Sequence record: PZ445521.1
DNA length: 64,000 nucleotides
From: a phage
Direction: 5' to 3' (one strand)
In this document: in pieces, positions 1-64,000 of the stretch
Layout of the letters: each line of letters starts with the position of its first letter
Position numbering within the stretch: position 1 is the first letter of the stretch
Made by a program: the position numbers and the translations under genes
The notes under the pieces: generated by a model
Database searches by the model: none
Told to the model about the DNA's origin: nothing
The model's input: the letters and a program-made list of their open reading frames with translations, nothing else

Positions 1-229
1 CACAGCGAATTTTACCAAGAATCAAAGTTTTTAATTCATATGTATCTCCAGTAAAAAAGTTAGTTAACATTATTTTCCAAGAGAAATCATCAGAAGGACC
101 TTCAGGAGTCATACAATCTACAAATTCAAATTGTTCTTTATATAAATGCCACTGAAGTTCTTTAGTTTCGATAGCTTTATAGCCGTCGTGATCTTTACCT
201 TTGATGTATGAGTTAAGATTGATTTTCAT
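1..229 (-). CDS. hypothetical protein, N-terminal part only (gene runs off window start)
   Basis: ATG at 229..227 with upstream AGGAG-like RBS; open frame MKINLNSYIKGKDHDGYKAIETKELQW... continues to position 1. Confidence 0.5.
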   Translation of the reverse strand, partial: MKINLNSYIKGKDHDGYKAIETKELQWHLYKEQFEFVDCMTPEGPSDDFSWKIMLTNFFTGDTYELKTLILGKIRC

Positions 230-310
230 TTTATTCTCCTTTGTTTGTGTAAAATAATACTATCACAAAGGAACCATACTGTAAACAACTTTGTGCAATC
301 TTTGGAAAAT

Positions 311-334
311 AAAAAAGGACTCCCGAAGGAGTCC
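311..334 (-). terminator. C(UUCG)G stem-loop / rho-independent terminator
   Basis: Inverted repeat ggactcc-cgaa-ggagtcc at 317..334 preceded by A6 on plus strand, i.e. hairpin plus U6 on the minus-strand transcript. Confidence 0.6.
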
Positions 335-339
335 TCAAC

Positions 340-558
340 TTATGCTTTCTGCTTACCAAAACGAGAAGCATCATCTCGAAGAACCGCACGTGCTCGGCGC
401 ATGATCTTCTCAACAGTTTGATTGATACGAGAGTTCGACCCACGCTTGTAACCAGCGCGTTTAGAATCACCAACTTTCTTTTCAACTGCTTTCTTTGCTT
501 TAACTTGTTTTGCCATTATAAATTCTCTTTTAAATGAAAATGCAGGACTTATTGGCAT
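340..558 (-). CDS. small basic (Lys/Arg-rich) protein; alternative start at 516 (MAKQVKAKK...)
   Basis: ORF track; two in-frame ATGs (558, 516); the 558 start would overlap the upstream ORF by 10 nt. Confidence 0.5.
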   Translation of the reverse strand: MPISPAFSFKREFIMAKQVKAKKAVEKKVGDSKRAGYKRGSNSRINQTVEKIMRRARAVLRDDASRFGKQKA

Positions 559-737
559 TGCCTGCGCAAGCCCTCAAAGGGGTACTTAGGTTTTGAATAT
601 TTACCGACAGGATAACCATAAACCTCGTCATCATACCACCAAGACTTACACAGATAACACTTTTCTGACGCATGATAGTAACATTCAAGAGGTACACCGT
701 AAAACTGCCGGGGTCTTAAAACTATAATGATTCGCAA
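549..737 (-). CDS. hypothetical Cys-rich small protein (62 aa)
   Basis: ORF track; same strand as neighbours. Confidence 0.45.
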   Translation of the reverse strand: MRIIIVLRPRQFYGVPLECYYHASEKCYLCKSWWYDDEVYGYPVGKYSKPKYPFEGLRRQCQ

Positions 738-805
738 ATCATTAATCAGACAGTTCGACGGCTCCTCGTTTTAACTTCACACTAAGGCAGTGACTCTCCA
801 ATAAA

Positions 806-1054
806 TTACTTCAGTGTTACCACAAAGTGACGAACTGCTTTTCGTGCAGCAGAAGCCAAAGGCTTAGCATATTTAAGTTCATCTTTTTCCTGAAGCTCAG
901 CAGCTAATGCAGTTTGAGCAGGATTCAGATGTTTGAAATAACGCAGGATTTCAAGAGCTTCGGCTTCAACATCAATAGAAGCGCCATAGTTTTCGTGACC
1001 ATTATTCCATGCGTTTCGTTGCAGTTCAAGAGCGTGTTGTAATTGTTTAATCAT
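806..1054 (-). CDS. rIII: lysis-inhibition accessory protein rIII
   Basis: 82-aa ORF directly downstream of gene 31, matching T4 rIII size and position. Confidence 0.75.
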   Translation of the reverse strand: MIKQLQHALELQRNAWNNGHENYGASIDVEAEALEILRYFKHLNPAQTALAAELQEKDELKYAKPLASAARKAVRHFVVTLK

Positions 1055-1193
1055 TTAAAAATTCTCGTTAGAGATTAAAACTCGGTAGTCACGTTCTTCT
1101 GAATTTCATCTTCTTTCGACAGATCTCTCAGTTGTAGACTACCACATAGAATTGTTCGGTTAACTTATTATTCCGACACCCAATTCATATTAT

Positions 1194-1201
1194 TATTTAT
1201 A
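1194..1201 (-). promoter_or_regulatory. possible late promoter (TATAAATA on minus strand)
   Basis: Plus-strand tatttata = reverse complement of TATAAATA, about 140 nt upstream of rIII. Confidence 0.3.
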
Positions 1202-1537
1202 TCACTTATAAAGACACGGAATAGCTTTATAGTGACAGGTAACGAATTTTTGTTTAATTTCTTTTGGCTGCTTAAGACCCAGAGCTACAAAAGGATGCGG
1301 AACATTTCGAATTTGACCAACTGGAAGAGAAGTCAAATCACCAACTTCGCAGAAACCTTCAGGAACATCAGGACCGACAGAGTGAACTACACACAGTTCA
1401 GGAACTTCACCTTGAACACGTTTACCGATGATAAGTCCTGATTCTGTAACTTCTTCATCACCGGCTTGTGCAGGTTCAGAAACTAAAATAACATATTCAC
1501 CGACAGCACGAATTGGTAGCTGTTGTACTTCAGACAT
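1202..1537 (-). CDS. 31: gp31 co-chaperonin (GroES-like) for capsid protein folding
   Basis: 111-aa [33 protein letters not shown]... matches T4 gp31 length and sequence as recalled. Confidence 0.9.
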
Positions 1538-1593
1538 CGTTTTTCCTTTTTGTTAACAGATGAATTAATAATAACAAATAATTCTTAAAGCAT

Positions 1594-1902
1594 TTATTTA
1601 CCAATAAATTGAAGCAAATGCTCAGCTTTCATACCATTAACAGAAATCAATTTGTCAATAGAAAAACCTCGCCACTCGCCAAGCTCAACATCAAATACTG
1701 GAATCATATCAGTAGATTCTTTCCGAGCAGATTCAGTCAATTTACCAGTTTGCATGGTTGGCATAAAGTCCGCATCACGAGTGCCTTTCATAGTACGAAT
1801 AGTACCATCAGACTTTTCAAAAACTACGTTTGAAATACCCATGGACAATTTAGTTTTCAAAATTTCACGAATTGCTACTTTTTGTTCAGTCGTCAGTTTC
1901 AT
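1594..1902 (-). CDS. hypothetical protein (31.1 position)
   Basis: ORF track; position between 31 and cd. Confidence 0.55.
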   Translation of the reverse strand: MKLTTEQKVAIREILKTKLSMGISNVVFEKSDGTIRTMKGTRDADFMPTMQTGKLTESARKESTDMIPVFDVELGEWRGFSIDKLISVNGMKAEHLLQFIGK

Positions 1903-2139
1903 TTATTTACCTATTACAGTTTTAATATGAGTTGTTCCACGTTCTTTAAGAGTGGAAAGCAATTTTTGGCATTTTTCTAAATCAGATTTCCAACTATACG
2001 GCCTATCAATACAAACCCATTCTGACTTATAATACTGTTTCCATTTAGAGAAAAAATACTTCTTATACTCTACAGCAAATGAAATGTTCTCGTTAGAATA
2101 AGAACTAATTGCTGTGAGCTGTACCAAACGAAATTTCAT
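1903..2139 (-). CDS. hypothetical protein (31.2 position)
   Basis: ORF track; 1-nt overlap with cd. Confidence 0.5.
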   Translation of the reverse strand: MKFRLVQLTAISSYSNENISFAVEYKKYFFSKWKQYYKSEWVCIDRPYSWKSDLEKCQKLLSTLKERGTTHIKTVIGK

Positions 2140-2720
2140 TATTCACCACAGAATTCGTTGATATTTTCCCAGTTTAACTTATTCAAGTTTTTCTTAGGAA
2201 CATTAAACACTTCAATACCTGCATTTCGCAGAATATCATCCCAGCCAGGTTTATTTTTATCGTATGTTTCACAATAAACCAGCTTTTTAATTCCAGATTG
2301 AGCTATCGCTTTTGCACAATCTGGGCAAGGAGAAAGTGTTACATACATAGTAGCACCTTCAATAGAAGAACCATTTCGTGCAGCAAACAAAATCGCATTT
2401 AGTTCAGCGTGAATTTCATTTTTAGACGACCATTCAGAGTGAGCGCTACGGTGTTCTTTCGCCAAGACAAAACGATCAGTTGAACCAAACGATACGCATT
2501 CAGGCTTATGACCTTGAATGATAGTATGTTTAGGCTTGTTCAACAACCAGCCTTGTTCAGCAGCATAATCACAGCAATTCACACCACCAGCAGGTGAACC
2601 ATTATATCCGGTAGAAATAATACGTCCATTCTTTTCAATTACTGCTCCTACCTTCCAGGAGCAGCATTTTGATTCTTGCGATACTAAATATGCAATTTGA
2701 AGTACTGTACTCGCTTTCAT
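2139..2720 (-). CDS. cd: dCMP deaminase
   Basis: 193-aa ORF with zinc-binding HAE...PCxxC deaminase motifs (HAELNAI, SPCPDCAKAI). Confidence 0.9.
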   Translation of the reverse strand: MKASTVLQIAYLVSQESKCCSWKVGAVIEKNGRIISTGYNGSPAGGVNCCDYAAEQGWLLNKPKHTIIQGHKPECVSFGSTDRFVLAKEHRSAHSEWSSKNEIHAELNAILFAARNGSSIEGATMYVTLSPCPDCAKAIAQSGIKKLVYCETYDKNKPGWDDILRNAGIEVFNVPKKNLNKLNWENINEFCGE

Positions 2721-3055
2721 TTCATAATCACCAGATAAGCAGATTTAGCAGTTTCTACACGATAAATTTCGTGACGAAGTTTAGTTATACTTTTAATAAC
2801 AGAACTAATTATATTCTGCCCATCTTTAAAGCGGTTTTTCTTATCAATAAAAATTGCGCCAACCAGCTTTTTGTGAAGCTCAACTGGATACTTCGTCACA
2901 ATAATAGCATCATACACAGAAGGATGAATACTATTCACTAGAGTGTCATTCATTAAAGTTATTCTAATGAACTGTGCTGTTTCAGAGTCAAGCGCTCTAT
3001 GATCGCCAGTATCATTTTCAAGACAATTATCAATTATATCAGTTAAATTCATCAT
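2717..3055 (-). CDS. hypothetical protein (cd.1 position)
   Basis: ORF track; 4-nt overlap with cd. Confidence 0.5.
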   Translation of the reverse strand: MMNLTDIIDNCLENDTGDHRALDSETAQFIRITLMNDTLVNSIHPSVYDAIIVTKYPVELHKKLVGAIFIDKKNRFKDGQNIISSVIKSITKLRHEIYRVETAKSAYLVIMK

Positions 3056-3288
3056 AGTACGCCATACACCCTTTGTGCTTCAACTAATCCATCAAAATCC
3101 AATTTGAGATGTGTTATTTGGTCACCATCACCTGGATTCACAATTACTAATACTGAACGAGGAGTTTCGGTAATAACGCGAACCGATGTTTCTGGAAATC
3201 GTTCAGAAACCTTATTTACCAATTCCTGAGCAAATAGTTTAACTTTTTCTTGGAATTCTTTAACAGTAATTGGTTTTTCACTTAGCAT
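3052..3288 (-). CDS. hypothetical protein (cd.2 position)
   Basis: ORF track; 4-nt overlap upstream. Confidence 0.5.
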   Translation of the reverse strand: MLSEKPITVKEFQEKVKLFAQELVNKVSERFPETSVRVITETPRSVLVIVNPGDGDQITHLKLDFDGLVEAQRVYGVL

Positions 3289-3318
3289 TTTGTTTTCCTC
3301 ATTTGTTTCGGTAGAGCT

Positions 3319-3348
3319 ATAATATCACAACTCTACCACAAAGTAAAC
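3319..3348 (-). promoter_or_regulatory. T4-type early promoter (GTTTAC -35, 18-nt spacer, TATTAT -10)
   Basis: Minus strand reads GTTTACtttgtggtagagttgtgaTATTAT in the 64-nt gap upstream of ORF starting at 3288. Confidence 0.55.
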
Positions 3349-3352
3349 TATA

Positions 3353-3628
3353 TTAAATTGCTTTGAATTCTGATGTCTGCGATTCAAAACGAATATCACC
3401 TTTGATGACTAACTCAGCGTCAAGACCGAATACGACAATGATATGCGCGGAACCTGGATACAGCGTAATGGCAATAGAATCCACCTGGTCTGGAAGCAAA
3501 GTGTTCAATACATGAGTCACTTGAGCATGAATTCGAAGCTCGGCTGCGTTATCAAGCTTTTCAAACATATTATTAGCAATAATTTGGCTAAACACTACTT
3601 CTACGATTTTAGAATAAGTCGGAAACAT
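3353..3628 (-). CDS. hypothetical protein (cd.3 position)
   Basis: ORF track. Confidence 0.5.
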   Translation of the reverse strand: MFPTYSKIVEVVFSQIIANNMFEKLDNAAELRIHAQVTHVLNTLLPDQVDSIAITLYPGSAHIIVVFGLDAELVIKGDIRFESQTSEFKAI

Positions 3629-3630
3629 AT

Positions 3631-3831
3631 TTACCTCACATAATTTTCTTCAAGCCAATCAATAACATCTAACGCATTATCAAAAGTTGAACCATCTACT
3701 TTGTCTTCTGTTTCATAATCAAGAACATCTAAGCCTACTCTTCCATTAACAATAGGCCATAAACAAAATAAATATTTCTTTTCTTTTTCAATTTTATCAC
3801 AAAGTTGATAAATCTTTTCTATGTTATTCAT
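3631..3831 (-). CDS. hypothetical protein (cd.4 position)
   Basis: ORF track. Confidence 0.5.
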   Translation of the reverse strand: MNNIEKIYQLCDKIEKEKKYLFCLWPIVNGRVGLDVLDYETEDKVDGSTFDNALDVIDWLEENYVR

Positions 3832-4020
3832 AAGTTTTCCATGGTAAAGGCAGTTTAGTTTTCTTTACTGTTAGTTCAACATCAGGATTCTTTTCTCTTA
3901 ATTTAAGGCATTCCTCCCAAGCTCTGATTTCACTAGTGAATACACAAAATTGCCCATTACTAGTACCAACTAAACCACTATTTACAATAACAATAGACCA
4001 AGTTTCATGATGCCACGCCA

Positions 4021-4021
<1 letters not shown>
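3824..4021 (-). CDS. hypothetical protein (cd.5 position); start trimmed to internal ATG at 4021
   Basis: ORF track 3824..4051; internal Met gives TAATG junction with pseT stop. Confidence 0.45.
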
Positions 4022-5246
<1,225 letters not shown>

Positions 5247-5249
5247 TTA

Positions 5250-5474
5250 TTATTTCTCAACCAATGATTGAATATAATCATGCAGGTCTTTAGATGCTTT
5301 ACCCCACTTATTTTGGTATTCATTTTTAAGATTAGCACGTGATTGAGCTAATAAAACATCATTAGTTGGAGGTAAAGATTCTAACCGCTGAATCTGGCGT
5401 CCATAAATCATTGCAGCCATCTCGGATTCATAAATCAATCCTTTGAGATGTTCAAATTGATGCCATGAAATCAT
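5250..5474 (-). CDS. hypothetical protein
   Basis: ORF track; 4-nt overlap with next ORF. Confidence 0.5.
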   Translation of the reverse strand: MISWHQFEHLKGLIYESEMAAMIYGRQIQRLESLPPTNDVLLAQSRANLKNEYQNKWGKASKDLHDYIQSLVEK

Positions 5475-5770
5475 TTACATTTATCCTCTTTTAACTCTTG
5501 ACGATAATAACATATCATAGTTTTCTGGTCATGTACATATCGTTTTACATCATTAAGCCAAATACGAAATTCCTGGGAATCTTCAAATGGCATACCGACC
5601 CAAGCTTTACCATCGATAACTTTAACTTGCCAAGATAGTTTAGCTTCATCATATGACTTTATTTGTACAGGCCAATTAGGATGAACTGTTTCTTTCTTTA
5701 CTTCTAGAGGCTTTGTCGAACAACCAACTAGAAGACCAATAGATAATATTACTGCTGATAGTTTAATCAT
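5471..5770 (-). CDS. putative outer-membrane spanin (lipoprotein; T4 pseT.2-like)
   Basis: N-terminus MIKLSAVILSIGLLVGC has signal peptide and LVGC lipobox; adjacent to TM/coiled-coil partner. Confidence 0.6.
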   Translation of the reverse strand: MIKLSAVILSIGLLVGCSTKPLEVKKETVHPNWPVQIKSYDEAKLSWQVKVIDGKAWVGMPFEDSQEFRIWLNDVKRYVHDQKTMICYYRQELKEDKCK

Positions 5771-6120
5771 TTAGAAAGGTCCTGGATGTCTTCTGCGAAC
5801 TTGTTGAAGGAGTTGTTGATTTGTTTTTCAACCAATCCTGGCTTACGAGCCACCACATCCGCCTTCTTTGCATCTTTGCGCAGTTTTTCATTTTCACGCT
5901 CAATAGCAGCAATTGCCTCACGATTTTTATTATTCATCGCATCAATATAATTATACTGAATTCGCAAATTATTTAATGCTAAGGCGTTTTCATTGGCCGT
6001 TTTTGTAATTTCAGTAACTGATGTTTCTAATCTTTCTACCTTATTTTTTAAAATAATAGATGTTCCACCAAATACTATTACAAGTAATAGCAAACCTGCT
6101 GTCGTATTACTTAATTGCAT
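5767..6120 (-). CDS. putative inner-membrane spanin (T4 pseT.3-like)
   Basis: N-terminal TM helix (AGLLLLVIVFGG) followed by coiled-coil-like sequence; ATGA overlap with lipoprotein ORF. Confidence 0.6.
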   Translation of the reverse strand: MQLSNTTAGLLLLVIVFGGTSIILKNKVERLETSVTEITKTANENALALNNLRIQYNYIDAMNNKNREAIAAIERENEKLRKDAKKADVVARKPGLVEKQINNSFNKFAEDIQDLSK

Positions 6121-6617
6121 AAAGTTTTAATAACCTCTATAATATCGTCTTGAGAAAGACCGTTAATTAAAATATGATGTTCCGCCGGAGATTTAGAAAT
6201 TTTAAAGCATGCCGCAACATCTTCTGCCATATCCGATGCGCTACGATTTGGATTACTAATTCCAAGACGATGTTTTCCCGTTAAAGGATTAACGATAATA
6301 TAGCATTTACAGCTATTGATATGAACATTAGGTTGAGTCTGATTAATGAACACTTCACAATCATACTTAGCGAGTTGATTTTCTAAAAAGACTTTCATCT
6401 CCTCAACTGCATCAGGAAGCATATCACGGGCTTGCTCAAGACGACGATTTCGATATTCTTTAATGGTCGTTTTCCGCTTGACTTGCTTAGCTAAATCTTT
6501 CTTAAGATCGGTGATATATCCAACTCGCCGATTTCCTTTAAATACAGAAATCCCATCTGTAGTATCACCGTATGCTTCAACGACCATTTCAGTAGTAATA
6601 AGCTGCAAATCCATCAT
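6111..6617 (-). CDS. alc: Alc, transcription terminator on cytosine-containing DNA
   Basis: 167/168-aa ORF between pseT cluster and rnlA, as in T4. Confidence 0.8.
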   Translation of the reverse strand: MMDLQLITTEMVVEAYGDTTDGISVFKGNRRVGYITDLKKDLAKQVKRKTTIKEYRNRRLEQARDMLPDAVEEMKVFLENQLAKYDCEVFINQTQPNVHINSCKCYIIVNPLTGKHRLGISNPNRSASDMAEDVAACFKISKSPAEHHILINGLSQDDIIEVIKTLCN

Positions 6618-6645
6618 AAAGTCCTCATGTTATGTTAGTAAGACT

Positions 6646-6675
6646 ACTATAACACAACACGAGGGACTTGTAAAC
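6646..6675 (-). promoter_or_regulatory. T4-type early promoter upstream of alc
   Basis: Minus strand GTTTACaagtccctcgtgttgtgtTATAGT. Confidence 0.5.
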
Positions 6676-6678
6676 AAC

Positions 6679-8266
<1,588 letters not shown>

Positions 8267-8293
8267 AATAAAATGGGCCTTGCGGCCCACTCC

Positions 8294-9472
8294 TTAAAAG
8301 TATTTTTTAAAACTCATCATAACTTTATCATCAACATCATTATCAATCTGTGCAACAAGGTAAGATGACAGTTCTACTTCTTGTGGCGCGGATTGAACAT
8401 TATCAGAATTAAGATATTCACGAATCCAAGGATATGGATGTTTAACCGGAGCATCGGTAATCGGGCATGGAAGACCACAATGTTTCATACGAGATACAGT
8501 TAAGTAATCAATAAAGCTCCACATGCTATTTGTATTTAATCCAGGAACATCGCCATCTTTAAATAAATGAACTGCCCAATCTTTTTCTTGGCGGTTAACT
8601 TCCATGAAAATATCAACTGCTTCTTGTTCACACTCTTGAGCAATTTTAACCCATTCATCGCCATCAGTGCCAAGTTGAAGTTGACGAATAATATATTGAG
8701 TGCCTTTAAGGTGAAGCTGCTCATCACGTGCAATGAACTTCATAATCTTGGCATTACCTTCCATGATTTCCATGTTCTTATGGAAGTTAAAGGTACATGC
8801 GAAAGATACATAAAAACGAATAGCTTCCAATGCGTTGATTACATGCAAACAGAGGTAAAGAGATTTCATTAGCTCATGCTTCCAATACGTCTCATGCTCA
8901 ATAGCATCTTCAATAACGTCTTCGTCTGCATTAATTTCTTTTTGGTATTCGATATCAGCTTTAGCGTTTTCCCAATAACGAGTTTTAATCAGAACATCAT
9001 CATAATAACGTCCAATGGATTCAGCACGTTTCATAATAGCTTCATCTAATACAATTTCATCAAATACCTTCGATGGATCAGTATAAAGATTTCGCATGAT
9101 ATGTGTATATGAACGGCTGTGAATAGTTTCACTAAAAGTCCACGTAGCAACCCATGTATCAAGGCTTGGGTCTGAAATTAATGACATAAGTACAGCAGAC
9201 GGCGCACGACCCTGAATGCTATCCAAAAGTGATTGATACTTCAGGTTATTAGTAAAAATATTCTGCTGATACTGAGGAAGTTTATTAAATTGTGCAGCAT
9301 CCATCATCAAGTTTACTTCTTCAGGACGCCAGAAAAATGATAATTGCTTTTCAGTCAAATCTTCAAAAACTTTATGGCGTTGAATATCATAACGCGCAAT
9401 ACCAAGACCTGAACCGAAGAACATAGGTTCTTTTAAAACATCAACTGGATTTGTATTAAAAACTGTGCTCAT
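8294..9472 (-). CDS. nrdB: ribonucleotide reductase small subunit, uninterrupted (no intron)
   Basis: 392-aa continuous ORF with diiron-tyrosyl radical motifs; matches T4 NrdB as recalled. Confidence 0.9.
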   Translation of the reverse strand: MSTVFNTNPVDVLKEPMFFGSGLGIARYDIQRHKVFEDLTEKQLSFFWRPEEVNLMMDAAQFNKLPQYQQNIFTNNLKYQSLLDSIQGRAPSAVLMSLISDPSLDTWVATWTFSETIHSRSYTHIMRNLYTDPSKVFDEIVLDEAIMKRAESIGRYYDDVLIKTRYWENAKADIEYQKEINADEDVIEDAIEHETYWKHELMKSLYLCLHVINALEAIRFYVSFACTFNFHKNMEIMEGNAKIMKFIARDEQLHLKGTQYIIRQLQLGTDGDEWVKIAQECEQEAVDIFMEVNRQEKDWAVHLFKDGDVPGLNTNSMWSFIDYLTVSRMKHCGLPCPITDAPVKHPYPWIREYLNSDNVQSAPQEVELSSYLVAQIDNDVDDKVMMSFKKYF

Positions 9473-9523
9473 AAATTTTCCGCTTAGTTAATAGTTGGTG
9501 ACTCGTCCGTGAGTCAAATTATA

Positions 9524-11788
9524 TCATAATTTACAGGATGAACAATCTTCAGCTTTTGGAGTTTCTATTTCATAATCATCAGTACCAGAACCATCGCGGG
9601 TATTATGATAATAGAAATTTTTTCCGCCAAAATACCAAAAATACAAAAGGTCATCAATCATTATTGACATTGGAACCTTGCCTTTAGGGAAGATTTGGGG
9701 GTCATAGTATGTATTCGCCGAAGCTGATTGACAAACCCATTTCAGCATAATAGCTACCTGCGTAAGATAAGGTTTATTACCTTTCTTAGCTAATTTCCAT
9801 GTATAGTCGTAAAGGTCTATGTTATGCTCAATATTGGGCACGACTTGATTAAAGGAGCCCTCTTTTGATTCTTTAACAGAGACTGGTCCACGTGGAGGCT
9901 CGATACCGTTTGTACTGTTAGAAACTTGGGAAGATGACTCACATGGCATAAGTGCTGATAATGTGCTATTACGGATGCCAAAGAGCTTAAGGTCTTCCCG
10001 CAGCGACGACCAGTCACAAACGTATTTTGGAGCTGCGATTTGGTCAATCTTTTTATTGTACCAGTCGATAGGTAATTCGCCTCGAGACCAACGAGTGTCT
10101 GAATAATATTCGCAAGGTCCTTTTTCTTTGGCGAGCTTAATGGATGCTTTAATGAGTCCATACTGTAATCTCTCAAATAGTTCATGTGTTAAATCGTTAG
10201 CATCTTCATAAGAAGCAAAGTTACTTGCCAGCCAAGCTGCATAGTTAGTAACACCTACACCAAGGTTTCGACGCTTTTTAGCTTTTTCTGCTTCAGGAAC
10301 TGGATATCCTTGGTAATCCAAAAGATTATCAAGAGCACGAACTTGAACTTCTGCCAATTCATTAATTTTATCTTGGTCTTGCCAATCAAAGTTATCCAGC
10401 ACAAATGCAGATAATGTACACAATCCAATTTCAGCATCAGGACTATTCACATCATTTGTTGGAATAGCAATTTCACAGCACAAGTTGCTCTGACGAATAG
10501 GTGCCTTTTCACGAATAAATGGCGTATAGTTATTCGTATTATCAATGAACTGCACATAAATCCTTGCTGTTCCTGAGCGTTCAGTCATGAGCAATTCAAA
10601 TAGTTCACGGGCTTTAATGCGCTTTTTACGAATATTAGGGTCTTTTTCTGCTGCTTCGTATAATTCACGGAAACGGTCTTGGTCTTTAAAATAAGAATAA
10701 TAAAGCTCGCCACCCATTTCATGCGGACTGAACAAAGTAATGTAATCATTCTTTCCAAAACGTTCCATCATTAGATCATTCAGTTGAACACCATAATCCA
10801 TATGACGGATACGGTTTTCTTCTACACCTTTGTTATTTTTCAAAACGAGAAGATTTTCAACTTCCAAATGCCAAATAGGATAATAAGCAGTAGCAGCGCC
10901 GCCACGAATTCCACCCTGTGAGCATGATTTAACAGCAGTCTGAAAATGTTTCCAAAAAGGAATAACACCAGTATGGCGTACTTCACCCATGCCAATCTTA
11001 GAACCTTCGGCACGAATCATACCAACGTTAATACCAATTCCAGCGCGTTTGGAGATATATTCAACAATTGAAGCAGAAGCCTTATTGATAGACTTTAATG
11101 AATCACCTGCCTCAATAACAACGCATGAACTAAACTGCCGAGTTGGAGTACGGCAACCAGCCATAATAGGAGTTGGTAATGAAATCTGTCGAGTAGATAC
11201 TGCTTCATAAAAACGAATAACGTGTTTTAATCTATCAACAGGTTCATCTTGATGCAATGCCATTCCAATAGTCATAAATGCAAACTGTGGAGTTTCATAA
11301 ATTTGACCAGTGGTTTTATCTTTAACTAGATATTTTTCTTTTAATTGCATCGCCCCGGAATAAGTAAATTCCATATCCCGCTCATGCTTAATTTTTGATT
11401 CTAAAAATGTAATTTCTTCGGCAGAATATTTTGACAACAGTTCAGGGTCATATTTACCTTCATTTACACAGTAAGAAATATGGTCAATAAATGAACGTGG
11501 TTCATACTGCCCGTAAACATGCTTACGAAGAGCGAACATTAAACAGCGTGCAGCTACATATTGGTAATCAGGCTCTTCAACTGAAATAGAATTCGCAGCA
11601 GCCTTAATTACAATGGTTTGAATGTCATCAGTGGTCATTCCATCACGGAGATATGATTTAATATTTTCATATAATTCATAAGGATCTACAGATGTTCCTT
11701 CAGCTGCCCAAGATAAAACTTTAATAATTTTTTGCGGGTCAAAGCTCTGAGAAACACCACTACTTTTGATAACATTAATTAATTGCAT
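9524..11788 (-). CDS. nrdA: ribonucleotide reductase large subunit
   Basis: 754-aa ORF, ATP-cone N-terminus, NLCCEI catalytic motif. Confidence 0.9.
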   Translation of the reverse strand: MQLINVIKSSGVSQSFDPQKIIKVLSWAAEGTSVDPYELYENIKSYLRDGMTTDDIQTIVIKAAANSISVEEPDYQYVAARCLMFALRKHVYGQYEPRSFIDHISYCVNEGKYDPELLSKYSAEEITFLESKIKHERDMEFTYSGAMQLKEKYLVKDKTTGQIYETPQFAFMTIGMALHQDEPVDRLKHVIRFYEAVSTRQISLPTPIMAGCRTPTRQFSSCVVIEAGDSLKSINKASASIVEYISKRAGIGINVGMIRAEGSKIGMGEVRHTGVIPFWKHFQTAVKSCSQGGIRGGAATAYYPIWHLEVENLLVLKNNKGVEENRIRHMDYGVQLNDLMMERFGKNDYITLFSPHEMGGELYYSYFKDQDRFRELYEAAEKDPNIRKKRIKARELFELLMTERSGTARIYVQFIDNTNNYTPFIREKAPIRQSNLCCEIAIPTNDVNSPDAEIGLCTLSAFVLDNFDWQDQDKINELAEVQVRALDNLLDYQGYPVPEAEKAKKRRNLGVGVTNYAAWLASNFASYEDANDLTHELFERLQYGLIKASIKLAKEKGPCEYYSDTRWSRGELPIDWYNKKIDQIAAPKYVCDWSSLREDLKLFGIRNSTLSALMPCESSSQVSNSTNGIEPPRGPVSVKESKEGSFNQVVPNIEHNIDLYDYTWKLAKKGNKPYLTQVAIMLKWVCQSASANTYYDPQIFPKGKVPMSIMIDDLLYFWYFGGKNFYYHNTRDGSGTDDYEIETPKAEDCSSCKL

Positions 11789-12105
11789 AAGTCCTCAACT
11801 TGAAAATCGTCTTTAAACACTCGGTTAACTATATGAGCTATTATATCACCATGACACGGCTTTGGTTTACATGTGCATCCTAGCCTCATTCCACGTAAAG
11901 GCTCTAAATGTGCTTTAGTTATTTCTCCGGATTTAATTCGACGTATAAAATCTTTTTTGAATAATTCAATGGCAGCCTCCCGGCTGCCAGCATCTTTACC
12001 GACGTAATTTCCCCAAAATGTACCACGGTGAATATTAACATCAAAGTCGGATTTATATTTATTCACTACTCGGCATAGACGGCCCACGCTGGAATAATTC
12101 GTCAT
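11779..12105 (-). CDS. hypothetical protein with CxC-x4-CH motif (nrdA.1 position)
   Basis: ORF track; [12 protein letters not shown] motif. Confidence 0.5.
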
Positions 12106-12322
12106 ATTGTTTTTCCGTTAAAACAGTAATATCGTAGTAACAGTCAGAAGAAGTTTTAACTGTGGAAATTTTATTATCAAAATACTCACGAGTCATTTTA
12201 TGAGTATAATATTTTTTACCATAAATGATAATAGGCTGTTCTGGTCCTGGAACTTCTAACTCGCTTGGGTTAGGAAGTGTAAAAAGAACAACGCCAGAAG
12301 TATCTTTAAATCGTAAAATCAT
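12059..12322 (-). CDS. hypothetical protein (nrdA.2 position)
   Basis: ORF track. Confidence 0.45.
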
Positions 12323-13179
12323 ATTGCCATTTTCCCTTTAATTGCTGGATGCGATTCATAATTTTCAAGGATAAAATCTTTCGGTTTCATGTATTCAGTT
12401 AACCAGTAAAGCTGTGTTTCGGTGTCACAATTTCCAAACTCTATAGGCCAATCAATTTTAAGTTCACATAGTTCTTTAGGCTCACGACGTAAAATTTCTT
12501 TACATTGCTCAGTATGATTCATATAGATGTGAGTATTACCACCAGAAAATATCAAATCTCCTGGGATAAGATTACACATCTTAGCCACAATATGCGTCAA
12601 GGCAGCGTACGAGGCAATGTTGAATGGCAATCCCAAGAAAACATCTACACTTCTTTGGTACCATTGTAAATCAAGATAACCATTACGCACATTAAACTGA
12701 TAGAACATATGACAGGGCGGTAATGCCATTTGATTGATTTCAGCTGGATTCCATGCTGAAACGATTTGACGTCGATCAGTTGGTAATTTTTTAATACGAT
12801 CAATAGTTTCAACTAATTGATCCACACCACCGAAATCACGCCATTGTTTACCGTATATAGGACCAAGTTCACCACTATGATATCCTAGGTCTTTAGCCTG
12901 GTTTTCATAGTTATCGTCCCAAATAGTTTTGCCTTGAATAAGACTACCATGAGTGCGAAGACGTAAATCATTAACATTGGTAGAACCGGAAATAAACCAT
13001 AAAAGCTCAGCAATGCATGCATTCCAGGCGAGCTTCTTAGTTGTTACTGCAGGAAAACCTTTACTTAAATCCCAGCGTAATTTAGTACCGAACAAAGCAA
13101 TTGTTCCTGTGCCCGTTCGGTCATCGGTTTCATAGCCATTTTCAAAAATGTCTTTAATTAAATCTTGGTATTGTTTCAT
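12319..13179 (-). CDS. td: thymidylate synthase, uninterrupted (no intron)
   Basis: 286-aa continuous ORF; PPCH active-site motif; matches T4 Td exon-joined length. Confidence 0.9.
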
Positions 13180-13224
13180 TTAGTACCTTATATAAATTAT
13201 AATACATTTTATGAAGCTAAATAA

Positions 13225-13572
13225 TCAATACGGTTTAGCATCAAATTTTCTCTCAATTTCAGGCGTGAAATATAATTCTTTACCGCGTTTGGAAAAGCGA
13301 CCAATAATATGATAATTATTCTCATCAAACGTGATATTACCAATATCCATAGCTTTCAACCAAATATCGATATTTCTATCCAACTTTATGTCAAAATTCC
13401 AATACGGAGAACTATTACCGAAAATACTGCAAGCGGATTCAGTAAAACAACTACTATAAATCTTATCTTTAGGAACTACTAATTGATAGACACCTTTAAT
13501 AAACTGAGGACCCTGCCATTTTGGTTGTTTCGTGTCTTTTTCTAATAGAATAGGGTAATAATTAAAATTCAT
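13225..13572 (-). CDS. hypothetical protein inserted between frd and td
   Basis: ORF track, 115 aa; frd and td are adjacent in T4 as I recall. Confidence 0.5.
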   Translation of the reverse strand: MNFNYYPILLEKDTKQPKWQGPQFIKGVYQLVVPKDKIYSSCFTESACSIFGNSSPYWNFDIKLDRNIDIWLKAMDIGNITFDENNYHIIGRFSKRGKELYFTPEIERKFDAKPY

Positions 13573-13591
13573 ATTTCCGCCACGCGTTATT

Positions 13592-14418
<827 letters not shown>

Positions 14419-14429
14419 ATTATCTCCTA

Positions 14430-14762
14430 TTAAAAAGGATCAGGAACATATCCGCTAGCTTTAATCATTTTAATTAACGTTAACATTCCTTTGTTAACTG
14501 CTCGTGAGATTTCATCAAAAACTTCATCACTAAAAAGTTCTAACACGCCCTTCTGAACTTTTAATTTACAGCCAACAATTTCTTCATCGCCTATAGTAAA
14601 TTCATTACCACCAATTCCACCGAAAAACTTAATTACACCAGTTAACTGTCTTCCACGAGAATATGGGTCGTGTGATAAAGTAATATGAGTCACCCCGGGT
14701 ACAGTTTTAAATTGGCAGCGAATATTTACTTGTGAAATTCCAGTTACATGAATGTCAGACAT
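14430..14762 (-). CDS. hypothetical protein (frd-32 cluster)
   Basis: ORF track. Confidence 0.5.
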   Translation of the reverse strand: MSDIHVTGISQVNIRCQFKTVPGVTHITLSHDPYSRGRQLTGVIKFFGGIGGNEFTIGDEEIVGCKLKVQKGVLELFSDEVFDEISRAVNKGMLTLIKMIKASGYVPDPF

Positions 14763-14772
14763 AATATTTTCC

Positions 14773-15015
14773 TCAAATAGACTTTTTCACAATTTTCCAA
14801 TCAGCTTTAAACTGATCGACGTCAGAGTGATAAATCCAAAATCCTGCGCTTTCACCGTCTTCATAAAGCGGACACCCATCACATTCATCTTCCCATCCCA
14901 TGCCACGTAAAAGGTGTTCAGCTTTTTCAACAAGTTCAGAATCTTTACCGATGATATTAAAATACCATTTACCTCTAACTTCCGAATCTTTGATGCTCTG
15001 ACGTTGTAATCTCAT
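14773..15015 (-). CDS. hypothetical protein (frd-32 cluster)
   Basis: ORF track. Confidence 0.5.
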   Translation of the reverse strand: MRLQRQSIKDSEVRGKWYFNIIGKDSELVEKAEHLLRGMGWEDECDGCPLYEDGESAGFWIYHSDVDQFKADWKIVKKSI

Positions 15016-15073
15016 TTTATTCTCCTCAAGTTGATAAGGCTATAGTATCATTACCATAGCCCGTTGTAAACAA

Positions 15074-15334
15074 TTATTTTTGAATTTTATCGAGCCACTT
15101 ACCAGGCTTAATCATTTCTTTAGTAGCCTTTTCCATACTTCTGAACTTGACCAATAGAGGATAGGTATCGACACCCATAACTAAACTGGTTACAAGACTG
15201 TGTTCACCTACAAGCCATAACGAATACGTTTGAATACCGAGCCCGTAATTTCTGTCTTTATGGACCCGTACACCCATCACTTCAAATTTCTCACTAGCTT
15301 TTTCTACCGCATCCAGGAAATCATCTTTAGTCAT
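15074..15334 (-). CDS. hypothetical protein (frd-32 cluster); start trimmed to internal ATG
   Basis: ORF track 15074..15376; internal Met avoids 40-nt overlap. Confidence 0.45.
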   Translation of the reverse strand: MTKDDFLDAVEKASEKFEVMGVRVHKDRNYGLGIQTYSLWLVGEHSLVTSLVMGVDTYPLLVKFRSMEKATKEMIKPGKWLDKIQK

Positions 15335-15335
15335 A

Positions 15336-15716
15336 TTAGGCCTTAAAAGTTTTTCGCAAAAGTTCAATGATTTCATCTACATTGTTTTCATCTACAATGC
15401 AGTGAATTTTTGTTACGCCAGAAACCTTGTCTTTGACTTCATCTTCTTCAGAAGTCGGTTCTTTATACTCACGAAAACAATGAAATTCATCTTCGCAAAT
15501 TTCTAAAAGTCTATCTTTGAGGTAAAAATGCTTTCCATTTGCGCATTCAATGTGTTTTACTGCTTTATATCCATTAGCGACGGAAACTTCTTTAACTTCA
15601 AACCATCCGCCATTATCTCGAATAGCTTTAACGATTGATGAATTAGAACGTGGGCTATAATTAATAAATGTATCAATAAGTCTTGGAACAAGTTCATACT
15701 TTTTGCCAATATACAT
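15336..15716 (-). CDS. hypothetical protein (frd-32 cluster)
   Basis: ORF track, 126 aa. Confidence 0.5.
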   Translation of the reverse strand: MYIGKKYELVPRLIDTFINYSPRSNSSIVKAIRDNGGWFEVKEVSVANGYKAVKHIECANGKHFYLKDRLLEICEDEFHCFREYKEPTSEEDEVKDKVSGVTKIHCIVDENNVDEIIELLRKTFKA

Positions 15717-15760
15717 TATGTTTTCCTCATTTTAACGGGGCTGTAATAGCCCCTTAATAA

Positions 15761-16012
15761 TTATTGTTCAATCAGTCCCATGTAAAATTCTGCGTCTTCA
15801 GAATCCATGCCGTCACAATACTCATTAGCCATAAAGCGGGTGAGGTCTTCAAGAGGACCTTCAATGACAATAGAAAAATTGCAATAATTGGGATCATCGT
15901 GAATACTTGTGATACTAAGCTCAGGATAACGATTACGAATAATTTCTTCAATATATTCAAAATCAACGATGTCAATATCAACTTTAGCCATATTATTTTC
16001 CTCTTTAATCAT
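15761..16012 (-). CDS. hypothetical acidic protein (frd-32 cluster)
   Basis: ORF track; first gene downstream of the promoter at 16035..16064. Confidence 0.5.
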
Positions 16013-16034
16013 CAGCAGTATTGCCGATAGTTGT

Positions 16035-16064
16035 ATAGTACCACAGTCCTTGTGGTATGTAAAC
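16035..16064 (-). promoter_or_regulatory. T4-type early promoter (GTTTAC / TACTAT, 18-nt spacer)
   Basis: Minus strand GTTTACataccacaaggactgtggTACTAT; cassette near-identical to 37408..37458. Confidence 0.6.
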
Positions 16065-16086
16065 TGTTTTGTGAAAAAATTTTTGA

Positions 16087-16114
16087 AATAAAAAAGGGGA
16101 CCCTAGAGGTCCCC
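16087..16114 (-). terminator. rho-independent terminator downstream of gene 32
   Basis: ggggacc-ctaga-ggtcccc hairpin preceded by A-run on plus strand (U-run after hairpin on minus transcript). Confidence 0.65.
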
Positions 16115-16136
16115 AATTAATTAGTAATATAATCTA

Positions 16137-17045
16137 TTAAAGGTCATTCAAAAGGTCATCCAGGTCCGTGTCATCAGCACTAGATGAACTACCAGAGCTT
16201 GAGCTCATAAAATCATCTTCAGTTTTTGTATTAAAGTCATCAACATTGAATGCATCCAAATCATCAGCAACTTTATCAGCTTTCTTAGCAGCAGTTGCAG
16301 CAGCACTGCCCATCACAGCAGTTCCCATAACTTGACCGAATTTAGTGCTCAGTTCTTCAAATGATTTGAATTTATCTTTAGAAGTCATTTCAGAAAGATC
16401 AACCATTTGTTCGAACAGTTCTTTCTGGAAAGATTCATCGTCAATGTTTGGAATCGCAGATTGATTCAGGAATTTAGATTCATCGTAGTTACTAAATCCA
16501 GAAACTTGTTTAACTTTCAGTACAAAGTTAGCACCTTCCCACGGACAAGTTACATCAACCGGAGTTTCACCCATTTCAACATCAACTGCAATCATTGCAT
16601 TGATTTTATCCCAGATTTTCTTACCGAAACGGTATTTAAATACTTTACCTTCGTTTTCTGGAGCAGCTGGGTCTTTTACTACAAGAATGTTAGCCCAGTA
16701 AGAAGTTTTACGTTTAACAAGACTGTACTCTTTATTGTCAGTGTTGTACAGATCATTTTTACTGATGTATTGACATACTGGGCAAGAATCGTAATCACCG
16801 TGGGTAGATGAGCATGTTTCGATATACCATTTACCATTTTTCTTGAAACCGTGATTTACAAGAAGTGCGAATGGTGCTTGTTCATCATTTTTAGACGGAA
16901 GAAAACGAATTACTGCTTGACCGTTACCCGCATTGTCGAGTTTCAGTTTCCACTCGCCTTTATCTTCAGAAGAAAAACCACCTTTATTTCCAGCCAGTTT
17001 AGCCATTTGTGCAGCGAGTTCAGCAGTAGATTTACGTTTAAACAT
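16137..17045 (-). CDS. 32: gp32 single-stranded DNA-binding protein
   Basis: 302-aa [53 protein letters not shown]... with acidic Ser/Asp C-tail; matches T4 gp32. Confidence 0.95.
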
Positions 17046-17095
17046 TTTTATTTCCTTTTTAATTTAATTAACAGTTGGTGCTATGACACTTTACC

Positions 17096-17728
17096 TCATA
17101 GCTGGCATAATTCGCAATACTCTGGGTCTTCGAGAGGTATCCAACCCGAGTTGAAATACTTTACCATCGATTTAGCAGTTGTATCAGTTATATTTATATT
17201 ACCTTTAACTCTTCGCCATCCAGGAGTTTTACCGTACAGATTAGAGGATAATAATAACACATAATTCTCGTAAGCAATATGAGATAATTTCCAAGACTCT
17301 ATATTAGCTCGTGATGTTTTCCAAGGTCTGAAATCGTCACGGTTCATATAATTAGCCAATCTCATATGCTCTCTAACTTCCGGGTCTTTAGCTGGGTGAG
17401 TTTCACCACTCACACCAAATCCGCCGCCAGCATATACCAGATTAAAATAGTCTGGATTATCTCTGGCATTTACTTCAAGTTGGTATTTTCGCTCTGCTTC
17501 AATAACATCCAAATCATCATCAATTTGAATTATTTTAACGCTCGGTTTTTGAAGCATTACCGCATTTAAAAATCTTTTTTGTTTACACGAACTCCAGTAT
17601 TCCTTTCCGGAAGAGTCATATATTATTCCGTTCTCAAATGAGCAATTTAATTTACTACCGATATAGTAGTATGGCGGAGTCTTATTTTTGACACGGTCTT
17701 CAAATGTAAACCAATATACTATATTCAT
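17096..17728 (-). CDS. putative seg-like GIY-YIG homing endonuclease (T4 segG position)
   Basis: N-terminus NIVYWFTFEDRVKNKTPPYYYIGSK resembles GIY-x(10-12)-YIG; sits between 32 and 59. Confidence 0.4.
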   Translation of the reverse strand: MNIVYWFTFEDRVKNKTPPYYYIGSKLNCSFENGIIYDSSGKEYWSSCKQKRFLNAVMLQKPSVKIIQIDDDLDVIEAERKYQLEVNARDNPDYFNLVYAGGGFGVSGETHPAKDPEVREHMRLANYMNRDDFRPWKTSRANIESWKLSHIAYENYVLLLSSNLYGKTPGWRRVKGNINITDTTAKSMVKYFNSGWIPLEDPEYCELCQL

Positions 17729-17729
17729 A

Positions 17730-18383
17730 TCAATACTTGCAAGATTTCACAGTTTCAATGAAAACACTTTTAGCTTTCTGCGAATCAATATTTAAAATTT
17801 TTCTATAAGCCTTTAACTTTATAGAATAATTATTCCAGACTAAATTATCAGTCTGTTCATCATGTTTATCGATTATATTTAAAAACGAATCAAGCAAGAT
17901 AAACGTCTCAAACGAAATTATATTCGATTGAAGTAGTTTAAAAATATAACTTGATTGAACTTTTGGATTATATTCAAAAATTTCTTTAAAAGCAGAAACT
18001 TCAACTTTTTTACTAAAATAATAAATGTTGCGAATATCTTCTTCAAACTTAAATTTAATTTGCTTTAAGCGTCCGATATATTCACGATAAAACACAAGTG
18101 CATCAGCGTCAGAGATGTCGCCAATCCAAGCATCTTGGTTAGCAACCAAATTACTTATAAAGATTAAAGCAAGTTCCTTTAATTTATATTTTTCTGATAA
18201 CTTCTGAAAAAAATACTTATCCCTTCGCTTTTGATAAGCGGCATCAGACACCCGCATGCACCAATTATACTTAATAACATCATACTTTCCATTCATATGT
18301 TGTTTTATCATTAAGTATAATTTATAAACTGATTTACCATCAATGTATCTTTCACCACCAGCAGGCATGCGGAGTTTAATCAT
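17730..18383 (-). CDS. 59: gp59 helicase loader
   Basis: 217-aa ORF; length and position match T4 gp59. Confidence 0.85.
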   Translation of the reverse strand: MIKLRMPAGGERYIDGKSVYKLYLMIKQHMNGKYDVIKYNWCMRVSDAAYQKRRDKYFFQKLSEKYKLKELALIFISNLVANQDAWIGDISDADALVFYREYIGRLKQIKFKFEEDIRNIYYFSKKVEVSAFKEIFEYNPKVQSSYIFKLLQSNIISFETFILLDSFLNIIDKHDEQTDNLVWNNYSIKLKAYRKILNIDSQKAKSVFIETVKSCKY

Positions 18384-18718
18384 AGCAGAAAATCTAATGT
18401 ATTAGTTTTTTCACAACGAACAACAGAAGGACGTAAAAGATTTTCGTCAATAGCTTCCGACTGAATTTTTTCAATTATACCCGAAGGAATAAATTTAGCA
18501 AATTGAGTTTCAGGAATAGAGTTTTCTTCCAAGAATGCTGTCGTAGCTTCAAGATAACTCATTCCAAACTCTTCTACCATTTTTTCAATAATAAATCCAT
18601 TTTCTTGACGATCAAGAAGCTTTGCTATTTCATCCTTTTCTTTCTTGATTGAAAGTTCTTTTTCTGAAAGACCGGTCTCATCGACCGGGCGAATATCATT
18701 TAGAGAAAACTGTGTCAT
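18380..18718 (-). CDS. 33: gp33 late-transcription co-activator
   Basis: 112 aa from MTQFSLNDIRPVDETGLSEKE..; track ORF has 3-codon upstream extension. Confidence 0.85.
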   Translation of the reverse strand: MTQFSLNDIRPVDETGLSEKELSIKKEKDEIAKLLDRQENGFIIEKMVEEFGMSYLEATTAFLEENSIPETQFAKFIPSGIIEKIQSEAIDENLLRPSVVRCEKTNTLDFLL

Positions 18719-18965
18719 AAAGTTCAACTACCTCTTCAGTTTCAGCTTCAAACACATCACGGTTATCTTTATGATACAAAGCTAATAGACGATTAAACAT
18801 CTTACCATCAACGCCAAGTTCATCTTTGGCACGAATTCGAATATCTTTAATCAGTTCATTATAACCGGAAATTTTCAGTTTATGATCAGATGCTTCTTTA
18901 ATAAATTTAGCCAAGTCTTCGCCATGGATAGCTTCATCAAATTCAACCATTTCTTTTTTAGCCAT
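18696..18965 (-). CDS. dsbA: DsbA double-stranded DNA-binding protein (late transcription enhancer)
   Basis: 89-aa ORF between rnh and 33. Confidence 0.8.
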   Translation of the reverse strand: MAKKEMVEFDEAIHGEDLAKFIKEASDHKLKISGYNELIKDIRIRAKDELGVDGKMFNRLLALYHKDNRDVFEAETEEVVELYDTVFSK

Positions 18966-18973
18966 TATTCACC

Positions 18974-19891
18974 TCAAAATTCATTAATGCTATTAGTTAA
19001 TTTAGAAAGACCCGCTTTTACAAAATATGAATAAATTTTGCCACGCGGTGGTAATTTATATGAATTATAGTAATTCACAATGTTTGAAGCAATATTATCA
19101 GGAATATAATCAAAATCAATTAGAACTAAATTTTCTTTATATCGATTATATTCAGATTCAGTGAGAAGCACCTTAGCTTGCTCGCGGTCATTAGCAATAG
19201 CTTCAACAATAGAGGTTTTCATTGAAGGAGTTCGTTCACCTTCAACTCTGGTAAACCAAAAGTCAGATCGTACTTTAACTGAAGCAACGTTATCCTTTTT
19301 GTCACCTTTAAGGATTTTAGTCATACAGTCAATTTCAGCAGAACCGCTTTTAATTTTAACCCATTTCTTGTGCATCGGTGACCATTGCTTAACATTTGGG
19401 TATTTATGGAGTTGAGTAAAGTCACCATCCGATGAAATGATTAAAATCTTATGTCCTTCTAAAGAGAACTTTTTAACAAGAACAGCAATATGGTCATCTG
19501 CTTCATACTTATCAATATCCATAACAATGTATGGCATATAAGCTTTCAATTCATCTATAACTTTATGACTGGATTCAAAATAACCTTCCCAGTCCCAAGT
19601 AGATTCTTCTCGTGCTTTTCCACGGTTTTTCTTATAATAATAAGCAAAATCACGACGCCAATATCCAGATTTCGCGTTATCAATACACAGTACAATTTTA
19701 GTGTATCCAAGAGCTTTTGCTTTTTTGACATTAAACTTAATTGAGTTCAATATCAAATGACGAACCATTGATAAATTAATTTTTTCTTTATCTGGAAAGT
19801 TTACCAAAGCAGTTGAAAGCGCAATTTGACTAAAGTCAATTAAGCAGATTCCTTCTTTGTAATCTTTATCCAGCATCATTTCTAAATCCAT
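18974..19891 (-). CDS. rnh: RNase H (5'-3' exonuclease, FEN family)
   Basis: 305 aa from MDLEMMLDKDYKEGICLIDFSQIA..; matches T4 RNase H. Confidence 0.9.
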   Translation of the reverse strand: MDLEMMLDKDYKEGICLIDFSQIALSTALVNFPDKEKINLSMVRHLILNSIKFNVKKAKALGYTKIVLCIDNAKSGYWRRDFAYYYKKNRGKAREESTWDWEGYFESSHKVIDELKAYMPYIVMDIDKYEADDHIAVLVKKFSLEGHKILIISSDGDFTQLHKYPNVKQWSPMHKKWVKIKSGSAEIDCMTKILKGDKKDNVASVKVRSDFWFTRVEGERTPSMKTSIVEAIANDREQAKVLLTESEYNRYKENLVLIDFDYIPDNIASNIVNYYNSYKLPPRGKIYSYFVKAGLSKLTNSINEF

Positions 19892-19953
19892 ATGAACCTC
19901 GTTCAATTAGTGAGATTTCTATTATATACCATCCGAATCTTAAAGTAAACAAG

Positions 19954-19961
19954 TATAAATA
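19954..19961 (+). promoter_or_regulatory. late promoter TATAAATA for gene 34
   Basis: Exact TATAAATA 35 nt upstream of gene 34 ATG. Confidence 0.7.
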
Positions 19962-19995
19962 CTTATTATTGAAAACACAATAGGAGCCCGGGAGA

Positions 19996-22900
19996 ATGGC
20001 CGAGATTAAAAGAAAGTTCAGAGCAGAAGATGGTCTGGACGCAGGTGGCGATAAAATAATCAACGTAGCTTTAGCTGATCGTACCGTAGGAACTGACGGT
20101 GTTAACGTTGATTACTTAATTCAAGAAAACACAGTTCAACAATATGATCCAACTCGTGGATATTTAAAAGATTTTGTAATCATTTATGATAACCGCTTTT
20201 GGGCTGCTATAAATGATATTCCAAAACCAGCAGGAGCTTTTAATAGCGGACGCTGGAGAGCATTACGTACAGATGCTAACTGGATTACGGTTTCATCTGG
20301 TTCATATCAATTAAAATCTGGTGAAGCAATTTCGGTTAACACTGCAGCTGGAAATGACATTACGTTTACTTTACCATCTTCTCCAATTGATGGCGATACT
20401 ATCGTTCTCCAAGATATTGGAGGAAAACCTGGAGTTAACCAAGTTTTAATTGTAGCTCCAGTGCAAAGTATTGTAAACTTTAGAGGTGAACAGGTACGTT
20501 CAGTACTAATGACTCATCCAAAGTCACAGCTAGTTTTAATTTTTAGTAATCGTCTGTGGCAAATGTATGTTGCTGATTATAGTAGAGAAGCTGTAATTGT
20601 AACACCAGCGAATACTTATCAAGCGCAATCAAATGATTTTATCGTACGTAGATTTACTTCTGCTGCACCAATTAATGTTAAACTTCCAAGATTTGCTAAT
20701 CATGGCGATATTATTAATTTCGTTGATTTAGATAAACTGAATCCACTTTATCATACAATTGTTACTACATACGATGAAACGACTTCAGTACAAGAAGTTG
20801 GAACTCATTCCATTGAAGGCCGTACATCGATTGACGGTTTCTTGATGTTTGATGATAATGAGAAATTGTGGAGATTGTTTGACGGGGATAGTAAAGCACG
20901 TTTACGCATTATAACGACTAATTCTAATATTCGTCCAAACGAAGAAGTTATGGTATTTGGTGCGAATAACGGAACAACTCAAACAATTGAGCTTCAGCTT
21001 CCAACTAATATTTCTGTTGGTGATACTGTTAAAATTTCCATGAATTACATGAGAAAAGGACAAACAGTTAAAATCAAAGCTGCCGGTGAAGATAAAATTG
21101 CTTCTTCAGTTCAATTGCTGCAATTCCCAAAACGTTCAGAATATCCGCCTGAAACTAAATGGGTAACTGTTCAAGAATTAGTTTTTAACGGTGAAACTAA
21201 TTATGTTCCAGTTTTACAGCTTGCTTATATAGAAGATTCTGATGGAAAATACTGGGTTGTACAGCAAAACGTTCCAACTGTAGAAAGAGTAGACTCTTTA
21301 AATGATTCTACTAGAGCAAGATTAGGCGTAATTGCTTTAGCTACACAGGCTCAAGCTAACGTCGATTTAGAAAATTCTCCACAAAAAGAATTAGCAATTA
21401 CTCCAGAAACATTAGCTAACCGTACTGCTACAGAAACTCGTAGAGGTATCGCAAGAATAGCAACTACTGCTCAAGTGAATCAGAACACCACATTCTCTTT
21501 TGCAGATGACCTTATCATCACTCCTAAAAAGCTGAATGAAAGAACAGCTACTGAAACTCGCAGAGGTGTTGCTGAAATTGCTACGCAGCAAGAAACTAAT
21601 ACAGGAACCGATGATACTACAATCATCACTCCTAAAAAGCTTCAAGCTCGTCAAGGTTCTGAATCATTATCTGGTATTGTAACTTTTGTATCTACTGCAG
21701 GTGCTACTCCAGCTTCTAGCCGTGAATTAAATGGTACGAATGTTTATAATAAAAACACTAATAATTTAGTTGTTTCACCTAAAGCTTTGGATCAGTATAA
21801 AGCTACTCCAACACAGCAAGGTGCAGTAATTTTAGCAGTTGAAAGTGAAGTAATTGCTGGACAAAGTCAGGAAGGATGGGCAAATGCGGTTGTAACGCCA
21901 GAAACGTTACATAAAAAGACATCAACTGATGCAAGAATTGGTTTAATTGAAATTGCTACGCAAAGTGAAGTTAATACAGGAACTGATTATACTCGTGCAG
22001 TCACTCCTAAAACTTTAAATGACCGTAGAGCAACTGAAAGTTTAAGTGGTATAGCTGAAATTGCTACACAGGTTGAATTCGACGCAGGCGTCGACGATAC
22101 TCGTATCTCTACACCATTAAAAATTAAAACCAGATTTAATAGTACTGATCGTACTTCTGTTGTTGCTCTATCTGGATTAGTTGAATCAGGAACTCTCTGG
22201 GACCATTATACCCTTAATATTCTTGAAGCAAATGAGACACAGCGTGGTACACTTCGTGTAGCTACACAGGTCGAAGCTGCTGCAGGAACATTAGATAATG
22301 TTTTAATAACTCCTAAAAAGCTTTTAGGTACTAAATCTACCGAATCGCAAGAAGGTGTTATTAAAGTTGCAACTCAGTCTGAAACTGTAGCTGGAACGTC
22401 AGCAAATACTGCTGTATCTCCAAAAAATTTAAAATGGATTGCGCAGAGTGAACCAACTTGGGCAGCTACTACTGCGATAAGGGGCTTTGTTAAAACTTCA
22501 TCTGGTTCAATTACATTCGTTGGTAATGATACAGTCGGTTCTACCCAAGATTTAGAACTGTATGAGAAAAATAGCTATGCGGTATCACCATATGAATTAA
22601 ACCGTGTATTAGCAAATTATTTACCGTTAAAAGCAAAAGCTGCTGATACAAATTTATTGGATGGTCTAGATTCATCTCAGTTCATTCGTAGGGATATTGC
22701 ACAGACGGTTAATGGTTCACTAACCTTAACCCAACAAACGAATCTGAGTGCCCCTCTTGTATCATCTAGTACTGCTACGTTTGGTGGTTCAGTTTCGGCA
22801 AATAGTACATTAACTATTTCTAATACTGGAACTGCAACTCGTCTGATTTTTGAGAAAGGACCTCAAACTGGAACTAACCCAGCACAGACGATGACTATTA

Positions 22901-23865
22901 GAGTTTGGGGAAATCAGTTTGGCGGCGGTTCAGATACAACACGTTCTACTGTATTTGAAGTTGGTGATGAAACATCTAATCACTTTTATTCTCAACGTAA
23001 TAAAGCTGGTAATATTACGTTTAGCATTAATGGTACTGTGATGCCAATAAATGTTAATGCTTCGGGTTCTTTAAATGCGAATGGCGTTGCAACATTTGGT
23101 AGTTCAGTTACAGCCAATGGTGAATTCATCAGCAAGTCTGCAAATGCTTTTAGAGCAATAAACGGTGATTATGGGTTCTTTATTCGCAATGATGCTGCTA
23201 ACACCTATTTTATGCTTACTGCATCGGGTGATCAGACTGGCGGATTTAATGGATTACGTCCTTTGTCTATTAACAATGCATCTGGTCAAGTAACGATCGG
23301 TGAAAGCTTAATCATTGCTAAAGGTGCTACTATAAATTCAGGTGGTTTGACTGTTAACTCGAGAATTCGTTCTCAGGGTACTAAAACATCTGATTTATAT
23401 ACCCGTGCACCAACATCTGATACGGTAGGATTCTGGTCAATTGATATTAACGATTCAGCTACTTATAACCAGTTCCCGGGTTATTTTAAAATGGTTGAAA
23501 AAACTAATGAAGTGACTGGACTTCCGTACTTAGAACGTGGCGAAGAAGTTAAATCTCCTGGTACACTGACACAGTTTGGTAACACACTTGATTCGCTTTA
23601 CCAAGATTGGATTACTTATCCAACGACACCAGAAGCGCGTACCACTCGCTGGACACGTACATGGCAGAAAACCAAAAACTCTTGGTCAAGTTTTGTTCAG
23701 GTATTTGACGGAGGTAACCCTCCTCAACCATCTGATATCGGTGCTTTACCATCTGATAATGCTACAATGGGGAATCTTACTATTCGTGATTTCTTACGAA
23801 TTGGTAATGTTCGCATTATTCCTGACCCAGTGAATAAAACGGTTAAATTTGAATGGGTTGAATAA
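19996..23865 (+). CDS. 34: gp34 long tail fiber proximal subunit
   Basis: 1289-aa ORF MAEIKRKFRAEDGLDAGGDKIINVAL...; internal (I)TPKKL/RGxAxIAT repeats. Confidence 0.95.
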   Translation: MAEIKRKFRAEDGLDAGGDKIINVALADRTVGTDGVNVDYLIQENTVQQYDPTRGYLKDFVIIYDNRFWAAINDIPKPAGAFNSGRWRALRTDANWITVSSGSYQLKSGEAISVNTAAGNDITFTLPSSPIDGDTIVLQDIGGKPGVNQVLIVAPVQSIVNFRGEQVRSVLMTHPKSQLVLIFSNRLWQMYVADYSREAVIVTPANTYQAQSNDFIVRRFTSAAPINVKLPRFANHGDIINFVDLDKLNPLYHTIVTTYDETTSVQEVGTHSIEGRTSIDGFLMFDDNEKLWRLFDGDSKARLRIITTNSNIRPNEEVMVFGANNGTTQTIELQLPTNISVGDTVKISMNYMRKGQTVKIKAAGEDKIASSVQLLQFPKRSEYPPETKWVTVQELVFNGETNYVPVLQLAYIEDSDGKYWVVQQNVPTVERVDSLNDSTRARLGVIALATQAQANVDLENSPQKELAITPETLANRTATETRRGIARIATTAQVNQNTTFSFADDLIITPKKLNERTATETRRGVAEIATQQETNTGTDDTTIITPKKLQARQGSESLSGIVTFVSTAGATPASSRELNGTNVYNKNTNNLVVSPKALDQYKATPTQQGAVILAVESEVIAGQSQEGWANAVVTPETLHKKTSTDARIGLIEIATQSEVNTGTDYTRAVTPKTLNDRRATESLSGIAEIATQVEFDAGVDDTRISTPLKIKTRFNSTDRTSVVALSGLVESGTLWDHYTLNILEANETQRGTLRVATQVEAAAGTLDNVLITPKKLLGTKSTESQEGVIKVATQSETVAGTSANTAVSPKNLKWIAQSEPTWAATTAIRGFVKTSSGSITFVGNDTVGSTQDLELYEKNSYAVSPYELNRVLANYLPLKAKAADTNLLDGLDSSQFIRRDIAQTVNGSLTLTQQTNLSAPLVSSSTATFGGSVSANSTLTISNTGTATRLIFEKGPQTGTNPAQTMTIRVWGNQFGGGSDTTRSTVFEVGDETSNHFYSQRNKAGNITFSINGTVMPINVNASGSLNANGVATFGSSVTANGEFISKSANAFRAINGDYGFFIRNDAANTYFMLTASGDQTGGFNGLRPLSINNASGQVTIGESLIIAKGATINSGGLTVNSRIRSQGTKTSDLYTRAPTSDTVGFWSIDINDSATYNQFPGYFKMVEKTNEVTGLPYLERGEEVKSPGTLTQFGNTLDSLYQDWITYPTTPEARTTRWTRTWQKTKNSWSSFVQVFDGGNPPQPSDIGALPSDNATMGNLTIRDFLRIGNVRIIPDPVNKTVKFEWVE

Positions 23866-23873
23866 GAGGTATT

Positions 23874-24989
23874 ATGGAAAAATTTATGGCAGAGTTTGGA
23901 CAAGGATATGTCCAAACGCCATTTTTATCGGAAAGCAATTCAGTAAGATATAAAATAAGCATAGCGGGTTCTTGCCCGCTTTCTACAGCAGGACCATACG
24001 TTAAATTTCAGGATAATCCTGTAGGAAGTCAAACATTTAGCGCAGGCCTTCATTTAAGAGTTTTTGACCCTTCCACCGGAGCATTAGTTGATAGTAAATC
24101 ATATGCTTTTTCGACTTCAAATGATACTACATCAGCTGCCTTTGTTAGTTTCATGAATTCTTTGACGAATAATCGAATTGTTGCTATATTAACTAACGGA
24201 AAGGTTAATTTTCCTCCTGAAGTAGTATCTTGGTTAAGAATCGCCGGAACGTCTGCTTTTCCATCTGACTCTATATTGTCAAGATTCGACGTATCATATG
24301 CTGCTTTTTATACTTCTTCTAAAAGAGCTATTGCATTAGAGCATGTTAAACTGAGTAATAGAAAAAGCACAGATGATTATCAAACTATTTTAGATGTTGT
24401 ATTTGACAGTTTAGAAGACGTCGGAGCTACCGGGTTTCCAAGAAGAACGTATGAAAGCGTTGAGCAATTCATGTCAGCGGTTGGTGGAACTAATAACGAA
24501 ATTGCGCGTCTACCAACTTCAGCTGCTATAAGTAAACTCTCTGATTATAATTTAATTCCTGGTGACGTTCTTTATCTTAAAGCCCAGTTATATGCTGATG
24601 CCGATTTACTTGCTCTTGGAACAACAAATATATCTATCCGTTTTTATAATGCATCTAACGGATATATTTCCTCGACACAAGCTGAGTTTACTGGACAAGC
24701 TGGGTCTTGGGAATTAAAGGAAGATTATGTAGTTGTTCCAGAAAATGCAGTTGGATTTACGATATATGCACAAAGAACTGCTCAAGCGGGACAAGGCGGT
24801 ATGCGAAATTTAAGCTTTTCTGAAGTATCAAGAAATGGCGGAATTTCAAAACCCGCTGAATTTGGCGTCAACGGCATTCGTGTTAATTATATCTGTGAAT
24901 CTGCTTCACCTCCGGATATAATGGTACTTCCTACACAAGCATCGTCTAAAACTGGTAAAGTGTTTGGGCAAGAATTTAGAGAAGTATAA
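23874..24989 (+). CDS. 35: gp35 long tail fiber hinge connector
   Basis: 371-aa ORF immediately after 34. Confidence 0.9.
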   Translation: MEKFMAEFGQGYVQTPFLSESNSVRYKISIAGSCPLSTAGPYVKFQDNPVGSQTFSAGLHLRVFDPSTGALVDSKSYAFSTSNDTTSAAFVSFMNSLTNNRIVAILTNGKVNFPPEVVSWLRIAGTSAFPSDSILSRFDVSYAAFYTSSKRAIALEHVKLSNRKSTDDYQTILDVVFDSLEDVGATGFPRRTYESVEQFMSAVGGTNNEIARLPTSAAISKLSDYNLIPGDVLYLKAQLYADADLLALGTTNISIRFYNASNGYISSTQAEFTGQAGSWELKEDYVVVPENAVGFTIYAQRTAQAGQGGMRNLSFSEVSRNGGISKPAEFGVNGIRVNYICESASPPDIMVLPTQASSKTGKVFGQEFREV

Positions 24990-24994
24990 ATTGA

Positions 24995-25017
24995 GGGAGC
25001 CTTCGGGTTCCCTTTTT
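24995..25017 (+). terminator. rho-independent terminator after gene 35
   Basis: gggagcc-ttcg-ggttccc hairpin followed by TTTTT. Confidence 0.65.
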
Positions 25018-25020
25018 CTT

Positions 25021-25028
25021 TATAAATA
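25021..25028 (+). promoter_or_regulatory. late promoter TATAAATA for gene 36
   Basis: Exact TATAAATA 24 nt upstream of gene 36 ATG. Confidence 0.7.
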
Positions 25029-25051
25029 CTATTAAAATAAAGGGGCATACA

Positions 25052-25717
25052 ATGGCTGATTTAAAAGTAGGTTCAACAACTGGAGGCTCTGTCATTTGGC
25101 ATCAAGGAAATTTTCCATTGAATCCGGCCGGTGACGATGTACTCTATAAATCATTTAAAATATATTCAGAATATAACAAACCACAAGCTGCAGATAACGA
25201 TTTCGTTTCTAAAGCTAACGGTGGTACTTATGCATCAAAGGTAACATTTAATGCTGGTGTTCAAGTACCATATGCTATAAACAATACAAACCAAAGTGGT
25301 ATTTATCCTGGTAATGGAGATGCAGCTACTTTTGTTACAGCAAATATTGATATTGTTTCATGGTATGGCGTAGGATTTAAATCATCACAAGGATCTGCCG
25401 GTAGAACTGTAGTAATTAATACACGCAATGGTGATATTAGCACAAAAGGTGTTGTGTCGGCAGCTGGTCAAGTAAGAAGTGATGCGGCTGCTCCTATAGC
25501 AGCGAATGACCTTACTAGAAAGGACTATGTTGATGGAGCAATAAATACTGTTACAACAAATGCAAACTCTAGAGTGTTACGATCTGGTGACACTATGACG
25601 GGAAACTTAACCGCACCAAACTTTTTCTCGCAGAATCCTGCATCTCAACCTTCACATGTTCCACGATTTGACCAAATCGTAATTAAGGATTCTGTTCAAG
25701 ATTTCGGCTATTATTAA
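25052..25717 (+). CDS. 36: gp36 long tail fiber distal connector
   Basis: 221-aa ORF. Confidence 0.9.
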   Translation: MADLKVGSTTGGSVIWHQGNFPLNPAGDDVLYKSFKIYSEYNKPQAADNDFVSKANGGTYASKVTFNAGVQVPYAINNTNQSGIYPGNGDAATFVTANIDIVSWYGVGFKSSQGSAGRTVVINTRNGDISTKGVVSAAGQVRSDAAAPIAANDLTRKDYVDGAINTVTTNANSRVLRSGDTMTGNLTAPNFFSQNPASQPSHVPRFDQIVIKDSVQDFGYY

Positions 25718-25725
25718 GAGGACTT

Positions 25726-28700
25726 ATGGCTACTTTAAAACAAATACAATTTAAAAGAAGCAAAACCGCAGGTGCACGTCCTGCTGCTTCAGTATTAGCC
25801 GAAGGTGAATTGGCTATAAATTTAAAAGATAGAACAATTTTTACTAAAGACGATTCAGGAAATATCATTGACTTAAGCATTTCCGCTGGCGGTAATATCA
25901 GTGGTAATATCACTCAAACTGGTGATTATACACAGACTGGAAAATTTAATTTAATTGGCCCGCAGATTATAGCAAGTGGTGGATATATTGAGTTTAATTA
26001 TCGTACTACTGGAAGTGGGGCTTGGTCCGGTCAACACACTGCAAAGGCTCCAATTTTTGTAGATTTAAGCTCAGCTACTTCCACATCTGAATATAATCCT
26101 ATAATTAAACAGCGCTTTAAAGATGGAACTTTTTCATTAGGTACTTTAGTTTCTGAAGGTTCGTTGAAGATTCATTATATTGATGAAACTGGTCAATCTA
26201 AATATTGGACATTTGCGCGCTCAGGTAATTTTCAAGTTGATTCTGGTAATTTATTAGTATCTGGTGGGTATTTAGTCGCTCAGAGTAATATTGAAACAAG
26301 AACAGGTTCTTTGATTGGTCCATCTGTTGTAACTAAAAATATTTCATTTGATACGAAAGCGTTTGGACAATACGATTCGCAGTCATTAGTTCAATATGTT
26401 TATCCTGGAACTGGTGAAACAAACGGAATTAATTACCTTCGTAAATTCCGTGCAAAATCTGGTGGTACGATTTATCATGAATTAGCTTCTGCACAAACCG
26501 GAAAAAGTGATGAACTGTCTTGGTGGACCGGTAATACAGCCGTTAATAAACAAATGGGCCTTCGCAATGATGGGTCTTTAGTGTTGCGACGCTCACTCGC
26601 AATTGGTACAATTACAACAGATGAAAACATTAATAATTACGGCTCAACTGGAGCAATGGGTGAATGCTATATAGTCATTGGAGATGCCGCAACTGGTGTA
26701 TCATATAAAAGATCTGGTGTATATGATTTAGTTGCTAATGGTCTTTCTATCGCGTCTATTACTCCTGACAGTTTCCGTAGTACTCGTAAAGCATTATTTG
26801 GACGTTCAGAAGACCAAGGCGGAACATGGAATATGCCTGGAACGAACGCCGCGTTTTTATCGGTTCAAACACAGGCTGATGAAAACACTGCTGGAGACGG
26901 TCAAACCCATATTGGATATAACTCTGGCGGTAAAATGAACCACTATTTCCGTGGTAAAGGAAAAACTAATATTAATACTCAAGAAGGCATGGAAGTTAAC
27001 CCGGGTATTTTGAAATTGGTAACTGGCTCTAATAATGTAATGTTTTATGCTGATGGCGGTATTACATCTGTTAAGCAGCTTTCAATATATAACGGCATAT
27101 ATTTAGCAGCTAATAATTCTACTGCTGGGCTAACATTCGCTCCAACTACTACAATTGATGGCACTAAGCAAATTTTGTGGGAAGGCGGTACTCGTGCTGG
27201 TCAGAATAAAAGCTATGTAACTGTTAAAGCATGGGGTAATTCATTTAACGCATCTGGCGATCGTAATCGTGAAACGGTTTTTGAAGTAGCTGATGGACAA
27301 GGATATTATTTTTATTCACAGCGTGTGGCTCCAAGTGGCTCTGAAACTACTGGGCCTGTTGTAACCCAGTTCAATGGACAAGTTAATGCTAGAGGAAGTA
27401 TTATTACTGACGGAAGTTTTAAAGTTAATGGATTAAGCACTTTAGTCGGTAATGTTACCATGTCTAATGGTTTGTTTGTTCAAGGTGGTTCTTCTATTAC
27501 AGGCCAAGTAAAAATTGGTGGAACAGCAGATGCATTAAGAATTTGGAATGCTGAATACGGGGCTATTTTCCGTCGTTCTGAAGATAAGCTTTATATTATT
27601 CCAACTCCGCAGAATGCTGGTGAATCAGGTGGTATTTCTAATTTACGTCCGTTCTATATTACATTAAGTACTGGTAAAGTTTCCATGGATCATGATGTAG
27701 ATATCGGCGGCGGTAGATTTAAAGTAGAAGTGGCTGGAACTACGGCTGGTCAACGTATTATAGTTAATGCAGCGAGCGATGCTATTAGAATAAATGCTCC
27801 AACACAAGAGTCTTCTAACTTCATTCAAGGACGTAAGGCTGATGTGAATAAATGGTATTTGGGTATTGGCGATGGCGGCAACGTCGTTCGTATGCACAGC
27901 TACACATATTCACATGGTATTGCATTAAATTCTGATTCTGTCGATATTACTAAGCCTCTTAAAGTCGGAAACGCCCAACTAGGAACTGACGGTAATATTA
28001 CCAATGGTTCAGGAAACTTTGCCAACTTAAATACCACGTTAAATCGTAAAGTTAATTCTGGATTTATTACTTATGGAGCAACCTCTGGATGGTATAAGTT
28101 TGCAACTGTAACAATGCCACAATCCACTTCAACAGTCTTCTTTAAAATAGTTGGAGGTTCTGGATTTAATAGCGGATTATTCACACAATGTAATATTGCT
28201 GAAATTGTTTTACGTACTAGTAATGAAAGACCTGCTGACTTAAATGCTGCATTATACACAAGAACAATTGGAGCTGCATTTAAAGATATTGCAGTTAATA
28301 ACGTCTCTGGAGATACATATGACATTTATGTTTCTGCTGGAACATATTGTAATCAATTAGCTTGTGAGTGGTCATGTACCGAAAATGCTACTGTTAGTGT
28401 TATTGGTATTAACTCATCTACACAATCACCTGTAGATGCTCTTCCAGATACAGCAGTTAACGGTCAAGTTGCTAATGTTCTTAATAACTTGGTTGATCGC
28501 GGTAAAGTTAAGCGTTATGAAGCCGATTCTGAAATAGCTATTAATAGCCCAACCGGTATTCGTATCAGAAGCAATGGCGATAAAACTGGTTCTGTGGCTA
28601 CAATGTTACGAAATGATGGCGGTAGTTTTTATATTCTGTTTACAGATAAAAATGCCACCGATGGCGCAGCAACTGTTAATGGTGATTGGAATAGTAAACG

Positions 28701-29487
28701 TCCTTTCGCAATTAACTTAACAACCGGCGAAGTGATGATGAATAATGGCATAGCTGTTCGCAGCGCTGCTTTATTCTATAATAGCATAAACGTCAAAGAT
28801 AATGGTTCTATTAACTTTGATAAATCAGGTGCTAACCCGAGAAATATGAGAATATTTCATGCTGGCGATGCTTCTCGCGGTAACCGTATTGAAATTGCCG
28901 ATGAAACTAACTATATTGCTTACTTTGAAAAAACTCCAGGTGGAGCTAACCGCTTTGTAGTAAATAATGCTACTGTGGCTGGTGTTAATCAAATGAATTC
29001 ATTTGGTATTAACATCAATAACGCACTTGGTGGAAACAGTATAGCATTTGGTGATAATGACACTGGCATTAAACAATCCGGTGACGGACTTCTTGATATC
29101 ATTACTAACGCCGCACGACGAATGAGATTCCAGACGGGTGACACTTATTCTGACATGAATATAAATGCTCCAAACGTTTATATTCGTTCTGATATTCGTT
29201 TGAAATCTAATTTCAGACCTATTGAAAATGCTCTTGAAAAGGTTGAGCAGCTTGATGGTTTAATCTATGATAAAGCTGACTATATAGGTGGTGAAATTGT
29301 TCAGACTGAAGCAGGTGTTATTGCTCAGAAATTGAACGAAGTATTACCTGAAGCAGTTCGTGAAGTTGAAGATATTAAGGGTAATAAAATACTCACTATT
29401 TCTTCTCAATCCCAGATTGCTCTTCTAGTTGAAGCTGTGAAAACACTTTCTGCTCGTGTAAAAGAACTTGAATCTAAACTTATGTAA
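25726..29487 (+). CDS. 37: gp37 long tail fiber distal subunit (T2-type, 1253 aa)
   Basis: ORF MATLKQIQFKRSKTAGARPAASVLAEGELAINLKD...; followed by separate gp38 adhesin. Confidence 0.9.
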   Translation: MATLKQIQFKRSKTAGARPAASVLAEGELAINLKDRTIFTKDDSGNIIDLSISAGGNISGNITQTGDYTQTGKFNLIGPQIIASGGYIEFNYRTTGSGAWSGQHTAKAPIFVDLSSATSTSEYNPIIKQRFKDGTFSLGTLVSEGSLKIHYIDETGQSKYWTFARSGNFQVDSGNLLVSGGYLVAQSNIETRTGSLIGPSVVTKNISFDTKAFGQYDSQSLVQYVYPGTGETNGINYLRKFRAKSGGTIYHELASAQTGKSDELSWWTGNTAVNKQMGLRNDGSLVLRRSLAIGTITTDENINNYGSTGAMGECYIVIGDAATGVSYKRSGVYDLVANGLSIASITPDSFRSTRKALFGRSEDQGGTWNMPGTNAAFLSVQTQADENTAGDGQTHIGYNSGGKMNHYFRGKGKTNINTQEGMEVNPGILKLVTGSNNVMFYADGGITSVKQLSIYNGIYLAANNSTAGLTFAPTTTIDGTKQILWEGGTRAGQNKSYVTVKAWGNSFNASGDRNRETVFEVADGQGYYFYSQRVAPSGSETTGPVVTQFNGQVNARGSIITDGSFKVNGLSTLVGNVTMSNGLFVQGGSSITGQVKIGGTADALRIWNAEYGAIFRRSEDKLYIIPTPQNAGESGGISNLRPFYITLSTGKVSMDHDVDIGGGRFKVEVAGTTAGQRIIVNAASDAIRINAPTQESSNFIQGRKADVNKWYLGIGDGGNVVRMHSYTYSHGIALNSDSVDITKPLKVGNAQLGTDGNITNGSGNFANLNTTLNRKVNSGFITYGATSGWYKFATVTMPQSTSTVFFKIVGGSGFNSGLFTQCNIAEIVLRTSNERPADLNAALYTRTIGAAFKDIAVNNVSGDTYDIYVSAGTYCNQLACEWSCTENATVSVIGINSSTQSPVDALPDTAVNGQVANVLNNLVDRGKVKRYEADSEIAINSPTGIRIRSNGDKTGSVATMLRNDGGSFYILFTDKNATDGAATVNGDWNSKRPFAINLTTGEVMMNNGIAVRSAALFYNSINVKDNGSINFDKSGANPRNMRIFHAGDASRGNRIEIADETNYIAYFEKTPGGANRFVVNNATVAGVNQMNSFGININNALGGNSIAFGDNDTGIKQSGDGLLDIITNAARRMRFQTGDTYSDMNINAPNVYIRSDIRLKSNFRPIENALEKVEQLDGLIYDKADYIGGEIVQTEAGVIAQKLNEVLPEAVREVEDIKGNKILTISSQSQIALLVEAVKTLSARVKELESKLM

Positions 29488-29488
29488 A

Positions 29489-29517
29489 AGAGGGCTTCGG
29501 CCCTCTAAGGATTTTTT
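29489..29517 (+). promoter_or_regulatory. UUCG stem-loop between 37 and 38 overlapping gene 38 RBS region
   Basis: agagggc-ttcg-gccctct hairpin then aaggatttttt; ATG of 38 at 29519. Confidence 0.5.
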
Positions 29518-29518
29518 A

Positions 29519-30304
29519 ATGGCAATTGTAGGTGTTCCTGGCTGGATTGGTGAATCTGCCGTGAATGAAACTGGACAACGTTGGATGGATGCTGCAATGA
29601 GAGCAGTCCGTGTTTCAGTTCCCGGTTGGATGAGCTCAATGGCCGGACAATCTAAAGAAGTATATTATAGCATTGGTGCTAGTAATTCTTATAATAAAGA
29701 TACATTAATAAACTGGATAAAAGCACAAGGGTCCACGCCTGTTGTTATTACTATTACAGGAAATATTGTTTCTCAATCTACTGGTGTTCCATGCTTAGAT
29801 TTTCCTAGCTCATTAACTAATGCATACGTGACACTTAATATCAATTCAGGCGTGCATGTTTGGGGCCGTGGCGGGAATGGCGGAAATAACTCTGCAGGTG
29901 GAGCAGGAGGAACTGCAATAAATAATGGAATTGGAACTAGATTGCGTATTAACAACAATGGTGTTATCGCAGGAGGCGGTGGCGGCGGTGGCGGCGGATA
30001 TTATTCTCCTTTTTCACAAATGAAATTGACTTTTGGCGGTGGCGGCGGTCGTCCATTTGGTGCTGCTGGCGGGTCTGCTAATATGGAACAGGGCGCTACT
30101 GCTGGTACTATTTCTGCACCTGGTAAAGGGTCTGTCAATGGTATCTATAATGGCGGGAATGGCGGTGATGCTGGTGCCGCAGGTGGTAAATGTAATATTC
30201 GTGGGCAAGGATCAGAATATAACGGCGGTGCGGCTGGTAAAGCTGTTACTGGTAATGCTCCAACTTGGACTAAGGTTGGTACAATATATGGTTCAAGAGT
30301 ATAA
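29519..30304 (+). CDS. 38: gp38 tail fiber adhesin with glycine-rich motifs (T2/T6 type)
   Basis: 261 aa from MAIVGVPGWIGESAVNETGQRW.. with GGGGGGGGGYY and GGGGGRPFGAAGG glycine-rich blocks; track ORF has 17-codon upstream extension. Confidence 0.85.
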   Translation: MAIVGVPGWIGESAVNETGQRWMDAAMRAVRVSVPGWMSSMAGQSKEVYYSIGASNSYNKDTLINWIKAQGSTPVVITITGNIVSQSTGVPCLDFPSSLTNAYVTLNINSGVHVWGRGGNGGNNSAGGAGGTAINNGIGTRLRINNNGVIAGGGGGGGGGYYSPFSQMKLTFGGGGGRPFGAAGGSANMEQGATAGTISAPGKGSVNGIYNGGNGGDAGAAGGKCNIRGQGSEYNGGAAGKAVTGNAPTWTKVGTIYGSRV

Positions 30305-30336
30305 TTTTTGAATAAATATCCTTAAAAGGAGGGTCT

Positions 30337-30993
30337 ATGGCAGCACCTAGAATATCATTTTCGCCCTCTGATATTCTATTTGGTGTTCTAGATCGCTTGT
30401 TCAAAGATAACGCTACCGGGAAAGTTCTTGCTTCCCGGGTAGCTGTCGTAATTCTTTTATTTATGATGGCGATTGTTTGGTATAGGGGAGATAGTTTCTT
30501 TGAGTACTATAAGCAATCAAAGTATGAAACATACAGTGAAATTATTGAAAAGGAAAGAAATGCACGCTTTGAATCTGTCGCCCTGGAACAACTCCAGATA
30601 GTTCATATATCATCTGAGGCAGACTTTAGTGCGGTGTATTCTTTCCGCCCTAAAAACTTAAACTATTTTGTTGATATTATAGCATATGAAGGAAAATTAC
30701 CTTCAACAATAAGTGAAAAATCACTTGGAGGATATCCTGTTGACAAAACTATGGATGAATATGCAGTCCATTTAAATGGACGTCATTATTATTCTGACTC
30801 AAAATTTGCTTTTTTACCAACTAAAAAGCCTACTCCCGAAATAAACTACATGTACAGTTGTCCATATTTTAATTTGGATAATATCTATGCTGGAACGATA
30901 ACCATGTACTGGTATAGAAATGATCATATAAGTAATGACCGCCTTGAATCAATATGTGCTCAGGCGGCCAGAATATTAGGAAGGGCTAAATAA
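30337..30993 (+). CDS. t: holin T
   Basis: 218-aa ORF with single N-proximal TM (VAVVILLFMMAIVWY) and large C-terminal domain. Confidence 0.9.
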   Translation: MAAPRISFSPSDILFGVLDRLFKDNATGKVLASRVAVVILLFMMAIVWYRGDSFFEYYKQSKYETYSEIIEKERNARFESVALEQLQIVHISSEADFSAVYSFRPKNLNYFVDIIAYEGKLPSTISEKSLGGYPVDKTMDEYAVHLNGRHYYSDSKFAFLPTKKPTPEINYMYSCPYFNLDNIYAGTITMYWYRNDHISNDRLESICAQAARILGRAK

Positions 30994-31266
30994 TTATTTG
31001 TTCGTATACATCTCTAGATATCGATATACACCCTCAAAACCCTCGTTGAATTCGTCGATGAGGGTTTTCTTATCTTCTTGAGTTAATTCAGAAACAATTT
31101 TACGGAATGAATTCTGATTTAACTTTCTACCTTCATGCGTTACTCCAATCTCATTCAGAAATGCAATAAAATTAGCACGATTCTCAACAATATCTTCTCT
31201 GGAAAATTTAATTAAAATAGACGCAACAGTAATAATTTCACGAACTGTATCAATGTTTTTATTCAT
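30994..31266 (-). CDS. asiA: AsiA anti-sigma70 factor
   Basis: 90-aa ORF MNKNIDTVREIITVASILIKFSREDIVENRANFIAFLNEIGVTHEGRKL... matches T4 AsiA. Confidence 0.95.
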   Translation of the reverse strand: MNKNIDTVREIITVASILIKFSREDIVENRANFIAFLNEIGVTHEGRKLNQNSFRKIVSELTQEDKKTLIDEFNEGFEGVYRYLEMYTNK

Positions 31267-31278
31267 TAACTATACCAC

Positions 31279-31431
31279 TCAATTAGTTGACTTTGTTATA
31301 ATATCATCAGACGCTTGATTTGTAAACTGGTCTGTGTTATTTTCTTCAAAAATTTTTTCTACGAATTCTTTGAACGACTCACGTTCCTGAGCTACATTAT
31401 GCTCGATTACCTTTTCAAGATTATGACTCAT
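31279..31431 (-). CDS. hypothetical small protein (50 aa), not in ORF track
   Basis: ATG overlapping arn stop (ATGA); MSHNLEKVIEHNVAQERESFKEFVEKIFEENNTDQFTNQASDDIITKSTN. Confidence 0.45.
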   Translation of the reverse strand: MSHNLEKVIEHNVAQERESFKEFVEKIFEENNTDQFTNQASDDIITKSTN

Positions 31432-31706
31432 TCGAAATAATCTTCAATTTCATAATCATGGACATAAATCATTATAGTTTTTAATACATCATCAATACTT
31501 TTTCCTGGAGCTGGAATTACGTAAAAATACCCTGCTTTTGAGAGGTCTTTATAAGTTCCAATCAAGAAATCATTATTCTCAAGATGTAGTTCTTCAACTA
31601 ATTCATTAACAATTGAGTGGTATAAATTTGGTAGAAACTTATATAGCTTTTCTAGAATATCAATTTTGATTGTATATTGAACCACAGACTGAGAATCAAT
31701 AATCAT
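31428..31706 (-). CDS. arn: Arn anti-restriction protein (McrBC inhibitor)
   Basis: 92-aa acidic ORF adjacent to asiA as in T4. Confidence 0.8.
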   Translation of the reverse strand: MIIDSQSVVQYTIKIDILEKLYKFLPNLYHSIVNELVEELHLENNDFLIGTYKDLSKAGYFYVIPAPGKSIDDVLKTIMIYVHDYEIEDYFE

Positions 31707-31789
31707 AGACCTTCCCCTTATGTTTCTGTTTGCGATTAGATTCTTTAAACGCTTTCTTCTTATCCTTATGAACAGAAGCTTTATTGAAA

Positions 31790-32008
31790 TTATGTTTTGC
31801 GACTAAATTGTTCATAGTGCTGAATTACCTCTCTCAAACATTTGCATGTGAATGAAAACTTTTTAGCTACACCACATTCAAATATATGTTCTCTTAAATC
31901 GTGTGTATCCGTATATCCCATCTCAACAATAAAATGCCGTATTAGATTTTTATCTTTATCATTGAGATAATTAAAATAATCAGATTTTGAATTAATTTCC
32001 CTGGCCAA
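31790..32008 (-). CDS. hypothetical protein (arn-motA cluster)
   Basis: ORF track. Confidence 0.45.
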   Translation of the reverse strand: MAREINSKSDYFNYLNDKDKNLIRHFIVEMGYTDTHDLREHIFECGVAKKFSFTCKCLREVIQHYEQFSRKT

Positions 32009-32288
32009 ATTGAATCACCTTCAGTTGACGTTTTAATTCTTTTATCATTTCTTCGTTCATCGCAATATAAAGATCGCGTAAAGCAGGTTTTAGCATGTCA
32101 TTTATTATAGAACTAAATGGACATACATAATCTTTTCCTACGAGCTTTTTGGTGAATTCCATATCACAGAACTTAAATCCCGGCTCATTGGTATAAATTC
32201 CCCAATTAGTTGACATCATTTTATTGGCATATTCTAGTGCCTGGATTTGATTCATAATTCCATCAATTTGAAACTTTTTAATATTCAT
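31992..32288 (-). CDS. hypothetical protein (arn-motA cluster)
   Basis: ORF track. Confidence 0.5.
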   Translation of the reverse strand: MNIKKFQIDGIMNQIQALEYANKMMSTNWGIYTNEPGFKFCDMEFTKKLVGKDYVCPFSSIINDMLKPALRDLYIAMNEEMIKELKRQLKVIQFGQGN

Positions 32289-32749
32289 TAGTAAAGGTCC
32301 TCAGAGTAAAGTTCTTTTTCACTACCACCACGTTCAATACGTACTTGTCCAGCGTAAGTTGCAATAATCATTGCTTCTTCGCGAGTCCAATAATTACTAT
32401 ATTGGTCAATAAATCCTTGGTCATCATCACAAACTTGCTGAGTAACTAATTGGGGTTTAACTACATCTAAAACTGCTGCCATATCTTTAGAATAATGACG
32501 AGCACCTGGAATAATAAGAGTTCGTCCATCTTTTAATTTAAAACGGTTGGCTGCACAGACAATTCGTCGTTGATACTTTTGATTTTCATCCCAGTACGCA
32601 GTCTGCCAACAAATTTCAGGAACTTCTTTCAGAATATCTTCTTCTGTGCATTTATAACCATGTGCTTTAAACTTTTGAACAAGACTTTCTGGAGTTTCAC
32701 GAGATAAAGGAACATTCAGCATTTTTAAACGATTAATAAATGGGTTCAT
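32288..32749 (-). CDS. hypothetical protein (arn-motA cluster)
   Basis: ORF track, 153 aa. Confidence 0.5.
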
Positions 32750-33075
32750 TTAAACCATCCTTTAATACGTTGCCACAAAGTTTTCTGCTGAGCTTTGTTA
32801 ACGCCAATTGAGCGAATAACCGGTTGAGATTCCTGGAATTCTTTATAATCGGCAAGGTAAATTTCGTAAGCTGCATCTGTAAAGGAACTTATCGCTGCCA
32901 TGAAATTATTGCGAATACCTACTGGAGCATCTTTACTTTCACGAATAATCATGTATTTACCAGTCTTAATCTTTACAATAGTTCCAAGATAAGCTCCATG
33001 ATACCAGATGTCCCACCCCTCTTGAGTGGGTTCTGCGCAACGACGAAGTTCATTGACAATTTCTAACTTGTTCAT
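32746..33075 (-). CDS. hypothetical protein (arn-motA cluster)
   Basis: ORF track. Confidence 0.5.
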
Positions 33076-33085
33076 TATTTATTCC

Positions 33086-33721
33086 TCACAGTTCAGATGC
33101 TACAGTGATTACAGCTTCAATGTTTTCTGCCGAGCGTTTAATGTCAAGATACACATTACCGTTTTTAGCGATTTTACATGACATTCCGATGTCAGTAAAT
33201 TTCTGAATATGATGTTCCATCATTTTGTATCCAAAAATTCGCATATTTCCATTGTTGTTAATTTCAAAATTACGAATTCCGTGGGTGCGTTTTTCTAAAA
33301 TAGCGAGATAGTTACTGCGGTAAGTTTCAACCTTTTTAAGAACAAATCCATTTTCATCTAAAAGTTTTAACATGAGGTCTTTATCTTCTTCCATATCAGA
33401 AGTAATCTCGCGAGCTTTACGAGTTGCTCGTTTTTTCAGTAGTTCCGGAGCATTTTCCTGTGCGTATAAAGTTGCTGCGTTTGAAATAATATCTTGCGCT
33501 TCGCCTGTGATGATTAATCCATCACCTGATTTCTCTACCAGGCCTTTTTTGATCAATACCCCAATATTACTATTAACTACTGCGTTACCTAAATCTGGAT
33601 GCACCTCACGAACTTCTGCAGCTGTAATGAAATCTTTCTTAGCAATAGTAATTAAAATCGCAGCAGTTTTTTCATTCAGAACATCGTTAGAAGCTTTGAT
33701 GATGTAAGTTACTTTAGACAT
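33086..33721 (-). CDS. motA: MotA middle-transcription activator
   Basis: 211-aa ORF MSKVTYIIKASNDVLNEKTAAILITIAKKDFITAAEVREV... matches T4 MotA. Confidence 0.9.
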   Translation of the reverse strand: MSKVTYIIKASNDVLNEKTAAILITIAKKDFITAAEVREVHPDLGNAVVNSNIGVLIKKGLVEKSGDGLIITGEAQDIISNAATLYAQENAPELLKKRATRKAREITSDMEEDKDLMLKLLDENGFVLKKVETYRSNYLAILEKRTHGIRNFEINNNGNMRIFGYKMMEHHIQKFTDIGMSCKIAKNGNVYLDIKRSAENIEAVITVASEL

Positions 33722-33762
33722 TTTCTAATCTCCGTAATTCTGTATCAGTAGTTGATAGTTGT

Positions 33763-33792
33763 ATAGTACCACAGTATGCTTTGGTTGTAAAC
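33763..33792 (-). promoter_or_regulatory. T4-type early promoter upstream of motA
   Basis: Minus strand GTTTAC-N18-TACTAT; shares the gatagttgtatagtaccaca cassette core with 16026.. and 37408.. Confidence 0.55.
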
Positions 33793-33816
33793 CGTTTTGT
33801 GAAAAAAATTTTAAAA

Positions 33817-33843
33817 TAAAAAAGGGAGAGCCTCGGCTCTCCC
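33817..33843 (-). terminator. stem-loop terminator after small ORF downstream of gene 52
   Basis: gggagagcc-tc-ggctctccc hairpin with flanking A-run on plus strand. Confidence 0.55.
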
Positions 33844-33848
33844 TAAAA

Positions 33849-33998
33849 TTACTGCATGACTGTGATAACTGTCATGATAACACGTTGAATGCCGAACGCA
33901 AGAAGACCTCCTGCTACGGCTGGAACAACACCTACCCCCGCTAGTAAAATGCCGCCAGATACTAATGCTGCGCTTGTAATACCTATAAATGGACTCAT
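33849..33998 (-). CDS. small membrane protein (49 aa), not in ORF track
   Basis: ATGA overlap with gene 52 stop; RBS GAGGAAA; MSPFIGITSAALVSGGILLAGVGVVPAVAGGLLAFGIQRVIMTVITVMQ. Confidence 0.5.
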   Translation of the reverse strand: MSPFIGITSAALVSGGILLAGVGVVPAVAGGLLAFGIQRVIMTVITVMQ

Positions 33999-35323
33999 TT
34001 GATTTCCTCTAAATCTTTAGTGTATTCTGTAACTACATCAGTAGTTTTCCAATATTCGTTTTCTTCTTTCTTAGCTTTAGCTTCTTCAGCAAGTTTCTTT
34101 GCTTCGTCGGAAGTCATATGAAAAATATTCATTCCGACTAGTTTATCAACATAAGAAGAATACATATCAATTTTAGAAAGTTCTTCGGTCAGTTCTTTGC
34201 GAGTTTTACCCTGTACAACGATTTCACCTGAAATTACTTTCTTAATGAAATGTGCCTTGGCAAAGGCTAAACGAAATGCTGATTCAGTTTCTTTGATTTT
34301 GTTATCAATTCGTTTTTGGACATAAGTTTTACGAACTTCAACGAAGTCTTTGATTAAATCAACTACGTTATCGTAAACTTGTAGCTTTCCTTTCTCATTA
34401 ATAACGGTAATATTTTGGGAACGACGCTCAATCAACCCGAAGTCTTTCATAATTTTCGCGTGACGTTCTTCTTCGTTATCGCTCAAAGCGTATTCTTTGC
34501 GGAATTTAACTTTAAAGCCAAAACCATGCTCACCACAAGCATCATCCCATGTAATGAAGCCTTTATCTTCAAGTGGGTCTAAGATTTTACTCACATAAGT
34601 TTCACGATCATACTTATACGGAATCTCAGTGATGTGCATTTGAGTTCGTGAAGTAAACTTATATGTTCCACGAATTTCATATTGTCCATCAATTTCAACG
34701 ACTTCACCACGAAATTCTGGGAATTCTACCTTCGGTTTAGTTACTTTCTTTCCTTGAAGAGCTTGTAGTACAGCTTTCTTGACAGAAGAAACACTATGAG
34801 GAAGAATGTAAGTTGCATAACCAGTTGCAATACCGGAAACGCCATTAAGAAGAACAGTAGGAATAATAGGCAAATAGAAAGCAGGCGGAATGTGTTCTTT
34901 ATCTTGATGTACCGGAGCATACTCAGTATCTTTATATACACTATAGAAATTTTTACTTACACGAGCAAAAATATAACGACTTGCTGCTGCTTTTTGGACA
35001 GTACGAGAACCAAAGTTTCCTTGACCATCTAACAGAGGAAAGTTATTATTCCAAGTGTTAGCCATCAAAGCACCTGCGTCTTGCGCAGAGTTTTCACCAT
35101 GATGATATCCAAGGTCCGCTACACCACCTGCAATAGAAGCGAGTTTGTGAAACTTATCTTTATTTCCTCGTGCCAAATCAAGAGCTCGAGCAATAACAAA
35201 TCGTTGAACTGGCTTAAATCCATCAATCATATTTGGAATAGCACGATTTTCAACCGTGTACATAGCATAAGCCAATGCTTCATTATCAATGATACTTTTT
35301 AAATCGCGATTATTCAGTTGCAT
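33995..35323 (-). CDS. 52: gp52 DNA topoisomerase II medium subunit
   Basis: 442-aa ORF MQLNNRDLKSIIDNEALAYAMYTVENRAIPNMIDGFKPVQRF.. (GyrA-like). Confidence 0.9.
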   Translation of the reverse strand: MQLNNRDLKSIIDNEALAYAMYTVENRAIPNMIDGFKPVQRFVIARALDLARGNKDKFHKLASIAGGVADLGYHHGENSAQDAGALMANTWNNNFPLLDGQGNFGSRTVQKAAASRYIFARVSKNFYSVYKDTEYAPVHQDKEHIPPAFYLPIIPTVLLNGVSGIATGYATYILPHSVSSVKKAVLQALQGKKVTKPKVEFPEFRGEVVEIDGQYEIRGTYKFTSRTQMHITEIPYKYDRETYVSKILDPLEDKGFITWDDACGEHGFGFKVKFRKEYALSDNEEERHAKIMKDFGLIERRSQNITVINEKGKLQVYDNVVDLIKDFVEVRKTYVQKRIDNKIKETESAFRLAFAKAHFIKKVISGEIVVQGKTRKELTEELSKIDMYSSYVDKLVGMNIFHMTSDEAKKLAEEAKAKKEENEYWKTTDVVTEYTKDLEEIK

Positions 35324-35327
35324 AAAT

Positions 35328-35468
35328 TTACCATACTAGTGAATGTAGTGCCATAATAACATCAGAAATGAAAAGCACGACTTGAATTAATCCGAACATT
35401 ACTCCATAATATAGTGCTACTAATAAAGTAGCAAGGGCTAATGAATAGCCCAAGATTTTCTTAATCAT
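35328..35468 (-). CDS. small hydrophobic protein (46 aa), not in ORF track
   Basis: ATG overlapping ac stop; MIKKILGYSLALATLLVALYYGVMFGLIQVVLFISDVIMALHSLVW; stop 4 nt before gene 52 ATG. Confidence 0.5.
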   Translation of the reverse strand: MIKKILGYSLALATLLVALYYGVMFGLIQVVLFISDVIMALHSLVW

Positions 35469-35619
35469 TAGTAGATAACAACACAAATGTTAAATATGCA
35501 CACATACCCTGAGCTAAAGCTTGCGAAAACACACTGCTGGCATCAATACAGATAGTTAAAACACATGCTACTATCCAACAAATAAATGAAATAACTCCTA
35601 ATAATTTTGCAATATTCAT
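35461..35619 (-). CDS. ac: putative Ac (acridine sensitivity) membrane protein, 52 codons
   Basis: MNIAKLLGVISFICWIVACVLTICIDASSVFSQALAQGMCAYLTFVLLSTND; located between stp and 52 as in T4; RBS GAGGAAAA. Confidence 0.55.
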   Translation of the reverse strand: MNIAKLLGVISFICWIVACVLTICIDASSVFSQALAQGMCAYLTFVLLSTND

Positions 35620-35626
35620 ATTTTCC

Positions 35627-35707
35627 TCACTGGAGTCCGAAGACGCCTTTGGTTTTAAGATTGTTACGATAGAACTGCATCACGTGTTCGTTGTGGAAAT
35701 TACTCAT
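35627..35707 (-). CDS. stp: Stp peptide (26 aa), modulator of host EcoprrI restriction / PrrC anticodon nuclease
   Basis: [26 protein letters not shown] matches T4 Stp as recalled (one difference); ATG overlaps ndd stop. Confidence 0.75.
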
Positions 35708-36165
35708 TAATATGCCTGTAAAACAAATTTAAAGTTATCAGCCAACATACGGTTCATTTCTTCAAGTGTTTGATACTCAGAATGATGATTACGAGTAAAC
35801 GCCAAAGCTAACTGACCTTTACCAAATCCCGTCGTCAGAGGTTTCATCTTAGAAGCAGGCAGATAAAACACTGTGTATGGAACATTGTTATTTGCAATAG
35901 TACGCGCAAGTTGAGACCGGCGTTGACGAATATGACTTAAAACCGCACTGAATCCTTGCTTAGAACGCTGATTACCTACATAAAATCGTGCTGACACACA
36001 TGGATTACTAAATGGACGACCATCTAATTTACTTACTAAAAAGTAAAATCCAGGTTTAGATAAAATGTCTTTATGCGGAGTTCCCAAAAACCATTCACCG
36101 CCCTTGATTGTGCCAATAACAGTAGCGCCTGCATTATTCAGATCAGTAACAGTCATGTATTTCAT
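35707..36165 (-). CDS. ndd: Ndd nucleoid disruption protein
   Basis: 152 codons from [26 protein letters not shown].. with GAGGAAA RBS; track ORF extends 16 codons upstream. Confidence 0.85.
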
Positions 36166-36225
36166 ATTAATTTCCTCTAAATTATTTTCTACTCCAAGGC
36201 CGCATGAATACACACGGCCATTAAA

Positions 36226-36441
36226 TTACTCGTCGCAGTCGACGCTCAATTCCCAGAATTCTTCTACGGTATAAGTTTCAGTATCATTTTCAATACAGAA
36301 ACGTTCATTACTGTTATTTGCTAAAGTAGCGTTAACTGTCATTTTCTCGCTAGTGCTCTTAAGAGGTGAAATACGAATTAACTGATCACCATTATCTAAA
36401 CAAAAAATTTCACCAACTTTTACATCTTTAAAGCTTTTCAT
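36226..36441 (-). CDS. hypothetical protein (ndd-denB cluster)
   Basis: ORF track. Confidence 0.5.
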   Translation of the reverse strand: MKSFKDVKVGEIFCLDNGDQLIRISPLKSTSEKMTVNATLANNSNERFCIENDTETYTVEEFWELSVDCDE

Positions 36442-36449
36442 AATTCACC

Positions 36450-36560
36450 TCAAGGAGTATAAAATCCAAATGCAGTTGTTGACCATCCCATCCAATATGG
36501 GAAATTTGCACCAATGTAAAACATAAGAATATAAAACCAACCGCTCAGCAAATTCATCAT
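36450..36560 (-). CDS. tiny membrane protein (36 aa), not in ORF track
   Basis: MMNLLSGWFYILMFYIGANFPYWMGWSTTAFGFYTP; ATGA-type overlap upstream. Confidence 0.4.
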   Translation of the reverse strand: MMNLLSGWFYILMFYIGANFPYWMGWSTTAFGFYTP

Positions 36561-36754
36561 TTTACACCGTTCCAAATTGTTTCAACCACAGATTTTAAAC
36601 CATTTTGATGAATATCCATTCCGACTACTGCCATCAAATAGATTCCAACTACAACTGAACCTAAGGCAAAAATCAGCATGAAAATGAATAAAGCCGGAAA
36701 AATATTATCGAAAAACCATTCAATAAATGTAAAAGCACTGCGTTTACGCTTCAT
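36557..36754 (-). CDS. small membrane protein (65 aa); start trimmed to ATG with GAGGAAAA RBS
   Basis: ORF track 36557..36775; internal Met at 36754 has good RBS and avoids overlap. Confidence 0.5.
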   Translation of the reverse strand: MKRKRSAFTFIEWFFDNIFPALFIFMLIFALGSVVVGIYLMAVVGMDIHQNGLKSVVETIWNGVK

Positions 36755-36761
36755 ATTTTCC

Positions 36762-36875
36762 TCACATAAATCCAAAGTAAACGTTTAATACATCAATCAT
36801 TAAAACGATTGGGAATATACTCAAAACTATTAGTATTATAACTACATTCCATATAGCTTTAACAATCTTTTTCAT
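36762..36875 (-). CDS. tiny membrane protein (37 aa)
   Basis: MKKIVKAIWNVVIILIVLSIFPIVLMIDVLNVYFGFM with GGAGG RBS; track ORF 36762..37010 extends through upstream promoter. Confidence 0.5.
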   Translation of the reverse strand: MKKIVKAIWNVVIILIVLSIFPIVLMIDVLNVYFGFM

Positions 36876-36940
36876 TTTCTGTTCCTCCGTAGTTGATAGG
36901 GTAATAGTACCACGGAAGAACAGTCTTGTAAACAACTTTT

Positions 36941-37039
36941 TTAAAAATATTCGTAATAAATGTGAATACCAATCACTACTGCCGAAACTTGTGCAACCAA
37001 CCATGCACACGCAATAAGTACAGAATTCAAAATTTTCAT
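36941..37039 (-). CDS. tiny membrane protein (32 aa), not in ORF track
   Basis: MKILNSVLIACAWLVAQVSAVVIGIHIYYEYF; ATGA overlap with next ORF. Confidence 0.4.
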   Translation of the reverse strand: MKILNSVLIACAWLVAQVSAVVIGIHIYYEYF

Positions 37040-37122
37040 AATAACCTCATCACAAAAGTAAATGTTAAACAAATTACTGGAATACTAATTAACCAAACAA
37101 AACACCACCATAATGAACTCAT
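37036..37122 (-). CDS. tiny membrane protein (28 aa), not in ORF track
   Basis: MSSLWWCFVWLISIPVICLTFTFVMRLL; ATGA overlap with upstream ORF stop. Confidence 0.4.
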   Translation of the reverse strand: MSSLWWCFVWLISIPVICLTFTFVMRLL

Positions 37123-37382
37123 AGTTCAATCTCAGCGATTTTCATTTCACTACTATTAATAGCCGCTTTAAGACTATCTGAAAGAATTACATTCCAGTGG
37201 TCATTCATATGACCATTAACTAAGCGTGTAATTTCTTCAGGAGTTGAAAAATAAGGCTGATCAGACTCCCAATGCGATAATCCTAAGCGAGTATAAATCA
37301 TGCCTTCATCATCGCTAGAATATTCAACTGACACAAACTCATCAGTTATTTTATGTTTAGCGTAATAAAATTTAAATTTCAT
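37119..37382 (-). CDS. hypothetical protein (87 aa); start trimmed to ATG after GGAG RBS
   Basis: Track ORF 37119..37484 reads through the promoter cassette; internal Met MKFKFYYAKHK has ggagaataaaATG context. Confidence 0.5.
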   Translation of the reverse strand: MKFKFYYAKHKITDEFVSVEYSSDDEGMIYTRLGLSHWESDQPYFSTPEEITRLVNGHMNDHWNVILSDSLKAAINSSEMKIAEIEL

Positions 37383-37416
37383 TTTATTCTCCAAATCCGT
37401 ATCAGTTGATAGTTGT

Positions 37417-37446
37417 ATAGTACCACGGTCCTTGTGGTATGTAAAC
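37417..37446 (-). promoter_or_regulatory. T4-type early promoter (GTTTAC-N18-TACTAT)
   Basis: Cassette 37408..37458 is about 50/51 identical to 16026..16076. Confidence 0.6.
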
Positions 37447-37465
37447 TGTTTTGTGAAATTTTTTT

Positions 37466-38023
37466 TTAAATGGAAAGATACCATCCGTTGTAGTTGCTTT
37501 TTCTTACAACCTTACGAAGGTCTTCTCTGTCACCGATGAACTTCGGAGTGTACTGGATGACACCTGGATGAATTTCTTTAGTGTTGAATATAATTATACA
37601 GTCAGCGACTTGATGATTTAGAATGGGCCCTAGATTTATTCCAGAACCGTATGGATACTCTCCGCTGCATCCTGTTGTTACAGAAATCCAACGTGAGTCA
37701 GTTTGGTGTGTCTTAACTTCTACACGAAGCCCGCAGTATCTTGGATGCGCCAATACATCCCATGCGTATGTATACGGGTCATTAACATCCTCTTGGCCTT
37801 TATTGACATATCCGCTTAGCCAATCTGCTACAAAAAATTCTGCGTACACAGCGATACGACATCTTTCAATAACTTCTGCTTTATCCTGGTTCGGGTTTTG
37901 TTTTAAAGAGTATCTTGCTGTATCAGCAATTTTGACCTTCATTTCACTAGTCAAGTCACTGTTCGATAGGGTAAATGTCGGAATCTGAAATAGTCTCTGT
38001 AAACCCGGATTCGTTTTCTGCAT
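37466..38023 (-). CDS. denB: endonuclease IV
   Basis: 185-aa ORF located beside rIIB as in T4. Confidence 0.8.
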   Translation of the reverse strand: MQKTNPGLQRLFQIPTFTLSNSDLTSEMKVKIADTARYSLKQNPNQDKAEVIERCRIAVYAEFFVADWLSGYVNKGQEDVNDPYTYAWDVLAHPRYCGLRVEVKTHQTDSRWISVTTGCSGEYPYGSGINLGPILNHQVADCIIIFNTKEIHPGVIQYTPKFIGDREDLRKVVRKSNYNGWYLSI

Positions 38024-38285
38024 TTAGACTTTCCTTTTTACCGCTGAGATAAGCGTTATATACTTTAAGAGTGCCATAATAAATTCGGTCATTTTCATCT
38101 AAAGACTCGCGGTCAAGTTCATCGAGCTCCTTTTTATCCATGACTATAACATCATTACAGTAAAGAAACCCAAGTTTTTCGTGACCAAACTCAAATTTAT
38201 TACAGTACACAATATTAGCGTGATGATTTCCGTGCAGTTTAATCTCTTTTATGTCGGAATCACCGATATTCATACAATAAATCAT
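37956..38285 (-). CDS. hypothetical protein overlapping denB 5' end
   Basis: ORF track 109 aa; 68-nt out-of-frame overlap with denB start. Confidence 0.4.
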   Translation of the reverse strand: MIYCMNIGDSDIKEIKLHGNHHANIVYCNKFEFGHEKLGFLYCNDVIVMDKKELDELDRESLDENDRIYYGTLKVYNAYLSGKKESLNAENESGFTETISDSDIYPIEQ

Positions 38286-38304
38286 AATTTTTCCTTAAAA
38301 CAAA

Positions 38305-38318
38305 AGGGCCGAAGCCCT
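38305..38318 (-). promoter_or_regulatory. C(UUCG)G intercistronic stem-loop
   Basis: agggc-cgaa-gccct (UUCG loop on minus transcript) between stop of 38324..38518 ORF and RBS of next gene. Confidence 0.55.
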
Positions 38319-38323
38319 TTATT

Positions 38324-38518
38324 TTACTTGAATTGTGCAATTCTTTTCTCTAGACATTCAGCATAAGATTTCATTGAGATGAACTGTGAAAGCAGCAGTT
38401 CTTGCTCAACTGCACTAACTGTTAGAAACTTTGCGCTTTCTAAAAATTTACTCAGTGCATTAATTTTGAGCATTAATTGATCGTATTCTTCTTTTACTCG
38501 TGCTTGATAACCTAACAT
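38324..38518 (-). CDS. hypothetical coiled-coil-like small protein
   Basis: ORF track; flanked by two identical stem-loops. Confidence 0.5.
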   Translation of the reverse strand: MLGYQARVKEEYDQLMLKINALSKFLESAKFLTVSAVEQELLLSQFISMKSYAECLEKRIAQFK

Positions 38519-38533
38519 AATTTTCCTTAGTTA

Positions 38534-38547
38534 AGGGCCGAAGCCCT
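38534..38547 (-). promoter_or_regulatory. C(UUCG)G intercistronic stem-loop after rIIB
   Basis: Second copy of agggccgaagccct immediately 3' of rIIB stop. Confidence 0.55.
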
Positions 38548-39485
38548 TATTTAAATTGTTCAGTAACGTCTTCAACTACTTCGTATTGGCAGGTACGCAT
38601 TTTAGCATCGTTGTAATCAATCGGAATTGATACTACATCACGCGGATGTACTTTAACTTTTACGACTCGGCTGGTTGAACTGCCAAAGTGACGAATATAA
38701 GATTTAGAACACACATGCAGACCACGAGAACAAGTTTGTGTATCATCGTCATTCACACGAGTACGTGGCATTTTAACTACTTTACCCGGACTGTTATCAA
38801 AGGTGTTTGAGTGACAGTCAAAGTAATTGCTGCGAACTACTTTCCAAGCATAGAAGTAACCATCTTCTGTAATTTCAATATCGTTTGCTACCAAGAAATC
38901 AAAGAGTCGAGATACCGCTTTTTGGCTTGGGTTTTCCAGCAGATTTTCCAAGAACGGAAAATAAAATTCAAAGTTTTCGCCTTTTTCCATCGAATCAAGA
39001 ATACGATCAACTAAACCAGACCGCAATTCAATATTTTGATAGAACAAGCTTCCACCTTCAATTCGAACATCGCCGGAAATATATTTTTCAACAGCGCGAC
39101 GAACATTAATTTTTTGTGCAGCTTCTTCCAGCCTATCCGCTACAAGCAGATTAAGAATTTCCTGGAAGTTTGAATGAGTATTAGGAGTTGCGTTATAAGT
39201 TACACCGTCAACAGTAATTGAAATGAATTTTTTAGATGCATTCCAAATAATGTCAGATTTAGCAACTGGAGCAATAACTGCATCGCTATTAACTTTAACT
39301 GTAATATCACCGCTAATAGTAACTTTAGAGCGTTTAGCTTCTTCAGCATTTTTCAAAACACGACGGATTGTGTCAACCGATACATCCTTCCAATAAGCTA
39401 ATTCCTGTTGGGTATAATTACCACTTGAATACAGTTTAACAATTTCAGCTTGTTCGTTTTTGGTCAGGCATTTAATATTGTACAT
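38547..39485 (-). CDS. rIIB: rIIB membrane-associated protein
   Basis: 312-aa ORF MYNIKCLTKNEQAEIVKLYSSGNYTQQELAYW.. Confidence 0.9.
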   Translation of the reverse strand: MYNIKCLTKNEQAEIVKLYSSGNYTQQELAYWKDVSVDTIRRVLKNAEEAKRSKVTISGDITVKVNSDAVIAPVAKSDIIWNASKKFISITVDGVTYNATPNTHSNFQEILNLLVADRLEEAAQKINVRRAVEKYISGDVRIEGGSLFYQNIELRSGLVDRILDSMEKGENFEFYFPFLENLLENPSQKAVSRLFDFLVANDIEITEDGYFYAWKVVRSNYFDCHSNTFDNSPGKVVKMPRTRVNDDDTQTCSRGLHVCSKSYIRHFGSSTSRVVKVKVHPRDVVSIPIDYNDAKMRTCQYEVVEDVTEQFK

Positions 39486-39496
39486 AATTTTCCTTA

Positions 39497-41674
39497 TTAG
39501 GCCGCAAGGGCCTTCATAGTTTTAGCGATTTGGGAAACTTCATCATCACTTAAAGAGTTGCGATAACCGATGAAGTCGGAAACAATACGGAATTTCTTGG
39601 TAAACTCAGCAACCATTTTATCACTATTTTTTGAAGCATTACGTGATAATTCATCAAAAAGATTAGTTACCGTCCAGATGTCATGACCGATGGTATCTTT
39701 TCCACCATTAAAATATACACCGCGCAATGAACTAACTATATTAGCGAGTCGTGTATATTCTTCAGAAACTTCATCTGTACTGAAGTACTTCATCATAAAA
39801 TCTAGTTCAGGATGCTTGATAATTTTATCAATATATCGTTGAGCTGAACTTGAATAACCTACATACTTATCATAATCTACATCATCAAAAGCATCTACAT
39901 ATAAATCACGCAAAGCTTCAAAAATACATTGGCACTGACCAAGCTCTTTTACCTTTTTCTGCAAAAGCGGACGAATAACATAAAATTCATTAATGCCAAT
40001 AAGATTAGCCATACGAATCAAAATATTCATAGATGGATGACAAAGCGATGTAGTACCATCCATAGAGAAAATATCAGAACGATGCATATACGCTACATAA
40101 CCAGTAATTTCATCTGCTTCTGACGTAAGTGTAAATAGTTCCTCTTTTTCCCAGCGCCCGTCTTTAATTTCAAACTTAAATGCTGTAGCAGCTTTAGGAC
40201 GAGGAGCTTTACTTTTAACTACCTTTGGAATATAACTTTTTACTAAAGCTTCAATTTCTGACAAATAGTGAATGTTAACTTCATCACTTTCAAACATCGC
40301 CATAATATCAGGGAGTAAATCAATCTGCGATTCTACTTCCGGATTAATAAACAGAAGACGCTCATTGTGATGAATATTTAAAGTGTTATTAAATTCACTA
40401 TCATCTAACGCATGTGCTAATCCACGGACAATATTAACACGATTTTTAATATTATCAATAACGATATTAATTTTTGTTGTATTAATACCAAACAGACGAT
40501 AACTTGATGCAACGGCTGAAGTTTCATGACTTTGCTTAATACGCTTCAGTCGAGGGTCAAGATTTACTTCATACACAACCCCTGCATTGCATAGCTTACT
40601 GTCAGGTTCAAACATGCTCTGCATTTTCTTATATGACAGATTTTTAGTCGTGAATTTGACTGAATTACTAATCATATAATCTCGAGCAGAATACCCCATC
40701 TTCATCAATTCACGATATGTATGACGAGGAGATGTAGATTCTTTAAATCGTTTTACATCTTCATTAAATGCTTTCTCACTGAGTTCTTTAACTCGTTCAA
40801 TAATATTTTTACGAGTACGATCATCAAGTGAAAGAGCCTCACGAGATGGAGCAATATCCAGTGAACCCATTGGAAACTTAATGTAATTCACTTCATTGCG
40901 AATGCTTAGCCAGTTACGGTCTCTAATAACACCATCGATAGGATAAACGATACCGCCGTAGATAGCATATAATCCACCACGATCTGGCCAGTATCTTTCT
41001 GGATTTACACCGTAATAATCATCAAAATCCGGAAAATAATCAATTTCGCGGTCAAGACCATTAATGATAGCCAAATCTTTGAATGGTCGCATGATATAAG
41101 AAACTTCATAAGCAAAGTTTCTAAAGTCTTTTTCTTCAACTGGAACTACGATTTCAATACCAGTTTTATCATCTGGACCCATTTCTTTTACGAATGTAGG
41201 TTTAATTTGTGGACCATCGCCATCCATGTAAGCTACATAACCACGAATTTCACCTTTATGATACGAAGTAATACTAAATGTATCAGTATAACTAAACGGA
41301 GATTTAGAACCTAAACCAAATCCGCCAATGAAATCGTTAGATTCAGCCTTAGATGAACTGAAGTATGAATTATACAAACCAGGAGAATTATCATCACCTT
41401 GAATATCAAAATCACTCATACCCGGACCAAAATCTCGACAAACAAATCGTGGGTCTAAACGTCCAGGAACTTGTATGATAAATTTTTCAGGATTTCCATT
41501 AAGTGCATGGGCATCAATCATGTTAGTAATCAATTCACGGACTACTGCGCGAATCTTGTTTGTATACAAATCAGATGACAGAATTTTAAATACTTTAGGA
41601 TTTGCTGCGATGCTAAATGCTTTTGATTTAGAACCATTACCAAGAATTGTTTCTTTTTCAGTGGTGATAATCAT
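39497..41674 (-). CDS. rIIA: rIIA protein (GHKL ATPase-like)
   Basis: 725-aa ORF. Confidence 0.9.
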
Positions 41675-41684
41675 AATTTCCTCA

Positions 41685-41888
41685 TTAATTCATATTACGC
41701 TTAATAACTTCAGCAACTTCTAGTAGTTCATCTTTAGTTGCAGTGTCGGATTGAATTTTATCTCTAATATCTTTAAAGCGGTTTTTAAATTCTTCGGCTT
41801 CTCCCATATCGAAAAAGCGTTGAATGATTCTATATTCTCGATGAACTGCTTTATCAAAAAGTTCTAAATTTACTTTATATGATTTCAT
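41685..41888 (-). CDS. hypothetical protein (rIIA.1 position)
   Basis: ORF track; early promoter-like GTTTAC..TGGTATAAT just upstream at about 41895..41930. Confidence 0.55.
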
Positions 41889-41942
41889 TTCAATATCCTC
41901 ATTTGCCCAATTAATTATACCACATCCTTGTGGTAAAGTAAA

Positions 41943-43763
41943 CTACTGGCTCATCCATTCTTTACGAAGGTCAGCATTATCTCCCATGAGCATTTCAAAA
42001 AGCTCTTTCCAGTTCTCAGGAAGTTTAACAACATCATATACTGGATTTTGAATCATCTCACGATATTCAGATTTTTCCAAAGAGCCAAGTCCCTTAATAT
42101 AACGGATGCTATGTTTAGGTAGAGCATCTTTGGCACTCTCATATTCAGCGACTGTATAAAACCATTCTTGTTTTTTACCGACCTGAGCGATGATTACAGG
42201 AGTTTTGACAAAGCGAATTCGTCCTTGCTCAAACAATTCTGGCCAATTACTAAAAAACCCGAGCAGAGAAGGATAAATGCTTCCTAGACCATCATGGTCA
42301 GCATCGGTCATAATAGCAATATTATGATAATTCAAGTTTTCAGCTTTTTCACCAAGAACTAATCCAGTGATTGCGCAAATATCAAACAGTTCTTTGTTTT
42401 TAAGCATATCAGCATATGACATACCCCAACTGTTGAGAACTTTACCACGCAATGGATAACCACCATGAAGTTCTTTATCACGAACATCAATAAGATATCC
42501 GATAGCAGAATCACCCTCAGTCAAGAAAAGAGTAGTATCAGCATCTTTACCACAAAGATTCGCTTTGATATGTTTATGAACCTTAGCTTTAGAAGCCTTT
42601 TTAGCTGCTTTAGTTTCTGCTGCTTTTTCTGCTGCCAATTTACGGGCCAAGGCAGCTTCAATAATCGGCATTAAAATTGCTTCATTATTTAGAATAGCGC
42701 GTGAAATCTTTTTAGCATCAAGTTGAATATGACTACGAATTTCACCAAAAGGAGAAGTAAGTCGTTCTTTAGTTTGAGAATCAAATCGCATGTTTTTCAT
42801 ATCACGGACAAACATAACGATAGTCAAACATTCTTTAACGCGTGCTTTAGTTACATCAATTTTGAACTTACGTTTGATTTGTGGAATAAGGTCTTCACAA
42901 ATATCATCCATAACACAGTCAATGTGATGGCCACCATTCTTAGTGTGAATGTTATTCACATAAGTTAATTGGCGAAATCCATCCGGTGAACGACCAACCG
43001 CAATAGAACAATTTTCTTGTTCTTGAACAATAGCATGTTCATCATACTGTCGTGCATATTTCTTAAAATTGCCCTGAACCTTTTTACCATTAAAGGTAAA
43101 TTGAATATCAGGATAAACAACAGCAAGTGTCTGGAGACGATCTAGTGTAATGTCAAGATAAACTTGGGACAGCTCATTAGTTTCAAATGACATAAAATCA
43201 GGAATGAAAGTAACACGGGTTCCTTTCCATTTTCCTGGAATAGTTTCCCATGATTTATTTTCCATGCCATTTGAACAACGAACTACAATATTATTTTGAC
43301 CATCGCCAGTTTCACCGACAAACATCACAGAAAAAATGTTAGTTAAACTAGAACCAACACCATTCATACCACCGGTGACACGTTCTTTATCATCACCGAA
43401 GTTACCACCCGCTTTTGGAATAGTCCAAGCAGCAACTGGACCAGGAATTTCTTCACCGGTAGGTGTTTTAACCATCGCTTGTGGAATACCGCGACCGTTA
43501 TCTTCAACTGTTACCTGATTATTTTTAATGGTAACATTAATTTTATTCGCGAATTTAAACTTAGTACGAATACCTTCATCGACTGAGTTATCGATAATTT
43601 CATCAATAAGCTTAACAAGACCAGGTACATACTGAACACTTTCCCATTTACCAAACAGAAAGCGCTCATGCATTTCATTAGCAGAAGAGCCAATATACAT
43701 GCCGCTACGCTTTTTGATATGTTCAATATCGCTCAGAATTTTAATTTCATTCTTAATCATCAC
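41943..43763 (-). CDS. 39: DNA topoisomerase II large subunit, unsplit (39 and 60 equivalents in one ORF)
   Basis: 606-aa continuous GyrB-like ORF (GHKL ATPase N-terminus, Toprim region). Confidence 0.9.
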   Translation of the reverse strand: MMIKNEIKILSDIEHIKKRSGMYIGSSANEMHERFLFGKWESVQYVPGLVKLIDEIIDNSVDEGIRTKFKFANKINVTIKNNQVTVEDNGRGIPQAMVKTPTGEEIPGPVAAWTIPKAGGNFGDDKERVTGGMNGVGSSLTNIFSVMFVGETGDGQNNIVVRCSNGMENKSWETIPGKWKGTRVTFIPDFMSFETNELSQVYLDITLDRLQTLAVVYPDIQFTFNGKKVQGNFKKYARQYDEHAIVQEQENCSIAVGRSPDGFRQLTYVNNIHTKNGGHHIDCVMDDICEDLIPQIKRKFKIDVTKARVKECLTIVMFVRDMKNMRFDSQTKERLTSPFGEIRSHIQLDAKKISRAILNNEAILMPIIEAALARKLAAEKAAETKAAKKASKAKVHKHIKANLCGKDADTTLFLTEGDSAIGYLIDVRDKELHGGYPLRGKVLNSWGMSYADMLKNKELFDICAITGLVLGEKAENLNYHNIAIMTDADHDGLGSIYPSLLGFFSNWPELFEQGRIRFVKTPVIIAQVGKKQEWFYTVAEYESAKDALPKHSIRYIKGLGSLEKSEYREMIQNPVYDVVKLPENWKELFEMLMGDNADLRKEWMSQ

Positions 43764-43813
43764 TTATCCTCGTTTGGTTTCGGGAATATTATACTCCAGT
43801 AATCATAAAGCTA

Positions 43814-43829
43814 AAGGCCCGAAGGCCTT
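43814..43829 (-). promoter_or_regulatory. C(UUCG)G stem-loop downstream of lipoprotein ORF
   Basis: aaggcc-cgaa-ggcctt immediately after stop at 43831. Confidence 0.5.
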
Positions 43830-43830
43830 T

Positions 43831-44100
43831 TTATTTAAAACGAATAGTTGAATCCTTAAAGAACAGCCCAGAACATACTGTTCCTTCTACTTTCTGCCCG
43901 GTAGGTCCAACAGCACGAAATCCAGTATGTTGGAAATCATTTTCAGAGCAACCGAACCAGTTATATCCAGTGATTTCAATATTCGTAAAACCACTCGATG
44001 ATAAAATTTTAGTTGCATTATCAGCATCAGTACATCCTACTAAAGATACTGCTAATACTAATGCTGCGATAGAACGATTAACATATTTCATAATTTTCAC
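43831..44100 (-). CDS. putative lipoprotein (39.1 position)
   Basis: Signal peptide with LVGC lipobox (MKIMKYVNRSIAALVLAVSLVGC). Confidence 0.55.
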   Translation of the reverse strand: MKIMKYVNRSIAALVLAVSLVGCTDADNATKILSSSGFTNIEITGYNWFGCSENDFQHTGFRAVGPTGQKVEGTVCSGLFFKDSTIRFK

Positions 44101-44468
44101 TTAAATTTAATGGCTTGAAGGAGACTAATAATTCTTAAACGGCTTCTTTCATCTTTAACTGTAAAAGAAAGAGGATCGCCAGATTTCATAGTGATAGTGC
44201 ATTCAAAATCAAAATCTTCGGAAACTTCTTTGAAGAAGTCAAATTCTTCATCATAAATTAGAACATTACTCTGACAACTATGAAGAATTTTTCCATCATT
44301 TCCAGATGCTGTACTAATCATTGTAACATTATGACCTTTCATATCTTCAACGATAAATTCACTAGTCAATATTACAGCATTAATAGAACTATTCCTATTA
44401 CTAGCAGAAAGTAGATATTTCTGTTCTTCACCTTCACGAATGCGATATTTCTTACCAATTTTAAACAT
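44097..44468 (-). CDS. hypothetical protein (39.2 position)
   Basis: ORF track. Confidence 0.5.
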   Translation of the reverse strand: MFKIGKKYRIREGEEQKYLLSASNRNSSINAVILTSEFIVEDMKGHNVTMISTASGNDGKILHSCQSNVLIYDEEFDFFKEVSEDFDFECTITMKSGDPLSFTVKDERSRLRIISLLQAIKFK

Positions 44469-44470
44469 AA

Positions 44471-44647
44471 TTACCCTTTAAGTAAGTCGTAAAAACCACC
44501 ATTCACATGCTTAGGAGCAGAAGGCCGACGAGTAGACAAACGATGACATTTAGGGCAAACATCATTTTCTCGTTCAGAAATCTTTTTAATTTTTTCATAT
44601 TCATGCCCGCAATCTTCGGATTGGCATTTATAATCATACATTGGCAT
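44471..44647 (-). CDS. small zinc-ribbon protein (58 aa), not in ORF track
   Basis: MPMYDYKCQSEDCGHEYEKIKKISERENDVCPKCHRL.. with CxxC...CPKC. Confidence 0.5.
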   Translation of the reverse strand: MPMYDYKCQSEDCGHEYEKIKKISERENDVCPKCHRLSTRRPSAPKHVNGGFYDLLKG

Positions 44648-44649
44648 AA

Positions 44650-45075
44650 TTATTCCTTAAAGTGTGCTTTCAACATTTGATACAAGGACCATGCCTGTTC
44701 ATTATTTTCAATAGTAACTTTCATGACAGGAAATTCTGTGAAATCTTCTATTTGTTCTTGCTCTTTCTCTTCCTGCTCTTGCTCTTCAGCTGCCTGGTAT
44801 GGATTTTCAACTTCATCAAAGAATTCAGCTTCGCTAGTAGAAAGCCAAATAAAATCTTCATCCAAAATATCTTTACCGGAGGATAATGCCAATCTTCCAG
44901 TAGATGACATAATTTTAGTTGGACGACCAAGATAGTCAATATCTATAACTTTAAAAGGTTCCATACCTAAACGTCGTGCATAAATTCCGTTTTCAGTATG
45001 GTCTTTAATAAAAGCTTCTTGAGCTTGTTTATTTTTAAATTGATACCATTTATTAACTTCAAATCTAATAGCCAT
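44650..45075 (-). CDS. goF: acidic protein, possibly GoF (comC-alpha) homolog
   Basis: 141-aa ORF in the T4 goF position; assignment by size and synteny only. Confidence 0.45.
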
Positions 45076-45290
45076 TAATAAATTTCCTTCCAGTAAGTTG
45101 TACCGTCTTCAGTGATTTCACGGAATACACCGTAAATCGGTTGTTTATCACCAACCTTTTCATACACATAAACCGAAGTCAAGTGAGTAAACTTGATGGT
45201 GTGTTCCTTTTGAACTACTACCAAATCTGGATTGAATAATACATCTTCAAATTCGTCATTAGTGCAGTTCTGAACAATTTTACGTTTCAT
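45075..45290 (-). CDS. cef: possible Cef (tRNA processing modifier) homolog
   Basis: 71-aa ORF in T4 cef position; assignment by size and synteny only. Confidence 0.45.
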
Positions 45291-45303
45291 TACAATTTCC
45301 TCA

Positions 45304-45573
45304 TTAATTGAACAGTGGAGCGATGCGTTTCAGAAGAGTAGCAGCACCTTTGGCAAATTTTACATCATGAAAAACAGTTTCTTCTTCCGTTACAACACGA
45401 GCTTTAATGTTTTCACAATCCCAATTTTTGCGAACAATCTTCAAAAGCTGCAGTAAATCTTTACATTCAGCAATATCAATAACACATCCACGAGAATCTT
45501 CCATTATCGCACGATAACCGTAAGCCATACCATAATCATTAAAAGATTGCTCGATGATAATTAAGTTTTCCAT
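45304..45573 (-). CDS. hypothetical protein; start trimmed to ATG (track start is TTG)
   Basis: ggagaataaaATG context identical to the 37382 start. Confidence 0.5.
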   Translation of the reverse strand: MENLIIIEQSFNDYGMAYGYRAIMEDSRGCVIDIAECKDLLQLLKIVRKNWDCENIKARVVTEEETVFHDVKFAKGAATLLKRIAPLFN

Positions 45574-45670
45574 TTTATTCTCCAAGTTATTTTCTGTATC
45601 AGTAGTTGATATTGATATAGTACCATAATCAACTACTGATGTATATAGTTTTATGAAAAAATTTTAAACT

Positions 45671-46162
45671 TTATGCATAGCGAGCTTTGCTGTAGTGTTT
45701 AATCCAACTTTCAGGAATGACTTTGTATGTTCCTAAAAATACCGCGTTGTATAACTTAACGCCATCTTCTACCCATTGATCGGTAATGTATGCACACATA
45801 GCGCGAGTACGGTTAACAACACCTTCCTCACCTTCAGTAAATTCAAACTCATAAGGAGCAACGAACTTGATAGCTTGACCGAGTTTCCACTTAAAGTCTA
45901 CACCTACATGCGAAGTATCAATCGTTTCAATTCCTTTAGCGGGAACAGCTTTCAAAAACGCAGGCTCAAGAAATTTCCATCGAACATAACCAAACTGAGG
46001 TTTAGACATTCCATCTTTAGGAATGATACGCACTTTTACTTCAGAATCTTCATCTTTAACACCATGTTTAAGCTGAATGCTTACGACTTCAACCAATTTT
46101 CCTGCTGCCTTAGAACGGGATTTATCAGATACACGAGCAATTTCACCGATATTAATATTCAT
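45671..46162 (-). CDS. motB: MotB-like protein
   Basis: 163-aa ORF in T4 motB position. Confidence 0.6.
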   Translation of the reverse strand: MNINIGEIARVSDKSRSKAAGKLVEVVSIQLKHGVKDEDSEVKVRIIPKDGMSKPQFGYVRWKFLEPAFLKAVPAKGIETIDTSHVGVDFKWKLGQAIKFVAPYEFEFTEGEEGVVNRTRAMCAYITDQWVEDGVKLYNAVFLGTYKVIPESWIKHYSKARYA

Positions 46163-46235
46163 AATTATCTCTCACTTGTTAAAAAGATTTTATACTCCAC
46201 AGGACCATTATACTCTGGTCCCAAGAGTTTGTAAA

Positions 46236-46739
46236 CTAGCTTACACGAACATTAATCACTGCGCTACGAGGAACTACAGAGTATTCTCCAGCATGAACTA
46301 CGTTCAGAAGTTCAACGCCATCTTCAATCCACTGGTCAGTTACCCAACCACCGACCGGATTCGCGAATGGACGACGAATGTAAACCGCCTTACACAACAA
46401 ATCAGTCGGGTCTTCAATTTTTTCAACTGGTGCCACATACATAGAAACTAAATCCATATCAATATGGAATTTTTCCTGTTCTTCTTTTTCAATTTCTGTC
46501 AATAGACTAAAATCTTTTTCATAAATAATAAGCGATGACACCATTCCATAATAGTTTCTAATTTCAATATACATCATGCCGATAAGAATTCCGCTATTAA
46601 CACTAATAACAGTAAAAGGATATCCGCCAGTTAAAGCAAGAAGTTCACAAAACTTATTATGAGCTGTATTAGACAGTACCGGAAAATTCTTAATTTCATC
46701 AAATTTTTTCAATTGATAAACAGCATTATTTTTAATCAT
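46236..46739 (-). CDS. hypothetical protein, paralog of the MotB-like C-terminal domain
   Basis: Shares DQW(V/I)EDGV(K/E)L.N.V..G.Y.V.P motif with 45671..46162. Confidence 0.55.
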   Translation of the reverse strand: MIKNNAVYQLKKFDEIKNFPVLSNTAHNKFCELLALTGGYPFTVISVNSGILIGMMYIEIRNYYGMVSSLIIYEKDFSLLTEIEKEEQEKFHIDMDLVSMYVAPVEKIEDPTDLLCKAVYIRRPFANPVGGWVTDQWIEDGVELLNVVHAGEYSVVPRSAVINVRVS

Positions 46740-46749
46740 AATTTTCTCT

Positions 46750-47253
46750 TTAATCTAAGGTAATAAAGCCTTTTAGTTCGGCATGAGATTTGCGGAACAT
46801 TACTTGATGCCCGCCAACGATAACTTGGTCATCTGGTACTTCGTATACAGCAAGATAAAATCCTTTAGAAGCTAATTCTTCACGCTCTTCTCGTGTGAAC
46901 CATCTCATCATATCATATTCGCTAGCGAAAGCAAAATGATAAAGAGCTATAAACCATCCTGGAATATAGTGATCTACGCCTACATATTCTTCTTTCTCAA
47001 AATTAGTATTAATTGCTATATTAGCATTTTTAACTAATAATTTGTCTTCATGCGGCACAGGAATTCTTTTATTATCATTACTATGATGCATAAAATTGGG
47101 TCTGTCATAACCTACGCGTAATAACCACTCTTCACTCCATGAATCTATTATACTCCTGTACGGAGTTATTTGAACACAAAGATCTCGACGTATTGTTATA
47201 GCATCTTCATAATTAAGAATACTAAACGATGATTCAACACGATAAATTTTCAT
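46750..47253 (-). CDS. hypothetical protein
   Basis: ORF track, 167 aa. Confidence 0.5.
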   Translation of the reverse strand: MKIYRVESSFSILNYEDAITIRRDLCVQITPYRSIIDSWSEEWLLRVGYDRPNFMHHSNDNKRIPVPHEDKLLVKNANIAINTNFEKEEYVGVDHYIPGWFIALYHFAFASEYDMMRWFTREEREELASKGFYLAVYEVPDDQVIVGGHQVMFRKSHAELKGFITLD

Positions 47254-47316
47254 TTTATTATCCTCAGTAGCTATGGTGTTATAATACCATAACTAACCGA
47301 GGAAGTAAACAACTTT

Positions 47317-48000
47317 TTATCGTTTTGTTGGAAGAGATAGAGGATCGCACTCTTCCTCTGACGGAGCATCTTCAAGACCCATAGCATAGCGCAAAGCATA
47401 CTTCATCATCAGGATGTCTTTCGCACAGTCATGAATAGAATCATGCGCAACGAATCCATCTAAAGTTCCTTTTGGAAGAGGACACGTGGTCATATCACGA
47501 ACAAGGAGAAGTGCTTCAATTCTGGTACGAATATCACGCTGATTCCAAAATTTACAAGGTTCTAACTTAAATGTATCAAGCTCATTCTCGGAAACGCCGT
47601 TAAGACGTTGAATATCGCGAATGAGATCGACTAAAATTGGAAAATCAAAAGACATTCCACGGCACCAGCCTTGAGATTTCCAAGGATCGATATTATGCGC
47701 ATTGATGTAATCATTAAATTTTGCAATACCATCGATAGTGCTTACATCTTCATCTGATGGCGCAATATTTTTTCGAGCTTCAGGAGATTGATTCTTCCAC
47801 CATTCGATAGTGCTTTTAGTAAAAAGACGATGTCCTTTTTGGCTTTTTAAATCAAATTTGATTTTAATGCCACGTGAAACTAATTCATCAAATGTTTCAA
47901 CGACTTCTGGATTAGGGTCAAAAGCAATTACAGCCAAATCAATAACAGCTGCTTTTTCACCGCTTCCCATTGTTTCAAAATCTATAATAAAATCAAACAT
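47317..48000 (-). CDS. dexA: exonuclease A (DnaQ-like 3'-5' exonuclease)
   Basis: 227-aa ORF MFDFIIDFETMGSGEKAAVIDLAVIAF.. (DEDD exo motif). Confidence 0.85.
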   Translation of the reverse strand: MFDFIIDFETMGSGEKAAVIDLAVIAFDPNPEVVETFDELVSRGIKIKFDLKSQKGHRLFTKSTIEWWKNQSPEARKNIAPSDEDVSTIDGIAKFNDYINAHNIDPWKSQGWCRGMSFDFPILVDLIRDIQRLNGVSENELDTFKLEPCKFWNQRDIRTRIEALLLVRDMTTCPLPKGTLDGFVAHDSIHDCAKDILMMKYALRYAMGLEDAPSEEECDPLSLPTKR

Positions 48001-48275
48001 TAAATTTTCCTTGCTAAATCGCGAATTTGACCTACAGTATAATCTTGGATATAAACTTTATTAATAGGCTCATCAATAAATTTTGCCATAGATTCAATAT
48101 CTTTTTGTATCTCTTCAAGACTGTATACTATCTTTAAAGCTTTTTCGCGAATAGTAATATTTTCAGGACTAGAATTTTCCTCAATGACAGCTTTAACATT
48201 TGTCATAAGAGATTTAAACTGATGCAAACTTAATTCAATCATTAATAACCGCCTTATAAAGATGGCTAATTTCAC
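48000..48275 (-). CDS. hypothetical small protein (paralog array member 1)
   Basis: ORF track; shares LEEI(Q/E)(K/R)D...DY(T/V)(V/L)G(Q/E)I motif with next ORF. Confidence 0.45.
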   Translation of the reverse strand: MKLAIFIRRLLMIELSLHQFKSLMTNVKAVIEENSSPENITIREKALKIVYSLEEIQKDIESMAKFIDEPINKVYIQDYTVGQIRDLARKI

Positions 48276-48495
48276 CTAAAACATAATCACTGATTGTGAC
48301 AGTTTTCACTTCACCACAAAAGAATTCTAACGCAATTAAATCTCGTTCAATTTCTTCTAATTGAAGCATTAACTTGCCAGATTCAATTTTTACATTTCTA
48401 CGATTTTTACTATAAGCTATTTCATAAATTTCGCTCACTTTATCTTGAAGCAGATAAAACTGGTCTTTAGTTATTTCCACGAATAGCTTCCTCAA
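48235..48495 (-). CDS. hypothetical small protein (paralog array member 2)
   Basis: ORF track. Confidence 0.45.
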   Translation of the reverse strand: MRKLFVEITKDQFYLLQDKVSEIYEIAYSKNRRNVKIESGKLMLQLEEIERDLIALEFFCGEVKTVTISDYVLGEISHLYKAVIND

Positions 48496-48727
48496 ATTTA
48501 ATTAGTAATTTACAGACACTTTCATCTAGTGTAATTACCGTATCTGTATTACTGTGATATGATTGTTTTTCAATTCGTTTAATTGCTAATATAGTATCAC
48601 TTATAAGATAAAGCTTATGAAGGAGCTCAGCTCCTGTTACCATAACATCGAGATTATCTTGCTTATTAGTATGCTTCCTTATACCATCTATTAGACGATT
48701 TAAATATTTTGAATTAATGTTAATCAT
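48467..48727 (-). CDS. hypothetical small protein (paralog array member 3)
   Basis: ORF track. Confidence 0.45.
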   Translation of the reverse strand: MININSKYLNRLIDGIRKHTNKQDNLDVMVTGAELLHKLYLISDTILAIKRIEKQSYHSNTDTVITLDESVCKLLIKFEEAIRGNN

Positions 48728-48733
48728 ATAGCC

Positions 48734-50053
48734 TCACACATAAAACACATCATAACGACCACGTGTTACACCAACATAAAGAAGCTGCTGAGCTAGTTCA
48801 GCATCTGCATAATGAATACAAGGCGTATAAATGAAAGCACGGTCTACAGACATACCCTGGGCTTTATGGAATGTTGATGCAGGAAGTGCTTTCACTTTAC
48901 TAAACTGTGATTTAGCATCCCAAAAATCACTCCACGGAGCCTTTCCGCCTTTATTCCAATTTTTATAAGTTTCTGCCGTTTTACCTAAAAACAGGTTAAA
49001 CTTATATAGCTCTTCATCAGATGAAATTATTTTAATCTTTTCACGATAATATTCATCATCGCCGTAAGTTTCTACTGTTAAATCCCAATGACGAATTAAG
49101 TATTCTCCAGGAACACCACGAGCTTTAACAAACGTTGATGTATACTCTGCTTCTATAATACGAACTAATTGTCCATTATTAAAAATAATTTCTGATACCG
49201 GTTTTCCGTCAATTTTATACGTTTTAATTAACGGTTCTTGCATTACAATAATTTCACCGACAATAAAGTCTTTATCAGTTTCAAAAATCTTTTTGCGAAT
49301 AATATTGTTTAACTTATCAACAGATTTATTCGTAAATGCCATTACGCGATTTTCAAACAAATCATCTAATGATTTTACGATTGAAAAATAATTTACCATA
49401 AAATCACGTAAAGCGGTATCACCAGTAAATCCACGTACTCCATGCCCGTCAACAACTTTATCATAAATCCACTTACCGTTGCGAACATCAGTAGCTACAT
49501 CAATAATAGGAGCATTACTGCGTTTAACTTCAGTAAGTTCACACTGATAAAAATCTTTGTGTGTAAAGAATGGACTGATATAAGCAGTATTTTCTCCTGG
49601 GTCAACAGGTCTAATTTGCTTATTATCGCCTATTCCAATTATAGTACACCACGGTGGAATAGTTGAAAGCAAAATTTTGAAGAGCTTTCTATCATACATT
49701 GACACTTCGTCGCAGATTAATACCCTGCATTTAGCTAAATCTGGTACTTCCTTCTGTTCAAAAAGAACGTTTTCTTCATACGTAACTGGGTTAATTTTAA
49801 GAATACTGTGAATAGTACTCGCTTCTTTCCCTGACAGTTTTGAAAGAATCTTTTTAGCTGCATGAGTAGGAGCTGCTAAAATAATACCAGTTTCACCCGT
49901 AGATATTAAAGCTTCAATGATGAATTTTGTAAGAGTAGTCTTACCAGTACCAGCAGGTCCATTAATAGTTACATGATGTTTCTTTTCTTTAATAGCCCTC
50001 ATAACGATGTTAAAGGCATTTTTCTGGCCTTCTGTCAAATCATCAAATGTCAT
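48734..50053 (-). CDS. dda: Dda DNA helicase (SF1)
   Basis: 439-aa ORF with Walker A GPAGTGKTT; matches T4 Dda. Confidence 0.9.
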   Translation of the reverse strand: MTFDDLTEGQKNAFNIVMRAIKEKKHHVTINGPAGTGKTTLTKFIIEALISTGETGIILAAPTHAAKKILSKLSGKEASTIHSILKINPVTYEENVLFEQKEVPDLAKCRVLICDEVSMYDRKLFKILLSTIPPWCTIIGIGDNKQIRPVDPGENTAYISPFFTHKDFYQCELTEVKRSNAPIIDVATDVRNGKWIYDKVVDGHGVRGFTGDTALRDFMVNYFSIVKSLDDLFENRVMAFTNKSVDKLNNIIRKKIFETDKDFIVGEIIVMQEPLIKTYKIDGKPVSEIIFNNGQLVRIIEAEYTSTFVKARGVPGEYLIRHWDLTVETYGDDEYYREKIKIISSDEELYKFNLFLGKTAETYKNWNKGGKAPWSDFWDAKSQFSKVKALPASTFHKAQGMSVDRAFIYTPCIHYADAELAQQLLYVGVTRGRYDVFYV

Positions 50054-50361
50054 CGGAAAGTCCCTGCAATTGGAATACTAACAATACGCCCAGTATCTAG
50101 AATTCGTTGATATAATCTTTGTGTATCTACATCAGGCTTAACATGTTTAACTTCTATTTTATTAAACCAAAACTTGCGTGGAGTCTCAACTAGTCTTGGA
50201 ATTCCCATACCTAAAGCTAGTTTATATTGGTCTTTGAGAGTAGTAAAAACTCTATCAGCAATCTCTCTTTCAAAAAACACAGCAGGACGATGTTCATCAA
50301 GTGGAACTGGCGCCGTAAATCCGTCTTTGTCTCGGTAAACTATCGCGTATACATAAACCAT
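50050..50361 (-). CDS. hypothetical protein (dda.1 position)
   Basis: ORF track; ATGA overlap with dda. Confidence 0.5.
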   Translation of the reverse strand: MVYVYAIVYRDKDGFTAPVPLDEHRPAVFFEREIADRVFTTLKDQYKLALGMGIPRLVETPRKFWFNKIEVKHVKPDVDTQRLYQRILDTGRIVSIPIAGTFR

Positions 50362-50362
50362 A

Positions 50363-51109
50363 TTATCCTCGGATAAGTTTAAACATTGAACAATTTAGCG
50401 GGTATCCTCTTTTCAGTTTAAGTTTATCAATAAAAGACAAATTTTGATACCGCTCTACACCTTGAATAATTTTATCACACATATCATATTGCATTTCTGC
50501 TTCTGACAGCTTTTTCACAATTTTCCAATCCGAGCCTTTAAGAAGAACGTTCAATTTAACAACTTCAGCGCCTTCTGCTATGCGAGAACCATCAATACGT
50601 GCTTTAAGTGCTATAATCCTTAGCTTAATGTCAGAGGTCTGTTTTGATTTAGAAAGCTGAGAAATGTGTTCAATTCGGTTTTCACGTTTTTTCTGTATAG
50701 CTTTAATTTGATTATAAGTCTTTTTGATTTTAGCCCATTTCTTTTCATCTAAATTTAGTTTATGAACTTTTTTCGCAGATGAACGACCAATTCGCAAAGC
50801 AAACAAATCACGTTTTTCAATTAACTCCTCTAAAGTATAATCAGAACGAAATGTATTATACTTTTTCTTTACTGCAATAACATTCCCTTTAATGTATCCA
50901 ATGTTATTATCAAAACGTTCTAATGATAATTTCTCTCCTTCAATACGATTATCAAAAGGTTCTCCTGAATAGGCACAAACTTTTTGATCTAAAATATTCT
51001 TAATGTAATTGAAGTCTAAGTTAAAATCTTTAGAACGTCTTTTTGCAGATGCCTGAGTGTGCTCTAAACGACGTTTAATTTTACGAATTTGATTATTAGA
51101 CAGTTTCAT
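50363..51109 (-). CDS. srd: possible Srd homolog
   Basis: 248-aa basic ORF in the T4 srd position; synteny and size only. Confidence 0.45.
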   Translation of the reverse strand: MKLSNNQIRKIKRRLEHTQASAKRRSKDFNLDFNYIKNILDQKVCAYSGEPFDNRIEGEKLSLERFDNNIGYIKGNVIAVKKKYNTFRSDYTLEELIEKRDLFALRIGRSSAKKVHKLNLDEKKWAKIKKTYNQIKAIQKKRENRIEHISQLSKSKQTSDIKLRIIALKARIDGSRIAEGAEVVKLNVLLKGSDWKIVKKLSEAEMQYDMCDKIIQGVERYQNLSFIDKLKLKRGYPLNCSMFKLIRG

Positions 51110-51229
51110 ATTTTCTCACATCTTACGGACGATTGACTACTATATTATAACATTTTTACCTTGGCTTGTAAACAATTTTATGAAAAATGCTTCAAAAATT
51201 TCATGGTATAATGAATCTAAGTCCTTCCG

Positions 51230-51832
51230 TTATAGATTAAATCCTTCAAAATCAAGAGTATAGATAGTATATGTTGAATACTTTTTATACTCATATCTAT
51301 CTGCAATTCTAAATACACTTCCAGCTGGTATCATTACTTCTTGTTCATCTGAAACTAATTCCATATTACGATAACGATGGCTATCCGGAAACTTAAAGTT
51401 TGGATTGTATTCTTTACAGCGTAGAGCTTTTATAGCATACTCCTGGAAATTGAATACCATAGGAGCTTTGAATTCAAAAATAACTTGTGTGTTATACTCT
51501 AAACCAGAAGCAAAATGTAGAGCTATATTTTTATCATATGAAGCTGATACTACTTTATCAAATGTAATAATATCAATTCCTTGATTTAACACCTGCTTAG
51601 TCTCAGCTGGAACACCTCTCCAAAGAGGTTTATCGTTTGGAACCAAACGAGATTTGATTATTTCATTTAACCAAGAATGATCGTCTGGTTTATTAGTAAT
51701 ACAATGAATTAAAAGTTCAATTTCAGATAAATTAAACCCTTCAGAAAGTAATTCTTCACGAATAGAAGCACGCACCGATGCATCCATTGATTTTATTTTA
51801 AAATCTTTTAGTTGCATTACTGAGTATTTCAT
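51230..51832 (-). CDS. modA: ADP-ribosyltransferase ModA
   Basis: 200-aa ORF with R...S-x-S/T...EQE ART motif (EQEVMIPAG). Confidence 0.7.
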   Translation of the reverse strand: MKYSVMQLKDFKIKSMDASVRASIREELLSEGFNLSEIELLIHCITNKPDDHSWLNEIIKSRLVPNDKPLWRGVPAETKQVLNQGIDIITFDKVVSASYDKNIALHFASGLEYNTQVIFEFKAPMVFNFQEYAIKALRCKEYNPNFKFPDSHRYRNMELVSDEQEVMIPAGSVFRIADRYEYKKYSTYTIYTLDFEGFNL

Positions 51833-52452
51833 TCAACTACCTCAATATCATAAACTTTAAATGTTCCAAATGAATCGTGTAATTTTTCTTTTGAAATAGA
51901 AGTTATTCTATACTTTCCAATTGGAATCATCCATTCTTGTTCACGCACAATCATCATTAAGTTATCAGTACGCTCTGAATCTAGCCCATCAGTATCTTCA
52001 TACGTGTACTTAAACTCAGTATTAGGAGAAGAAAGTATAATATCGCTGATATGGTCAGAATAATTAAAAGCTTTATTAGTTTTTAAGCGAAGTATTATTT
52101 TAGTAAAATATTCAGCGTAAGAAAAAGAACATGCTGTGAGCAAACTAGTAGTAAATGAATCTACTCTATTCGTTGAAAACACTTCTCCAACTTGTAAATC
52201 TTTAATAAGTTCTTCTGTTGATTTTGATATACCACGATATAACTGATAAGGTGATTTAGTTAAATGCTTTTTAATGATTTTATTCAACTGCCGATGAAGA
52301 GCTTCATTCTTTTTGGCTTCCATACATTGCCAAAGAACTGACTGCTCAAAGTCAGTAAATTTTTCACAGACCTTTTTATACATATCATATTGAAAATCGA
52401 CGCTTTCAGCTTTTATAGATAACTGTTCAACATCTGCAAGATTAATAATCAT
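51829..52452 (-). CDS. modB: ADP-ribosyltransferase ModB
   Basis: 207-aa ORF with EQE motif (REQEWMIPIG); ATGA overlap with modA. Confidence 0.7.
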   Translation of the reverse strand: MIINLADVEQLSIKAESVDFQYDMYKKVCEKFTDFEQSVLWQCMEAKKNEALHRQLNKIIKKHLTKSPYQLYRGISKSTEELIKDLQVGEVFSTNRVDSFTTSLLTACSFSYAEYFTKIILRLKTNKAFNYSDHISDIILSSPNTEFKYTYEDTDGLDSERTDNLMMIVREQEWMIPIGKYRITSISKEKLHDSFGTFKVYDIEVVE

Positions 52453-52519
52453 GATAGCCTCCGTATACTTCAGAAGCTATCATATCATCGTTAGAAAGGA
52501 AAGTAAACAACTTTTTGAA

Positions 52520-52702
52520 TTATTTTGCCCAGGGAGCCCAGGGCGGAGGGTCAAGATGGTATGAAGCTAGTTCTTCTAGAAGAGCATCTGGGGCTTCAAT
52601 TCCATAATTCTGTAATACTATACGGTACTCTTTCTTATAATCACTGGAATCATTCTGGTTATTCGTAGAATGATTATCTTCTAACATCTCAAATAAATCC
52701 AT
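52520..52702 (-). CDS. hypothetical small acidic protein
   Basis: ORF track. Confidence 0.45.
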   Translation of the reverse strand: MDLFEMLEDNHSTNNQNDSSDYKKEYRIVLQNYGIEAPDALLEELASYHLDPPPWAPWAK

Positions 52703-52710
52703 ATTAATTC

Positions 52711-53181
52711 CTAGCGATAAAAACCAAATTGACGATTAGCTTCAATAATCTTTCTTTCTTCTTCGGACATTCTCCAGCGTAGTCCAACGTCAAAATGAGC
52801 CCAGACCATCTTAACAAATGCATTTATATCTTTAATATCTTCAATAATGAATGTTTTACTTTTAAAAGGCTGACTCGCTAATTTAACTTTATCATCTTCA
52901 AACAGGTCAAAAAGACCATATTCATGAGCTCTTTTATAGCCTTTAATAGTTAAAGCTTCAGAAGAAGAAAATGGTGAATCTGTATTCTGCAAAATATCTT
53001 CAGTATGCTTTATAATTAGAATAATATTTTCTGGATATTTTCTTTCTTTTATATCTTTAATTAAAATATCCGGATTTTCTGCTAAAGGAATAATTAATGA
53101 GCATTTTTTATCAAGTGTATTTACTGATTTACCTTCTTTAGACATAAATTCTATTGAATAATGTTTTGCTACTTCAATCAT
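52711..53181 (-). CDS. hypothetical protein
   Basis: ORF track, 156 aa. Confidence 0.5.
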
Positions 53182-53334
53182 GGGATTTCCTTTTGCCTAC
53201 TAATGGACCATCGGGAATTTTGTTTTCCTGGATATATTTCTCATTTTCTTCCATCATTTTACTGCCAATTTTAAGAAGCAAATCCAGTGCTTCATTTGCT
53301 TTAGCTTTAGCCTCTTCCAGCGTCATATCTTTGT

Positions 53335-53538
53335 TCACGATTTATCCCCATAGATGTCTCTCATCAATTTAAGCGCTGAGCGTTCTAATTTCTTTTCTTT
53401 CTCAGCACTAATCATTGATTTCATCCATTCTTCCGATTCGTTCTGCATTTCTTTATTTGCTTGTTCAACCCAACCATCATCAATGTACATTGAGTTTGGT
53501 CTATTGAACCATTCAAGAATCTTCTTGAGAGCTTTCAT
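53335..53538 (-). CDS. hypothetical small protein
   Basis: ORF track. Confidence 0.45.
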
Positions 53539-54010
53539 TTATTTTACCTAAAACAATAGTAGGAGCATTGTCAAATTTATGAATTTTTAGCAAATTTGGA
53601 TTTAAATTATTCCATAAAGAGGTAATAAAATATGATAGCGCACTTTCGTCCGTAATTATAAATTTATTTCCTTTATCTATTTTCCAATCATATATTGAAT
53701 CATATGAATAGAAGGATAACGGTTTATTATTATAATATGCTTCAGCAACATCAATATAGTTAGATTTAGTAAATGCTTGAATTGCCATAAATGGAGAATT
53801 TTGTACAGTTTCAATAATTCCGATCTTTTTAAGTTTTATTTCAACATCTTCTGGAATTGGCATTGAAATAAAATCTTCTACTAGATACATGTTATTGTCA
53901 TATCTTTTATCAATCATTACTGCTACGGTAATTGGAACATCCTTGACAAACGCCATACTAATGCTATTGATAGACATTTCAAACAAAATTGCTTCCATAA
54001 TTTTCCTCAA
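53513..54010 (-). CDS. hypothetical protein
   Basis: ORF track, 165 aa. Confidence 0.5.
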
Positions 54011-54348
54011 TCACAAGATGTAGATGAACAACTAGAATCACAAGAACTTCCACATGAATCGCCCGTCCATACATAAACAGGAACATTAGTATCATATGAA
54101 TCAGAACTAGACTGTGTTTTCTGTGTGTTAGATGATGTAGTAGGTACTGACCAGCGCCAAGGATTTTTATAATATTCTTGGGCTTCTTCATAAGTCATAG
54201 TAACTGCTTCTACTGTTCCATCTCCCATATAAACATATTCAACTACAGTTAAAGGAAGGTAGTCATTTGAAATAGGAACTACACCTTCCCCAGGAGTCGT
54301 AGAGAAAAAATCCGTAAAGAAACTTTTAAACCAGTTAAAGATAAACAT
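54007..54348 (-). CDS. hypothetical protein with Cys/Ser-rich C-terminus
   Basis: C-terminal [19 protein letters not shown]; hydrophobic N-terminus. Confidence 0.5.
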
Positions 54349-54554
54349 TACAAAAAGCCTCTTTTGAATTCGACTTGCTTTTCACCATAATCATATCGAA
54401 TCTCTGCATTAAATTCGACAGAACCATCTGCGTACATCATAAATGAATGCACAACAACTTCTGTAGACCATGGTTGCAATTCATATTTCTTCATTACATG
54501 TCGTGAAATGATAATATCTAAATCTTCATTCGGTTTAATCCAACGATTTAACAT
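54348..54554 (-). CDS. hypothetical small protein
   Basis: ORF track; early promoter GTTTAC..TGGTATAAT upstream at about 54575..54612. Confidence 0.5.
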   Translation of the reverse strand: MLNRWIKPNEDLDIIISRHVMKKYELQPWSTEVVVHSFMMYADGSVEFNAEIRYDYGEKQVEFKRGFL

Positions 54555-54620
54555 AGTGCTCTCCTCTATAAGATAATTCTATTATACCATACTCATTTTG
54601 GAAAGTAAACCGTTTAAATG

Positions 54621-54647
54621 AAAAAAAAAGGACTCCCGAAGGAGTCC
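54621..54647 (-). terminator. C(UUCG)G stem-loop terminator downstream of soc
   Basis: Same 18-nt hairpin ggactcccgaaggagtcc as at 317..334, preceded by A9. Confidence 0.6.
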
Positions 54648-54653
54648 TTGAAT

Positions 54654-54899
54654 TTATTCACCAGTTACTTTCCACAAATCTTCATTTGCAGCAATCCATT
54701 CAGTACGTTGATTTTCTTCATATACTGTAGAATATGCTGCTTTTTCTGAAGGGAATGTCTGGTAATGAGCTCCAGAAATTTTGTGAACGTCAGAATAAAG
54801 AGGGAAAGCTACGGAAATTTCCTTTCCTTCAATTTTCTTATTTCCATCTAATTTCTGCTCAAATGTTTTGATATTAACATAACCGCGAGTACTAGCCAT
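54654..54899 (-). CDS. soc: Soc small outer capsid protein
   Basis: 80/81-aa ORF MASTRGYVNIKTFEQKLDGNKKIEGKEISVAFPLYSDVHKISGAHYQTF.. matches T4 Soc as recalled. Confidence 0.85.
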   Translation of the reverse strand: MASTRGYVNIKTFEQKLDGNKKIEGKEISVAFPLYSDVHKISGAHYQTFPSEKAAYSTVYEENQRTEWIAANEDLWKVTGE

Positions 54900-54929
54900 G
54901 TAATTCTCCTTTTATTTAAATTACATGAT

Positions 54930-54937
54930 TATTTATA
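54930..54937 (-). promoter_or_regulatory. late promoter TATAAATA upstream of soc
   Basis: Plus-strand tatttata about 30 nt upstream of soc ATG. Confidence 0.6.
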
Positions 54938-54982
54938 ATAAATTCTCGCGGCTTTTAAGTCGTCGTTTAAATAAACGAGCTA

Positions 54983-55501
54983 TTAATAGCCTCGATCTTG
55001 ACGTGCGAAATTTTCGGCATTTTTCAGATAATAAAGTTTAAAGATTTCCTCAGCTGACATTCCAAGAGCAATAAATTTATTCATAAAAAAGTGAAATTGG
55101 TCAATCAGTTCAAATTTAATTTCAAGCTGATCTTCAGGAGATAAGTCTTGAATTTTCTTGGATTGCATTTCAGAATAACGTTTCTTCCAAGGTTTCCATA
55201 CGGCAGAAGCTTCTTTTTCACCATTACTCATACCACCAAGAGAAGTATATAGCTCGCGAGTTTCATCTGCGATATAATCGTCTTGGTTTCGCAGCCAAGC
55301 AAGAACTTCTCCTGCGGTTTCAAGTGAATCAGGATGACGATTTGTTTCTGGCTTATCATTAGCCAAACGAATCTGTAAAGACCGCTGCATATCAAGCATA
55401 ACCTGCAATGGGTCTTTTTCATCACCGAGAATATCCCAGTATTCATTTTGAGCTTTATCAACACCTTCGATCAAATGAGCGCATTCATTAAAGTGAGCCA
55501 T
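54983..55501 (-). CDS. 56: dCTP/dUTP pyrophosphatase (gp56)
   Basis: 172 codons from MAHFNECAHLIEGVDKAQNEYWD.. with AGGAAA RBS; track ORF has 31-codon upstream extension. Confidence 0.8.
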   Translation of the reverse strand: MAHFNECAHLIEGVDKAQNEYWDILGDEKDPLQVMLDMQRSLQIRLANDKPETNRHPDSLETAGEVLAWLRNQDDYIADETRELYTSLGGMSNGEKEASAVWKPWKKRYSEMQSKKIQDLSPEDQLEIKFELIDQFHFFMNKFIALGMSAEEIFKLYYLKNAENFARQDRGY

Positions 55502-55572
55502 TATTTTTCCTTTCAATTCATGGGTTAGTAGATTAATTATACAATAAATATATAAAGCAATAAGGAGGACAT

Positions 55573-55773
55573 ATGGTACAAAAATTAATGGCACTTGTTG
55601 ATGCCATAAAAGGTAATAAGAAACGTATAGCTTTTACTATTTCTGCTATGGTAGGAATTTTACTCTGGAACTTTATTCTATCACCTGTTGCGATTGCACA
55701 TGGTATTAATATTCCAGTAGTTACTCTTGATACATTCGTAGATTTAGCATTTGCTTTAGTTGGGTTAATTTAA
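55573..55773 (+). CDS. small two-TM membrane protein on the opposite strand to flanking early genes
   Basis: Strong RBS AAGGAGG 5 nt before ATG; MVQKLMALVDAIKGNKKRIAFTISAMVGILLWNFILSPVAIAHGINIPVVTLDTFVDLAFALVGLI; 4-nt convergent overlap with gene 61. Confidence 0.5.
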   Translation: MVQKLMALVDAIKGNKKRIAFTISAMVGILLWNFILSPVAIAHGINIPVVTLDTFVDLAFALVGLI

Positions 55774-56798
55774 ATCTTGGCATATTTAGATAGCCGCATT
55801 TTAGCCATCAACCCCTGGGCAATATTATTTTTCATATATTCCATAATTTGTTCAGTGGTTGCACCTTCCTTTCTAATCATATCATTAACATCTTTTGATT
55901 TCCAGGGAGATTTATCCCAAAACATAACCCTTTCTCCTGCATCAACTAATTTAGTCATTCGCTTAATAGTGTCAGGATGACGAGGTTCATTATCTAAAAC
56001 CCACACACGTCTATCTTTAAATGGAACAACTTCTAGGTCTAATTGACCACCCGTAATAGCTATACCATTTTCAATAAAAAGTGAATCTATAGGTCCTTCT
56101 AGAACATATACATCACCATCTTTAACTCGTTCTACTCCATAGATTTTTGTTGCCTCAGGATAAGCTTTGATGGTGATATATTTTTGAGGAGCATCTTTCT
56201 TTAATGCACGTCCTTGAAAAGACTCAGCTTTTCCATTAGCATTATAAATTGGAATAACAAGACGAGGCTCAGAAATTTCCTTTTTATATGTTCCCGGTGC
56301 TATACTATTAACTAATTTAGGCCATTCGGTTGTAAACCAAAGATATTTCCATTTATCCTTTGGAATACAACGAGCTTTTACGTATTTTATAATTGGATGG
56401 TCTTCCGCCAGTTTATCTAATCTAACACATGACGGAAGAGATTTAATTATTTTCTTCTCAGGTTGTTTAGGAAGTTCTTTAGGTTTTTCTACTGGACGAC
56501 TTTTACCTTTTTCTTTTCTTATTTCAAAGATATACTCACGATATAAATCAGGTTCAAACTCCTTTAAATATATTCCGATTGGTGCATGATAGTTACAGTT
56601 ATAACAATGAATATTTCCTTCATTATTATCGCCATAATACCATCCACGAGCTTTATTCTGGTCGGTTTTTGAATCTCCACAAACAGGGCATCTAAACCGT
56701 AATTTAAAAGTTGAACTATTATTTACTTGTGTGAATTTAGGTAAATGGGCTAATGCACGATACGCAAACTCATTATCAATCCAAGGTATTGATGACAT
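55770..56798 (-). CDS. 61: gp61 DNA primase
   Basis: 342-aa ORF with N-terminal zinc ribbon (CPVCGDS...CYNCNYH) and Toprim domain. Confidence 0.9.
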   Translation of the reverse strand: MSSIPWIDNEFAYRALAHLPKFTQVNNSSTFKLRFRCPVCGDSKTDQNKARGWYYGDNNEGNIHCYNCNYHAPIGIYLKEFEPDLYREYIFEIRKEKGKSRPVEKPKELPKQPEKKIIKSLPSCVRLDKLAEDHPIIKYVKARCIPKDKWKYLWFTTEWPKLVNSIAPGTYKKEISEPRLVIPIYNANGKAESFQGRALKKDAPQKYITIKAYPEATKIYGVERVKDGDVYVLEGPIDSLFIENGIAITGGQLDLEVVPFKDRRVWVLDNEPRHPDTIKRMTKLVDAGERVMFWDKSPWKSKDVNDMIRKEGATTEQIMEYMKNNIAQGLMAKMRLSKYAKI

Positions 56799-56800
56799 TT

Positions 56801-56965
56801 TTACTCTTCTTTTTCTTTAGATTCCTCTTTTTTCTTTTTAGGAATCTGTTCAGGACCTTTATTTACTACAGCACCTGATGTTGTTCCAGTAGAGATATTT
56901 TCAGGATTACCACCTGAATCTCCAGCAACCATATCTTCTTTAATAAATTCTTTATATGTTTTCAT
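56801..56965 (-). CDS. hypothetical small Lys/Glu-rich protein (54 aa), not in ORF track
   Basis: MKTYKEFIKEDMVAGDSGGNPENISTGTTSGAVVNKGPEQIPKKKKEESKEKEE; stop 2 nt before gene 61 ATG. Confidence 0.45.
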   Translation of the reverse strand: MKTYKEFIKEDMVAGDSGGNPENISTGTTSGAVVNKGPEQIPKKKKEESKEKEE

Positions 56966-56966
56966 A

Positions 56967-57323
56967 TTAACCTCTATTCATAAAAGCATTAAAAATTTGG
57001 TCATCAATAGATGGCGCAGTAATATTTTCTGCATCATTTAGCAAATCATTAATTTCATCGGATAGCATAACACATGTACCTTTATTTCCTGTAATTGTTA
57101 CTGCACAATTACGAACGTTTTCTTTATCAAATTTTAGGTTAATATTTTCGTAGTGAAAATCCTTTAATGCCGAATATATCTTTAAAATGAAATTGTCTTT
57201 TACTACAATAAACCCAACCTCACTATTAAAACGCGGTTCATGGAAACTGTAATAAACCTTTTCATCTATAAAATCGTATGAAATTTTTTCCATTTTTAAA
57301 TATGAAAATTCAGAACTATACAT
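56967..57323 (-). CDS. hypothetical protein, single-domain member of a VKDN / SIDDQIFNAFMN family (61.1 position)
   Basis: 118 aa; C-terminus SIDDQIFNAFMNRG shared with next ORF. Confidence 0.55.
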   Translation of the reverse strand: MYSSEFSYLKMEKISYDFIDEKVYYSFHEPRFNSEVGFIVVKDNFILKIYSALKDFHYENINLKFDKENVRNCAVTITGNKGTCVMLSDEINDLLNDAENITAPSIDDQIFNAFMNRG

Positions 57324-57324
57324 A

Positions 57325-57957
57325 TTAACCTTTATTCATAAAAGCATTAAAAATTTGATCGTCAATAGAAACTTTTACTTTAGGCTGTTCTTCAAACGGT
57401 AATTCATATCCACATATTACAATTTTGTGATCGATACCAAAATACACAGAAGCAATATTATTAATATTATTTTCAGTGAAATCTAAATCAACATCAATAT
57501 CTTTTTGACTAACGCTCAAAGGATAATTAATACGAATAATTCGATTATCTTTAACAAAGATTCCACCGACATACTCTGTGCTGCGTTTAAAGTTTACACG
57601 TTTCCTAAATGAAAAATATTCAGGTTCTTTATGGGCTCGACTCATAGGGCTTAAAGTGTATTCCGAATATGAAATATCAAATCCTACACCTTCAATATGA
57701 GCCAAAGTATCATGATTAAACCAATTATAATCGTATGCCAAATCCATTAAATTGTAATATGTGAAAGGCACCGGATTAACATCATATGTTGTACCTTTAA
57801 AATCTGCCCAGGCAACGATTTCGTTATCTTTAACAATTACAAAAATTGTGCCAATAAGATATCCACGGTTATTTTCATCAGGTGTTATATTATAACATTG
57901 TGCATCAGGAAATTTACCGTATTTAAACGGTGGATTTTTGTGCATATAATAAATCAT
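57325..57957 (-). CDS. hypothetical protein with two copies of the VKDN domain (61.2 position)
   Basis: 210 aa; internal repeats IFVIVKDNEIVAW / GIFVKDNRIIRI; C-terminus SIDDQIFNAFMNKG. Confidence 0.55.
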   Translation of the reverse strand: MIYYMHKNPPFKYGKFPDAQCYNITPDENNRGYLIGTIFVIVKDNEIVAWADFKGTTYDVNPVPFTYYNLMDLAYDYNWFNHDTLAHIEGVGFDISYSEYTLSPMSRAHKEPEYFSFRKRVNFKRSTEYVGGIFVKDNRIIRINYPLSVSQKDIDVDLDFTENNINNIASVYFGIDHKIVICGYELPFEEQPKVKVSIDDQIFNAFMNKG

Positions 57958-57958
57958 A

Positions 57959-58252
57959 TTATTCGCCTGTGATTTCGGTTACGATATTTTTGTTATTAAA
58001 GTTTTTATCGCAATACAGAACATAATTATACTGCATTACACCACCAGACTTAAGTTGTTTTTGCACTTCAGCTTTCATTTCAGGACGATCGCGCTCAACG
58101 ATATTCATAATATCCGCTTCAATTTGAGTTTCAACTTCAGTCTGATCTGCAGTCATAGACCATTCACACAAATCTTTATCATATCCTGCCATAGCAGGCT
58201 GAGCAGCACAAGAAGCCAAAGTAAAAATTGTAGCAAAAATAAATTTTTTCAT
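57959..58252 (-). CDS. sp: Spackle periplasmic protein (superinfection exclusion / lysozyme inhibitor)
   Basis: 97-aa ORF with signal peptide MKKFIFATIFTLASCAAQPAMA. Confidence 0.8.
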   Translation of the reverse strand: MKKFIFATIFTLASCAAQPAMAGYDKDLCEWSMTADQTEVETQIEADIMNIVERDRPEMKAEVQKQLKSGGVMQYNYVLYCDKNFNNKNIVTEITGE

Positions 58253-58312
58253 GATAATCTCCTCAGTAGTTTATGTTTATATAGTATCTCAATTTCCAAC
58301 AAAAGTAAACAG

Positions 58313-58570
58313 CTATTTTAAAACTTCTGCGTAATCACATGTTACAAACTGTTTCTCTAGCTTAACGATTTTACGAAAATACCTTTTATACTGACGAATC
58401 TGCCTCTTCGTAGGACGTACAGCAAACTTAATAAATTCCACTCGACCAAATGGAGGACTTTCTTCTGCTGGAATATCTAGCACCAATTCCCACGTATCTG
58501 CAATAAGTGCTTTGAATTGAGTATTTTTCCTGACGTTATACGGAGTAGGTTTAAATAAAACAATATGCAT
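58313..58570 (-). CDS. hypothetical basic protein (61.4 position)
   Basis: 85-aa ORF adjacent to dmd. Confidence 0.5.
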   Translation of the reverse strand: MHIVLFKPTPYNVRKNTQFKALIADTWELVLDIPAEESPPFGRVEFIKFAVRPTKRQIRQYKRYFRKIVKLEKQFVTCDYAEVLK

Positions 58571-58571
58571 A

Positions 58572-58754
58572 TTATCCTCGGCAATCTACTTCACATACTT
58601 TCTTGTCATCAATGAAAGCTTTAACTAATGCTTTATTAACTTCAGCATATTGAGTAGTAGCCCATTGAACGTCATCTTTCATCATTGTGGTTTCTTTAGT
58701 AAACATGCTTTCATTCTTAAACCACCCCATAAAAACTACCTTTACCAATTCCAT
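58572..58754 (-). CDS. dmd: Dmd, inhibitor of host RnlA/LsoA toxins
   Basis: 60-aa ORF MELVKVVFMGWFKNESMFTKETTMMKDDVQWATTQYAEVNKALVKAFIDDKKVCEVDCRG matches T4 Dmd as recalled. Confidence 0.85.
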   Translation of the reverse strand: MELVKVVFMGWFKNESMFTKETTMMKDDVQWATTQYAEVNKALVKAFIDDKKVCEVDCRG

Positions 58755-58812
58755 AACAATCTCCTCATTTAACCAACAAGACTACTATACCATAGTCTCG
58801 TCAGCTTGTAAA

Positions 58813-60240
58813 CTAAAATTTTAATTCATTCGCCAAAGCATCTAACTGAGCTCGAGTGGATTCATTTCTTTGATAGCGATTCTGCTCAGCCTGAATCTGT
58901 TGTGAACCTGCTACTTCACTCACTTCAGTTGGAGTAGAATCTTGTTCGATTTCTACCCATTTCTGATTTCCCTTTTGAACACCCATCAAAAACTTATTCC
59001 ATTTATTTTTATCACCATATCGTGATTTGATTTGCTTAATGAGTTGTTGTTCAGCAGCTGCTAACTCCTCGGTTTCAATGACCGCAAGCATAAAATCGGC
59101 TGTTGCTGGAAGACCGGCAGATTCTGCAATATCGCTCATGTTAACATCGGAAGAGTCCCAAGCTTGTTTACCAACCTGTGCTGCAGTCCAAAGAACAGTT
59201 TCGGTTTCAACAGCAAGAGCACGCAATTCCTCTGCAATAGCTTTAACAGTTGTGTAACTATTTTCTGAATAAACTCTAATGCGGCAAGATTTACAAATAC
59301 CCAGATAGTCGACAATAATGATTGTTGGAACAAAATTCTTCTTAAGCTTCAATTCGTTTAAAAGTGATCGAAATGTATTAGCATCTGCTCCACCAGTAGG
59401 ATACTGTTTAACGATTAAACGACCGAGAGTAGATTTCTCGCGCCATTTTTCCATTTTTCCTTTATACTCAGCGTAAGAAATATGCCCATCATCAATGTCA
59501 TCAAGAGAAACATCAAGCATGTTAGCGTCAATACGCTTAGCACAGACTTCTTCTGCCATTTCCATGGAAATGTAAAGAACATTATGTCCGAGCTGTAAAT
59601 AATCTGCCGCTAATGAACACAATCCTAATGATTTACCAACGTTAACGCCAGCCATTAAAACGTTCAGTGTTCCAGTTTCAGCTCCGCCTTTAGTAATTTT
59701 GTTTAGAATTCTGAGTTTAAATGGAACCTTACGAGCTTTATTCATATAAGATAGCCAACGCGCTTCATAGTCATCCATCCAATCATGACCAACGTAGCTA
59801 TCAAATGAAATTGATAATGCTTGGCGCATGATGTCAGGAATAGCACCTACATCTGGCATTTTCTTATTTCGTTTTTCCGGAGGAAGCTCAGCATTAGTTT
59901 GAATTTCGATTATTTTAGACGTAGCATTAAACATCGCCCTTTGCTGAACATATTTTTCTGTTTCTTTTACTAACCAGCTGTGGTCTTCTGGAGAATCAGC
60001 CAGTTTTGAAATAAGTGTTTTTACACCAGAATATTCTGTTTCAGTAAATGAACTATTTTCTAATGCAACATTTAATGCATTAATAGATGGAACGCTATGA
60101 TACTCATTAACATGAGATTTAATTAATTTGAATGTATTTTTAGCTGGACCACTTTCAAAATATTCTGAATCCATATATGGCCAAACTTTTGAAAAATAAG
60201 CTTGATCAAATATAAGATGAGAAAGAATAATTTCTACCAC
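58813..60240 (-). CDS. 41: gp41 replicative DNA helicase (DnaB-like)
   Basis: 475-aa ORF with Walker A GVNVGKS. Confidence 0.9.
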   Translation of the reverse strand: MVEIILSHLIFDQAYFSKVWPYMDSEYFESGPAKNTFKLIKSHVNEYHSVPSINALNVALENSSFTETEYSGVKTLISKLADSPEDHSWLVKETEKYVQQRAMFNATSKIIEIQTNAELPPEKRNKKMPDVGAIPDIMRQALSISFDSYVGHDWMDDYEARWLSYMNKARKVPFKLRILNKITKGGAETGTLNVLMAGVNVGKSLGLCSLAADYLQLGHNVLYISMEMAEEVCAKRIDANMLDVSLDDIDDGHISYAEYKGKMEKWREKSTLGRLIVKQYPTGGADANTFRSLLNELKLKKNFVPTIIIVDYLGICKSCRIRVYSENSYTTVKAIAEELRALAVETETVLWTAAQVGKQAWDSSDVNMSDIAESAGLPATADFMLAVIETEELAAAEQQLIKQIKSRYGDKNKWNKFLMGVQKGNQKWVEIEQDSTPTEVSEVAGSQQIQAEQNRYQRNESTRAQLDALANELKF

Positions 60241-60249
60241 ACTTACTCC

Positions 60250-60612
60250 TTAAAAGAATTTAAACTTTTTCTTTGACCTTTTATTAAATGCATCTTGTAG
60301 TTGCATTGTAATACATTTTTCTACATGAGGAGCTAACTCAGCTTTTCTTTCTTGGTCAAGAACAGCAAAGTCCATTACAACCTTTCCATCAACCCAATCC
60401 AGTTTTGTTACATACACTATATGTGTAGAACCATCTTCTAGTTTAATGACAATCTCCTGGATAACATTTTCCATGGCAGATTTAATTATCTTAAGAGACT
60501 CATTAAAAAGACGTTCTTTTCTTTCTTCTTCCCCCTCCGAAGAGGGGGATTCATCGATAATTTCTAGATCTAAATCTAAATCATCTTTATTCATTAAATT
60601 CTTCCATATCAC
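60250..60612 (-). CDS. 40: gp40 head vertex assembly chaperone (alternative start at 60594)
   Basis: 120-aa ORF between 41 and uvsX as in T4. Confidence 0.7.
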   Translation of the reverse strand: MIWKNLMNKDDLDLDLEIIDESPSSEGEEERKERLFNESLKIIKSAMENVIQEIVIKLEDGSTHIVYVTKLDWVDGKVVMDFAVLDQERKAELAPHVEKCITMQLQDAFNKRSKKKFKFF

Positions 60613-61768
60613 TTAACTGTTCGAGGTCAGTTTCTAAATCAGCTGCTGATTTACTTTTACTTTCTGGAGATTTAAATTTTTCAACCTTTGAGTTAATCAA
60701 TTCATCAACTTCAGCTTCAACAATTTCATTACTATCAATAGCACCTAACTGATAAGCACGTTTAATAGCATCTCGGAATGGTTGATGCTTAAATAAAGGA
60801 CCCCAGAATGTAGTGCAGTTGGTATCTTTTGCACGCCAAGATTTTTCTTCGCGAATCATCTCGCCGGTTTCTTCATCAAGAAATTCACGAGCATACCAGC
60901 CATTTTTAGGTTTTACCACGAATCCTAATTCTAGAGCCATATCTAACAATCCAGAATAAGGATCGATACCACCGTCAAATTTAACATCAATAAAGAATTT
61001 ACTTTTTTCTTTAACGGTACGAGATTTTTCTACATTTAGAACAAATTGATACCCCTGAAGATCAGAACCATCTTTAATCTGACGCTTACCGATAATGAAT
61101 ACGGTATCAGCCGAATACATTACGCCTGTACCACCTGTCATCACGGTTTTACTAAACATTTCAATTGTTTCAATTGTATGATTAACCGCAACACATGGAA
61201 TATTTTTAATGCTAAAGTAAGGAGTAACAATACGGAATAATGACTTCAGTGATTTAGCACGAGTCATATCTGCCACAGATTTTTCATTCAAGGCATCTTC
61301 CGTTTCTTTCTTAGAAGCCATATTACCGATTGAGTCGATGAATACAATAACTTTTTCACCGCGCTCAATAGCTTCAAGCTGATTCACCATATCAATTTTC
61401 AGCTGTTCAACTGACTGGATTGGCGTATGAATTACTCGTTCCGGGTCAACTCCCATGGATCGTAAATAAGCTGGAGTAATACCAAATTCACTATCATAGA
61501 ATAGACAAACCGCGTCAGGATATTTGTTCAAATATGCCGCAACCATAGTCAAAGACATATTTGATTTAAAGTGTTTAGAAGGCCCTGCGAAAATAGTTAA
61601 ACCAGACTGCATACCGCCATCAATCGCGCCAGAAATAGCAATATTAAGCATTGGGATTTTTGTACGGATTACATCCTTTTCATTAAAGAATTTAGATGTA
61701 GTCAGTTCAGCAGTCATTTTAGAAGTGGAAGCTTTAATCAAACGGGATTTTAAATCTGCAATAGACAT
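60587..61768 (-). CDS. uvsX: UvsX recombinase (RecA-like)
   Basis: 393-aa ORF MSIADLKSRLIKASTSKMTAELTTSKFFNEKDVIRTKIPMLNIA.. matches T4 UvsX. Confidence 0.9.
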   Translation of the reverse strand: MSIADLKSRLIKASTSKMTAELTTSKFFNEKDVIRTKIPMLNIAISGAIDGGMQSGLTIFAGPSKHFKSNMSLTMVAAYLNKYPDAVCLFYDSEFGITPAYLRSMGVDPERVIHTPIQSVEQLKIDMVNQLEAIERGEKVIVFIDSIGNMASKKETEDALNEKSVADMTRAKSLKSLFRIVTPYFSIKNIPCVAVNHTIETIEMFSKTVMTGGTGVMYSADTVFIIGKRQIKDGSDLQGYQFVLNVEKSRTVKEKSKFFIDVKFDGGIDPYSGLLDMALELGFVVKPKNGWYAREFLDEETGEMIREEKSWRAKDTNCTTFWGPLFKHQPFRDAIKRAYQLGAIDSNEIVEAEVDELINSKVEKFKSPESKSKSAADLETDLEQLSDMEEFNE

Positions 61769-61845
61769 TCATTTTTTCCATAGGCATCATTATATTTTCC
61801 TCACTGGTTAAAGATAGAGTAATTATAACACAATAAATTTAGGCA

Positions 61846-62694
61846 TTAATCAACTGCTATTGGATGAATAGCATTAAACTTATGAAATGCTTCTGATTTT
61901 TCTTTACGTGAAACACACATGCGAAGAACCTTTAATGGCTCGTCTTCTTCACCCAACGATTTTCGTTTTTCAATATTCGATGTTTTCCAACGAGCTTGCT
62001 CTGGAAACTCTCTATTGATTTGCTCAAGCGCTCTATTATGTTTAGAATTACTACGAATTGAACTGCACCCGCCAGGAGCTTGTGCTTTTCCAGATACAAC
62101 CAGATATTTGAACAAGGCCAAATGCGGATAACCTTGATTAATTAAATTGAGAAATGCATACATATCTTCGCACAAATCAATTTTTCCATACCCAATTTGT
62201 TCTGTCGTAAGTTTTCCAAGGTCATACCATGTATTCGTGAATCCATATGAATTTTCACGATAATTACCCCAAGATGAAGTAATTTTAAAAATTGGTAGAC
62301 GAGCATGGCCATGATAATACCCGCAATCCATGGCATCTTCGACGTATTGAATCAATTCATAGAACTGTTCACGGGTTAATTGATTGACTTTATCTACACA
62401 ACGACGGTCATCTCTTTTTCGCATTGAACTCATACGAATAGTAGTATCATCGTCAATCATCCAGATTCGTTGACCTGCATACATATCAGTAATTGCTTTA
62501 CGAGTACCAGCAATTCCATTTACATCGTCAGGAATAGTTATAATTTTAGCTCTAGACCCATAGGCATCATAATAAGCTTTTTCTTCATGTTCACGCACTA
62601 CAATATGGGGTTCATAATTAGTCGGAAACATATCAAGGGCAGAAACTGCCCCGACACGCTGATAACTTGGAATTACGAATTGAATCATTTCCAC
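61846..62694 (-). CDS. putative glycosyltransferase with DxD motif in the beta-gt locus (not T4 beta-gt)
   Basis: 282-aa ORF with WMIDDDTT; sits between uvsX and 42. Confidence 0.5.
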   Translation of the reverse strand: MEMIQFVIPSYQRVGAVSALDMFPTNYEPHIVVREHEEKAYYDAYGSRAKIITIPDDVNGIAGTRKAITDMYAGQRIWMIDDDTTIRMSSMRKRDDRRCVDKVNQLTREQFYELIQYVEDAMDCGYYHGHARLPIFKITSSWGNYRENSYGFTNTWYDLGKLTTEQIGYGKIDLCEDMYAFLNLINQGYPHLALFKYLVVSGKAQAPGGCSSIRSNSKHNRALEQINREFPEQARWKTSNIEKRKSLGEEDEPLKVLRMCVSRKEKSEAFHKFNAIHPIAVD

Positions 62695-63425
62695 TCACCT
62701 TTATAGTCTTTTTTCACAATATGAGTTTCGCCAGTATTCCACCAATGATCAACCAAGTAAAAATGACGAGAATATACATGAAGACTTCCAACATTCCATA
62801 TAATAGAACCTGCTTTATACTGACGAGTTGAATCGCCTGCATTCAAATCAGATACTAATTTATCTAATACGTATTTTTGCCATGCATAATCATTACGGAA
62901 TCCGAAGACCACGTCATTTGAGCGCATGCTTACTACTGCATTGACTTTCTTATCACGAATCAGGTACTGTACTGTATTAGTACACATGAAATCTGACATA
63001 CCATCTTTATTGTAGTCAAATTGCATGGATGGACGAGTATAAATCATGATACCACGCCGAGAATCAGGATTTTGACCAAGTTCAGCTAAACACATATCAT
63101 ACTGGGCATAGTTATCTTCTGACCAAATAGCCCAACCATAATTCGAGTTAATTTCGCCTTTAGAAGATGCTACCTGCTGCCAAATCTTTGGTGTTTCACC
63201 TGGAATATCTTTAACAAACAAGCTCTTAGATTTATACCATTCAAGTTCGCGCTGAATGTATTCATCATTAAGAGCACCAAAAATAAACGGTTCATCTGCT
63301 ACAAATGATGCGCCAATAATTTCAATAGTTTTAACACCAGTTTTATCAACTACGAAATCTTTTTCTTTTAATGCAAGCCCCAAATGAAGACGGATTTCTT
63401 CAACTGTCATAGAGTCACTAATCAT
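62685..63425 (-). CDS. 42: dCMP hydroxymethylase
   Basis: 246-aa thymidylate-synthase-fold ORF. Confidence 0.85.
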   Translation of the reverse strand: MISDSMTVEEIRLHLGLALKEKDFVVDKTGVKTIEIIGASFVADEPFIFGALNDEYIQRELEWYKSKSLFVKDIPGETPKIWQQVASSKGEINSNYGWAIWSEDNYAQYDMCLAELGQNPDSRRGIMIYTRPSMQFDYNKDGMSDFMCTNTVQYLIRDKKVNAVVSMRSNDVVFGFRNDYAWQKYVLDKLVSDLNAGDSTRQYKAGSIIWNVGSLHVYSRHFYLVDHWWNTGETHIVKKDYKGEWK

Positions 63426-63432
63426 TTAAACC

Positions 63433-63582
63433 TCAATTGATACATTCATATTTAACTTGTAACAGTAATAAACCCCAACCTAAAATAATAGTTGGAATCA
63501 TAAGAGGAACCGTTACACTATAGTATATACTTATTATAATCATCAAGATTAAAAGCAACACTGTTATAATTTTGCTTTTCAT
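63433..63582 (-). CDS. small membrane protein (49 aa), not in ORF track (imm.1 position)
   Basis: MKSKIITVLLLILMIIISIYYSVTVPLMIPTIILGWGLLLLQVKYECIN; ATGA overlap with imm stop. Confidence 0.45.
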   Translation of the reverse strand: MKSKIITVLLLILMIIISIYYSVTVPLMIPTIILGWGLLLLQVKYECIN

Positions 63583-63830
63583 TCCTTATCTCTGATGATA
63601 ATTACCTGATTTGGTTGTGCAGACTTTTTAGTTTCACCCGCAATTGACCAAATAAATGTAATAAACCAACCAATAATTGACCAGTTAAACAGTAAAGATG
63701 TGAAAAAGATTCCTACTGTCGATTTTGACCCACGCATCAAAGCAATAAACCATGGAAGCATGTATATAATAATAGCCAACACACCTGAAACTAAAACCAT
63801 AAAAATTGAACCTGCTACTAAAGTTTCCAT
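63579..63830 (-). CDS. imm: Imm superinfection immunity membrane protein
   Basis: 83-aa two-TM ORF. Confidence 0.8.
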   Translation of the reverse strand: METLVAGSIFMVLVSGVLAIIIYMLPWFIALMRGSKSTVGIFFTSLLFNWSIIGWFITFIWSIAGETKKSAQPNQVIIIRDKE

Positions 63831-63841
63831 ATTTTCCTCAC

Positions 63842-64000
63842 TTAGTCAAATTTTTTACGCATGAATTATAAGAATTCACTACATACTCCATCGGAGCATT
63901 TTTACCAGTACGCCATTGGTAATTATTGGCCCAATTAGCCCAAAGCTCGGCGCAGTAGTTTTCAATTTTTTCTTCGCGTGTAATTACATCCGAATTACGA
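63842..64000 (-). CDS. 43: 3' end of DNA polymerase gene 43 (partial)
   Basis: Open minus-strand frame from window end to stop at 63842, in the T4 position upstream of imm. Confidence 0.5.

Follow-up and report, generated by a model that had tools for sequence, protein, structure and literature searches.

Hairpins in which a UUCG tetraloop is closed by a C-G pair, C(UUCG)G, were described in the intercistronic regions of phage T4 by Tuerk et al. (1988, PNAS 85:1364), as that work is cited in PMC8948821 and PMC7165471, and were re-counted in the latter study from the Gold laboratory. According to that count, complementary arms enclose over half of the sense-strand CTTCGG occurrences in T4 and none of those on the antisense strand (PMC7165471). 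The literature describes the CUUCGG hairpins as a functionally mixed class (PMC8948821). Two other described systems are close to the locus examined here. The first is the canonical Rho-independent terminator of E. coli and its phages, with a G+C-rich stem, a 4-nt loop and a 3' U-run just past a stop codon. The second is the promoter-early stem-loop (PeSL) cassette of phages RB49 and phi1 (Arbiol et al. 2010, PMC2839356), in which an intergenic stem-loop terminator is combined with a sigma70-type early promoter, in units that are repeated genome-wide and tied to mosaic junctions. Additionally, the structural model GGAC(UUCG)GUCC studied by NMR (Cheong, Varani & Tinoco 1990), as far as it is presented in the work citing it (PMC3972237), shares the outer four pairs, the loop and the closing pair with the hairpins below, its 4-bp stem being unlike that of GGACUCC(UUCG)GGAGUCC.

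The stretch of DNA analysed here (64,000 nucleotides, referred to as the window) was 100% identical to Shigella phage JK38 (MK962755.1), a Tequatrovirus, in two megablast searches, and megablast also returned hundreds of T4-like relatives at 80-98% identity. Local BLAST placed window positions 1-39496 at JK38 127627-167852, less one 730-bp tandem copy within gene 37, and positions 39497-64000 at JK38 1-24504. The genes of the window run from 30.8, rIII, 31, the nrd/td/frd genes and 32 through the tail-fibre genes 34-38, rIIB and rIIA to uvsX and 42. The 730-bp stretch of gene 37 is single in the window (27701-28430) and in tandem double in MK962755.1, which annotates gp37 as two overlapping CDS; the second copy in that record probably arose in assembly, or else the window represents a sister genome or a corrected one. 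Separately, close to genes 61.1 and 61.2, a 49-nt direct repeat at 56963-57011 and 57321-57369 (family D4; 94% identity, spacing 358 nt) spans a minus-strand start codon and Shine-Dalgarno region.

A sequence-only reading of the window had pointed to one 18-nt hairpin present identically at 317-334 and 54630-54647, preceded in each case by an A-run and located in each case just downstream of a minus-strand gene. An exact search confirmed that GGACTCCCGAAGGAGTCC occurs at these two places and nowhere else in the window; no further copy was found there at up to 2 mismatches, and shuffled sequences gave 0 matches. On the sense (minus) strand, both copies read GGACUCC-UUCG-GGAGUCC followed by U6-U9, so that the A-runs beside them on the plus strand (A6 and A9) are the U-runs on the 3' side of the hairpin in the sense strand. 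The minus-strand genes are 30.9 and soc, respectively.

Site 1 (311-336, minus strand) consists of GAGGACUCC-UUCG-GGAGUCCUU with its U-run and begins 5 nt past the stop codon of the gene 30.9 homologue (340-516, minus strand; 58 aa, identified through the JK38 and T4 annotation), in the interval between that gene and gene 30.8, which ends at 229. Site 2 (54621-54649, minus strand) consists of AAGGACUCC-UUCG-GGAGUCCUU with U7 (U9 when counted from the 18-mer), and lies 6 nt past the stop codon of soc, annotated as the small outer capsid protein (54654-54899, minus strand), between soc and mrh.2. Sequence, fold and a terminator scan all designate the two sites as intrinsic terminators, at which transcripts of 30.9 and soc would end. 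The scan of the minus strand picked up both, each with a 9-pair stem containing 5 G-C pairs. Past the extended stems the tails are UUUUAUUUUC and UUUUUUUCAU; counted from the end of the 18-mer, the U-tracts are UUUUUUAUUUU (site 1) and UUUUUUUUUCAUUU (site 2). A calculation of RNA folding energy, which the earlier reading had proposed as a check, gave minimum free energies of -16.4 and -15.1 kcal/mol for the two sites, well below those of shuffled controls (z-scores of -3.7 and -4.5).

Annotations in related phages agree with this assignment. The same 18 bases on the same strand at the orthologue of site 1 (MK373779.1, 129742-129759), and the same 18 bases at the orthologue of site 2 (NC_054917.1, 15766-15783), are both annotated as "putative transcriptional terminator, -16.30". 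A search of the whole window against Rfam 15 returned 0 matches at or above the gathering score, and the literature searched yielded no mapping of transcript 3' ends, by Term-seq or S1, at these sites in T4-like phages. Both sites thus show the features of the canonical intrinsic terminator, namely a stable G+C-rich hairpin with a 4-nt loop, an immediate U-tract, and a sense-strand position just after a stop codon; they differ from it in that the UUCG loop confers more stability at equal stem length. With the T4 C(UUCG)G class they share the phage group, the loop and closing C-G pair (CC-UUCG-GG), the over-representation, the bias towards sense-strand and intergenic positions, and the compensatory changes described below. 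No difference of substance separates them from that class, the window representing another Tequatrovirus species (JK38-like).

Altogether, the two copies are very probably Rho-independent terminators of a T4-like phage, on the minus strand and of the C(UUCG)G class, with termination in vivo as the function that these features point to. The proposal of the sequence-only reading that such hairpins serve as terminators, as stabilisers of mRNA 3' ends, or as both, is supported in this way by the terminator features, the predicted folds, the annotation of relatives and membership in the T4 CUUCGG class.

Both terminators are followed on the same strand, about 20-45 nt downstream, by promoter-like sites. 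For gene 30.8, the T4 early-type promoter match TTTACA-N17-TAGTAT with TG (257-285, minus strand; repeat family D13) lies ~30 nt downstream of the site 1 U-run, and for mrh.2 the match is TTTACT-N17-TATAAT with TG (54581-54609, minus strand; repeat family D1); both are matches to the consensus only. When the two focal intergenic regions were aligned with the regions of four further early promoters in the window, a common layout emerged of stop codon, hairpin, U-run, A/T-rich block, GTTTAC, spacer and -10 box.

This layout, in which TTTAC-N17-TAnnAT comes after a terminator on the same strand, is that of the PeSL cassettes, in so far as consensus matches identify promoters. The resemblance has its limits. 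The stems of PeSL consist for the most part of polyG/polyC and are usually placed within or beside the -35/-10 elements, whereas the focal hairpins lie upstream of the promoter. Moreover, PeSL copies are similar over ~100 bp, whereas the focal copies share 25 nt only and their flanks are at background identity. Other early-promoter cassettes of the window (16026-16098, 33754-33826 and 37408-37480, and also 7829-7850) carry different hairpins, and three of them share 85% over 73 nt (family D1). In the spacer between -35 (GTTTAC) and -10 (TACTAT), the family D1 cassettes contain a small inverted repeat, CCACA-AGGAC-TGTGG, which is the arrangement described for the RB49/phi1 PeSL cassettes (PMC2839356).

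A mechanism can be proposed in which RNA polymerase, on passing through gene 30.9 (site 1) or soc (site 2), would synthesize GGACUCC-UUCG-GGAGUCC, and the stable tetraloop hairpin would form in the RNA exit channel while a weak rU:dA hybrid (U6-U9) occupied the active site, so that the transcript would be released. The hairpin remaining at the 3' end of the mRNA could then shield it from 3' exonucleases, and the early-type promoter 20-45 nt downstream would restart transcription for 30.8 or mrh.2. Given a terminator and a following promoter, we infer that each site joins the two in a way that insulates adjacent transcription units from each other. In vivo, this sequence of events would result in termination and stabilisation at the two sites.

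The position of the UUCG loop relative to the coding strand bears on whether these elements act as RNA. All eight strong hairpins of the window carry UUCG on the sense strand, which is the minus strand in the early regions and the plus strand in the tail-fibre region, and a survey of the complete T4 genome gave the same result for C(UUCG)G hairpins whose stems have 6 bp or more (20 of 20). Since a hairpin on the opposite strand would carry a CGAA loop, the exclusive use of UUCG in the sense strand argues for selection on the RNA. A DNA-level role, as a cruciform or a protein-binding inverted repeat that serves as a target for recombination or nucleases, could draw on the capacity of perfect inverted repeats to extrude as cruciforms and on the link between GGGC/GCCC motifs and T4 deletions (discussed in PMC2839356). 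A DNA palindrome is strand-neutral, though, and the loops are UUCG rather than CGAA on the sense strand in every case counted, here (8/8) and in T4 (20/20), with the U-run solely on the 3' side of the sense strand; we regard a DNA-level role as highly improbable.

Conservation in related phages also indicated that the RNA structure is maintained. T4 itself carries the identical pair of hairpins, at 15305-15322 and 130341-130358. The 1990 model oligonucleotide of Cheong, Varani and Tinoco is reportedly derived from this T4 hairpin. For more distant relatives, loci were collected from IMG/VR; Soc and gp30.8 as anchors gave few, non-overlapping genomes, and rIII proved the better anchor. Among the rIII-anchored T4-like loci, 27 of 40 have a C(UUCG)G hairpin at the 30.9 site, downstream of the conserved GCATAA gene end, with the stems GGACUCC, GGGACUC, GGGACUCC or GGGAGAC. 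At the soc site such a hairpin was present in 12 of 13 loci, even where Soc identity was only 47-65%, with the stems GGACUCC, GGAAUCC, GGAACC or GGGACUCC; one locus had another loop. Fifteen distinct variants were aligned on the loop over 9 pairs. In this alignment 96.3% of cells were paired, changes on both sides were seen at 6 of the 9 pairs, and the covariation score was matched by none of 500 shuffles, with slid controls reaching at most 64%. As pairing is kept by compensatory changes across genera, the hairpin structure is under selection at both sites.

The earlier reading had listed five further UUCG hairpins, all of which turned out to be real once their stems were extended, and had overlooked an eighth, at 60530-60549 on the minus strand. 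In the window, 9 hairpins combine a UUCG loop with a stem of at least 7 pairs, compared with a mean of 0.56 and a maximum of 4 in 200 dinucleotide shuffles, and eight of the nine are of the G+C-rich C(UUCG)G type. On stems of at least 7 bp that include at least 3 G-C pairs, the 4-nt loop seen most often in the window is UUCG. Seven of the eight strong C(UUCG)G hairpins are intergenic.

Three of the additional hairpins resemble terminators to differing degrees. The hairpin between tail-fibre genes 35 and 36 (24993-25014, plus strand; -16.9 kcal/mol) and the one downstream of denB.1 (38303-38320, minus strand) both have U-rich tails and are terminator-like, and the one between 39.1 and the topoisomerase gene 39 (43813-43830, minus strand; the same hairpin stands at T4 5381-5398), in which the tail is partly U-rich, is weakly so. 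Gene 39 itself, which encodes the topoisomerase large subunit, is a single unbroken gene in the window (41943-43760; JK38 2447-4264). Its T4 counterpart is split into 39 and 60, the latter containing a 50-nt translational bypass, and the bypass hairpin (T4 2834-2857) also belongs to the C(UUCG)G type. Compared with T4, the window lacks the gene 60 bypass hairpin and has an extra hairpin after gene 35, at 24993-25014. At the equivalent T4 position, between 155805 and 155868, the census of T4 hairpins lists nothing with a UUCG loop, so that close relatives differ by gain or loss of members of the class.

The remaining three hairpins have no U-run. The one at 29489-29506 (plus strand) lies between genes 37 and 38, is followed by the Shine-Dalgarno sequence of g38, and is probably an intercistronic element and not a terminator. 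The hairpin at 38532-38549 (minus strand) starts at the rIIB stop codon and is followed by the denB.1 Shine-Dalgarno sequence. The third, UCCCCCUC-UUCG-GAGGGGGA at 60530-60549 (-16.7 kcal/mol), lies 38 nt past the uvsX stop codon within the 5' coding part of gene 40, where it covers the codons SPSSEGE; the same hairpin stands at T4 22329-22348, and it may act as a 3' barrier for uvsX mRNA or as a translational element for gene 40. Elements of RNA stability, processing or translation are the more likely identity of these three. Because three of the eight hairpins of the window lack a U-run, the C(UUCG)G class is not made up exclusively of terminators, and some of its members must act solely as RNA stabilisers, processing barriers or translational elements.

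Due to this diversity, it has to be considered whether the two focal hairpins, too, act chiefly after transcription, as barriers to 3' exonucleases or as end-points of processing, with the polymerase mostly reading through. The members without a U-run (29489, 38532 and 60530) are still conserved in T4, and CUUCGG hairpins have been reported to stabilise T4 mRNA (PMC8948821). The focal sites, however, have long unbroken U-runs (U6 and U9) and downstream promoters of their own, a combination that is a signature of termination and would be needless for a pure stabiliser. The roles of stabiliser and terminator are not mutually exclusive either, and the two sites could in principle combine termination with post-transcriptional functions. 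A chiefly post-transcriptional role is for these reasons doubtful.

Whereas the functional part of the sequence-only reading held, its evolutionary part, that exact duplication suggests copying over convergence, is not established. The identity between the two copies comprises A + 18-mer + T6, a total of 25 nt only, beyond which the flanks are at background identity, and the pair is older than the split between T4 and JK38. Because T4 carries the same pair, it is not the product of a recent duplication, and both recent duplication and gene conversion within this genome were rejected on the grounds of the T4 pair and the unrelated flanks. A mobile repeat of the REP or MITE kind was likewise set aside, as there are only two copies in the window, with no shared flanks, and they occupy fixed orthologous positions in relatives. 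With regard to the behaviour of the two sites over time, the site 1 and soc hairpins agree with each other in Tequatrovirus and in contig 2974718797 (both GGGACUCC), and differ in contigs 2974742932, 2974497520 and 2974666281. Steady concerted evolution of the two sites is unsupported by this mixed picture, and the frequent differences within same-genome pairs indicate that no steady homogenisation takes place.

How often two terminators of this kind would share a stem by chance was estimated from a scan for AGG-NNN-CC-TTCG-GG-NNN-CCT, which leaves the centre of the stem free and returned at least 119 matches. Among the matches listed, 116 of 119 were fully paired and 102 of those 116 had a T-rich tail; as nearly all are paired and most have such a tail, they can be taken as real terminators. 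The 116 hairpins listed contained 33 types of central triplet, ACT and AGT together accounting for 6 (5%), and among these listed matches of the unbiased GG-NNN-CC sample the chance that two stems share their central triplet was about 0.05. A second, stem-specific scan for GGANTCC-TTCG-GGANTCC returned at least 83 matches, the central pair being complementary or G-U in 81 of the 83 listed. For both scans the fraction of paired centres among the matches listed (81/83 and 116/119) was used in place of a chance expectation. About half of the GGANTCC matches listed adjoin T4 homologues: amongst these, the stem follows soc, hoc, the topoisomerase gene and 30.9 in enteric T4-like phages, and g23, g32 and g19 in distant, mostly marine, T4-like contigs. 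Since only this one stem was searched for, the second scan is no proof of a preference for it.

In the distant, mostly marine contigs, whose gp23 is about 35-44% identical to that of T4, the capsid gene is directly followed by (GG)GGAGUCC-UUCG-GGACUCC(CC) and a U-run, which is the 7-bp stem of the window with its central pair flipped. The g23-linked IMG/VR loci include L042, L047, L049, L050, L054, L059, L066, L076-L078, L082, L083, L087, L091-L093, L095, L096, L099, L105, L110 and others. The same stem was also observed after g32 (L043, L058, L080, L081 and L085) and after g19 (L062 and L074).

Independent convergence on one stem within a small design space could account for the pair. The stem is ~7 bp long, starts with GG, which pairs with the CC before the U-run, and ends with CC, which provides the closing C-G pair and the stacking on UUCG, and so about three positions are free. 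All stems have G-rich 5' arms, the flanks of the two copies are unrelated, and T4 contains further hairpins that are repeated exactly at places unrelated to each other, AAGGGGC-TTCG-GCCCCTT (29952 and 110165) and AAAGGCC-TTCG-GGCCTTT (5381 and 125541); these duplicates, with shorter stems, show that a small design space yields repeats. The diversity of triplets noted above nevertheless means that, among the matches listed, a 7-bp match is expected for only ~1 in 20 pairs, and the same triplet recurs at several more sites in related phages. With a triplet-sharing chance of ~5% and the same stem at other T4-like sites, the focal hairpins are not independent random draws, and we consider convergence as the source of the identity rather unlikely.

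The alternative, that a 25-nt terminator module spread by recombination between intergenic regions in a PeSL-like manner and marks mosaic junctions, is a serious possibility, to which we give somewhat less than an even chance. The occurrence of the same stem after hoc, soc, the topoisomerase gene, 30.9, g23, g32 and g19 in other T4-like genera, the low chance of triplet sharing among the matches listed in the unbiased sample (about 5%), the repeated terminator-promoter cassettes within the window (family D1) and the existence of the described PeSL model (PMC2839356) are all in its favour. Two individual loci also fit. In locus L297 (IMGVR_UViG_2706795719_000001), two copies of AAGGAGAC-TTCG-GTCTCCTT, in RNA AAGGAGAC-UUCG-GUCUCCUU, stand +128 and +477 nt after rIII, 350 nt apart, with flanks that resemble each other (aaataa[a/t]ttt ... 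ttttg[t/a]tttta); here a terminator has been duplicated locally along with the sequence on either side of it. In locus L012 (IMGVR_UViG_3300006879_000208), aligned with window 54400-54900, identity switches exactly at the soc hairpin, from 64-79% upstream (the soc allele) to 95-97% downstream (the promoter and mrh.2). This mosaic junction, the one case at the soc hairpin, is suggestive and would fit terminators acting as recombination boundaries, as proposed for PeSL. Against the spread of a module stand the background identity of the window copies' flanks beyond 25 nt, the age of the pair, which occupies orthologous positions in T4 and other genera, the three contigs in which same-genome pairs differ (2974742932, 2974497520 and 2974666281), and the ascertainment bias of a scan for this stem alone. 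As to the flanks shared by hoc and soc in Klebsiella-type T4-like phages, their value as proof of copying was weakened, because the tail UUUUUUGCUUU also follows a non-UUCG hairpin (L009) and may therefore be functional in itself.

From sequence comparison, then, the identity of the two hairpins fits either an old copying of a terminator module or a stem preferred in this lineage, and it is best read as the apparent retention of one preferred T4-lineage terminator stem rather than as a recent duplication. A more far-reaching form of this idea is that GGA(C/G)UCC-UUCG-GGA(G/C)UCC is a preferred and propagating module of the T4 superfamily, either copied by recombination or recognised by a conserved factor. 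Among the matches listed, the module recurs after the highly expressed genes g23, g32, g19, soc and hoc, from enteric to marine phages, and each arm of the stem is a near-palindrome containing GGAG, the RegB motif. We regard this wider proposal as improbable.

The two hairpins are very probably ordinary stop signals of a T4-like phage, already annotated in relatives and part of known biology. Their value lies mainly in correct annotation: the 30.9 and soc transcription units would end at them, and together with the promoters that follow they would set the boundaries between transcription units in a T4-like genome. Additionally, the combination of UUCG in the sense strand only with covariation of the stem across genera is a useful internal control for selection at the RNA level. 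The recurrence of one stem across the T4 superfamily raises a small question in phage genome mosaicism; if recombination copies this module between intergenic sites, it would help to define mosaic breakpoints.

Follow-up and report, generated by a model that had tools for sequence, protein, structure and literature searches.

In phage T4 (NC_000866) the genes frd and td overlap through the sequence ATGA, with nothing in between, and td is split, with I-TevI inside its intron. We have analysed a stretch of 64,000 nucleotides of phage DNA (PZ445521.1), which we will call the window, where an open reading frame of 115 amino acids lies between these two genes. It will be called X. A previous reading of the sequence alone implied that X was an unusual insert. 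The question raised by this locus is therefore what X is, how the junction acquired its present form and what the protein might do.

Gene X and its conservation

X is found in positions 13225–13572 on the minus strand; it starts with ATG and its protein begins with MNFNYYPILLEKDTKQPKWQGPQFIKGVYQL (also given as MNFNYYPILLEKDTKQPKW). It sits downstream of frd and upstream of td. The frd gene (13592–14173, minus strand) codes for a dihydrofolate reductase of 193 amino acids; its true start, MIKLVF, is at 14173 and its stop at 13592. The protein is 98% identical to T4 Frd, and its C-terminus, ...ESVYK, is the same as in T4 and Mosigvirus. The td gene (12319–13179, minus strand) codes for a thymidylate synthase of 286 amino acids in an uninterrupted frame, without group I intron and without I-TevI. 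The sequence-only reading had described these features correctly: the listing of open reading frames gives X with the same coordinates and N-terminus, frd and td do overlap in T4, and td lacks both the intron and its homing endonuclease.

Positions 12300–14250 match Shigella phage JK38 with 100% identity and many other Tequatrovirus genomes with 97–99%. A tblastn search with X matched 555 phage records when the threshold was E≤1e-5 and 621 when it was E≤1. An identity of at least 90% is shared by about 362 phage records, which include T2, RB32, RB51, RB9 and RB18. The exact X sequence of the window is present in 104 contigs; the corresponding cluster at 90% identity has 154 member sequences. 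Within Tequatrovirus two copies of X differ by 6–15 synonymous and 0–2 non-synonymous changes, with dN/dS values of 0.01–0.06 at dS 0.10–0.29. The same measure gives 0.03–0.13 at dS 0.15–0.22 for frd. As judged from these substitutions, X is shown to be under strong purifying selection, as constrained as frd, and to be a working gene. Its synonymous divergence is like that of frd, which means that the residence of X in these genomes is about as old as the divergence of frd, with no recent sweep. The 555–621 matching records and the dN/dS values place it far beyond a chance reading frame: phages keep X as a true gene and conserve it strongly.

Only one position of the protein is clearly variable, residue 14 (codon 13531–13533), where T, A, V, E and M all occur in copies from Tequatrovirus that are otherwise at least 97% identical. 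It could belong to a loop free of constraint, or else be a site of diversifying selection.

T2, RB32 (locus tag RB32ORF229c) and JK38 are among the many Tequatrovirus genomes in which an identical X protein is annotated, almost always as "hypothetical protein". The label is different in phages of the BASEL collection, such as MZ501065 and MZ501089, where X appears as "putative homing endonuclease". The BASEL paper annotated its genomes by comparative genomics, and contains nothing specific to back this label of the X gene. The T2 record AY310907, from 2003, contains the X frame unannotated. Escherichia phage 132 (2249–2525 in contig L018) has an intact X gene of 116 amino acids, and its record annotates two short frames there, on opposite strands; this entry is an annotation error and not a pseudogene. 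Our literature searches found no paper which discusses X. It is an already catalogued and widespread hypothetical gene, ordinary and absent from the textbook phage T4. The sequence-only reading would have been set aside by a conserved and named T-even gene at this site, and this is largely the case: the gene is conserved at this position, but its name is only a locus tag.

States of the junction in Tequatrovirus and in other genera

The variation of the junction among T4-like phages was studied in 60 evenly spaced rows taken from 697 records which match the region; 43 of the rows are Tequatrovirus-like. Three states were found in them. About 30 of the 43 (about 70%) have X. In about 10 (about 23%) we find instead a frame of 68 amino acids, Y, which is unrelated to X. 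The empty frd/td overlap of the T4 type is present in 3 of the 43 (about 7%); the T4 junction has no orthologue of X, since its two genes overlap directly. The X type is therefore the commonest frd-td junction in Tequatrovirus and T4 is a rare form. The novelty which had been implied for X did not hold, given that some 360 records carry this state.

Y belongs to phrog_9550, has no match in Pfam and overlaps both the stop of frd and the start of td. In a separate search it was found in place of X in about 135 Tequatrovirus records. Examples are Escherichia phage D5505 (848–1054 in contig L011) and contig L010 (1025–1231); Y is also found in the metagenomic contig L013 (4670–4879), to which we will return. 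Homologues with 42% identity are also present in Phapecoctavirus-like myoviruses with genomes of about 150 kb, which indicates that Y moves between phage families.

A connection of X with the absence of the td intron was considered and rejected. X and the intron occur together in Pu-Krd-SF3 and FL44, and X also occurs without intron. The intron is present without X in T4 and F1, and Y is found both with and without intron. The combination of an empty junction with an intron-less td did not appear in the 60-row sample. The td intron assorts independently of X. Escherichia phage vB_EcoM_F1 (779–946 in contig L009) has a short td intron in which only a remnant of 55 amino acids is annotated as homing endonuclease; it looks like a decayed I-TevI.

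X is a member of phrog_1928 and does not differ from other RB32ORF229c-type proteins, either those of T2, RB32, RB51 and JK38 or the X1 and X2 proteins of CC31, PM2 and Melville. It matches the family profile with E=1e-35, residues 4–111 being aligned to positions 2–125 of 126. The motifs Q.KW, HG.Y, GN and GRFxKxGxE..F are shared by the family. Homologues with 30–46% identity are found directly after frd and before td in at least six other genera of Tevenvirinae: Kanagawavirus (Kosakonia phage 305), Mosugukvirus (Pectobacterium phage PM2), Jiaodavirus (Klebsiella phage JY1), Gelderlandvirus (Salmonella phage Melville), Karamvirus (CC31) and Winklervirus (Erwinia phage Vettismorki). Two metagenomic contigs also have the family at this site. 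All the members of phrog_1928 which we examined have this location. Between genera X is 30–46% identical and Frd 43–53%.

Most of these genera have two adjacent frames, X1 and X2. They are homologous, with a hhalign probability of 99.5% and common motifs, and both match phrog_1928; X of the window is the X1 paralogue. X2 is found only at the frd-td locus and is absent from Tequatrovirus, and a search of the 64-kb window with the X profile gave no second copy or paralogue. In contig L013 the order is frd-X1-X2-Y-td: X1 of this contig shares 63% identity with X of the window, and the Y of the contig 79% with that of Tequatrovirus. Klebsiella phages such as VAC36 and R3_1 have the same neighbours (X1-X2-Y).

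When 1.8 billion cluster representatives were searched exhaustively with HMMER, only 17 clusters were obtained. Sixteen of them are X-like small proteins of 99–116 amino acids; the other one is a protein of 838 amino acids with a marginal E-value of 7e-4, which is probably spurious. Phrog_1928, which has no Pfam model, is shown to be a small family of enterobacterial Tevenvirinae only, with its native location at frd-td, often as a tandem of X1 and X2.

Architecture of the junction and of the neighbouring block

Alignment of the window with the T4 junction defines a unit of 416 bp with a direct repeat of 12 nt at both ends, TAAATGAAA(T/C)AA, detected in a repeat search with spacing 416. The left copy, TAAATGAAATAA on the coding strand, is in positions 13587–13598 (minus strand) and contains the frd stop. 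The right copy, TAAATGAAACAA, is in positions 13171–13182 (minus strand) and contains the real start codon of td. When one repeat and the 404 bases between the copies are removed, the exact T4 junction is obtained. A vestigial start, ATG AAA TAA (13595–13587), overlaps the stop of frd: it resembles the start of td, ATG AAA CAA, and initiates nothing. The structure of the junction differs from T4 in this unit and in the vestigial start, which supports the sequence-only reading on this point; the implied tie to the missing td intron is not supported.

A spacer of 19 nt (13573–13591, minus strand) separates frd from X, as found in the junction alignments. All the other genera examined have no spacer between frd and X1: the Frd frame extends 3–10 codons beyond the conserved ...VY, and its stop abuts or overlaps the start of X1. 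X1 is packed there stop-to-start against frd, and the last frame of the interval likewise against td. The Frd of X-bearing Tequatroviruses ends in ...VYK, exactly like that of T4 and Mosigvirus, which lack X. In T4 and Mosigvirus the final K and stop codons come from the leader of the next gene.

These features suggest that the different states of the junction were interconverted by recombination at short A-rich stop/start overlaps (AAATGA...). The simplest reading would be that Tequatrovirus received its X1 cassette from a related phage, by recombination, at a junction with a gene already starting at the frd stop. Since a vestigial td start remains at this stop, the cassette would have been placed into a formerly fused frd/td junction. 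Alternatively, X may have been lost from T4 and Mosigvirus by deletion between the 12-nt repeats, which is mechanically equally easy. AAATGAAA is a common gene-start context in T4, so that this direction is also plausible and part of the repeat may be due to chance. X is 63–66% identical to the copies of contigs L013 and L014, while Frd is only 49% identical to theirs. The closer similarity of X mildly favours transfer; it could reflect horizontal transfer or differing evolutionary rates. Whichever the direction, the comparison suggests that stop/start overlaps act as microhomology, with whole cassettes swapped or dropped and neighbouring genes left intact.

Between X and td there is another spacer, of 45 nt (13180–13224, minus strand). 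Six phages with X share it at 100% identity, their td genes being only 81–85% identical to that of the window. Promoter-like hexamers lie in this spacer, together with AAGG as ribosome-binding site of td. A MotA-box-like sequence, TTTAGCTTCA, is followed after 12 nt by TAATTT, and the spacer is possibly a middle promoter for td. Such hexamers are no more frequent in it than in shuffled sequence. Two other interpretations of the spacer were discarded. An RNA element is not supported, since Rfam gave no match and the fold lacks significance (z-score −1.6). A remnant of X2 was also rejected: its apparent start, MLN..., is forced by the overlapping C-terminal codons of X1, and the similarity to contigs L013 and L014 stops at the stop codon of X1.

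The DNA of td in the window is only 81–85% identical to td of the X-bearing phages T2, S2_01, UFV06 and FL44. In these comparisons the adjacent X is 94–98% identical and nrdA.2 93–96%. The block is therefore mosaic, which is consistent with frequent recombination around td.

X resembles the small frames found between genes 32 and nrdA in T4, namely frd.1 (DUF5417), frd.2 (FRD2), frd.3, nrdA.1 (DUF4326) and nrdA.2 (DUF5496), in transcription block, size and conservation. It differs from them because they are present in T4, have names and belong to Pfam families, whereas T4 lacks X, which has no name and no Pfam family. The block from 32 to frd of the window has three further small frames on the minus strand which are also absent from T4, located at 14173–14418, 14430–14762 and 15074–15376. 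This set comprises a frame of 81 amino acids (phrog_3183) which overlaps the frd start, a frame for a DUF7247 protein and a frame of 100 amino acids between frd.2 and frd.1. In T4 there is only a gap of 71 nt from frd to frd.1. Given these three frames, T4 appears as a trimmed version of the whole block, beyond the frd-td junction.

Predicted structure and possible role of X

X and 27 of its relatives gave no match in Pfam, NCBIfam, PADLOC or the PDB sequences, either with phmmer or with profiles; the sequence-only reading had rightly noted a protein without recognisable motif. We have obtained two AlphaFold2 models of X, the first with pLDDT 79 and the second, from a deeper alignment, with pLDDT 85.4 and pTM 0.79. 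Both agree in the presence of strands in residues 6–12, 27–34, 48–50 and 62–64, a helix in 68–76 and strands in 80–82, 86–96 and 99–104. The order of these elements is b-b-b-b-a-b-b-b, and the predicted structure of X is a small beta-barrel which has a single helix. Foldseek comparison with viral models found uncharacterised proteins only; the significant matches are T4-like and include longer versions from Aeromonas and Serratia phages. Among the closest known systems we count the nucleic-acid-binding domains with an OB fold, such as the Teb1 OB domain, HIN-200, the N-terminal domain of RecO, S1 and RPA/SSB. An OB fold has five strands closed into a beta-barrel, the third and fourth of which are separated by a helix. 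The proteins of the X family have a slightly basic character and many aromatic residues; Q16, W19, G27, Y29, G91, F93, K95 and G97 are invariant and R92 is nearly so.

The explanation which we favour, with a probability of about 0.6 for the whole of it, is that X is a genuine accessory coding gene of the T-even early nucleotide-metabolism block 32-frd-td-nrdA, at a junction shaped by recombination and with a binding role for its product. X may not be an enzyme but a protein that binds a ligand, built as a small OB-like beta-barrel. The conserved W19, Y29, R92, F93 and K95 might together make up the binding face, with single-stranded nucleic acid or a partner protein as the most plausible ligands. 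The protein might be made together with Frd and Td. It would be dispensable on laboratory hosts, since T4 does without it.

The label found in the BASEL records implies a different explanation, that X is a free-standing homing endonuclease or some other selfish mobile gene which invaded the frd-td junction. X is indeed an indel when compared with T4, homing endonucleases (I-TevI, mobE, segG) abound in this region, and the unit of X is bounded by the 12-nt repeat. Like the free-standing seg and mob genes of T-even phages it is small, present or absent among close relatives and located in a slot of the 32-nrdB region. It differs from them by the lack of a nuclease motif, by a single fixed locus across genera, by a divergence which looks vertical and by strong purifying selection. 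No GIY-YIG, HNH, LAGLIDADG, His-Cys, PD-(D/E)xK or EDxHD motif, nor any other Pfam domain, was found in X or in the 27 relatives, the PDB sequence search had no match, and the predicted fold is unlike any nuclease. The protein's 115 amino acids do not include a separate domain for DNA binding. X has diverged across genera to an extent comparable with frd. Within Tequatrovirus its synonymous changes (dS up to 0.29) are as frequent as those of the flanks and as frequent as, or more frequent than, those of frd, which speaks against a recent sweep. Nothing specific for this gene is offered in the BASEL paper. The label is unsupported, a nuclease is very unlikely and we can hardly give credit to any selfish element at this place.

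The main rival of the accessory binding gene is a counter-defence or host-takeover protein, which would bind and inhibit a host factor or an immune sensor and be kept or lost according to host range. We consider it a possible though rather unlikely explanation. X is small, non-enzymatic and encoded in the early region, and its homologues are confined to phages. Presence and absence within one genus is typical of counter-defence genes too, and this counts against our preferred explanation. The exchange of X with the unrelated cassette Y also favours the rival. Diverged tandem paralogues in other genera, the variable surface residue 14 and the fact that T4 lives without X point in the same direction. 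However, hardly any amino acid changes across the genus, under very strong purifying selection, unlike most arms-race proteins. The position is fixed and descent is apparently vertical in at least seven genera with different hosts. PADLOC gave no match, although its library contains defence and not anti-defence proteins, and the literature searches gave no link.

A partner of the enzymes of thymidylate synthesis has also been weighed: an adaptor of Frd and Td to gp32, to single-stranded DNA or to a dNTP-synthesising complex, or else a regulator of td. X is invariably found between frd and td, among the neighbours 32, frd, td and nrdA, and the stop/start overlaps of other genera imply co-translation. 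The OB-like model with its conserved aromatic and basic residues would also suit such a role. The same pathway is run without X in T4, in Mosigvirus and in the phages of the Y type. Gene order is generally conserved in T4-like phages, so that linkage with frd and td is poor evidence of a functional link. We consider this role improbable. Its bolder form is quite improbable: phrog_1928, including X1 and X2, would be an unrecognised OB-like family, lost by T4, which couples Frd and Td to single-stranded DNA, gp32 or a replication-linked dNTP-synthesising complex, or which regulates td. If it were true, the loss of a coupling component from T4 would explain why decades of T4 genetics have missed X.

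These results are mainly of value as a corrective, since T4 serves poorly as reference for the frd-td junction. Comparisons based on T4 will keep flagging X as an insert or mislabelling it as a homing endonuclease. What remains of interest in X is its function, the lack of a solved structural relative and the tidy signature of recombination at its junction. This junction illustrates how stop/start overlaps can serve as microhomology for the swap or loss of cassettes, while their neighbours are undisturbed. X is a reasonable target for experiments, being tightly conserved, without Pfam model or solved structural relative and always placed between dihydrofolate reductase and thymidylate synthase. 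A natural pair with and without X, T2 and T4, is available in every phage laboratory.

Follow-up and report, generated by a model that had tools for sequence, protein, structure and literature searches.

Dispersed early-promoter cassettes in a Tequatrovirus early region: regulatory repeats with probable ectopic exchange

Miller et al. reportedly annotated in 2003 the early promoters (Pe) and intrinsic terminators of T4, among them the terminator of gene 32 and the early promoter of motA, and Repoila et al. (as cited in PMC2839356 and PMC4122927) are said to have found in 1994 that conserved sequences flank the variable internal-protein (IP) loci of T-even phages. The T4 early promoters are of the UP/-35/TGn/-10 type with an extra, unusually long consensus (PMC2988021). 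Promoter-early stem-loops (PeSLs) have been described in the T4-type phages RB49/phi1 (Arbiol 2010, PMC2839356), as well as in T4/PST and KVP40/nt-1 (Comeau 2014, PMC4122927). In the sections of these two papers on which we draw, the stem-loops are placed upstream of the promoter, inside it or overlapping it (PMC2839356), and the ndd/denB region serves as an example of PeSL exchange (Fig. 6A of PMC4122927).

The window (the whole stretch of 64,000 nucleotides analysed here) is 100% identical to Shigella phage JK38 (MK962755.1, Tequatrovirus) and spans from gene 30.8 through the tail-fibre genes and the rIIB/rIIA origin to imm.1. Its minus strand carries all early and middle genes; since the early genes all lie on this strand, the cassettes are to be read as the reverse complement. 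An Rfam search of the window gave no matches. In gene 37, a 730-bp stretch (27701-28430) present once in the window occurs twice in tandem in MK962755.1, which annotates two gp37 CDSs; either the record contains an assembly artefact, or the window stems from a corrected or collapsed version. The window was aligned with the homologous 70 kb of T4, RB7, G28, G4507, RB32 and D5505, and the alignments were chained. Several-kb chain gaps in G28, RB32 and D5505 (for example 3669-6474 and 48502-53475) represent divergent blocks and were excluded from the event count. The elements with which the argument is concerned are these:

16096..16114, minus strand: gene 32 terminator hairpin, 3' of gene 32 (ssb, 16137-17045); GGGGACC-UCUAG-GGUCCCC, U6 at 16090-16095
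16026..16089, minus strand: frd.3 early promoter cassette with TTTCACAAAAC (16066-16076), -35 TTTACA (16058-16063), type-A spacer (16041-16057), TGG plus -10 TACTAT (16035-16040) and leader start ACAACTATC (16026-16034); spacer different from the T4, RB7 and G28 orthologue, flanks conserved
15989..16025, minus strand: frd.3 locus-specific leader, SD (AAGAGG) and ATG (CDS 15761-15991)
33824..33843, minus strand: motA.1 terminator hairpin, 3' of motA.1 (33849-33998), followed by U6
33738..33823, minus strand: motA early promoter cassette with -35 (33786-33791), type-B spacer, -10 (33763-33768) and leader ACAACTATCAACTACTGATACAG
33719-33721, minus strand: motA ATG
37404..37458, minus strand: denB-downstream cassette between denB (37466-37942) and an 87-aa ORF (37119-37382), with -35 (37440-37445), type-A spacer and -10 (37417-37422)
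37380..37403, minus strand: common leader plus GGAGAATAAAATG, the junction joining alternative small genes in relatives
45592..45658, minus strand: degenerate copy between motB (45671-46162) and an 89-aa ORF (45304-45573), with UP TTTCATAAAA (45649-45658), -35-like TATACA (45640-45645) and -10 TACTAT (45617-45622)
45628-45639 and 45599-45610, minus strand: 12-bp inverted-repeat arms of the degenerate copy, embracing the -10; fold of -18.9 kcal/mol, z -7.8
45571..45583, minus strand: GGAGAATAAAATG start context of the ORF beginning at 45573
36886..36932, minus strand: early promoter upstream of ndd.4, family D2, with type-E spacer and CTATCAACTAC leader; 513 bp downstream of the 37408 copy, in direct orientation
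41914..41942, minus strand: early promoter whose spacer has ACCACAAGGA-TGTGG in common with type-A cassettes
54572..54648, minus strand: composite of terminator (54624-54648) and early promoter (54581-54609), downstream of soc
15013..15070, minus strand: frd.1 early promoter plus GGAGAATAAAATG, with the right-hand junction in the leader

The first-pass annotation had described an early-promoter cassette occurring almost identically at 16026..16076 and 37408..37458, with partial copies at about 33745..33805 and 45590..45640. Alignment bears this out. The near-identical pair agrees at 50 of 51 bases (repeat family D1) and reads TTTCACAAAACAG-TTTACA-TACCACAAGGAC[T/C]GTGG-TACTAT-ACAACTATC on the minus strand, and the partial copies extend over 33738-33826 and 45592-45658. 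Among these, 16058-16098 and 33786-33826 are identical at 38 of 41 positions (UP element and U-tract), 33750-33772 and 37404-37426 at 23 of 23, and 33738-33771 and 45592-45625 at 31 of 34. As the four named copies supply four of the five most similar pairs among the 171 formed by the 19 early promoters of the window, they constitute a sub-family inside the general early-promoter consensus; five of their six mutual pairs rank in the top 12, and identity over 79 nt is 0.54-0.78 for these pairs compared with 0.46 (median) and 0.57 (95th percentile) for all pairs. For the spacers of 16035 and 37417, identity reaches 0.93, the median among early promoters being 0.29. Further relatives of the family are found at 36886-36932, 41914-41942, 54572-54648 and 58263-58309. 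All copies are co-oriented on the minus strand and the plus strand has none, which corrects the earlier reading, as does the degenerate -35 (TATACA) of the 45590 copy. The start context said to be common to the ORFs beginning at 37382 and 45573 is present before both of them: it is GGAGAATAAAATG, which has four exact matches in the window (227, 15013, 37380 and 45571, all on the minus strand; chance expectation 0.25), each directly downstream of an early promoter. The terminators named beside the copies, 16096-16114 and 33824-33843, are borne out, and only these two of the four copies have a GC-rich terminator; the 37408 copy has a weak hairpin of -4.2 kcal/mol and the 45590 copy none.

In their organization, the four named copies belong to the approximately 19 T4-type early promoters that follow the pattern TTTACW-N17-TAYWAT. 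A generic sigma70 scan of the AT-rich window returned 82 sites against 81.6 expected, and since it was thus uninformative, the T4-specific pattern was used; it matched 32 times, almost exclusively on the minus strand, compared with 10.7 +/- 3.0 expected (about threefold), and none of 100 shuffles reached 32. Exact matches occur at 16035, 33763 and 37417, with one mismatch at 45617, and about 19 of the pattern sites have an SD and an ATG within approximately 40 nt downstream. On the minus strand the cassette runs from an A/T-rich tract ending in TTTCACAAAAC through -35 TTTACA, a 17-nt spacer ending in TGG and -10 TACTAT to a leader beginning with ACAACTATC, followed by SD and ATG; AAAAATTTTTTCACAAAAC or a similar A/T-rich sequence stands upstream of all four copies. 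The genes downstream are frd.3 (product of 76 aa), motA (a known core regulator, not an ORFan), the 87-aa ORF after denB and the 89-aa ORF after motB. Their proteins are unrelated to one another, which rules out gene duplication as the source of the repeats and identifies these as non-coding regulatory cassettes. The frd.3 copy follows the gene 32 terminator and the motA copy the motA.1 terminator. The former folds with -15.2 kcal/mol (z -2.4) and the latter with -17.9 kcal/mol (z -4.9, the top match of the terminator scan), both with a U6 tail, and the orthologous sites of both are annotated as terminators in G28, G4507 and D5505. T4 has orthologous sequences for the cassettes at 16026, 33745, 37408 and 45590, located respectively in front of frd.3, motA, ndd.6 and cef, and other groups have annotated the orthologous sites as terminator and promoter.

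Most early promoters are near-invariant among JK38, T4, RB7 and G28. Only the frd.3 promoter departs from this: between conserved flanks, its spacer is wholly different in JK38, T4 and RB7/G28. A metagenome scan for the cassette core, combined with the fetched genomes, yielded 57 distinct instances at at least nine loci as defined by the downstream gene; an IMG/VR scan for the frd.3 cassette itself returned only three loci. Over 15 phages and contigs, the frd.3 spacer is of type A in three (JK38 and two contigs), type B in two contigs, type C in one (T4) and type D in nine. Nearly everywhere else the spacer types are locus-specific, with type A in 12 of 12 cases downstream of denB, type B in 10 of 10 at motA and type E at ndd.4; two other small-ORF loci have types C and D as their resident spacers. 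Every frd.3 spacer type has an exact or nearly exact match in the spacer resident at a different promoter locus. In JK38, frd.3 has the version of the denB-downstream locus, 21.4 kb away, and the two promoters also have the -37 'A' variant in common. Because the identical 17-mers occupy non-consensus positions, convergence is impossible; together with the locus-specific flanks, the same 17-mers are what marks patchy ectopic gene conversion between the limits set by common promoter elements, with the denB-downstream promoter as the likely donor type of the JK38 frd.3 spacer. With its four alternating spacers, frd.3 offers a clean case from nature in which regulatory elements have undergone ectopic gene conversion. 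Over the 145-bp 32-frd.3 spacer region, roughly 50 of 498 phage records are at least 95% identical to JK38, which is consistent with several alleles at the site. In term searches of PMC2839356 and PMC4122927, neither 'gene conversion' nor 'conversion' occurred, and spacer swapping was not found there.

The 3' ends of the cassettes vary in another manner. The denB locus occurs in four arrangements, depending on whether a 207-nt gene and a 264-nt gene are present, all of them joined at the common leader/SD-ATG; the junctions lie in two similar SD contexts, GGATTTGGAGAATAAAATG and GGATTATTGAGTAAAATG, and G4507 has a hybrid SD, which points to putative exchange by short homology in the 3' portion of the cassette. 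Between the motA cassette and motA, D5505, OBRH and Ga0129313 have a 228-nt gene bracketed by two promoters with a common 23-nt leader repeat, a textbook case of the PeSL arrangement. Clean excision between two D5505-like motA promoters was rejected: the JK38 leader is not reproduced by simple deletion, and the difference between JK38 and D5505 is therefore a replacement. At frd.1, a promoter and the upstream ORF (15074-15334) replace the non-orthologous promoter of T4, RB7 and G28, with the junction inside the promoter leader. Beyond the window end, a further cassette with a type-E spacer, the same leader and GGAGAAT(A/G)AAATG is located between gene 43 and imm.1 (about 24.7-24.9 kb in the JK38 record; L007 24434, L009 26536); it is present in RB7, G28, G4507, D5505 and RB32 with alternative small membrane-protein genes attached (MKIAILVI... 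or MKIVMGCL...).

Taking these observations jointly, we propose that the cassettes are early promoters, regulatory in the first place, with ectopic recombination as a by-product, and we assign this reading a probability of about 0.8. They would be host-sigma70-dependent early promoters, two of them fused to the intrinsic terminator of the preceding unit, and their predicted primary job is to switch on the frd.3, motA and small-ORF units as soon as infection has begun and to insulate neighbouring units. As near-identical direct repeats of 50-100 bp meet very active homologous recombination, ectopic recombination would follow as a by-product: the comparisons show patchy gene conversion that swaps the 17-nt spacer among promoter loci, as well as alternative small genes attached to one promoter-leader-SD-ATG unit. 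We further infer that cassette recombination could be a major driver of accessory-gene gain and loss and could proceed via excised mini-circles, as proposed for PeSLs.

The first-pass annotation had gone further and had matched the repeats to mobile promoter-stem-loop cassettes that shuffle accessory genes, expecting indels in related phages to be bounded by them. In the six relatives we counted 34 distinct events, 30 of them in the first four; 8 concern introns or seg/mob endonucleases and 26 are of other kinds. The 8 intron/endonuclease events (8796, 9472, 12627, 17105, 42278, 54937, 61756 and 62690) all lie outside the cassettes, which speaks against homing-endonuclease-mediated mobility of these. 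Eight of the 26 other events have a boundary in a cassette span with 45-bp padding and nine with 60-bp padding. Cassette spans make up 4.2% of early-region bases, and a cassette is found at 18 of 103 gene junctions; under a null of random gene junctions, 7.3 +/- 2.3 matches are expected (P = 0.28-0.44). The coincidence of cassettes and indels is therefore real and does not exceed what is expected for events confined to junctions, so that the anticipated bounding of indels by cassettes shows no clear enrichment.

Six of the 19 promoters have an indel next to them, three of the four named copies being among these. The cassette-adjacent events include the P3319 insertion, the replacement of promoter plus gene at frd.1, the two small denB-locus genes, the D5505 motA-cassette insertion, ORF 45304-45573 and motB around the 45590 copy, and two events at P58281. 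Indels or replacements abut the 37408 cassette in T4, RB7, G28 and RB32, the 45590 cassette in T4, RB7, RB32 and D5505, and the 33745 cassette in D5505 and two metagenome contigs; as the metagenome sample was selected by way of the cassette, it documents the occurrence of these events and gives no information on their frequency. The anchor cassette 16026-16114 has no adjoining gene indel in the six genomes. Of the shuffling proposal, what stands is that the cassettes recombine (spacers and swaps of 3' ends) and that indels abut three of the four copies; it does not extend to the anchor. No relic flanking cassettes were seen at the junctions read base by base, which are those of the denB and frd.1 loci. 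Several junctions fall in the SD-ATG/leader part or at overlaps of 5-20 bp rather than in the promoter, which fits short-homology or illegitimate recombination better than promoter-to-promoter exchange.

Such junctions lend weight to a rival explanation, according to which gene turnover proceeds mainly by homing endonucleases and introns together with short-homology or illegitimate recombination, and cassette exchange only homogenizes or scrambles promoters. We consider this almost as probable as not. It accounts for the 8 intron/seg/mob events without a cassette (of 30, or of 34 with RB32 and D5505), for the many junctions that overlap by -5 to -23 bp, for the two similar SD contexts at the denB junctions, for the 9-bp flanking repeat in RB32 at the orthologue of the 13225-13572 gene and for the remnant of ORF 45304-45573 that T4 keeps after a 200-bp internal deletion. 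However, the SD-ATG context itself belongs to the repeated cassette, the gene inserted at the motA cassette has two promoters with a 23-nt repeat and hence the classical PeSL signature, and the frd.1 junction is inside a promoter leader; for these reasons the rival overlaps with our main explanation and does not exclude it.

Two variable stretches deserve mention here. Within the region 13182-13587, T4 and G28 lack ORF 13225-13572, and in D5505 another sequence takes its place; in the RB32 annotation the orthologue of the ORF is 'flanked by 9 bp repeat', and at the empty site there is a 12-bp overlap of the alignments. It is a case of short-repeat-mediated gain or loss without a nearby promoter. 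The unusually long rIII-30.9 intergenic region (516-806, 289 bp), which holds an early-promoter-like site with one mismatch at 675-703, lacks 168 bp in RB32, and in D5505 a stretch of 150 bp stands in place of 41 bp.

Selection for maximal early-promoter strength alone, acting on the extended consensus and the leader/SD (for example early-processed GGAG sites), would assign the repeats no role in recombination, and their nearness to indels would be incidental, both being confined to gene junctions. The unusually long T4 early-promoter consensus (PMC2988021), the high conservation of the promoters between phages and the finding that cassette-adjacent indels are no commoner than under the junction null are all in line with this explanation. 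Yet the 17-nt spacers are not consensus positions (median identity 0.29), and paralogous loci have identical spacers whereas orthologous frd.3 promoters are wholly different. Moreover, three to four different genes stand on the same leader and ATG at one locus, denB. We therefore regard strength selection alone as unlikely.

The hairpins of the early promoters raise the question of a structural contribution to the exchange. An upstream terminator hairpin is found at only 4 of the approximately 19 early promoters in the window. In most of them, an inverted repeat is located within the spacer or encloses the -10, and folds with z < -1.5 occur at 13 of 19 (mean z -2.74 versus -0.32 for controls, P = 1.3e-4), the fold of the 37408 copy being weak (z -1.4). 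The arms of the -10-embracing repeats lie in the spacer and in the first transcribed bases (for example at 47281, 45617, 58784, 3319, 6646, 46207 and 15042); since the upstream arm is not transcribed, a structure embracing the -10 could form only at the level of DNA. In the 45590 copy, the spacer sequence TCAGTAGTTGAT is the exact reverse complement of ATCAACTACTGA in the leader, and the type-A spacer of the 16026 and 37408 copies holds a CCACA...TGTGG palindrome that forms an in-spacer hairpin. These inverted repeats might act as DNA-level hairpins or cruciforms that make the promoters self-targeting hotspots of ectopic conversion, an idea we hold to be improbable. Extruded hairpins would be cut, for instance by the phage junction-resolving endonuclease VII, or would provoke template switching, and the breaks would be repaired from paralogous promoters, turning the spacer into a discrete, often exchanged module. 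If true, this would account for the exact coincidence of the converted frd.3 tract with the hairpin-forming spacer, as well as for the flips of the terminator loops.

These loops vary on identical stems: that of the gene 32 terminator reads UCUAG in JK38, G4507 and OIWM and CUAGA in T4 and RB7, and that of the motA.1 terminator reads CGAG in JK38 and T4 and CUCG in G28 and Ga0129313. The inversions suggest recurrent hairpin-mediated flips that may take place at the DNA level. Elsewhere in the window, an identical 25-nt terminator, AGGACTCCTTCGGGAGTCCTTTTTT, is found at 311-335 and 54624-54648 on the minus strand, 54 kb apart, in each case immediately 5' of an early promoter (257-285 and 54581-54609). 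The denB.1 gene (38324-38518) is bracketed by nearly the same hairpin, (A/T)AAGGGCCGAAGCCCTT(T/A), at 38303-38320 and 38532-38549; both are of the GGGC...GCCC type (family D15) and are annotated as terminators in G28, and a similar hairpin is present at 43813-43830.

That the cassettes are autonomous MITE-like or integron-cassette-like elements moved by a dedicated enzyme is highly improbable, even though hairpins lie in or beside them and a hairpin-binding helper protein is speculated upon in the portion of Arbiol et al. (PMC2839356) considered here: the co-orientation of all copies with transcription, with none on the plus strand, and the missing terminal repeats led us to reject a MITE-like element, as homology fades into locus-specific sequence, the alignments are devoid of terminal inverted repeats or target duplications, the exchanged tracts are internal patches between shared promoter elements, as homologous conversion predicts, and no recombinase is associated with the cassettes.

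The phenomenon is thus one already known as PeSL, ordinary in kind and with a clear gene-conversion signal, to which the frd.3 spacer-swap pattern and the -10-embracing palindromes are modest additions. Another Tequatrovirus confirms that the early promoter/terminator cassettes are the largest dispersed repeat family of the early regions and that sequence is exchanged among them; the JK38 results leave the present picture of T4-type genomes as it was. As the junction-null test cautions, the statement that PeSLs sit near indels is weak evidence when taken alone, since promoters are restricted to gene junctions just as indels are.

Compared with the PeSLs as depicted in the parts of the two reports used here, the JK38 cassettes present the same composite of A/T-rich region, sigma70-like early promoter, stem-loop and SD/ATG of a small gene, likewise repeated in direct orientation through early 'hyperplastic' regions. 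They match the T4/PST consensus TTTACW-N17-TAYWAT exactly (PMC4122927), and the gene between two cassettes recurs at the D5505 motA locus. The PeSL features found here thus include the promoter consensus, the A/T-rich tract, the stem-loop, the 3' SD/ATG and chimeric cassettes (the frd.3 spacers and the hybrid SD of G4507). Set against those same parts of the reports, two differences emerge: the JK38 stem-loops are mostly inverted repeats embracing the -10 (13 of 19), with an upstream terminator at 4 of about 19, and indel boundaries over the six relatives are not enriched at cassettes relative to the gene-junction null. With the annotated T4 early promoters (PMC2988021), the cassettes have the UP/-35/TGn/-10 architecture in common, whereas the JK38 frd.3 spacer is of type A instead of type C and the gene 32 terminator loop is inverted relative to T4. 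At the IP loci of T-even phages, which are different loci, short conserved regulatory sequences reportedly bracket alternative small genes much as they do downstream of denB. Integron attC/gene cassettes likewise are small promoter-less or promoter-adjacent gene modules exchanged at hairpin-forming sites; unlike these, the JK38 cassettes are promoters and not enzyme-recognized recombination sites, an integrase is absent, and the exchange looks like ordinary homologous or short-homology recombination.

Follow-up and report, generated by a model that had tools for sequence, protein, structure and literature searches.

The question raised by this locus is whether the open reading frame (ORF) that lies between genes 32 and 59 of a T4-like phage encodes a homing endonuclease or an unrelated accessory protein. 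The ORF was analyzed in a 64,000-nt stretch of phage DNA (PZ445521.1), referred to here as the window. A sequence-only reading had described a 210-aa ORF between genes 32 and 59, which is exactly what the ORF list contains (Table 1), and had proposed a free-standing homing endonuclease of the Seg type with a GIY-YIG module, at the place of segG in T4. The product begins with M-NIVYWFTFEDRVKNKTPPYYYIGSK, and the translation opens with MNIVYWFTFEDRVKNKTPPYYYIGSK.

Comparison of the ORF product with T4 SegG (gp32.1; NP_049855.1), annotated as 'site-specific DNA endonuclease; GIY-YIG family', gave 209 identities over 210 residues (BLASTP, 99.5%, E = 2e-164) in proteins of equal length. The sole difference was at residue 57, which is valine in the window and leucine in T4, and the two genes differed at about 12 synonymous positions. 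PHROG 7504 ('homing endonuclease') matched the ORF from end to end (1.9e-133). Near-identity to T4 SegG and the PHROG match, together with the same flanking genes, bore out the proposal and went beyond it: by sequence, the ORF is the segG orthologue itself and not merely a Seg-like candidate. A 2.3-kb query spanning gene 32, the ORF and gene 59 had a 100% match in Shigella phage JK38 (MK962755.1, a Tequatrovirus) and matches of 97.6-97.7% in many T4 records. The JK38 annotation coordinates coincide with those of the window if MK962755.1 is read from base 127,627, and that record already annotates its segG copy as 'homing endonuclease'. The feature is already known, segG having been characterized since 2003, and as a discovery the gene matters little here: the identification was correct and ordinary. 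It is useful as a calibration, in that a real homing endonuclease was recognized from a degenerate motif and synteny.

Table 1. Features at the 59-32 junction (positions are those of the window)
Feature	Position	Strand	Description and source
Gene 59	17730-18383	-	Adjoins the segG start (ORF list, JK38 annotation)
Gene 59 junction	17729-17732	-	Gene 59 stop TGA 17732-17730, one nucleotide (17729), then the segG ATG (sequence read directly)
segG ORF	17096-17728	-	Free-standing homing endonuclease gene, 210 aa; ATG 17728-17726, stop TGA 17098-17096 (ORF list)
segG-specific insertion relative to segG-less relatives	17106-17729	-	Alignment of window, T4 and T2 junctions
N-terminal nuclease domain, divergent GIY-YIG type	17414-17728	-	About residues 1-105
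C-terminal all-helical domain	17099-17392	-	About residues 113-210; presumed DNA-binding/target-recognition module
T4 late-promoter consensus TATAAATA inside segG	17191-17198	-	146 nt upstream of the gene 32 ATG (pattern search)
Inverted repeat GCTATGA/TCATAGC across the segG stop codon	17080-17102	-	Arms 17096-17102 and 17080-17086
Gene 32 (ssDNA-binding protein)	16137-17045	-	Documented SegG target in segG-less phages; T4/T2 mosaic allele here

segG has the same orientation as genes 59 and 32, between which it lies, and it ends 50 nt before the gene 32 ATG. Neither a promoter of its own nor an obvious Shine-Dalgarno sequence was found when the sequence at the gene 59 junction was read, so expression of segG is probably coupled to translation of gene 59. 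In the alignment of the window with T4 and T2, homology was lost directly after the gene 59 stop codon and was regained at CCAGCTATGAGG, with 7 nt left to the stop codon of segG. The insertion amounts to about 624 nt in place of the T2-type spacer of about 37 nt, which is unrelated in sequence and carries a TATAAATA of its own. Genes 59 and 32 are 684 nt apart here, compared with 99 nt in segG-less relatives; the distance was 680-693 nt in 10 loci with segG and exactly 99 nt in all nine sampled loci that lack it.

Full-length segG at 95% identity or more was found in 142 phage records. The 32-59 region as a whole was found at this level (at least 95%) in about 500 records, and query coverage reached at least 80% in only 141 of these; the remaining records (T2, RB18, RB51, phiD1, ECML-134 and others) gave a two-piece match without segG. 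The ORF is thus absent from most close T-even relatives. In 80 more distant T4-like contigs the adjacency of genes 59 and 32 was kept, and SegG was present only in two close relatives. Sporadic presence among close genomes at an otherwise conserved junction is the pattern that marks a free-standing homing endonuclease gene. About 23 of the approximately 30 variable sites among 10 close segG copies (some three quarters) were at third codon positions, a bias in the aligned sequences that indicates purifying selection on the gene. Two copies had changes in length. A metagenomic copy (L006 about 1818-2451, IMGVR_UViG_3300045988_128797) had an extra base (+1) in an A-run at codon 52 that broke the frame, reflecting either a decaying, frameshifted copy or a homopolymer sequencing error, and the UFV-AREG1 copy had codon 158 deleted in frame.

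Membership in the GIY-YIG superfamily was less obvious from the protein sequence. The sequence-only reading had seen a resemblance to a GIY-x(10-12)-YIG module: the IVY (residues 3-5) and YIG (residues 22-24) elements are present, but 16 residues (W6 to Y21) separate them rather than 10 to 12, and a short helix is predicted in the gap at residues 10-15. Its caution that the match was partial was partly justified, in that the Pfam GIY-YIG profile gave no match; the Gly of GIY is absent, with N or H at that position. Scans of SegG against Pfam and NCBIfam gave no match at E ≤ 10, while PF01541 detected the positive controls, I-TevI (2e-18) and the EndoII encoded in the window (2e-6), and none of 29 homologues had a precomputed Pfam domain. 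Searches against PDB sequences with SegG (phmmer) and with two family profiles (hmmsearch) found no catalytic-domain match, and a 26-sequence profile retrieved no PDB chain of the GIY-YIG type. When both family alignments were compared with I-TevI by HHalign, the catalytic domain stayed unaligned, and the wider family profile matched I-TevI only through the NUMOD3 helix, a region absent from SegG itself.

The predicted structure gave a different answer from the profiles. The AlphaFold model of SegG was confident (pLDDT 91), with, over its first 100 residues, a strand-helix-strand followed by a hairpin, a helix, a strand and a further helix, and the best PDB match of the predicted fold was the I-TevI catalytic domain, which has the GIY-YIG alpha/beta fold. 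A Foldseek search of viral models returned Seg-like, GIY-YIG and NUMOD proteins, and the C-terminal half of the predicted structure resembled helix-turn-helix (HTH) and winged-helix DNA-binding domains. The conserved residues of the N-terminal domain are Y5, R12, Y22-I23-G24-S25-K26, Y44, S47, E79 and N96. Y5, in a predicted strand (2-8), was found in 64 of 64 relatives; in the predicted strand 21-26, Y22 and G24 were each found in 65 of 65 and I23 in 62 of 65. E79, in a predicted helix (75-85), and N96, 17 residues further on, were both present in 65 of 65, and their order and secondary structure suggest that they are the equivalents of the metal-binding E75 and the downstream N90 of I-TevI. 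Across the 65 relatives Y5, Y22, G24, Y44, S47, E79 and N96 did not vary and I23, S25 and K26 hardly varied, and all of the family-invariant residues are intact in the SegG of the window. The canonical catalytic Arg of the helix after YIG (R27 in I-TevI) appears to have no clearly conserved counterpart, although this is uncertain: a basic residue was found at the position of SegG R52 in only 7 of 64 distant relatives, while K26 was conserved in 63 of 65 and R12 in 52 of 58, and either K26 or R12 may replace the Arg in SegG-type nucleases. Based on the invariant residues, the predicted fold and the published biochemistry, it was concluded that SegG is a divergent member of the GIY-YIG superfamily with an enlarged inter-motif loop.

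An exhaustive HMM search for the SegG-type N-terminal domain yielded 504 representative clusters. None of 65 sampled members matched PF01541, two matched PF19835 (SegE_GIY-YIG) weakly (E about 2e-3), and NUMOD3 nuclease-associated motifs were present in 40 of 65 distant relatives. Standard GIY-YIG profiles therefore miss the whole SegG-type family, and pipelines based on Pfam and NCBIfam will label such genes hypothetical. Relatives of SegG were also found in the 59-32 slot itself. These included VR7 gp32.1 (L097 1053-1601) and a protein encoded on a metagenomic T4-like contig (L098 3001-3633) that was 39% identical to SegG with the same architecture. In a second such contig (L099 3001-3663) the protein in the slot, P0014, had only the nuclease half in common with SegG (55% identity), and its C-terminal half was different, with a sub-threshold NUMOD3 and a CxxC...HxxC (Cys/His) motif. 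The order of genes around the slot is the same in both contigs (rnh-dsbA-33-59-[endonuclease]-32), and this suggests that the DNA-binding module was exchanged in place. The SegG-type module, carried by at least 504 representative clusters, may even form a distinct GIY-YIG branch unseen by current profiles, with a large loop, no conserved Arg and interchangeable DNA-binding modules at 59-32, a tentative idea that at present seems rather doubtful. If it were true, target specificity would evolve by swapping the gene-32-proximal half in place. The failure of the profiles to detect the family and the module swapping at the 59-32 junction are the only points here that are new, and they are only mildly so.

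For T4, segG is listed as active and free-standing, a member of the GIY-YIG family that is inserted between 32 and 59 and targets gene 32 (PMC2988022 Table 1, citing Liu et al. 2003, J Mol Biol 334:13). Experiments demonstrated that T4 SegG cleaves gene 32 of T2 (PMC2988022, PMC2330249, PMC535899, citing Liu et al. 2003), and SegG is what excludes the gene 32 markers of T2 when T4 and T2L are crossed (PMC2330249; PMC2988022 section 17). The sequence-only reading had named marker exclusion between co-infecting T-even phages as an effect of such endonucleases. Free-standing endonucleases are described as cutting hundreds to thousands of base pairs from their own genes (PMC2988022). Because the cut site is distant from the endonuclease gene, resection must reach the homology that flanks that gene. 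The SegG cut probably lies roughly 330 bp from the insertion site.

The best-supported account of the copy in the window is the published one, homing, and it is highly probable that this member of the T4 Seg group, segG, is a free-standing homing endonuclease gene acting in this way. The gene would be part of the gene 59 transcript, its translation probably being coupled to that of gene 59, and its product would combine an N-terminal divergent GIY-YIG-type nuclease domain with a C-terminal helical DNA-binding domain. During co-infection with a segG-less phage of the T2 type (99-nt spacer), SegG would cut gene 32 of its partner at a specific site, some hundreds of base pairs away from the insertion site. 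The broken ends would be resected by exonuclease, and recombinational repair on the template of the genome carrying segG would then copy segG and adjoining gene 32 sequence into the recipient. The expected outcome would be super-Mendelian inheritance of segG, localized exclusion of the partner's gene 32 markers, and mosaic alleles of gene 32. Deletion of segG would be discouraged by the gene 32 promoters and the part of the gp32 translational-operator pseudoknot that lie inside or overlap it. This analysis provides the identity with T4 SegG, the position and sporadic distribution of the gene, the boundaries of the insertion, the conserved residues and the predicted fold, and the T4 literature provides T2 gene 32 cleavage, marker exclusion, embedded promoters and RNase E processing. 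By analogy, the JK38 SegG, with one substitution (L57V), would be expected to behave like T4 SegG.

Gene 32 in the window combines polymorphisms of the T4 type with others of the T2 type, and in this mosaic the 5' block at nt 52-66, which encodes LAGNKGG in a 302-aa protein, is T2-type despite the presence of segG. Of the nine other phages with segG in the sample, pSe_SNUABM_01 was intermediate, and eight carried a block that was fully T4-type and had a 3-nt deletion. The block was fully T4-type in 8 of 10 loci with segG versus 1 of 9 without it, and nt 230 was C in 10 of 10 versus 3 of 9. In this small sample of 19 loci these sites were skewed with respect to segG, and no fixed or diagnostic difference was found. 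Since the window carries segG together with a T2-type block at nt 52-66, linkage of segG to gene 32 is not absolute. The mosaic is consistent with the published account of co-conversion.

In addition to encoding a nuclease, segG overlaps sequences that appear to belong to the expression of gene 32. The TATAAATA within segG is a candidate for an embedded gene 32 late promoter. The inverted repeat across the segG stop codon belongs to the region of the autoregulatory pseudoknot in gene 32 mRNA, and in the junction alignment its sequence was common to the segG-less T2 from CCAGCTATGAGG on. An Rfam scan for the gene 32 pseudoknot gave no family match, and a sigma-70 promoter scan gave nothing above shuffled expectation, a scan that is uninformative for T4 middle and late promoters. 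In T4, segG is described as a promoter-less cassette that relies on upstream promoters, the middle and late promoters of gene 32 are located within it, RNase E processing in segG stabilizes the gene 32 message (PMC2988022), and its reading frame shares sequence with the 5' arm of the gp32 autoregulatory pseudoknot (PMC535899).

A rival explanation is that the ORF is kept mainly as the carrier of such elements (middle and late promoters, RNase E site, pseudoknot 5' arm), with the nuclease inactive or irrelevant in this phage. The TATAAATA inside the ORF and the overlap of the pseudoknot arm with the segG stop codon speak for this explanation, and embedded promoters have been proposed to favor the retention of segG (PMC2988022). 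Against it, the variable sites are mostly synonymous, with every family-invariant residue intact. Relatives that lack segG express gene 32 perfectly well from the 99-nt spacer with its own TATAAATA, and T4 SegG, different at one residue, is active according to the literature. A mainly regulatory role is very improbable.

The sequence-only reading had itself allowed for an unrelated accessory gene; in that case the fold would not be that of a nuclease, and the resemblance of IVY and YIG to the motif would be due to chance. Of the two findings that it had named as speaking against an endonuclease, namely a conserved non-nuclease fold without a GIY-YIG profile match and presence in all T-even phages, neither was obtained, since the predicted fold is nuclease-like and most close relatives lack the ORF. 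The missing Pfam and NCBIfam GIY-YIG matches, the atypical spacing of the motif and the lost Gly are compatible with this; against it stand near-identity to an experimentally characterized SegG, a predicted fold whose best PDB match is the I-TevI catalytic domain, and the nuclease-associated NUMOD3 motifs of the distant relatives. The accessory-gene reading was rejected on the 209 of 210 identities to T4 SegG and the I-TevI-like predicted fold, and its probability is negligible, lower still than that of the regulatory explanation. A homing endonuclease gene that also houses regulatory elements of its neighbor remains the preferred reading.

Several other regions of the window were noted. A second GIY-YIG nuclease, EndoII (denA), is encoded at 7856-8266 on the minus strand and, unlike SegG, matches PF01541. 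In the JK38 annotation (window 8294-13179) the CDS lengths point to uninterrupted nrdB (8294-9472) and td (12319-13179) genes, with 51 nt between nrdA and nrdB. On this basis mobE and the T4 introns in td (with I-TevI) and nrdB (with I-TevIII) appear to be absent, so that segG would be the only homing endonuclease gene in this stretch. Four small ORFs on the minus strand (13225-13572, 14173-14418, 14430-14762 and 15074-15334) are not found in the td-frd-frd.1-frd.2 region of T4; they matched PHROGs 1928, 3183, 3566 and 4423, all of unknown function, and are variably present among Tequatroviruses such as T6. The distal subunit of the long tail fibre, gp37 (25726-30217, plus strand), is represented in JK38 by two overlapping CDSs (25726-28446 and 28433-30217), which may reflect a frameshift, an annotation artefact or a real split.

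The closest known system is T4 SegG, which is the same gene with the same length and 59-32 position, a stop codon that overlaps the gene 32 pseudoknot arm, and an embedded late-promoter consensus. The differences are V57 here versus L57 in T4, the phage that carries the gene, which is JK38, and the adjoining gene 32, here a T4/T2 mosaic whose N-terminal codon block is of the T2 type. The other free-standing Seg endonucleases of T4, SegA-F, which carry out intronless homing, are likewise intergenic between conserved genes, in the orientation of their neighbors and sporadic among T-even phages, and they too have targets in a flanking conserved gene and cause marker exclusion (PMC2988022, PMC2330249), but their nuclease domain belongs to a sequence family separate from that of SegG. 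I-TevI (PDB 1LN0), the prototype GIY-YIG homing endonuclease, is 15% identical to SegG without a profile-level match. It has about 10 residues between the motifs versus 16 in SegG, which has in addition a beta-hairpin inserted after YIG but no conserved Arg equivalent to R27, and which lacks the DNA-binding parts of I-TevI (zinc finger, NUMOD3 and HTH). Finally, I-TevI is encoded within an intron, whereas SegG is free-standing and cuts far from its insertion site (PMC2988022).

Follow-up and report, generated by a model that had tools for sequence, protein, structure and literature searches.

The distal receptor-recognition module of a Tequatrovirus long tail fibre and the T6-like variable segments of its gp38 adhesin

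We analysed the g37-g38 region of a 64,000-nucleotide stretch of phage DNA (PZ445521.1, hereafter the window), and our best explanation, to which we assign a joint probability of about 0.93 that covers its Tsx receptor and mosaic gp38 as well, is that the region encodes the receptor-recognising distal end of a long tail fibre of T2/T6/S16 type in a Tequatrovirus. This gp38 has Tsx, an outer-membrane protein of E. coli, as its receptor, the receptor data coming from phages JK38 and Bas39, which carry an identical gp38, rather than from the window's own isolate. As judged by alignment, the adhesin is a recombinant mosaic, in which a K3/T2-type attachment and beta-helix part is joined to a T6-type cassette of hypervariable segments (HVS2-4).

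Gene order, reading frames and close relatives

Gene order in the window is that typical of T-even phages, g34-g35-g36-g37-g38-t and then asiA on the minus strand, and the distal fibre genes comprise the following features:

25726..29487, plus strand: g37, long tail fibre distal subunit precursor (1253 aa and stop; ORF listing)
25726..29187, plus strand: predicted mature gp37 shaft, aa 1-1154, ending ...NINAPNVYIR (alignment of gp37 C-termini)
29188..29484, plus strand: gp37 intramolecular chaperone (IMC), aa 1155-1253, 99 aa (Pfam Peptidase_S74)
29489..29506, plus strand: g37-g38 intercistronic hairpin, 7-bp stem AGAGGGC/GCCCTCT with a UUCG tetraloop
29519..30304, plus strand: g38, monomeric tail-fibre tip adhesin (261 aa and stop; Pfam and PDB matches)

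Both reading frames had been described in the earlier note, together with three poly-Gly blocks in gp38, and all are present, the blocks starting at aa 152 (GGGGGGGGGYY), aa 173 (GGGGGRPFGAAGG) and aa 211 (NGGNGGDAGAAGG). The ORF listing gives a 278-aa frame from a TTG at 29468..30304, within which the 261-aa gp38 starts at the in-frame ATG at 29519; this start yields the N-terminus MAIVGVPGW common to all homologues, lies 8 nt 3' of a Shine-Dalgarno sequence (AAGGA), and coincides with the residue at which the Pfam Gp38_N alignment begins (residue 1). The intercistronic hairpin (predicted dG -13.4 kcal/mol) is terminator-like by prediction and is followed on its 3' side by the g38 Shine-Dalgarno sequence (29507-29511) and a run of six T. 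Hairpins with other stem sequences occupy the equivalent site in T4, T6, S16, T2 and Bas38/39/40/43/45, and a potential terminator is annotated there in the K3 record X04747.

The whole 4.6-kb g37-g38 region is 100% identical at the nucleotide level to Escherichia phage vB_Eco_QOTSP (OY720014) and Shigella phage JK38 (MK962755), in both of which gp38 is annotated as 'tail fiber adhesin', and for JK38 this identity extends over window positions 19726-36304. The JK38 record additionally holds an exact 730-bp tandem duplication of window positions 27701-28430, by which g37 is divided into two CDS; neither the window nor QOTSP has it, and we read it as an assembly artefact. At the protein level, 15 or more GenBank phage records contain an identical gp38, among them JK38, QOTSP, the BASEL phage Bas39 (FriedrichMiescher, MZ501066), teqhal, teqsoen, slur02/04/11/13, JK1, JLBYU22 and others, and among these phages it is carried on differing gp37 shafts. 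The gp37 of Bas39, for example, has 1260 aa; most of its differences from that of the window fall at aa 651-750, where identity is 30-46%, and in the final ~150 aa, where it is 74-84%.

Architecture of gp38 and of the gp37 tip

The earlier note had proposed a T2-type tip adhesin, and the family searches bear this out. Pfam GP38 (PF05268) matches gp38 aa 47-261 over profile positions 1-218 of 218 (E 3.5e-72), and its 243.2 bits against a cut-off of 25 exclude a chance feature; Gp38_N (PF21721) covers aa 1-42 (E 8.2e-18, 64.6 bits). In a PDB search, aa 8-259 match the adhesin chain of the S16 crystal structure (6F45_D, E 2.7e-49), and a further match is to the GFP-gp38 fusion chain of 9V85 (E 1e-33). 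The S16 tip complex (6F45), of the same family and architecture, consists of an IMC-processed gp37 trimer with one gp38 cap, in which gp38 features three Trp prongs, a beta-helix and a polyglycine-II sandwich; given ~46-50% identity between the two adhesins in an end-to-end alignment and the 9V85 match, the gp38 of the window would likewise adopt the polyglycine-II sandwich fold, with one monomer per gp37 trimer. The domains of gp38 were delimited as follows:

29519..29653, plus strand: N-terminal attachment domain, aa 1-45, with W9/W22/W37, K3/T2 subtype
29864..30247, plus strand: specificity domain, aa 116-243 (conserved and variable columns of an eight-sequence alignment)
Within the specificity domain: glycine-rich motifs GRM1 116-122, GRM2 152-160, GRM3 173-185, GRM4 211-223 and GRM5 236-243
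Between them: hypervariable segments HVS1 123-151, HVS2 161-172, HVS3 186-210 and HVS4 224-235

The segmentation follows the scheme of five GRM and four HVS of Trojet et al. 2011 (PMC3157838), with exact boundaries that are inferred, and it agrees with the positions published there for T6, namely residues 167/168 in HVS2 and 208 in HVS3. Glycine makes up 37% of aa 116-240. The five GRM blocks are conserved, with 6-13 of their 7-13 residues identical in every reference, and the four HVS are variable (0-83% identity across references). T6, T2, Bas45, Bas38 and S16 show no variation at W9, W22 and W37 or in the GRM columns, and it is through three such Trp 'prongs' that gp38 plugs into gp37 in the S16 structure (PMC6851490).

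The C-terminus of gp37 is consistent with this arrangement. Peptidase_S74 (PF13884) matches aa 1155-1212 over profile positions 1-58 of 58 (E 1.6e-14, 54.4 bits, cut-off 22 bits), and the PDB sequence search aligned aa 1097-1251 with the S16 gp37 tip construct 6F45_A. The IMC opens with S1155-D-I-R-L-K1160, which aligns with the SDxRxK motifs of S16, T6, T2 and Bas38 and thereby with the published S16 cleavage site DLNVS^SDRRIKK; S16 gp37 is cleaved at S^S with release of a 113-residue chaperone (PMC7917993), and autoproteolytic chaperone release is stated for T2 and T6 gp37 (Trojet 2011, PMC3157838). By analogy, autocleavage of the window's gp37 is predicted at NVYIR^SDIRLK (R1154^S1155), releasing 99 residues. 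The shaft end ...NINAPNVYIR is the predicted docking surface of gp38: T2, Bas39, Bas43, Bas45 and teqsoen show no difference in the 10 residues that precede the cleavage motif, and the gp38 N-domains of these phages are all of the same type. S16 gp37 differs in having only 749 aa and the motif S^SDRRIK rather than R^SDIRLK, and T6 gp37 in having 994 aa, another tip (...GSFSDVYIR) and a longer IMC tail.

Taken together, these features suggest a mechanism in which gp37 would be made as a 1253-aa precursor whose C-terminal 99-aa Peptidase_S74 IMC drives trimerisation of the beta-helical shaft and then, by homology, cuts itself off between R1154 and S1155. The cut would leave a hydrophobic trimer tip exposed, onto which, following the S16 structure, one gp38 monomer would dock via W9, W22 and W37, while the glycine-rich motifs in its C-terminal half would form the polyglycine-II sandwich and present the HVS as distal loops touching the receptor. 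That receptor would be the nucleoside channel Tsx, as found by experiment on phages with this exact gp38, and Tsx recognition would be followed by irreversible binding to the LPS inner core via gp12.

Receptor and origin of the variable segments

Direct receptor data exist for two phages with an identical gp38: the receptor of JK38 is Tsx/Kdo by RB-TnSeq (bioRxiv 10.64898/2026.04.02.716166), and for Bas39 the BASEL supplementary table gives Tsx as primary and the LPS deep core as terminal receptor. These reports agree with the claim of the earlier note that gp38 sets receptor specificity; both the receptor-determining role and the virion presence of the window's gp38 are presumed from such phages with identical or related gp38. 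The note went further in naming gp38 the host-range determinant, which holds for the primary receptor; host range is also shaped by gp12, the LPS core, the O-antigen and host defence systems.

The note had also singled out the variable segments as worth comparing, and their mapping agrees with the experimentally known Tsx receptor. T6, whose gp38 is a Tsx adhesin of the same length (261 aa) and the same GRM/HVS layout, shares with the window 19/29 residues in HVS1, 10/12 in HVS2, 19/25 in HVS3 and 10/12 in HVS4, so that identity over HVS2-4 is 76-83% to T6 versus 0-62% to the OmpA, FadL, OmpF and OmpC references. The T6-like HVS set that marks the Tsx-specific (T6-like) subtype is thus present, and nearly all Tsx adhesins have the same four HVS (Trojet 2011, PMC3157838). 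A different set (6/12, 13/25, 3/14) is found in the Tsx phage Bas43, and more than one Tsx subtype therefore exists.

The flanks of these segments have other affinities. Attachment domain identity is 45/45 to Bas45 and 44/45 to T2 versus 30/45 to T6, and T2 and the K3/Bas45 group also share the C-terminal 18 residues of gp38 and the subtype of gp37 tip and IMC, but their HVS2-4 are unlike those of the window (T2 0/12, 5/25, 2/15; Bas45 3/12, 18/29, 7/12) and their receptors differ from Tsx (FadL/OmpF for T2, OmpA for the K3/Bas45 group). The HVS2-4 of S16, whose receptor is Salmonella OmpC, are unrelated (0/12, 8/25, 1/12). In DNA the boundaries can be placed as follows:

29969..30238, plus strand: T6-like (Tsx-type) cassette in g38, gene nt 451-720, HVS2-HVS4 (DNA identity in 45-nt bins)

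Identity to T6 is 73-89% in nt 451-720 and 31-73% upstream, whereas Bas45 and Bas43 match the gene at 80-100% over nt 1-270 (Bas43 also at 93% over nt 271-315), at 53-78% within the cassette and again at 96-100% over nt 721-786; K3/T2-like sequence flanks the cassette on each side. Over the whole protein gp38 shares 84-87% identity with that of the OmpA phage Bas45 but 65% with that of T6, and whole-protein comparison alone would therefore mislead.

Alternative readings and significance

That overall likeness is also the starting point for an alternative in which gp38 binds OmpA or another porin instead of Tsx, or a second receptor besides it. Among the non-Tsx references Bas45 comes nearest, Lutz et al. 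note a close phylogenetic relationship between type-1 OmpA and Tsx adhesins, and small changes can suffice: phage PST, with a T6-like adhesin, gains recognition of OmpA and Yersinia through three substitutions (positions 167, 168 and 208; PMC3157838), and RB68 moves from OmpF to OmpW by a single HVS3 substitution (bioRxiv 10.64898/2026.04.02.716166), with 10 positions in HVS2-4 differing between the window and T6. However, the likeness to Bas45 sits in the attachment, beta-helix and C-terminal parts rather than in the loops, the PST-type positions are in the T6 state (Q167, M168, G208), and phages with the identical gp38 are Tsx-dependent in two independent studies, which makes this reading improbable. 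We consider it less probable still that the distal gp37 shaft (aa ~650-1100) adds its own binding, for example to LPS or another surface carbohydrate, and that gp38 is not the sole primary-receptor determinant. The shaft is indeed highly mosaic in 50-aa identity bins, with aa 651-750 at most 46% identical to every reference compared, and different shafts accompany an identical gp38; but in closely related phages of T6-like type, exchange of gp38 by itself is enough to switch porin specificity fully (bioRxiv 10.64898/2026.04.02.716166). Pfam and PDB sequence searches of gp37 found no carbohydrate-binding or enzymatic domain, Pfam placing Gp34_trimer at aa 508-645 and gp37_trimer at aa 686-759. 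Moreover, shaft mosaicism is a long-known general trait of T-even g37, reportedly described by Tetart et al. in 1998.

A T4-type arrangement, in which gp38 is a mere assembly chaperone outside the virion and the gp37 C-terminus is the receptor-binding tip, had been named in the earlier note as the counter-case, and we give it practically no credence. The window shares the locus with T4, including the order g37-g38-t, and the proximal two-thirds of the fibre are alike, gp37 being 59% identical to T4 gp37 with good alignment over aa 1-657 only. Beyond this point there are two weak local matches, reaching T4 aa 849, and nothing significant further on; gp37 shows no match to the T4 needle or tip, the PDB sequence search returned no T4 gp37 tip chain, and gp37 contains 0 HxH motifs versus 8 in T4. 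T4 gp37 has its own His-rich needle tip and no IMC, and T4-type phages such as Bas40 combine a 183-aa gp38 with a gp37 ending in ...NIAFNYIVRLA, whereas the window's gp37 lacks that ending and closes with the S74 chaperone domain. T4 gp38, likewise of 183 aa and not a virion protein, is unrelated to that of the window (BLASTP E = 19, 5/23 identities), which instead scores above the Pfam thresholds for the adhesin models and aligns with 6F45_D; the T4-type reading is thereby refuted.

Under the preferred reading of a Tsx-directed tip adhesin, which no observation contradicts, the module is ordinary and already well described: publications cover the architecture and structure of the family, recombination at glycine-rich motifs and, by experiment, the receptor of this allele, and since the variable-segment comparison is effectively published as well, the finding is correct but not new. 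It is conceivable, if unlikely, that the chimeric gp38, with its ten HVS2-4 substitutions relative to T6, has an altered Tsx-loop footprint or Tsx-allele tolerance or a latent second receptor as in PST, and that its occurrence on several gp37 shafts reflects a recently spreading portable 'Tsx cassette'. The value of the analysis is one of annotation, in that Tsx can be entered with confidence as the primary receptor of the phage, recognised via a gp38 tip adhesin; this is useful for phage cocktail design, since loss of tsx is expected to confer resistance in a single step. The mosaic map further serves as a reminder that whole-gp38 identity can suggest the wrong receptor, here that of the OmpA phage Bas45, where the HVS loops indicate the right one.

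A T2-type adhesin module in the tail-fibre locus

The earlier note described a T2-type receptor-recognition module, with a 1253-aa gp37 followed by a 261-aa gp38 carrying three quoted glycine blocks. The ORF table bears out both genes, and the blocks are present with their first residues at aa 152, 173 and 211, within a region (aa 116-240) that is 37% glycine.

25726-29487, + strand: g37, long tail fibre distal subunit precursor (gp37)
29489-29506: g37-g38 intercistronic hairpin, 7-bp stem, UUCG tetraloop, dG -13.4
29519-30304, + strand: g38, tail-fibre tip adhesin (gp38)

The gp38 N-terminus MAIVGVPGW is read from an in-frame ATG at 29519, inside an ORF spanning 29468-30304 (+). We take this ATG as the genuine start because it is preceded at 8 nt by an AAGGA Shine-Dalgarno sequence, is the start in all aligned gp38 homologues, and gives a protein whose Pfam Gp38_N match begins at residue 1; a TTG-extended 278-aa ORF from 29468 was dropped on the same grounds. 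The intercistronic hairpin, followed on its 3' side by the g38 Shine-Dalgarno sequence and a T-run, has counterparts in T4, T6, S16, T2 and five BASEL phages, all at the corresponding place. Its stem sequences differ among them yet the hairpin stays, and pairing is therefore preserved by compensatory changes; the K3 record X04747 labels it a potential terminator. Upstream lie gp34, gp35 and gp36, and downstream holin T followed by asiA on the minus strand, which is the canonical T-even tail-fibre gene order. When the region was scanned for sigma-70 promoters, hits were no more frequent than in shuffled sequence (23 vs 20.7 +/- 5.1); such scans are uninformative for T4 late genes. As a separate observation, aa 58-113 of the hinge protein gp35 (23874-24989) match Pfam ILEI/FAM3 (PF15711; E 1.4e-8, 35.6 bits, cut-off 27), a family known otherwise from secreted animal proteins.

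Under a T4-type reading, which the earlier note had named as what would refute it, gp38 would be a mere assembly chaperone and gp37 would carry its own C-terminal receptor-binding tip. The window gp37 is indeed 59% identical to T4 gp37, but over aa 1-657 only, and BLASTP finds nothing significant past T4 aa 849, hence no match to the needle or tip; gp37 holds 0 HxH motifs vs 8 in T4, and a PDB sequence search with it did not match the T4 tip. No similarity links gp38 to the T4 gp38 chaperone (BLASTP E = 19). The T4-type reading was rejected on these results, and the T2-type interpretation holds; in T4-type phages of the same genus, such as Bas40, the locus looks quite different.

Consistent with a T2/S16-type adhesin, gp38 passes Pfam GP38 (E 3.5e-72) and Gp38_N. 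In the PDB sequence search its aa 8-259 match 6F45_D, the homologous adhesin of Salmonella phage S16 as solved by crystallography (E 2.7e-49, ~46-50% identical), and a further match is 9V85, in which gp38 is fused to GFP. Residues W9, W22 and W37 are invariant in the aligned T6, T2, Bas45, Bas38 and S16 proteins; the three tryptophans of S16 gp38 enter pockets on the gp37 trimer (PMC6851490), and the window gp38 would cap its gp37 trimer with 3:1 stoichiometry. Family membership, gene content, motifs and mosaic boundaries of gp37/gp38, and their identity to phages of known receptor, come from the present analysis; published work on identical or homologous proteins supplies Tsx dependence, autocleavage of the intramolecular chaperone, the PGII sandwich fold and the role of gp38 as a virion tip protein determining porin specificity.

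Shaft, tip and chaperone of gp37

The gp37 chain carries gp34-like and gp37 trimerisation segments and, at its C-terminal end, an intramolecular chaperone (IMC) domain, Peptidase_S74 (aa 1155-1212), whose alignment begins at profile position 1. The final ~155 residues of gp37 match 6F45_A, a construct of the S16 gp37 tip. In S16 the last 113 gp37 residues are autocleaved (PMC7917993). Because the motif NVYIR^SDIRLK aligns with the S16 site DLNVS^SDRRIKK, the window gp37 is predicted to be cut at R1154^S1155, freeing 99 residues. The tip sequence NINAPNVYIR, just before this site, is identical in all aligned phages with a K3/T2-type gp38 N-domain and differs in T6, Bas38 and S16, a distribution in keeping with the lock-and-key match between gp37 tip and gp38 N-domain that has been published (PMC3157838).

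The window tip and IMC (29051-29487, aa ~1110-1253) differ from those of Bas39, T2, Bas45, teqsoen and Bas43, with 72-86% identity, e.g. DIITNAARRMRFQTGDTYSDM vs DIYANSVQVFRFQNGDLYSYK, although those five are nearly the same among themselves. Despite these differences the attachment domain of gp38 is shared, so the docking surface tolerates variation directly upstream of NINAPNVYIR.

Along gp37, the nearest relative switches repeatedly among Bas39, T2, Bas43, Bas45 and teqsoen (50-aa bins). For residues 651-750 (27676-27975), identity does not exceed 46% with any gp37 reference fetched, even Bas39, whose gp37 is otherwise 94-100% identical over most of its length; this stretch overlaps a Pfam gp37_trimer match and a weak one to 4A0T and 4A0U, tail-fibre chains of phage T7. 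Identical gp38 is found with different gp37 shafts among phages. That the T-even distal fibre locus is plastic has long been established (Trojet et al. 2011, PMC3157838), and was reportedly described by Tetart in 1998.

Mosaic structure of gp38 and its receptor

The earlier note had proposed mapping the variable segments of gp38 against T2, T6, K3 and Ox2; T2 and T6 were aligned and the segments mapped, with BASEL phages of known receptor standing in for K3, Ox2 and M1 gp38 (X04747 covers g37 and the g38 start only). The seven references were Bas39, Bas43 and T6 (Tsx), Bas45 (OmpA), T2 (FadL), Bas38 (OmpF) and S16 (OmpC), and segments follow the scheme of five glycine-rich motifs (GRM) and four hypervariable segments (HVS) of Trojet et al. 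(PMC3157838).

Segments of gp38 (amino-acid positions)
GRM1: 116-122
HVS1: 123-151
GRM2: 152-160
HVS2: 161-172
GRM3: 173-185
HVS3: 186-210
GRM4: 211-223
HVS4: 224-235
GRM5: 236-243

This gp38 is a mosaic protein. Its attachment domain (45/45 residues identical to Bas45, 44/45 to T2), beta-helix part and last 18 residues belong to the K3/T2 subtype, and HVS2, HVS3 and HVS4 are T6-like (10/12, 19/25 and 10/12 identical) and unlike the OmpA, FadL, OmpF and OmpC references. At the DNA level, g38 nt 451-720 (29969-30238) are 73-89% identical to T6, between flanks up to 100% identical to Bas45/Bas43 (96-100% on the 3' side).

Taken over the whole protein, gp38 is closer to the OmpA phage Bas45 (84-87%) than to T6 (65%); a receptor assignment on that basis, which would have pointed to OmpA, was rejected after per-segment and DNA-bin analysis, and only comparison at the level of the loops points to the correct one. 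The BASEL supplementary table gives Tsx as primary and LPS deep core as terminal receptor for Bas39, whose gp38 is identical, and RB-TnSeq screens of 255 coliphages list JK38 as Tsx/Kdo (bioRxiv 10.64898/2026.04.02.716166); the receptor of the window allele is therefore already known from experiment. Exchange of gp38 from HVS2 onwards suffices to switch porin specificity in close T6-like phages (same preprint), and the HVS loops of the window protein would form the Tsx interface.

Deposited copies and the standing of the module

The 4579-bp g37-g38 region is 100% identical, in a single piece, to Escherichia phage vB_Eco_QOTSP and also to Shigella phage JK38 (genus Tequatrovirus), where identity spans 19726-36304 (16.6 kb) with the sole exception of an exact 730-bp tandem duplication of the g37 segment 27701-28430 (MK962755; L001 7976-9435). 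As 730 bp is not a multiple of 3, JK38 g37 is annotated as two CDS; the duplication is probably an assembly artefact, since JK38 is a viable Tsx-dependent phage. At least 15 phage records in GenBank carry the identical gp38 protein (100%), among them Bas39 FriedrichMiescher, teqhal, teqsoen, slur02/04/11/13, JK1 and JLBYU22, and they label it inconsistently, as 'tail fiber adhesin', 'receptor-recognizing protein', 'tail assembly protein', 'hypothetical protein' and 'distal long tail fiber assembly catalyst'. The last, a T4-chaperone label, is wrong on this protein and a carry-over annotation error.

The locus is thus a textbook T2-type module that is already known, its exact sequence being deposited and annotated and its receptor published. 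In phage PST, substitutions at gp38 positions 167, 168 and 208 add OmpA and Yersinia recognition (PMC3157838); the window protein has the T6 state there (Q167, M168, G208). A changed Tsx footprint or a latent second receptor resulting from the 10 positions at which it departs from T6 in HVS2-4 is improbable; either would, if true, be of modest interest.
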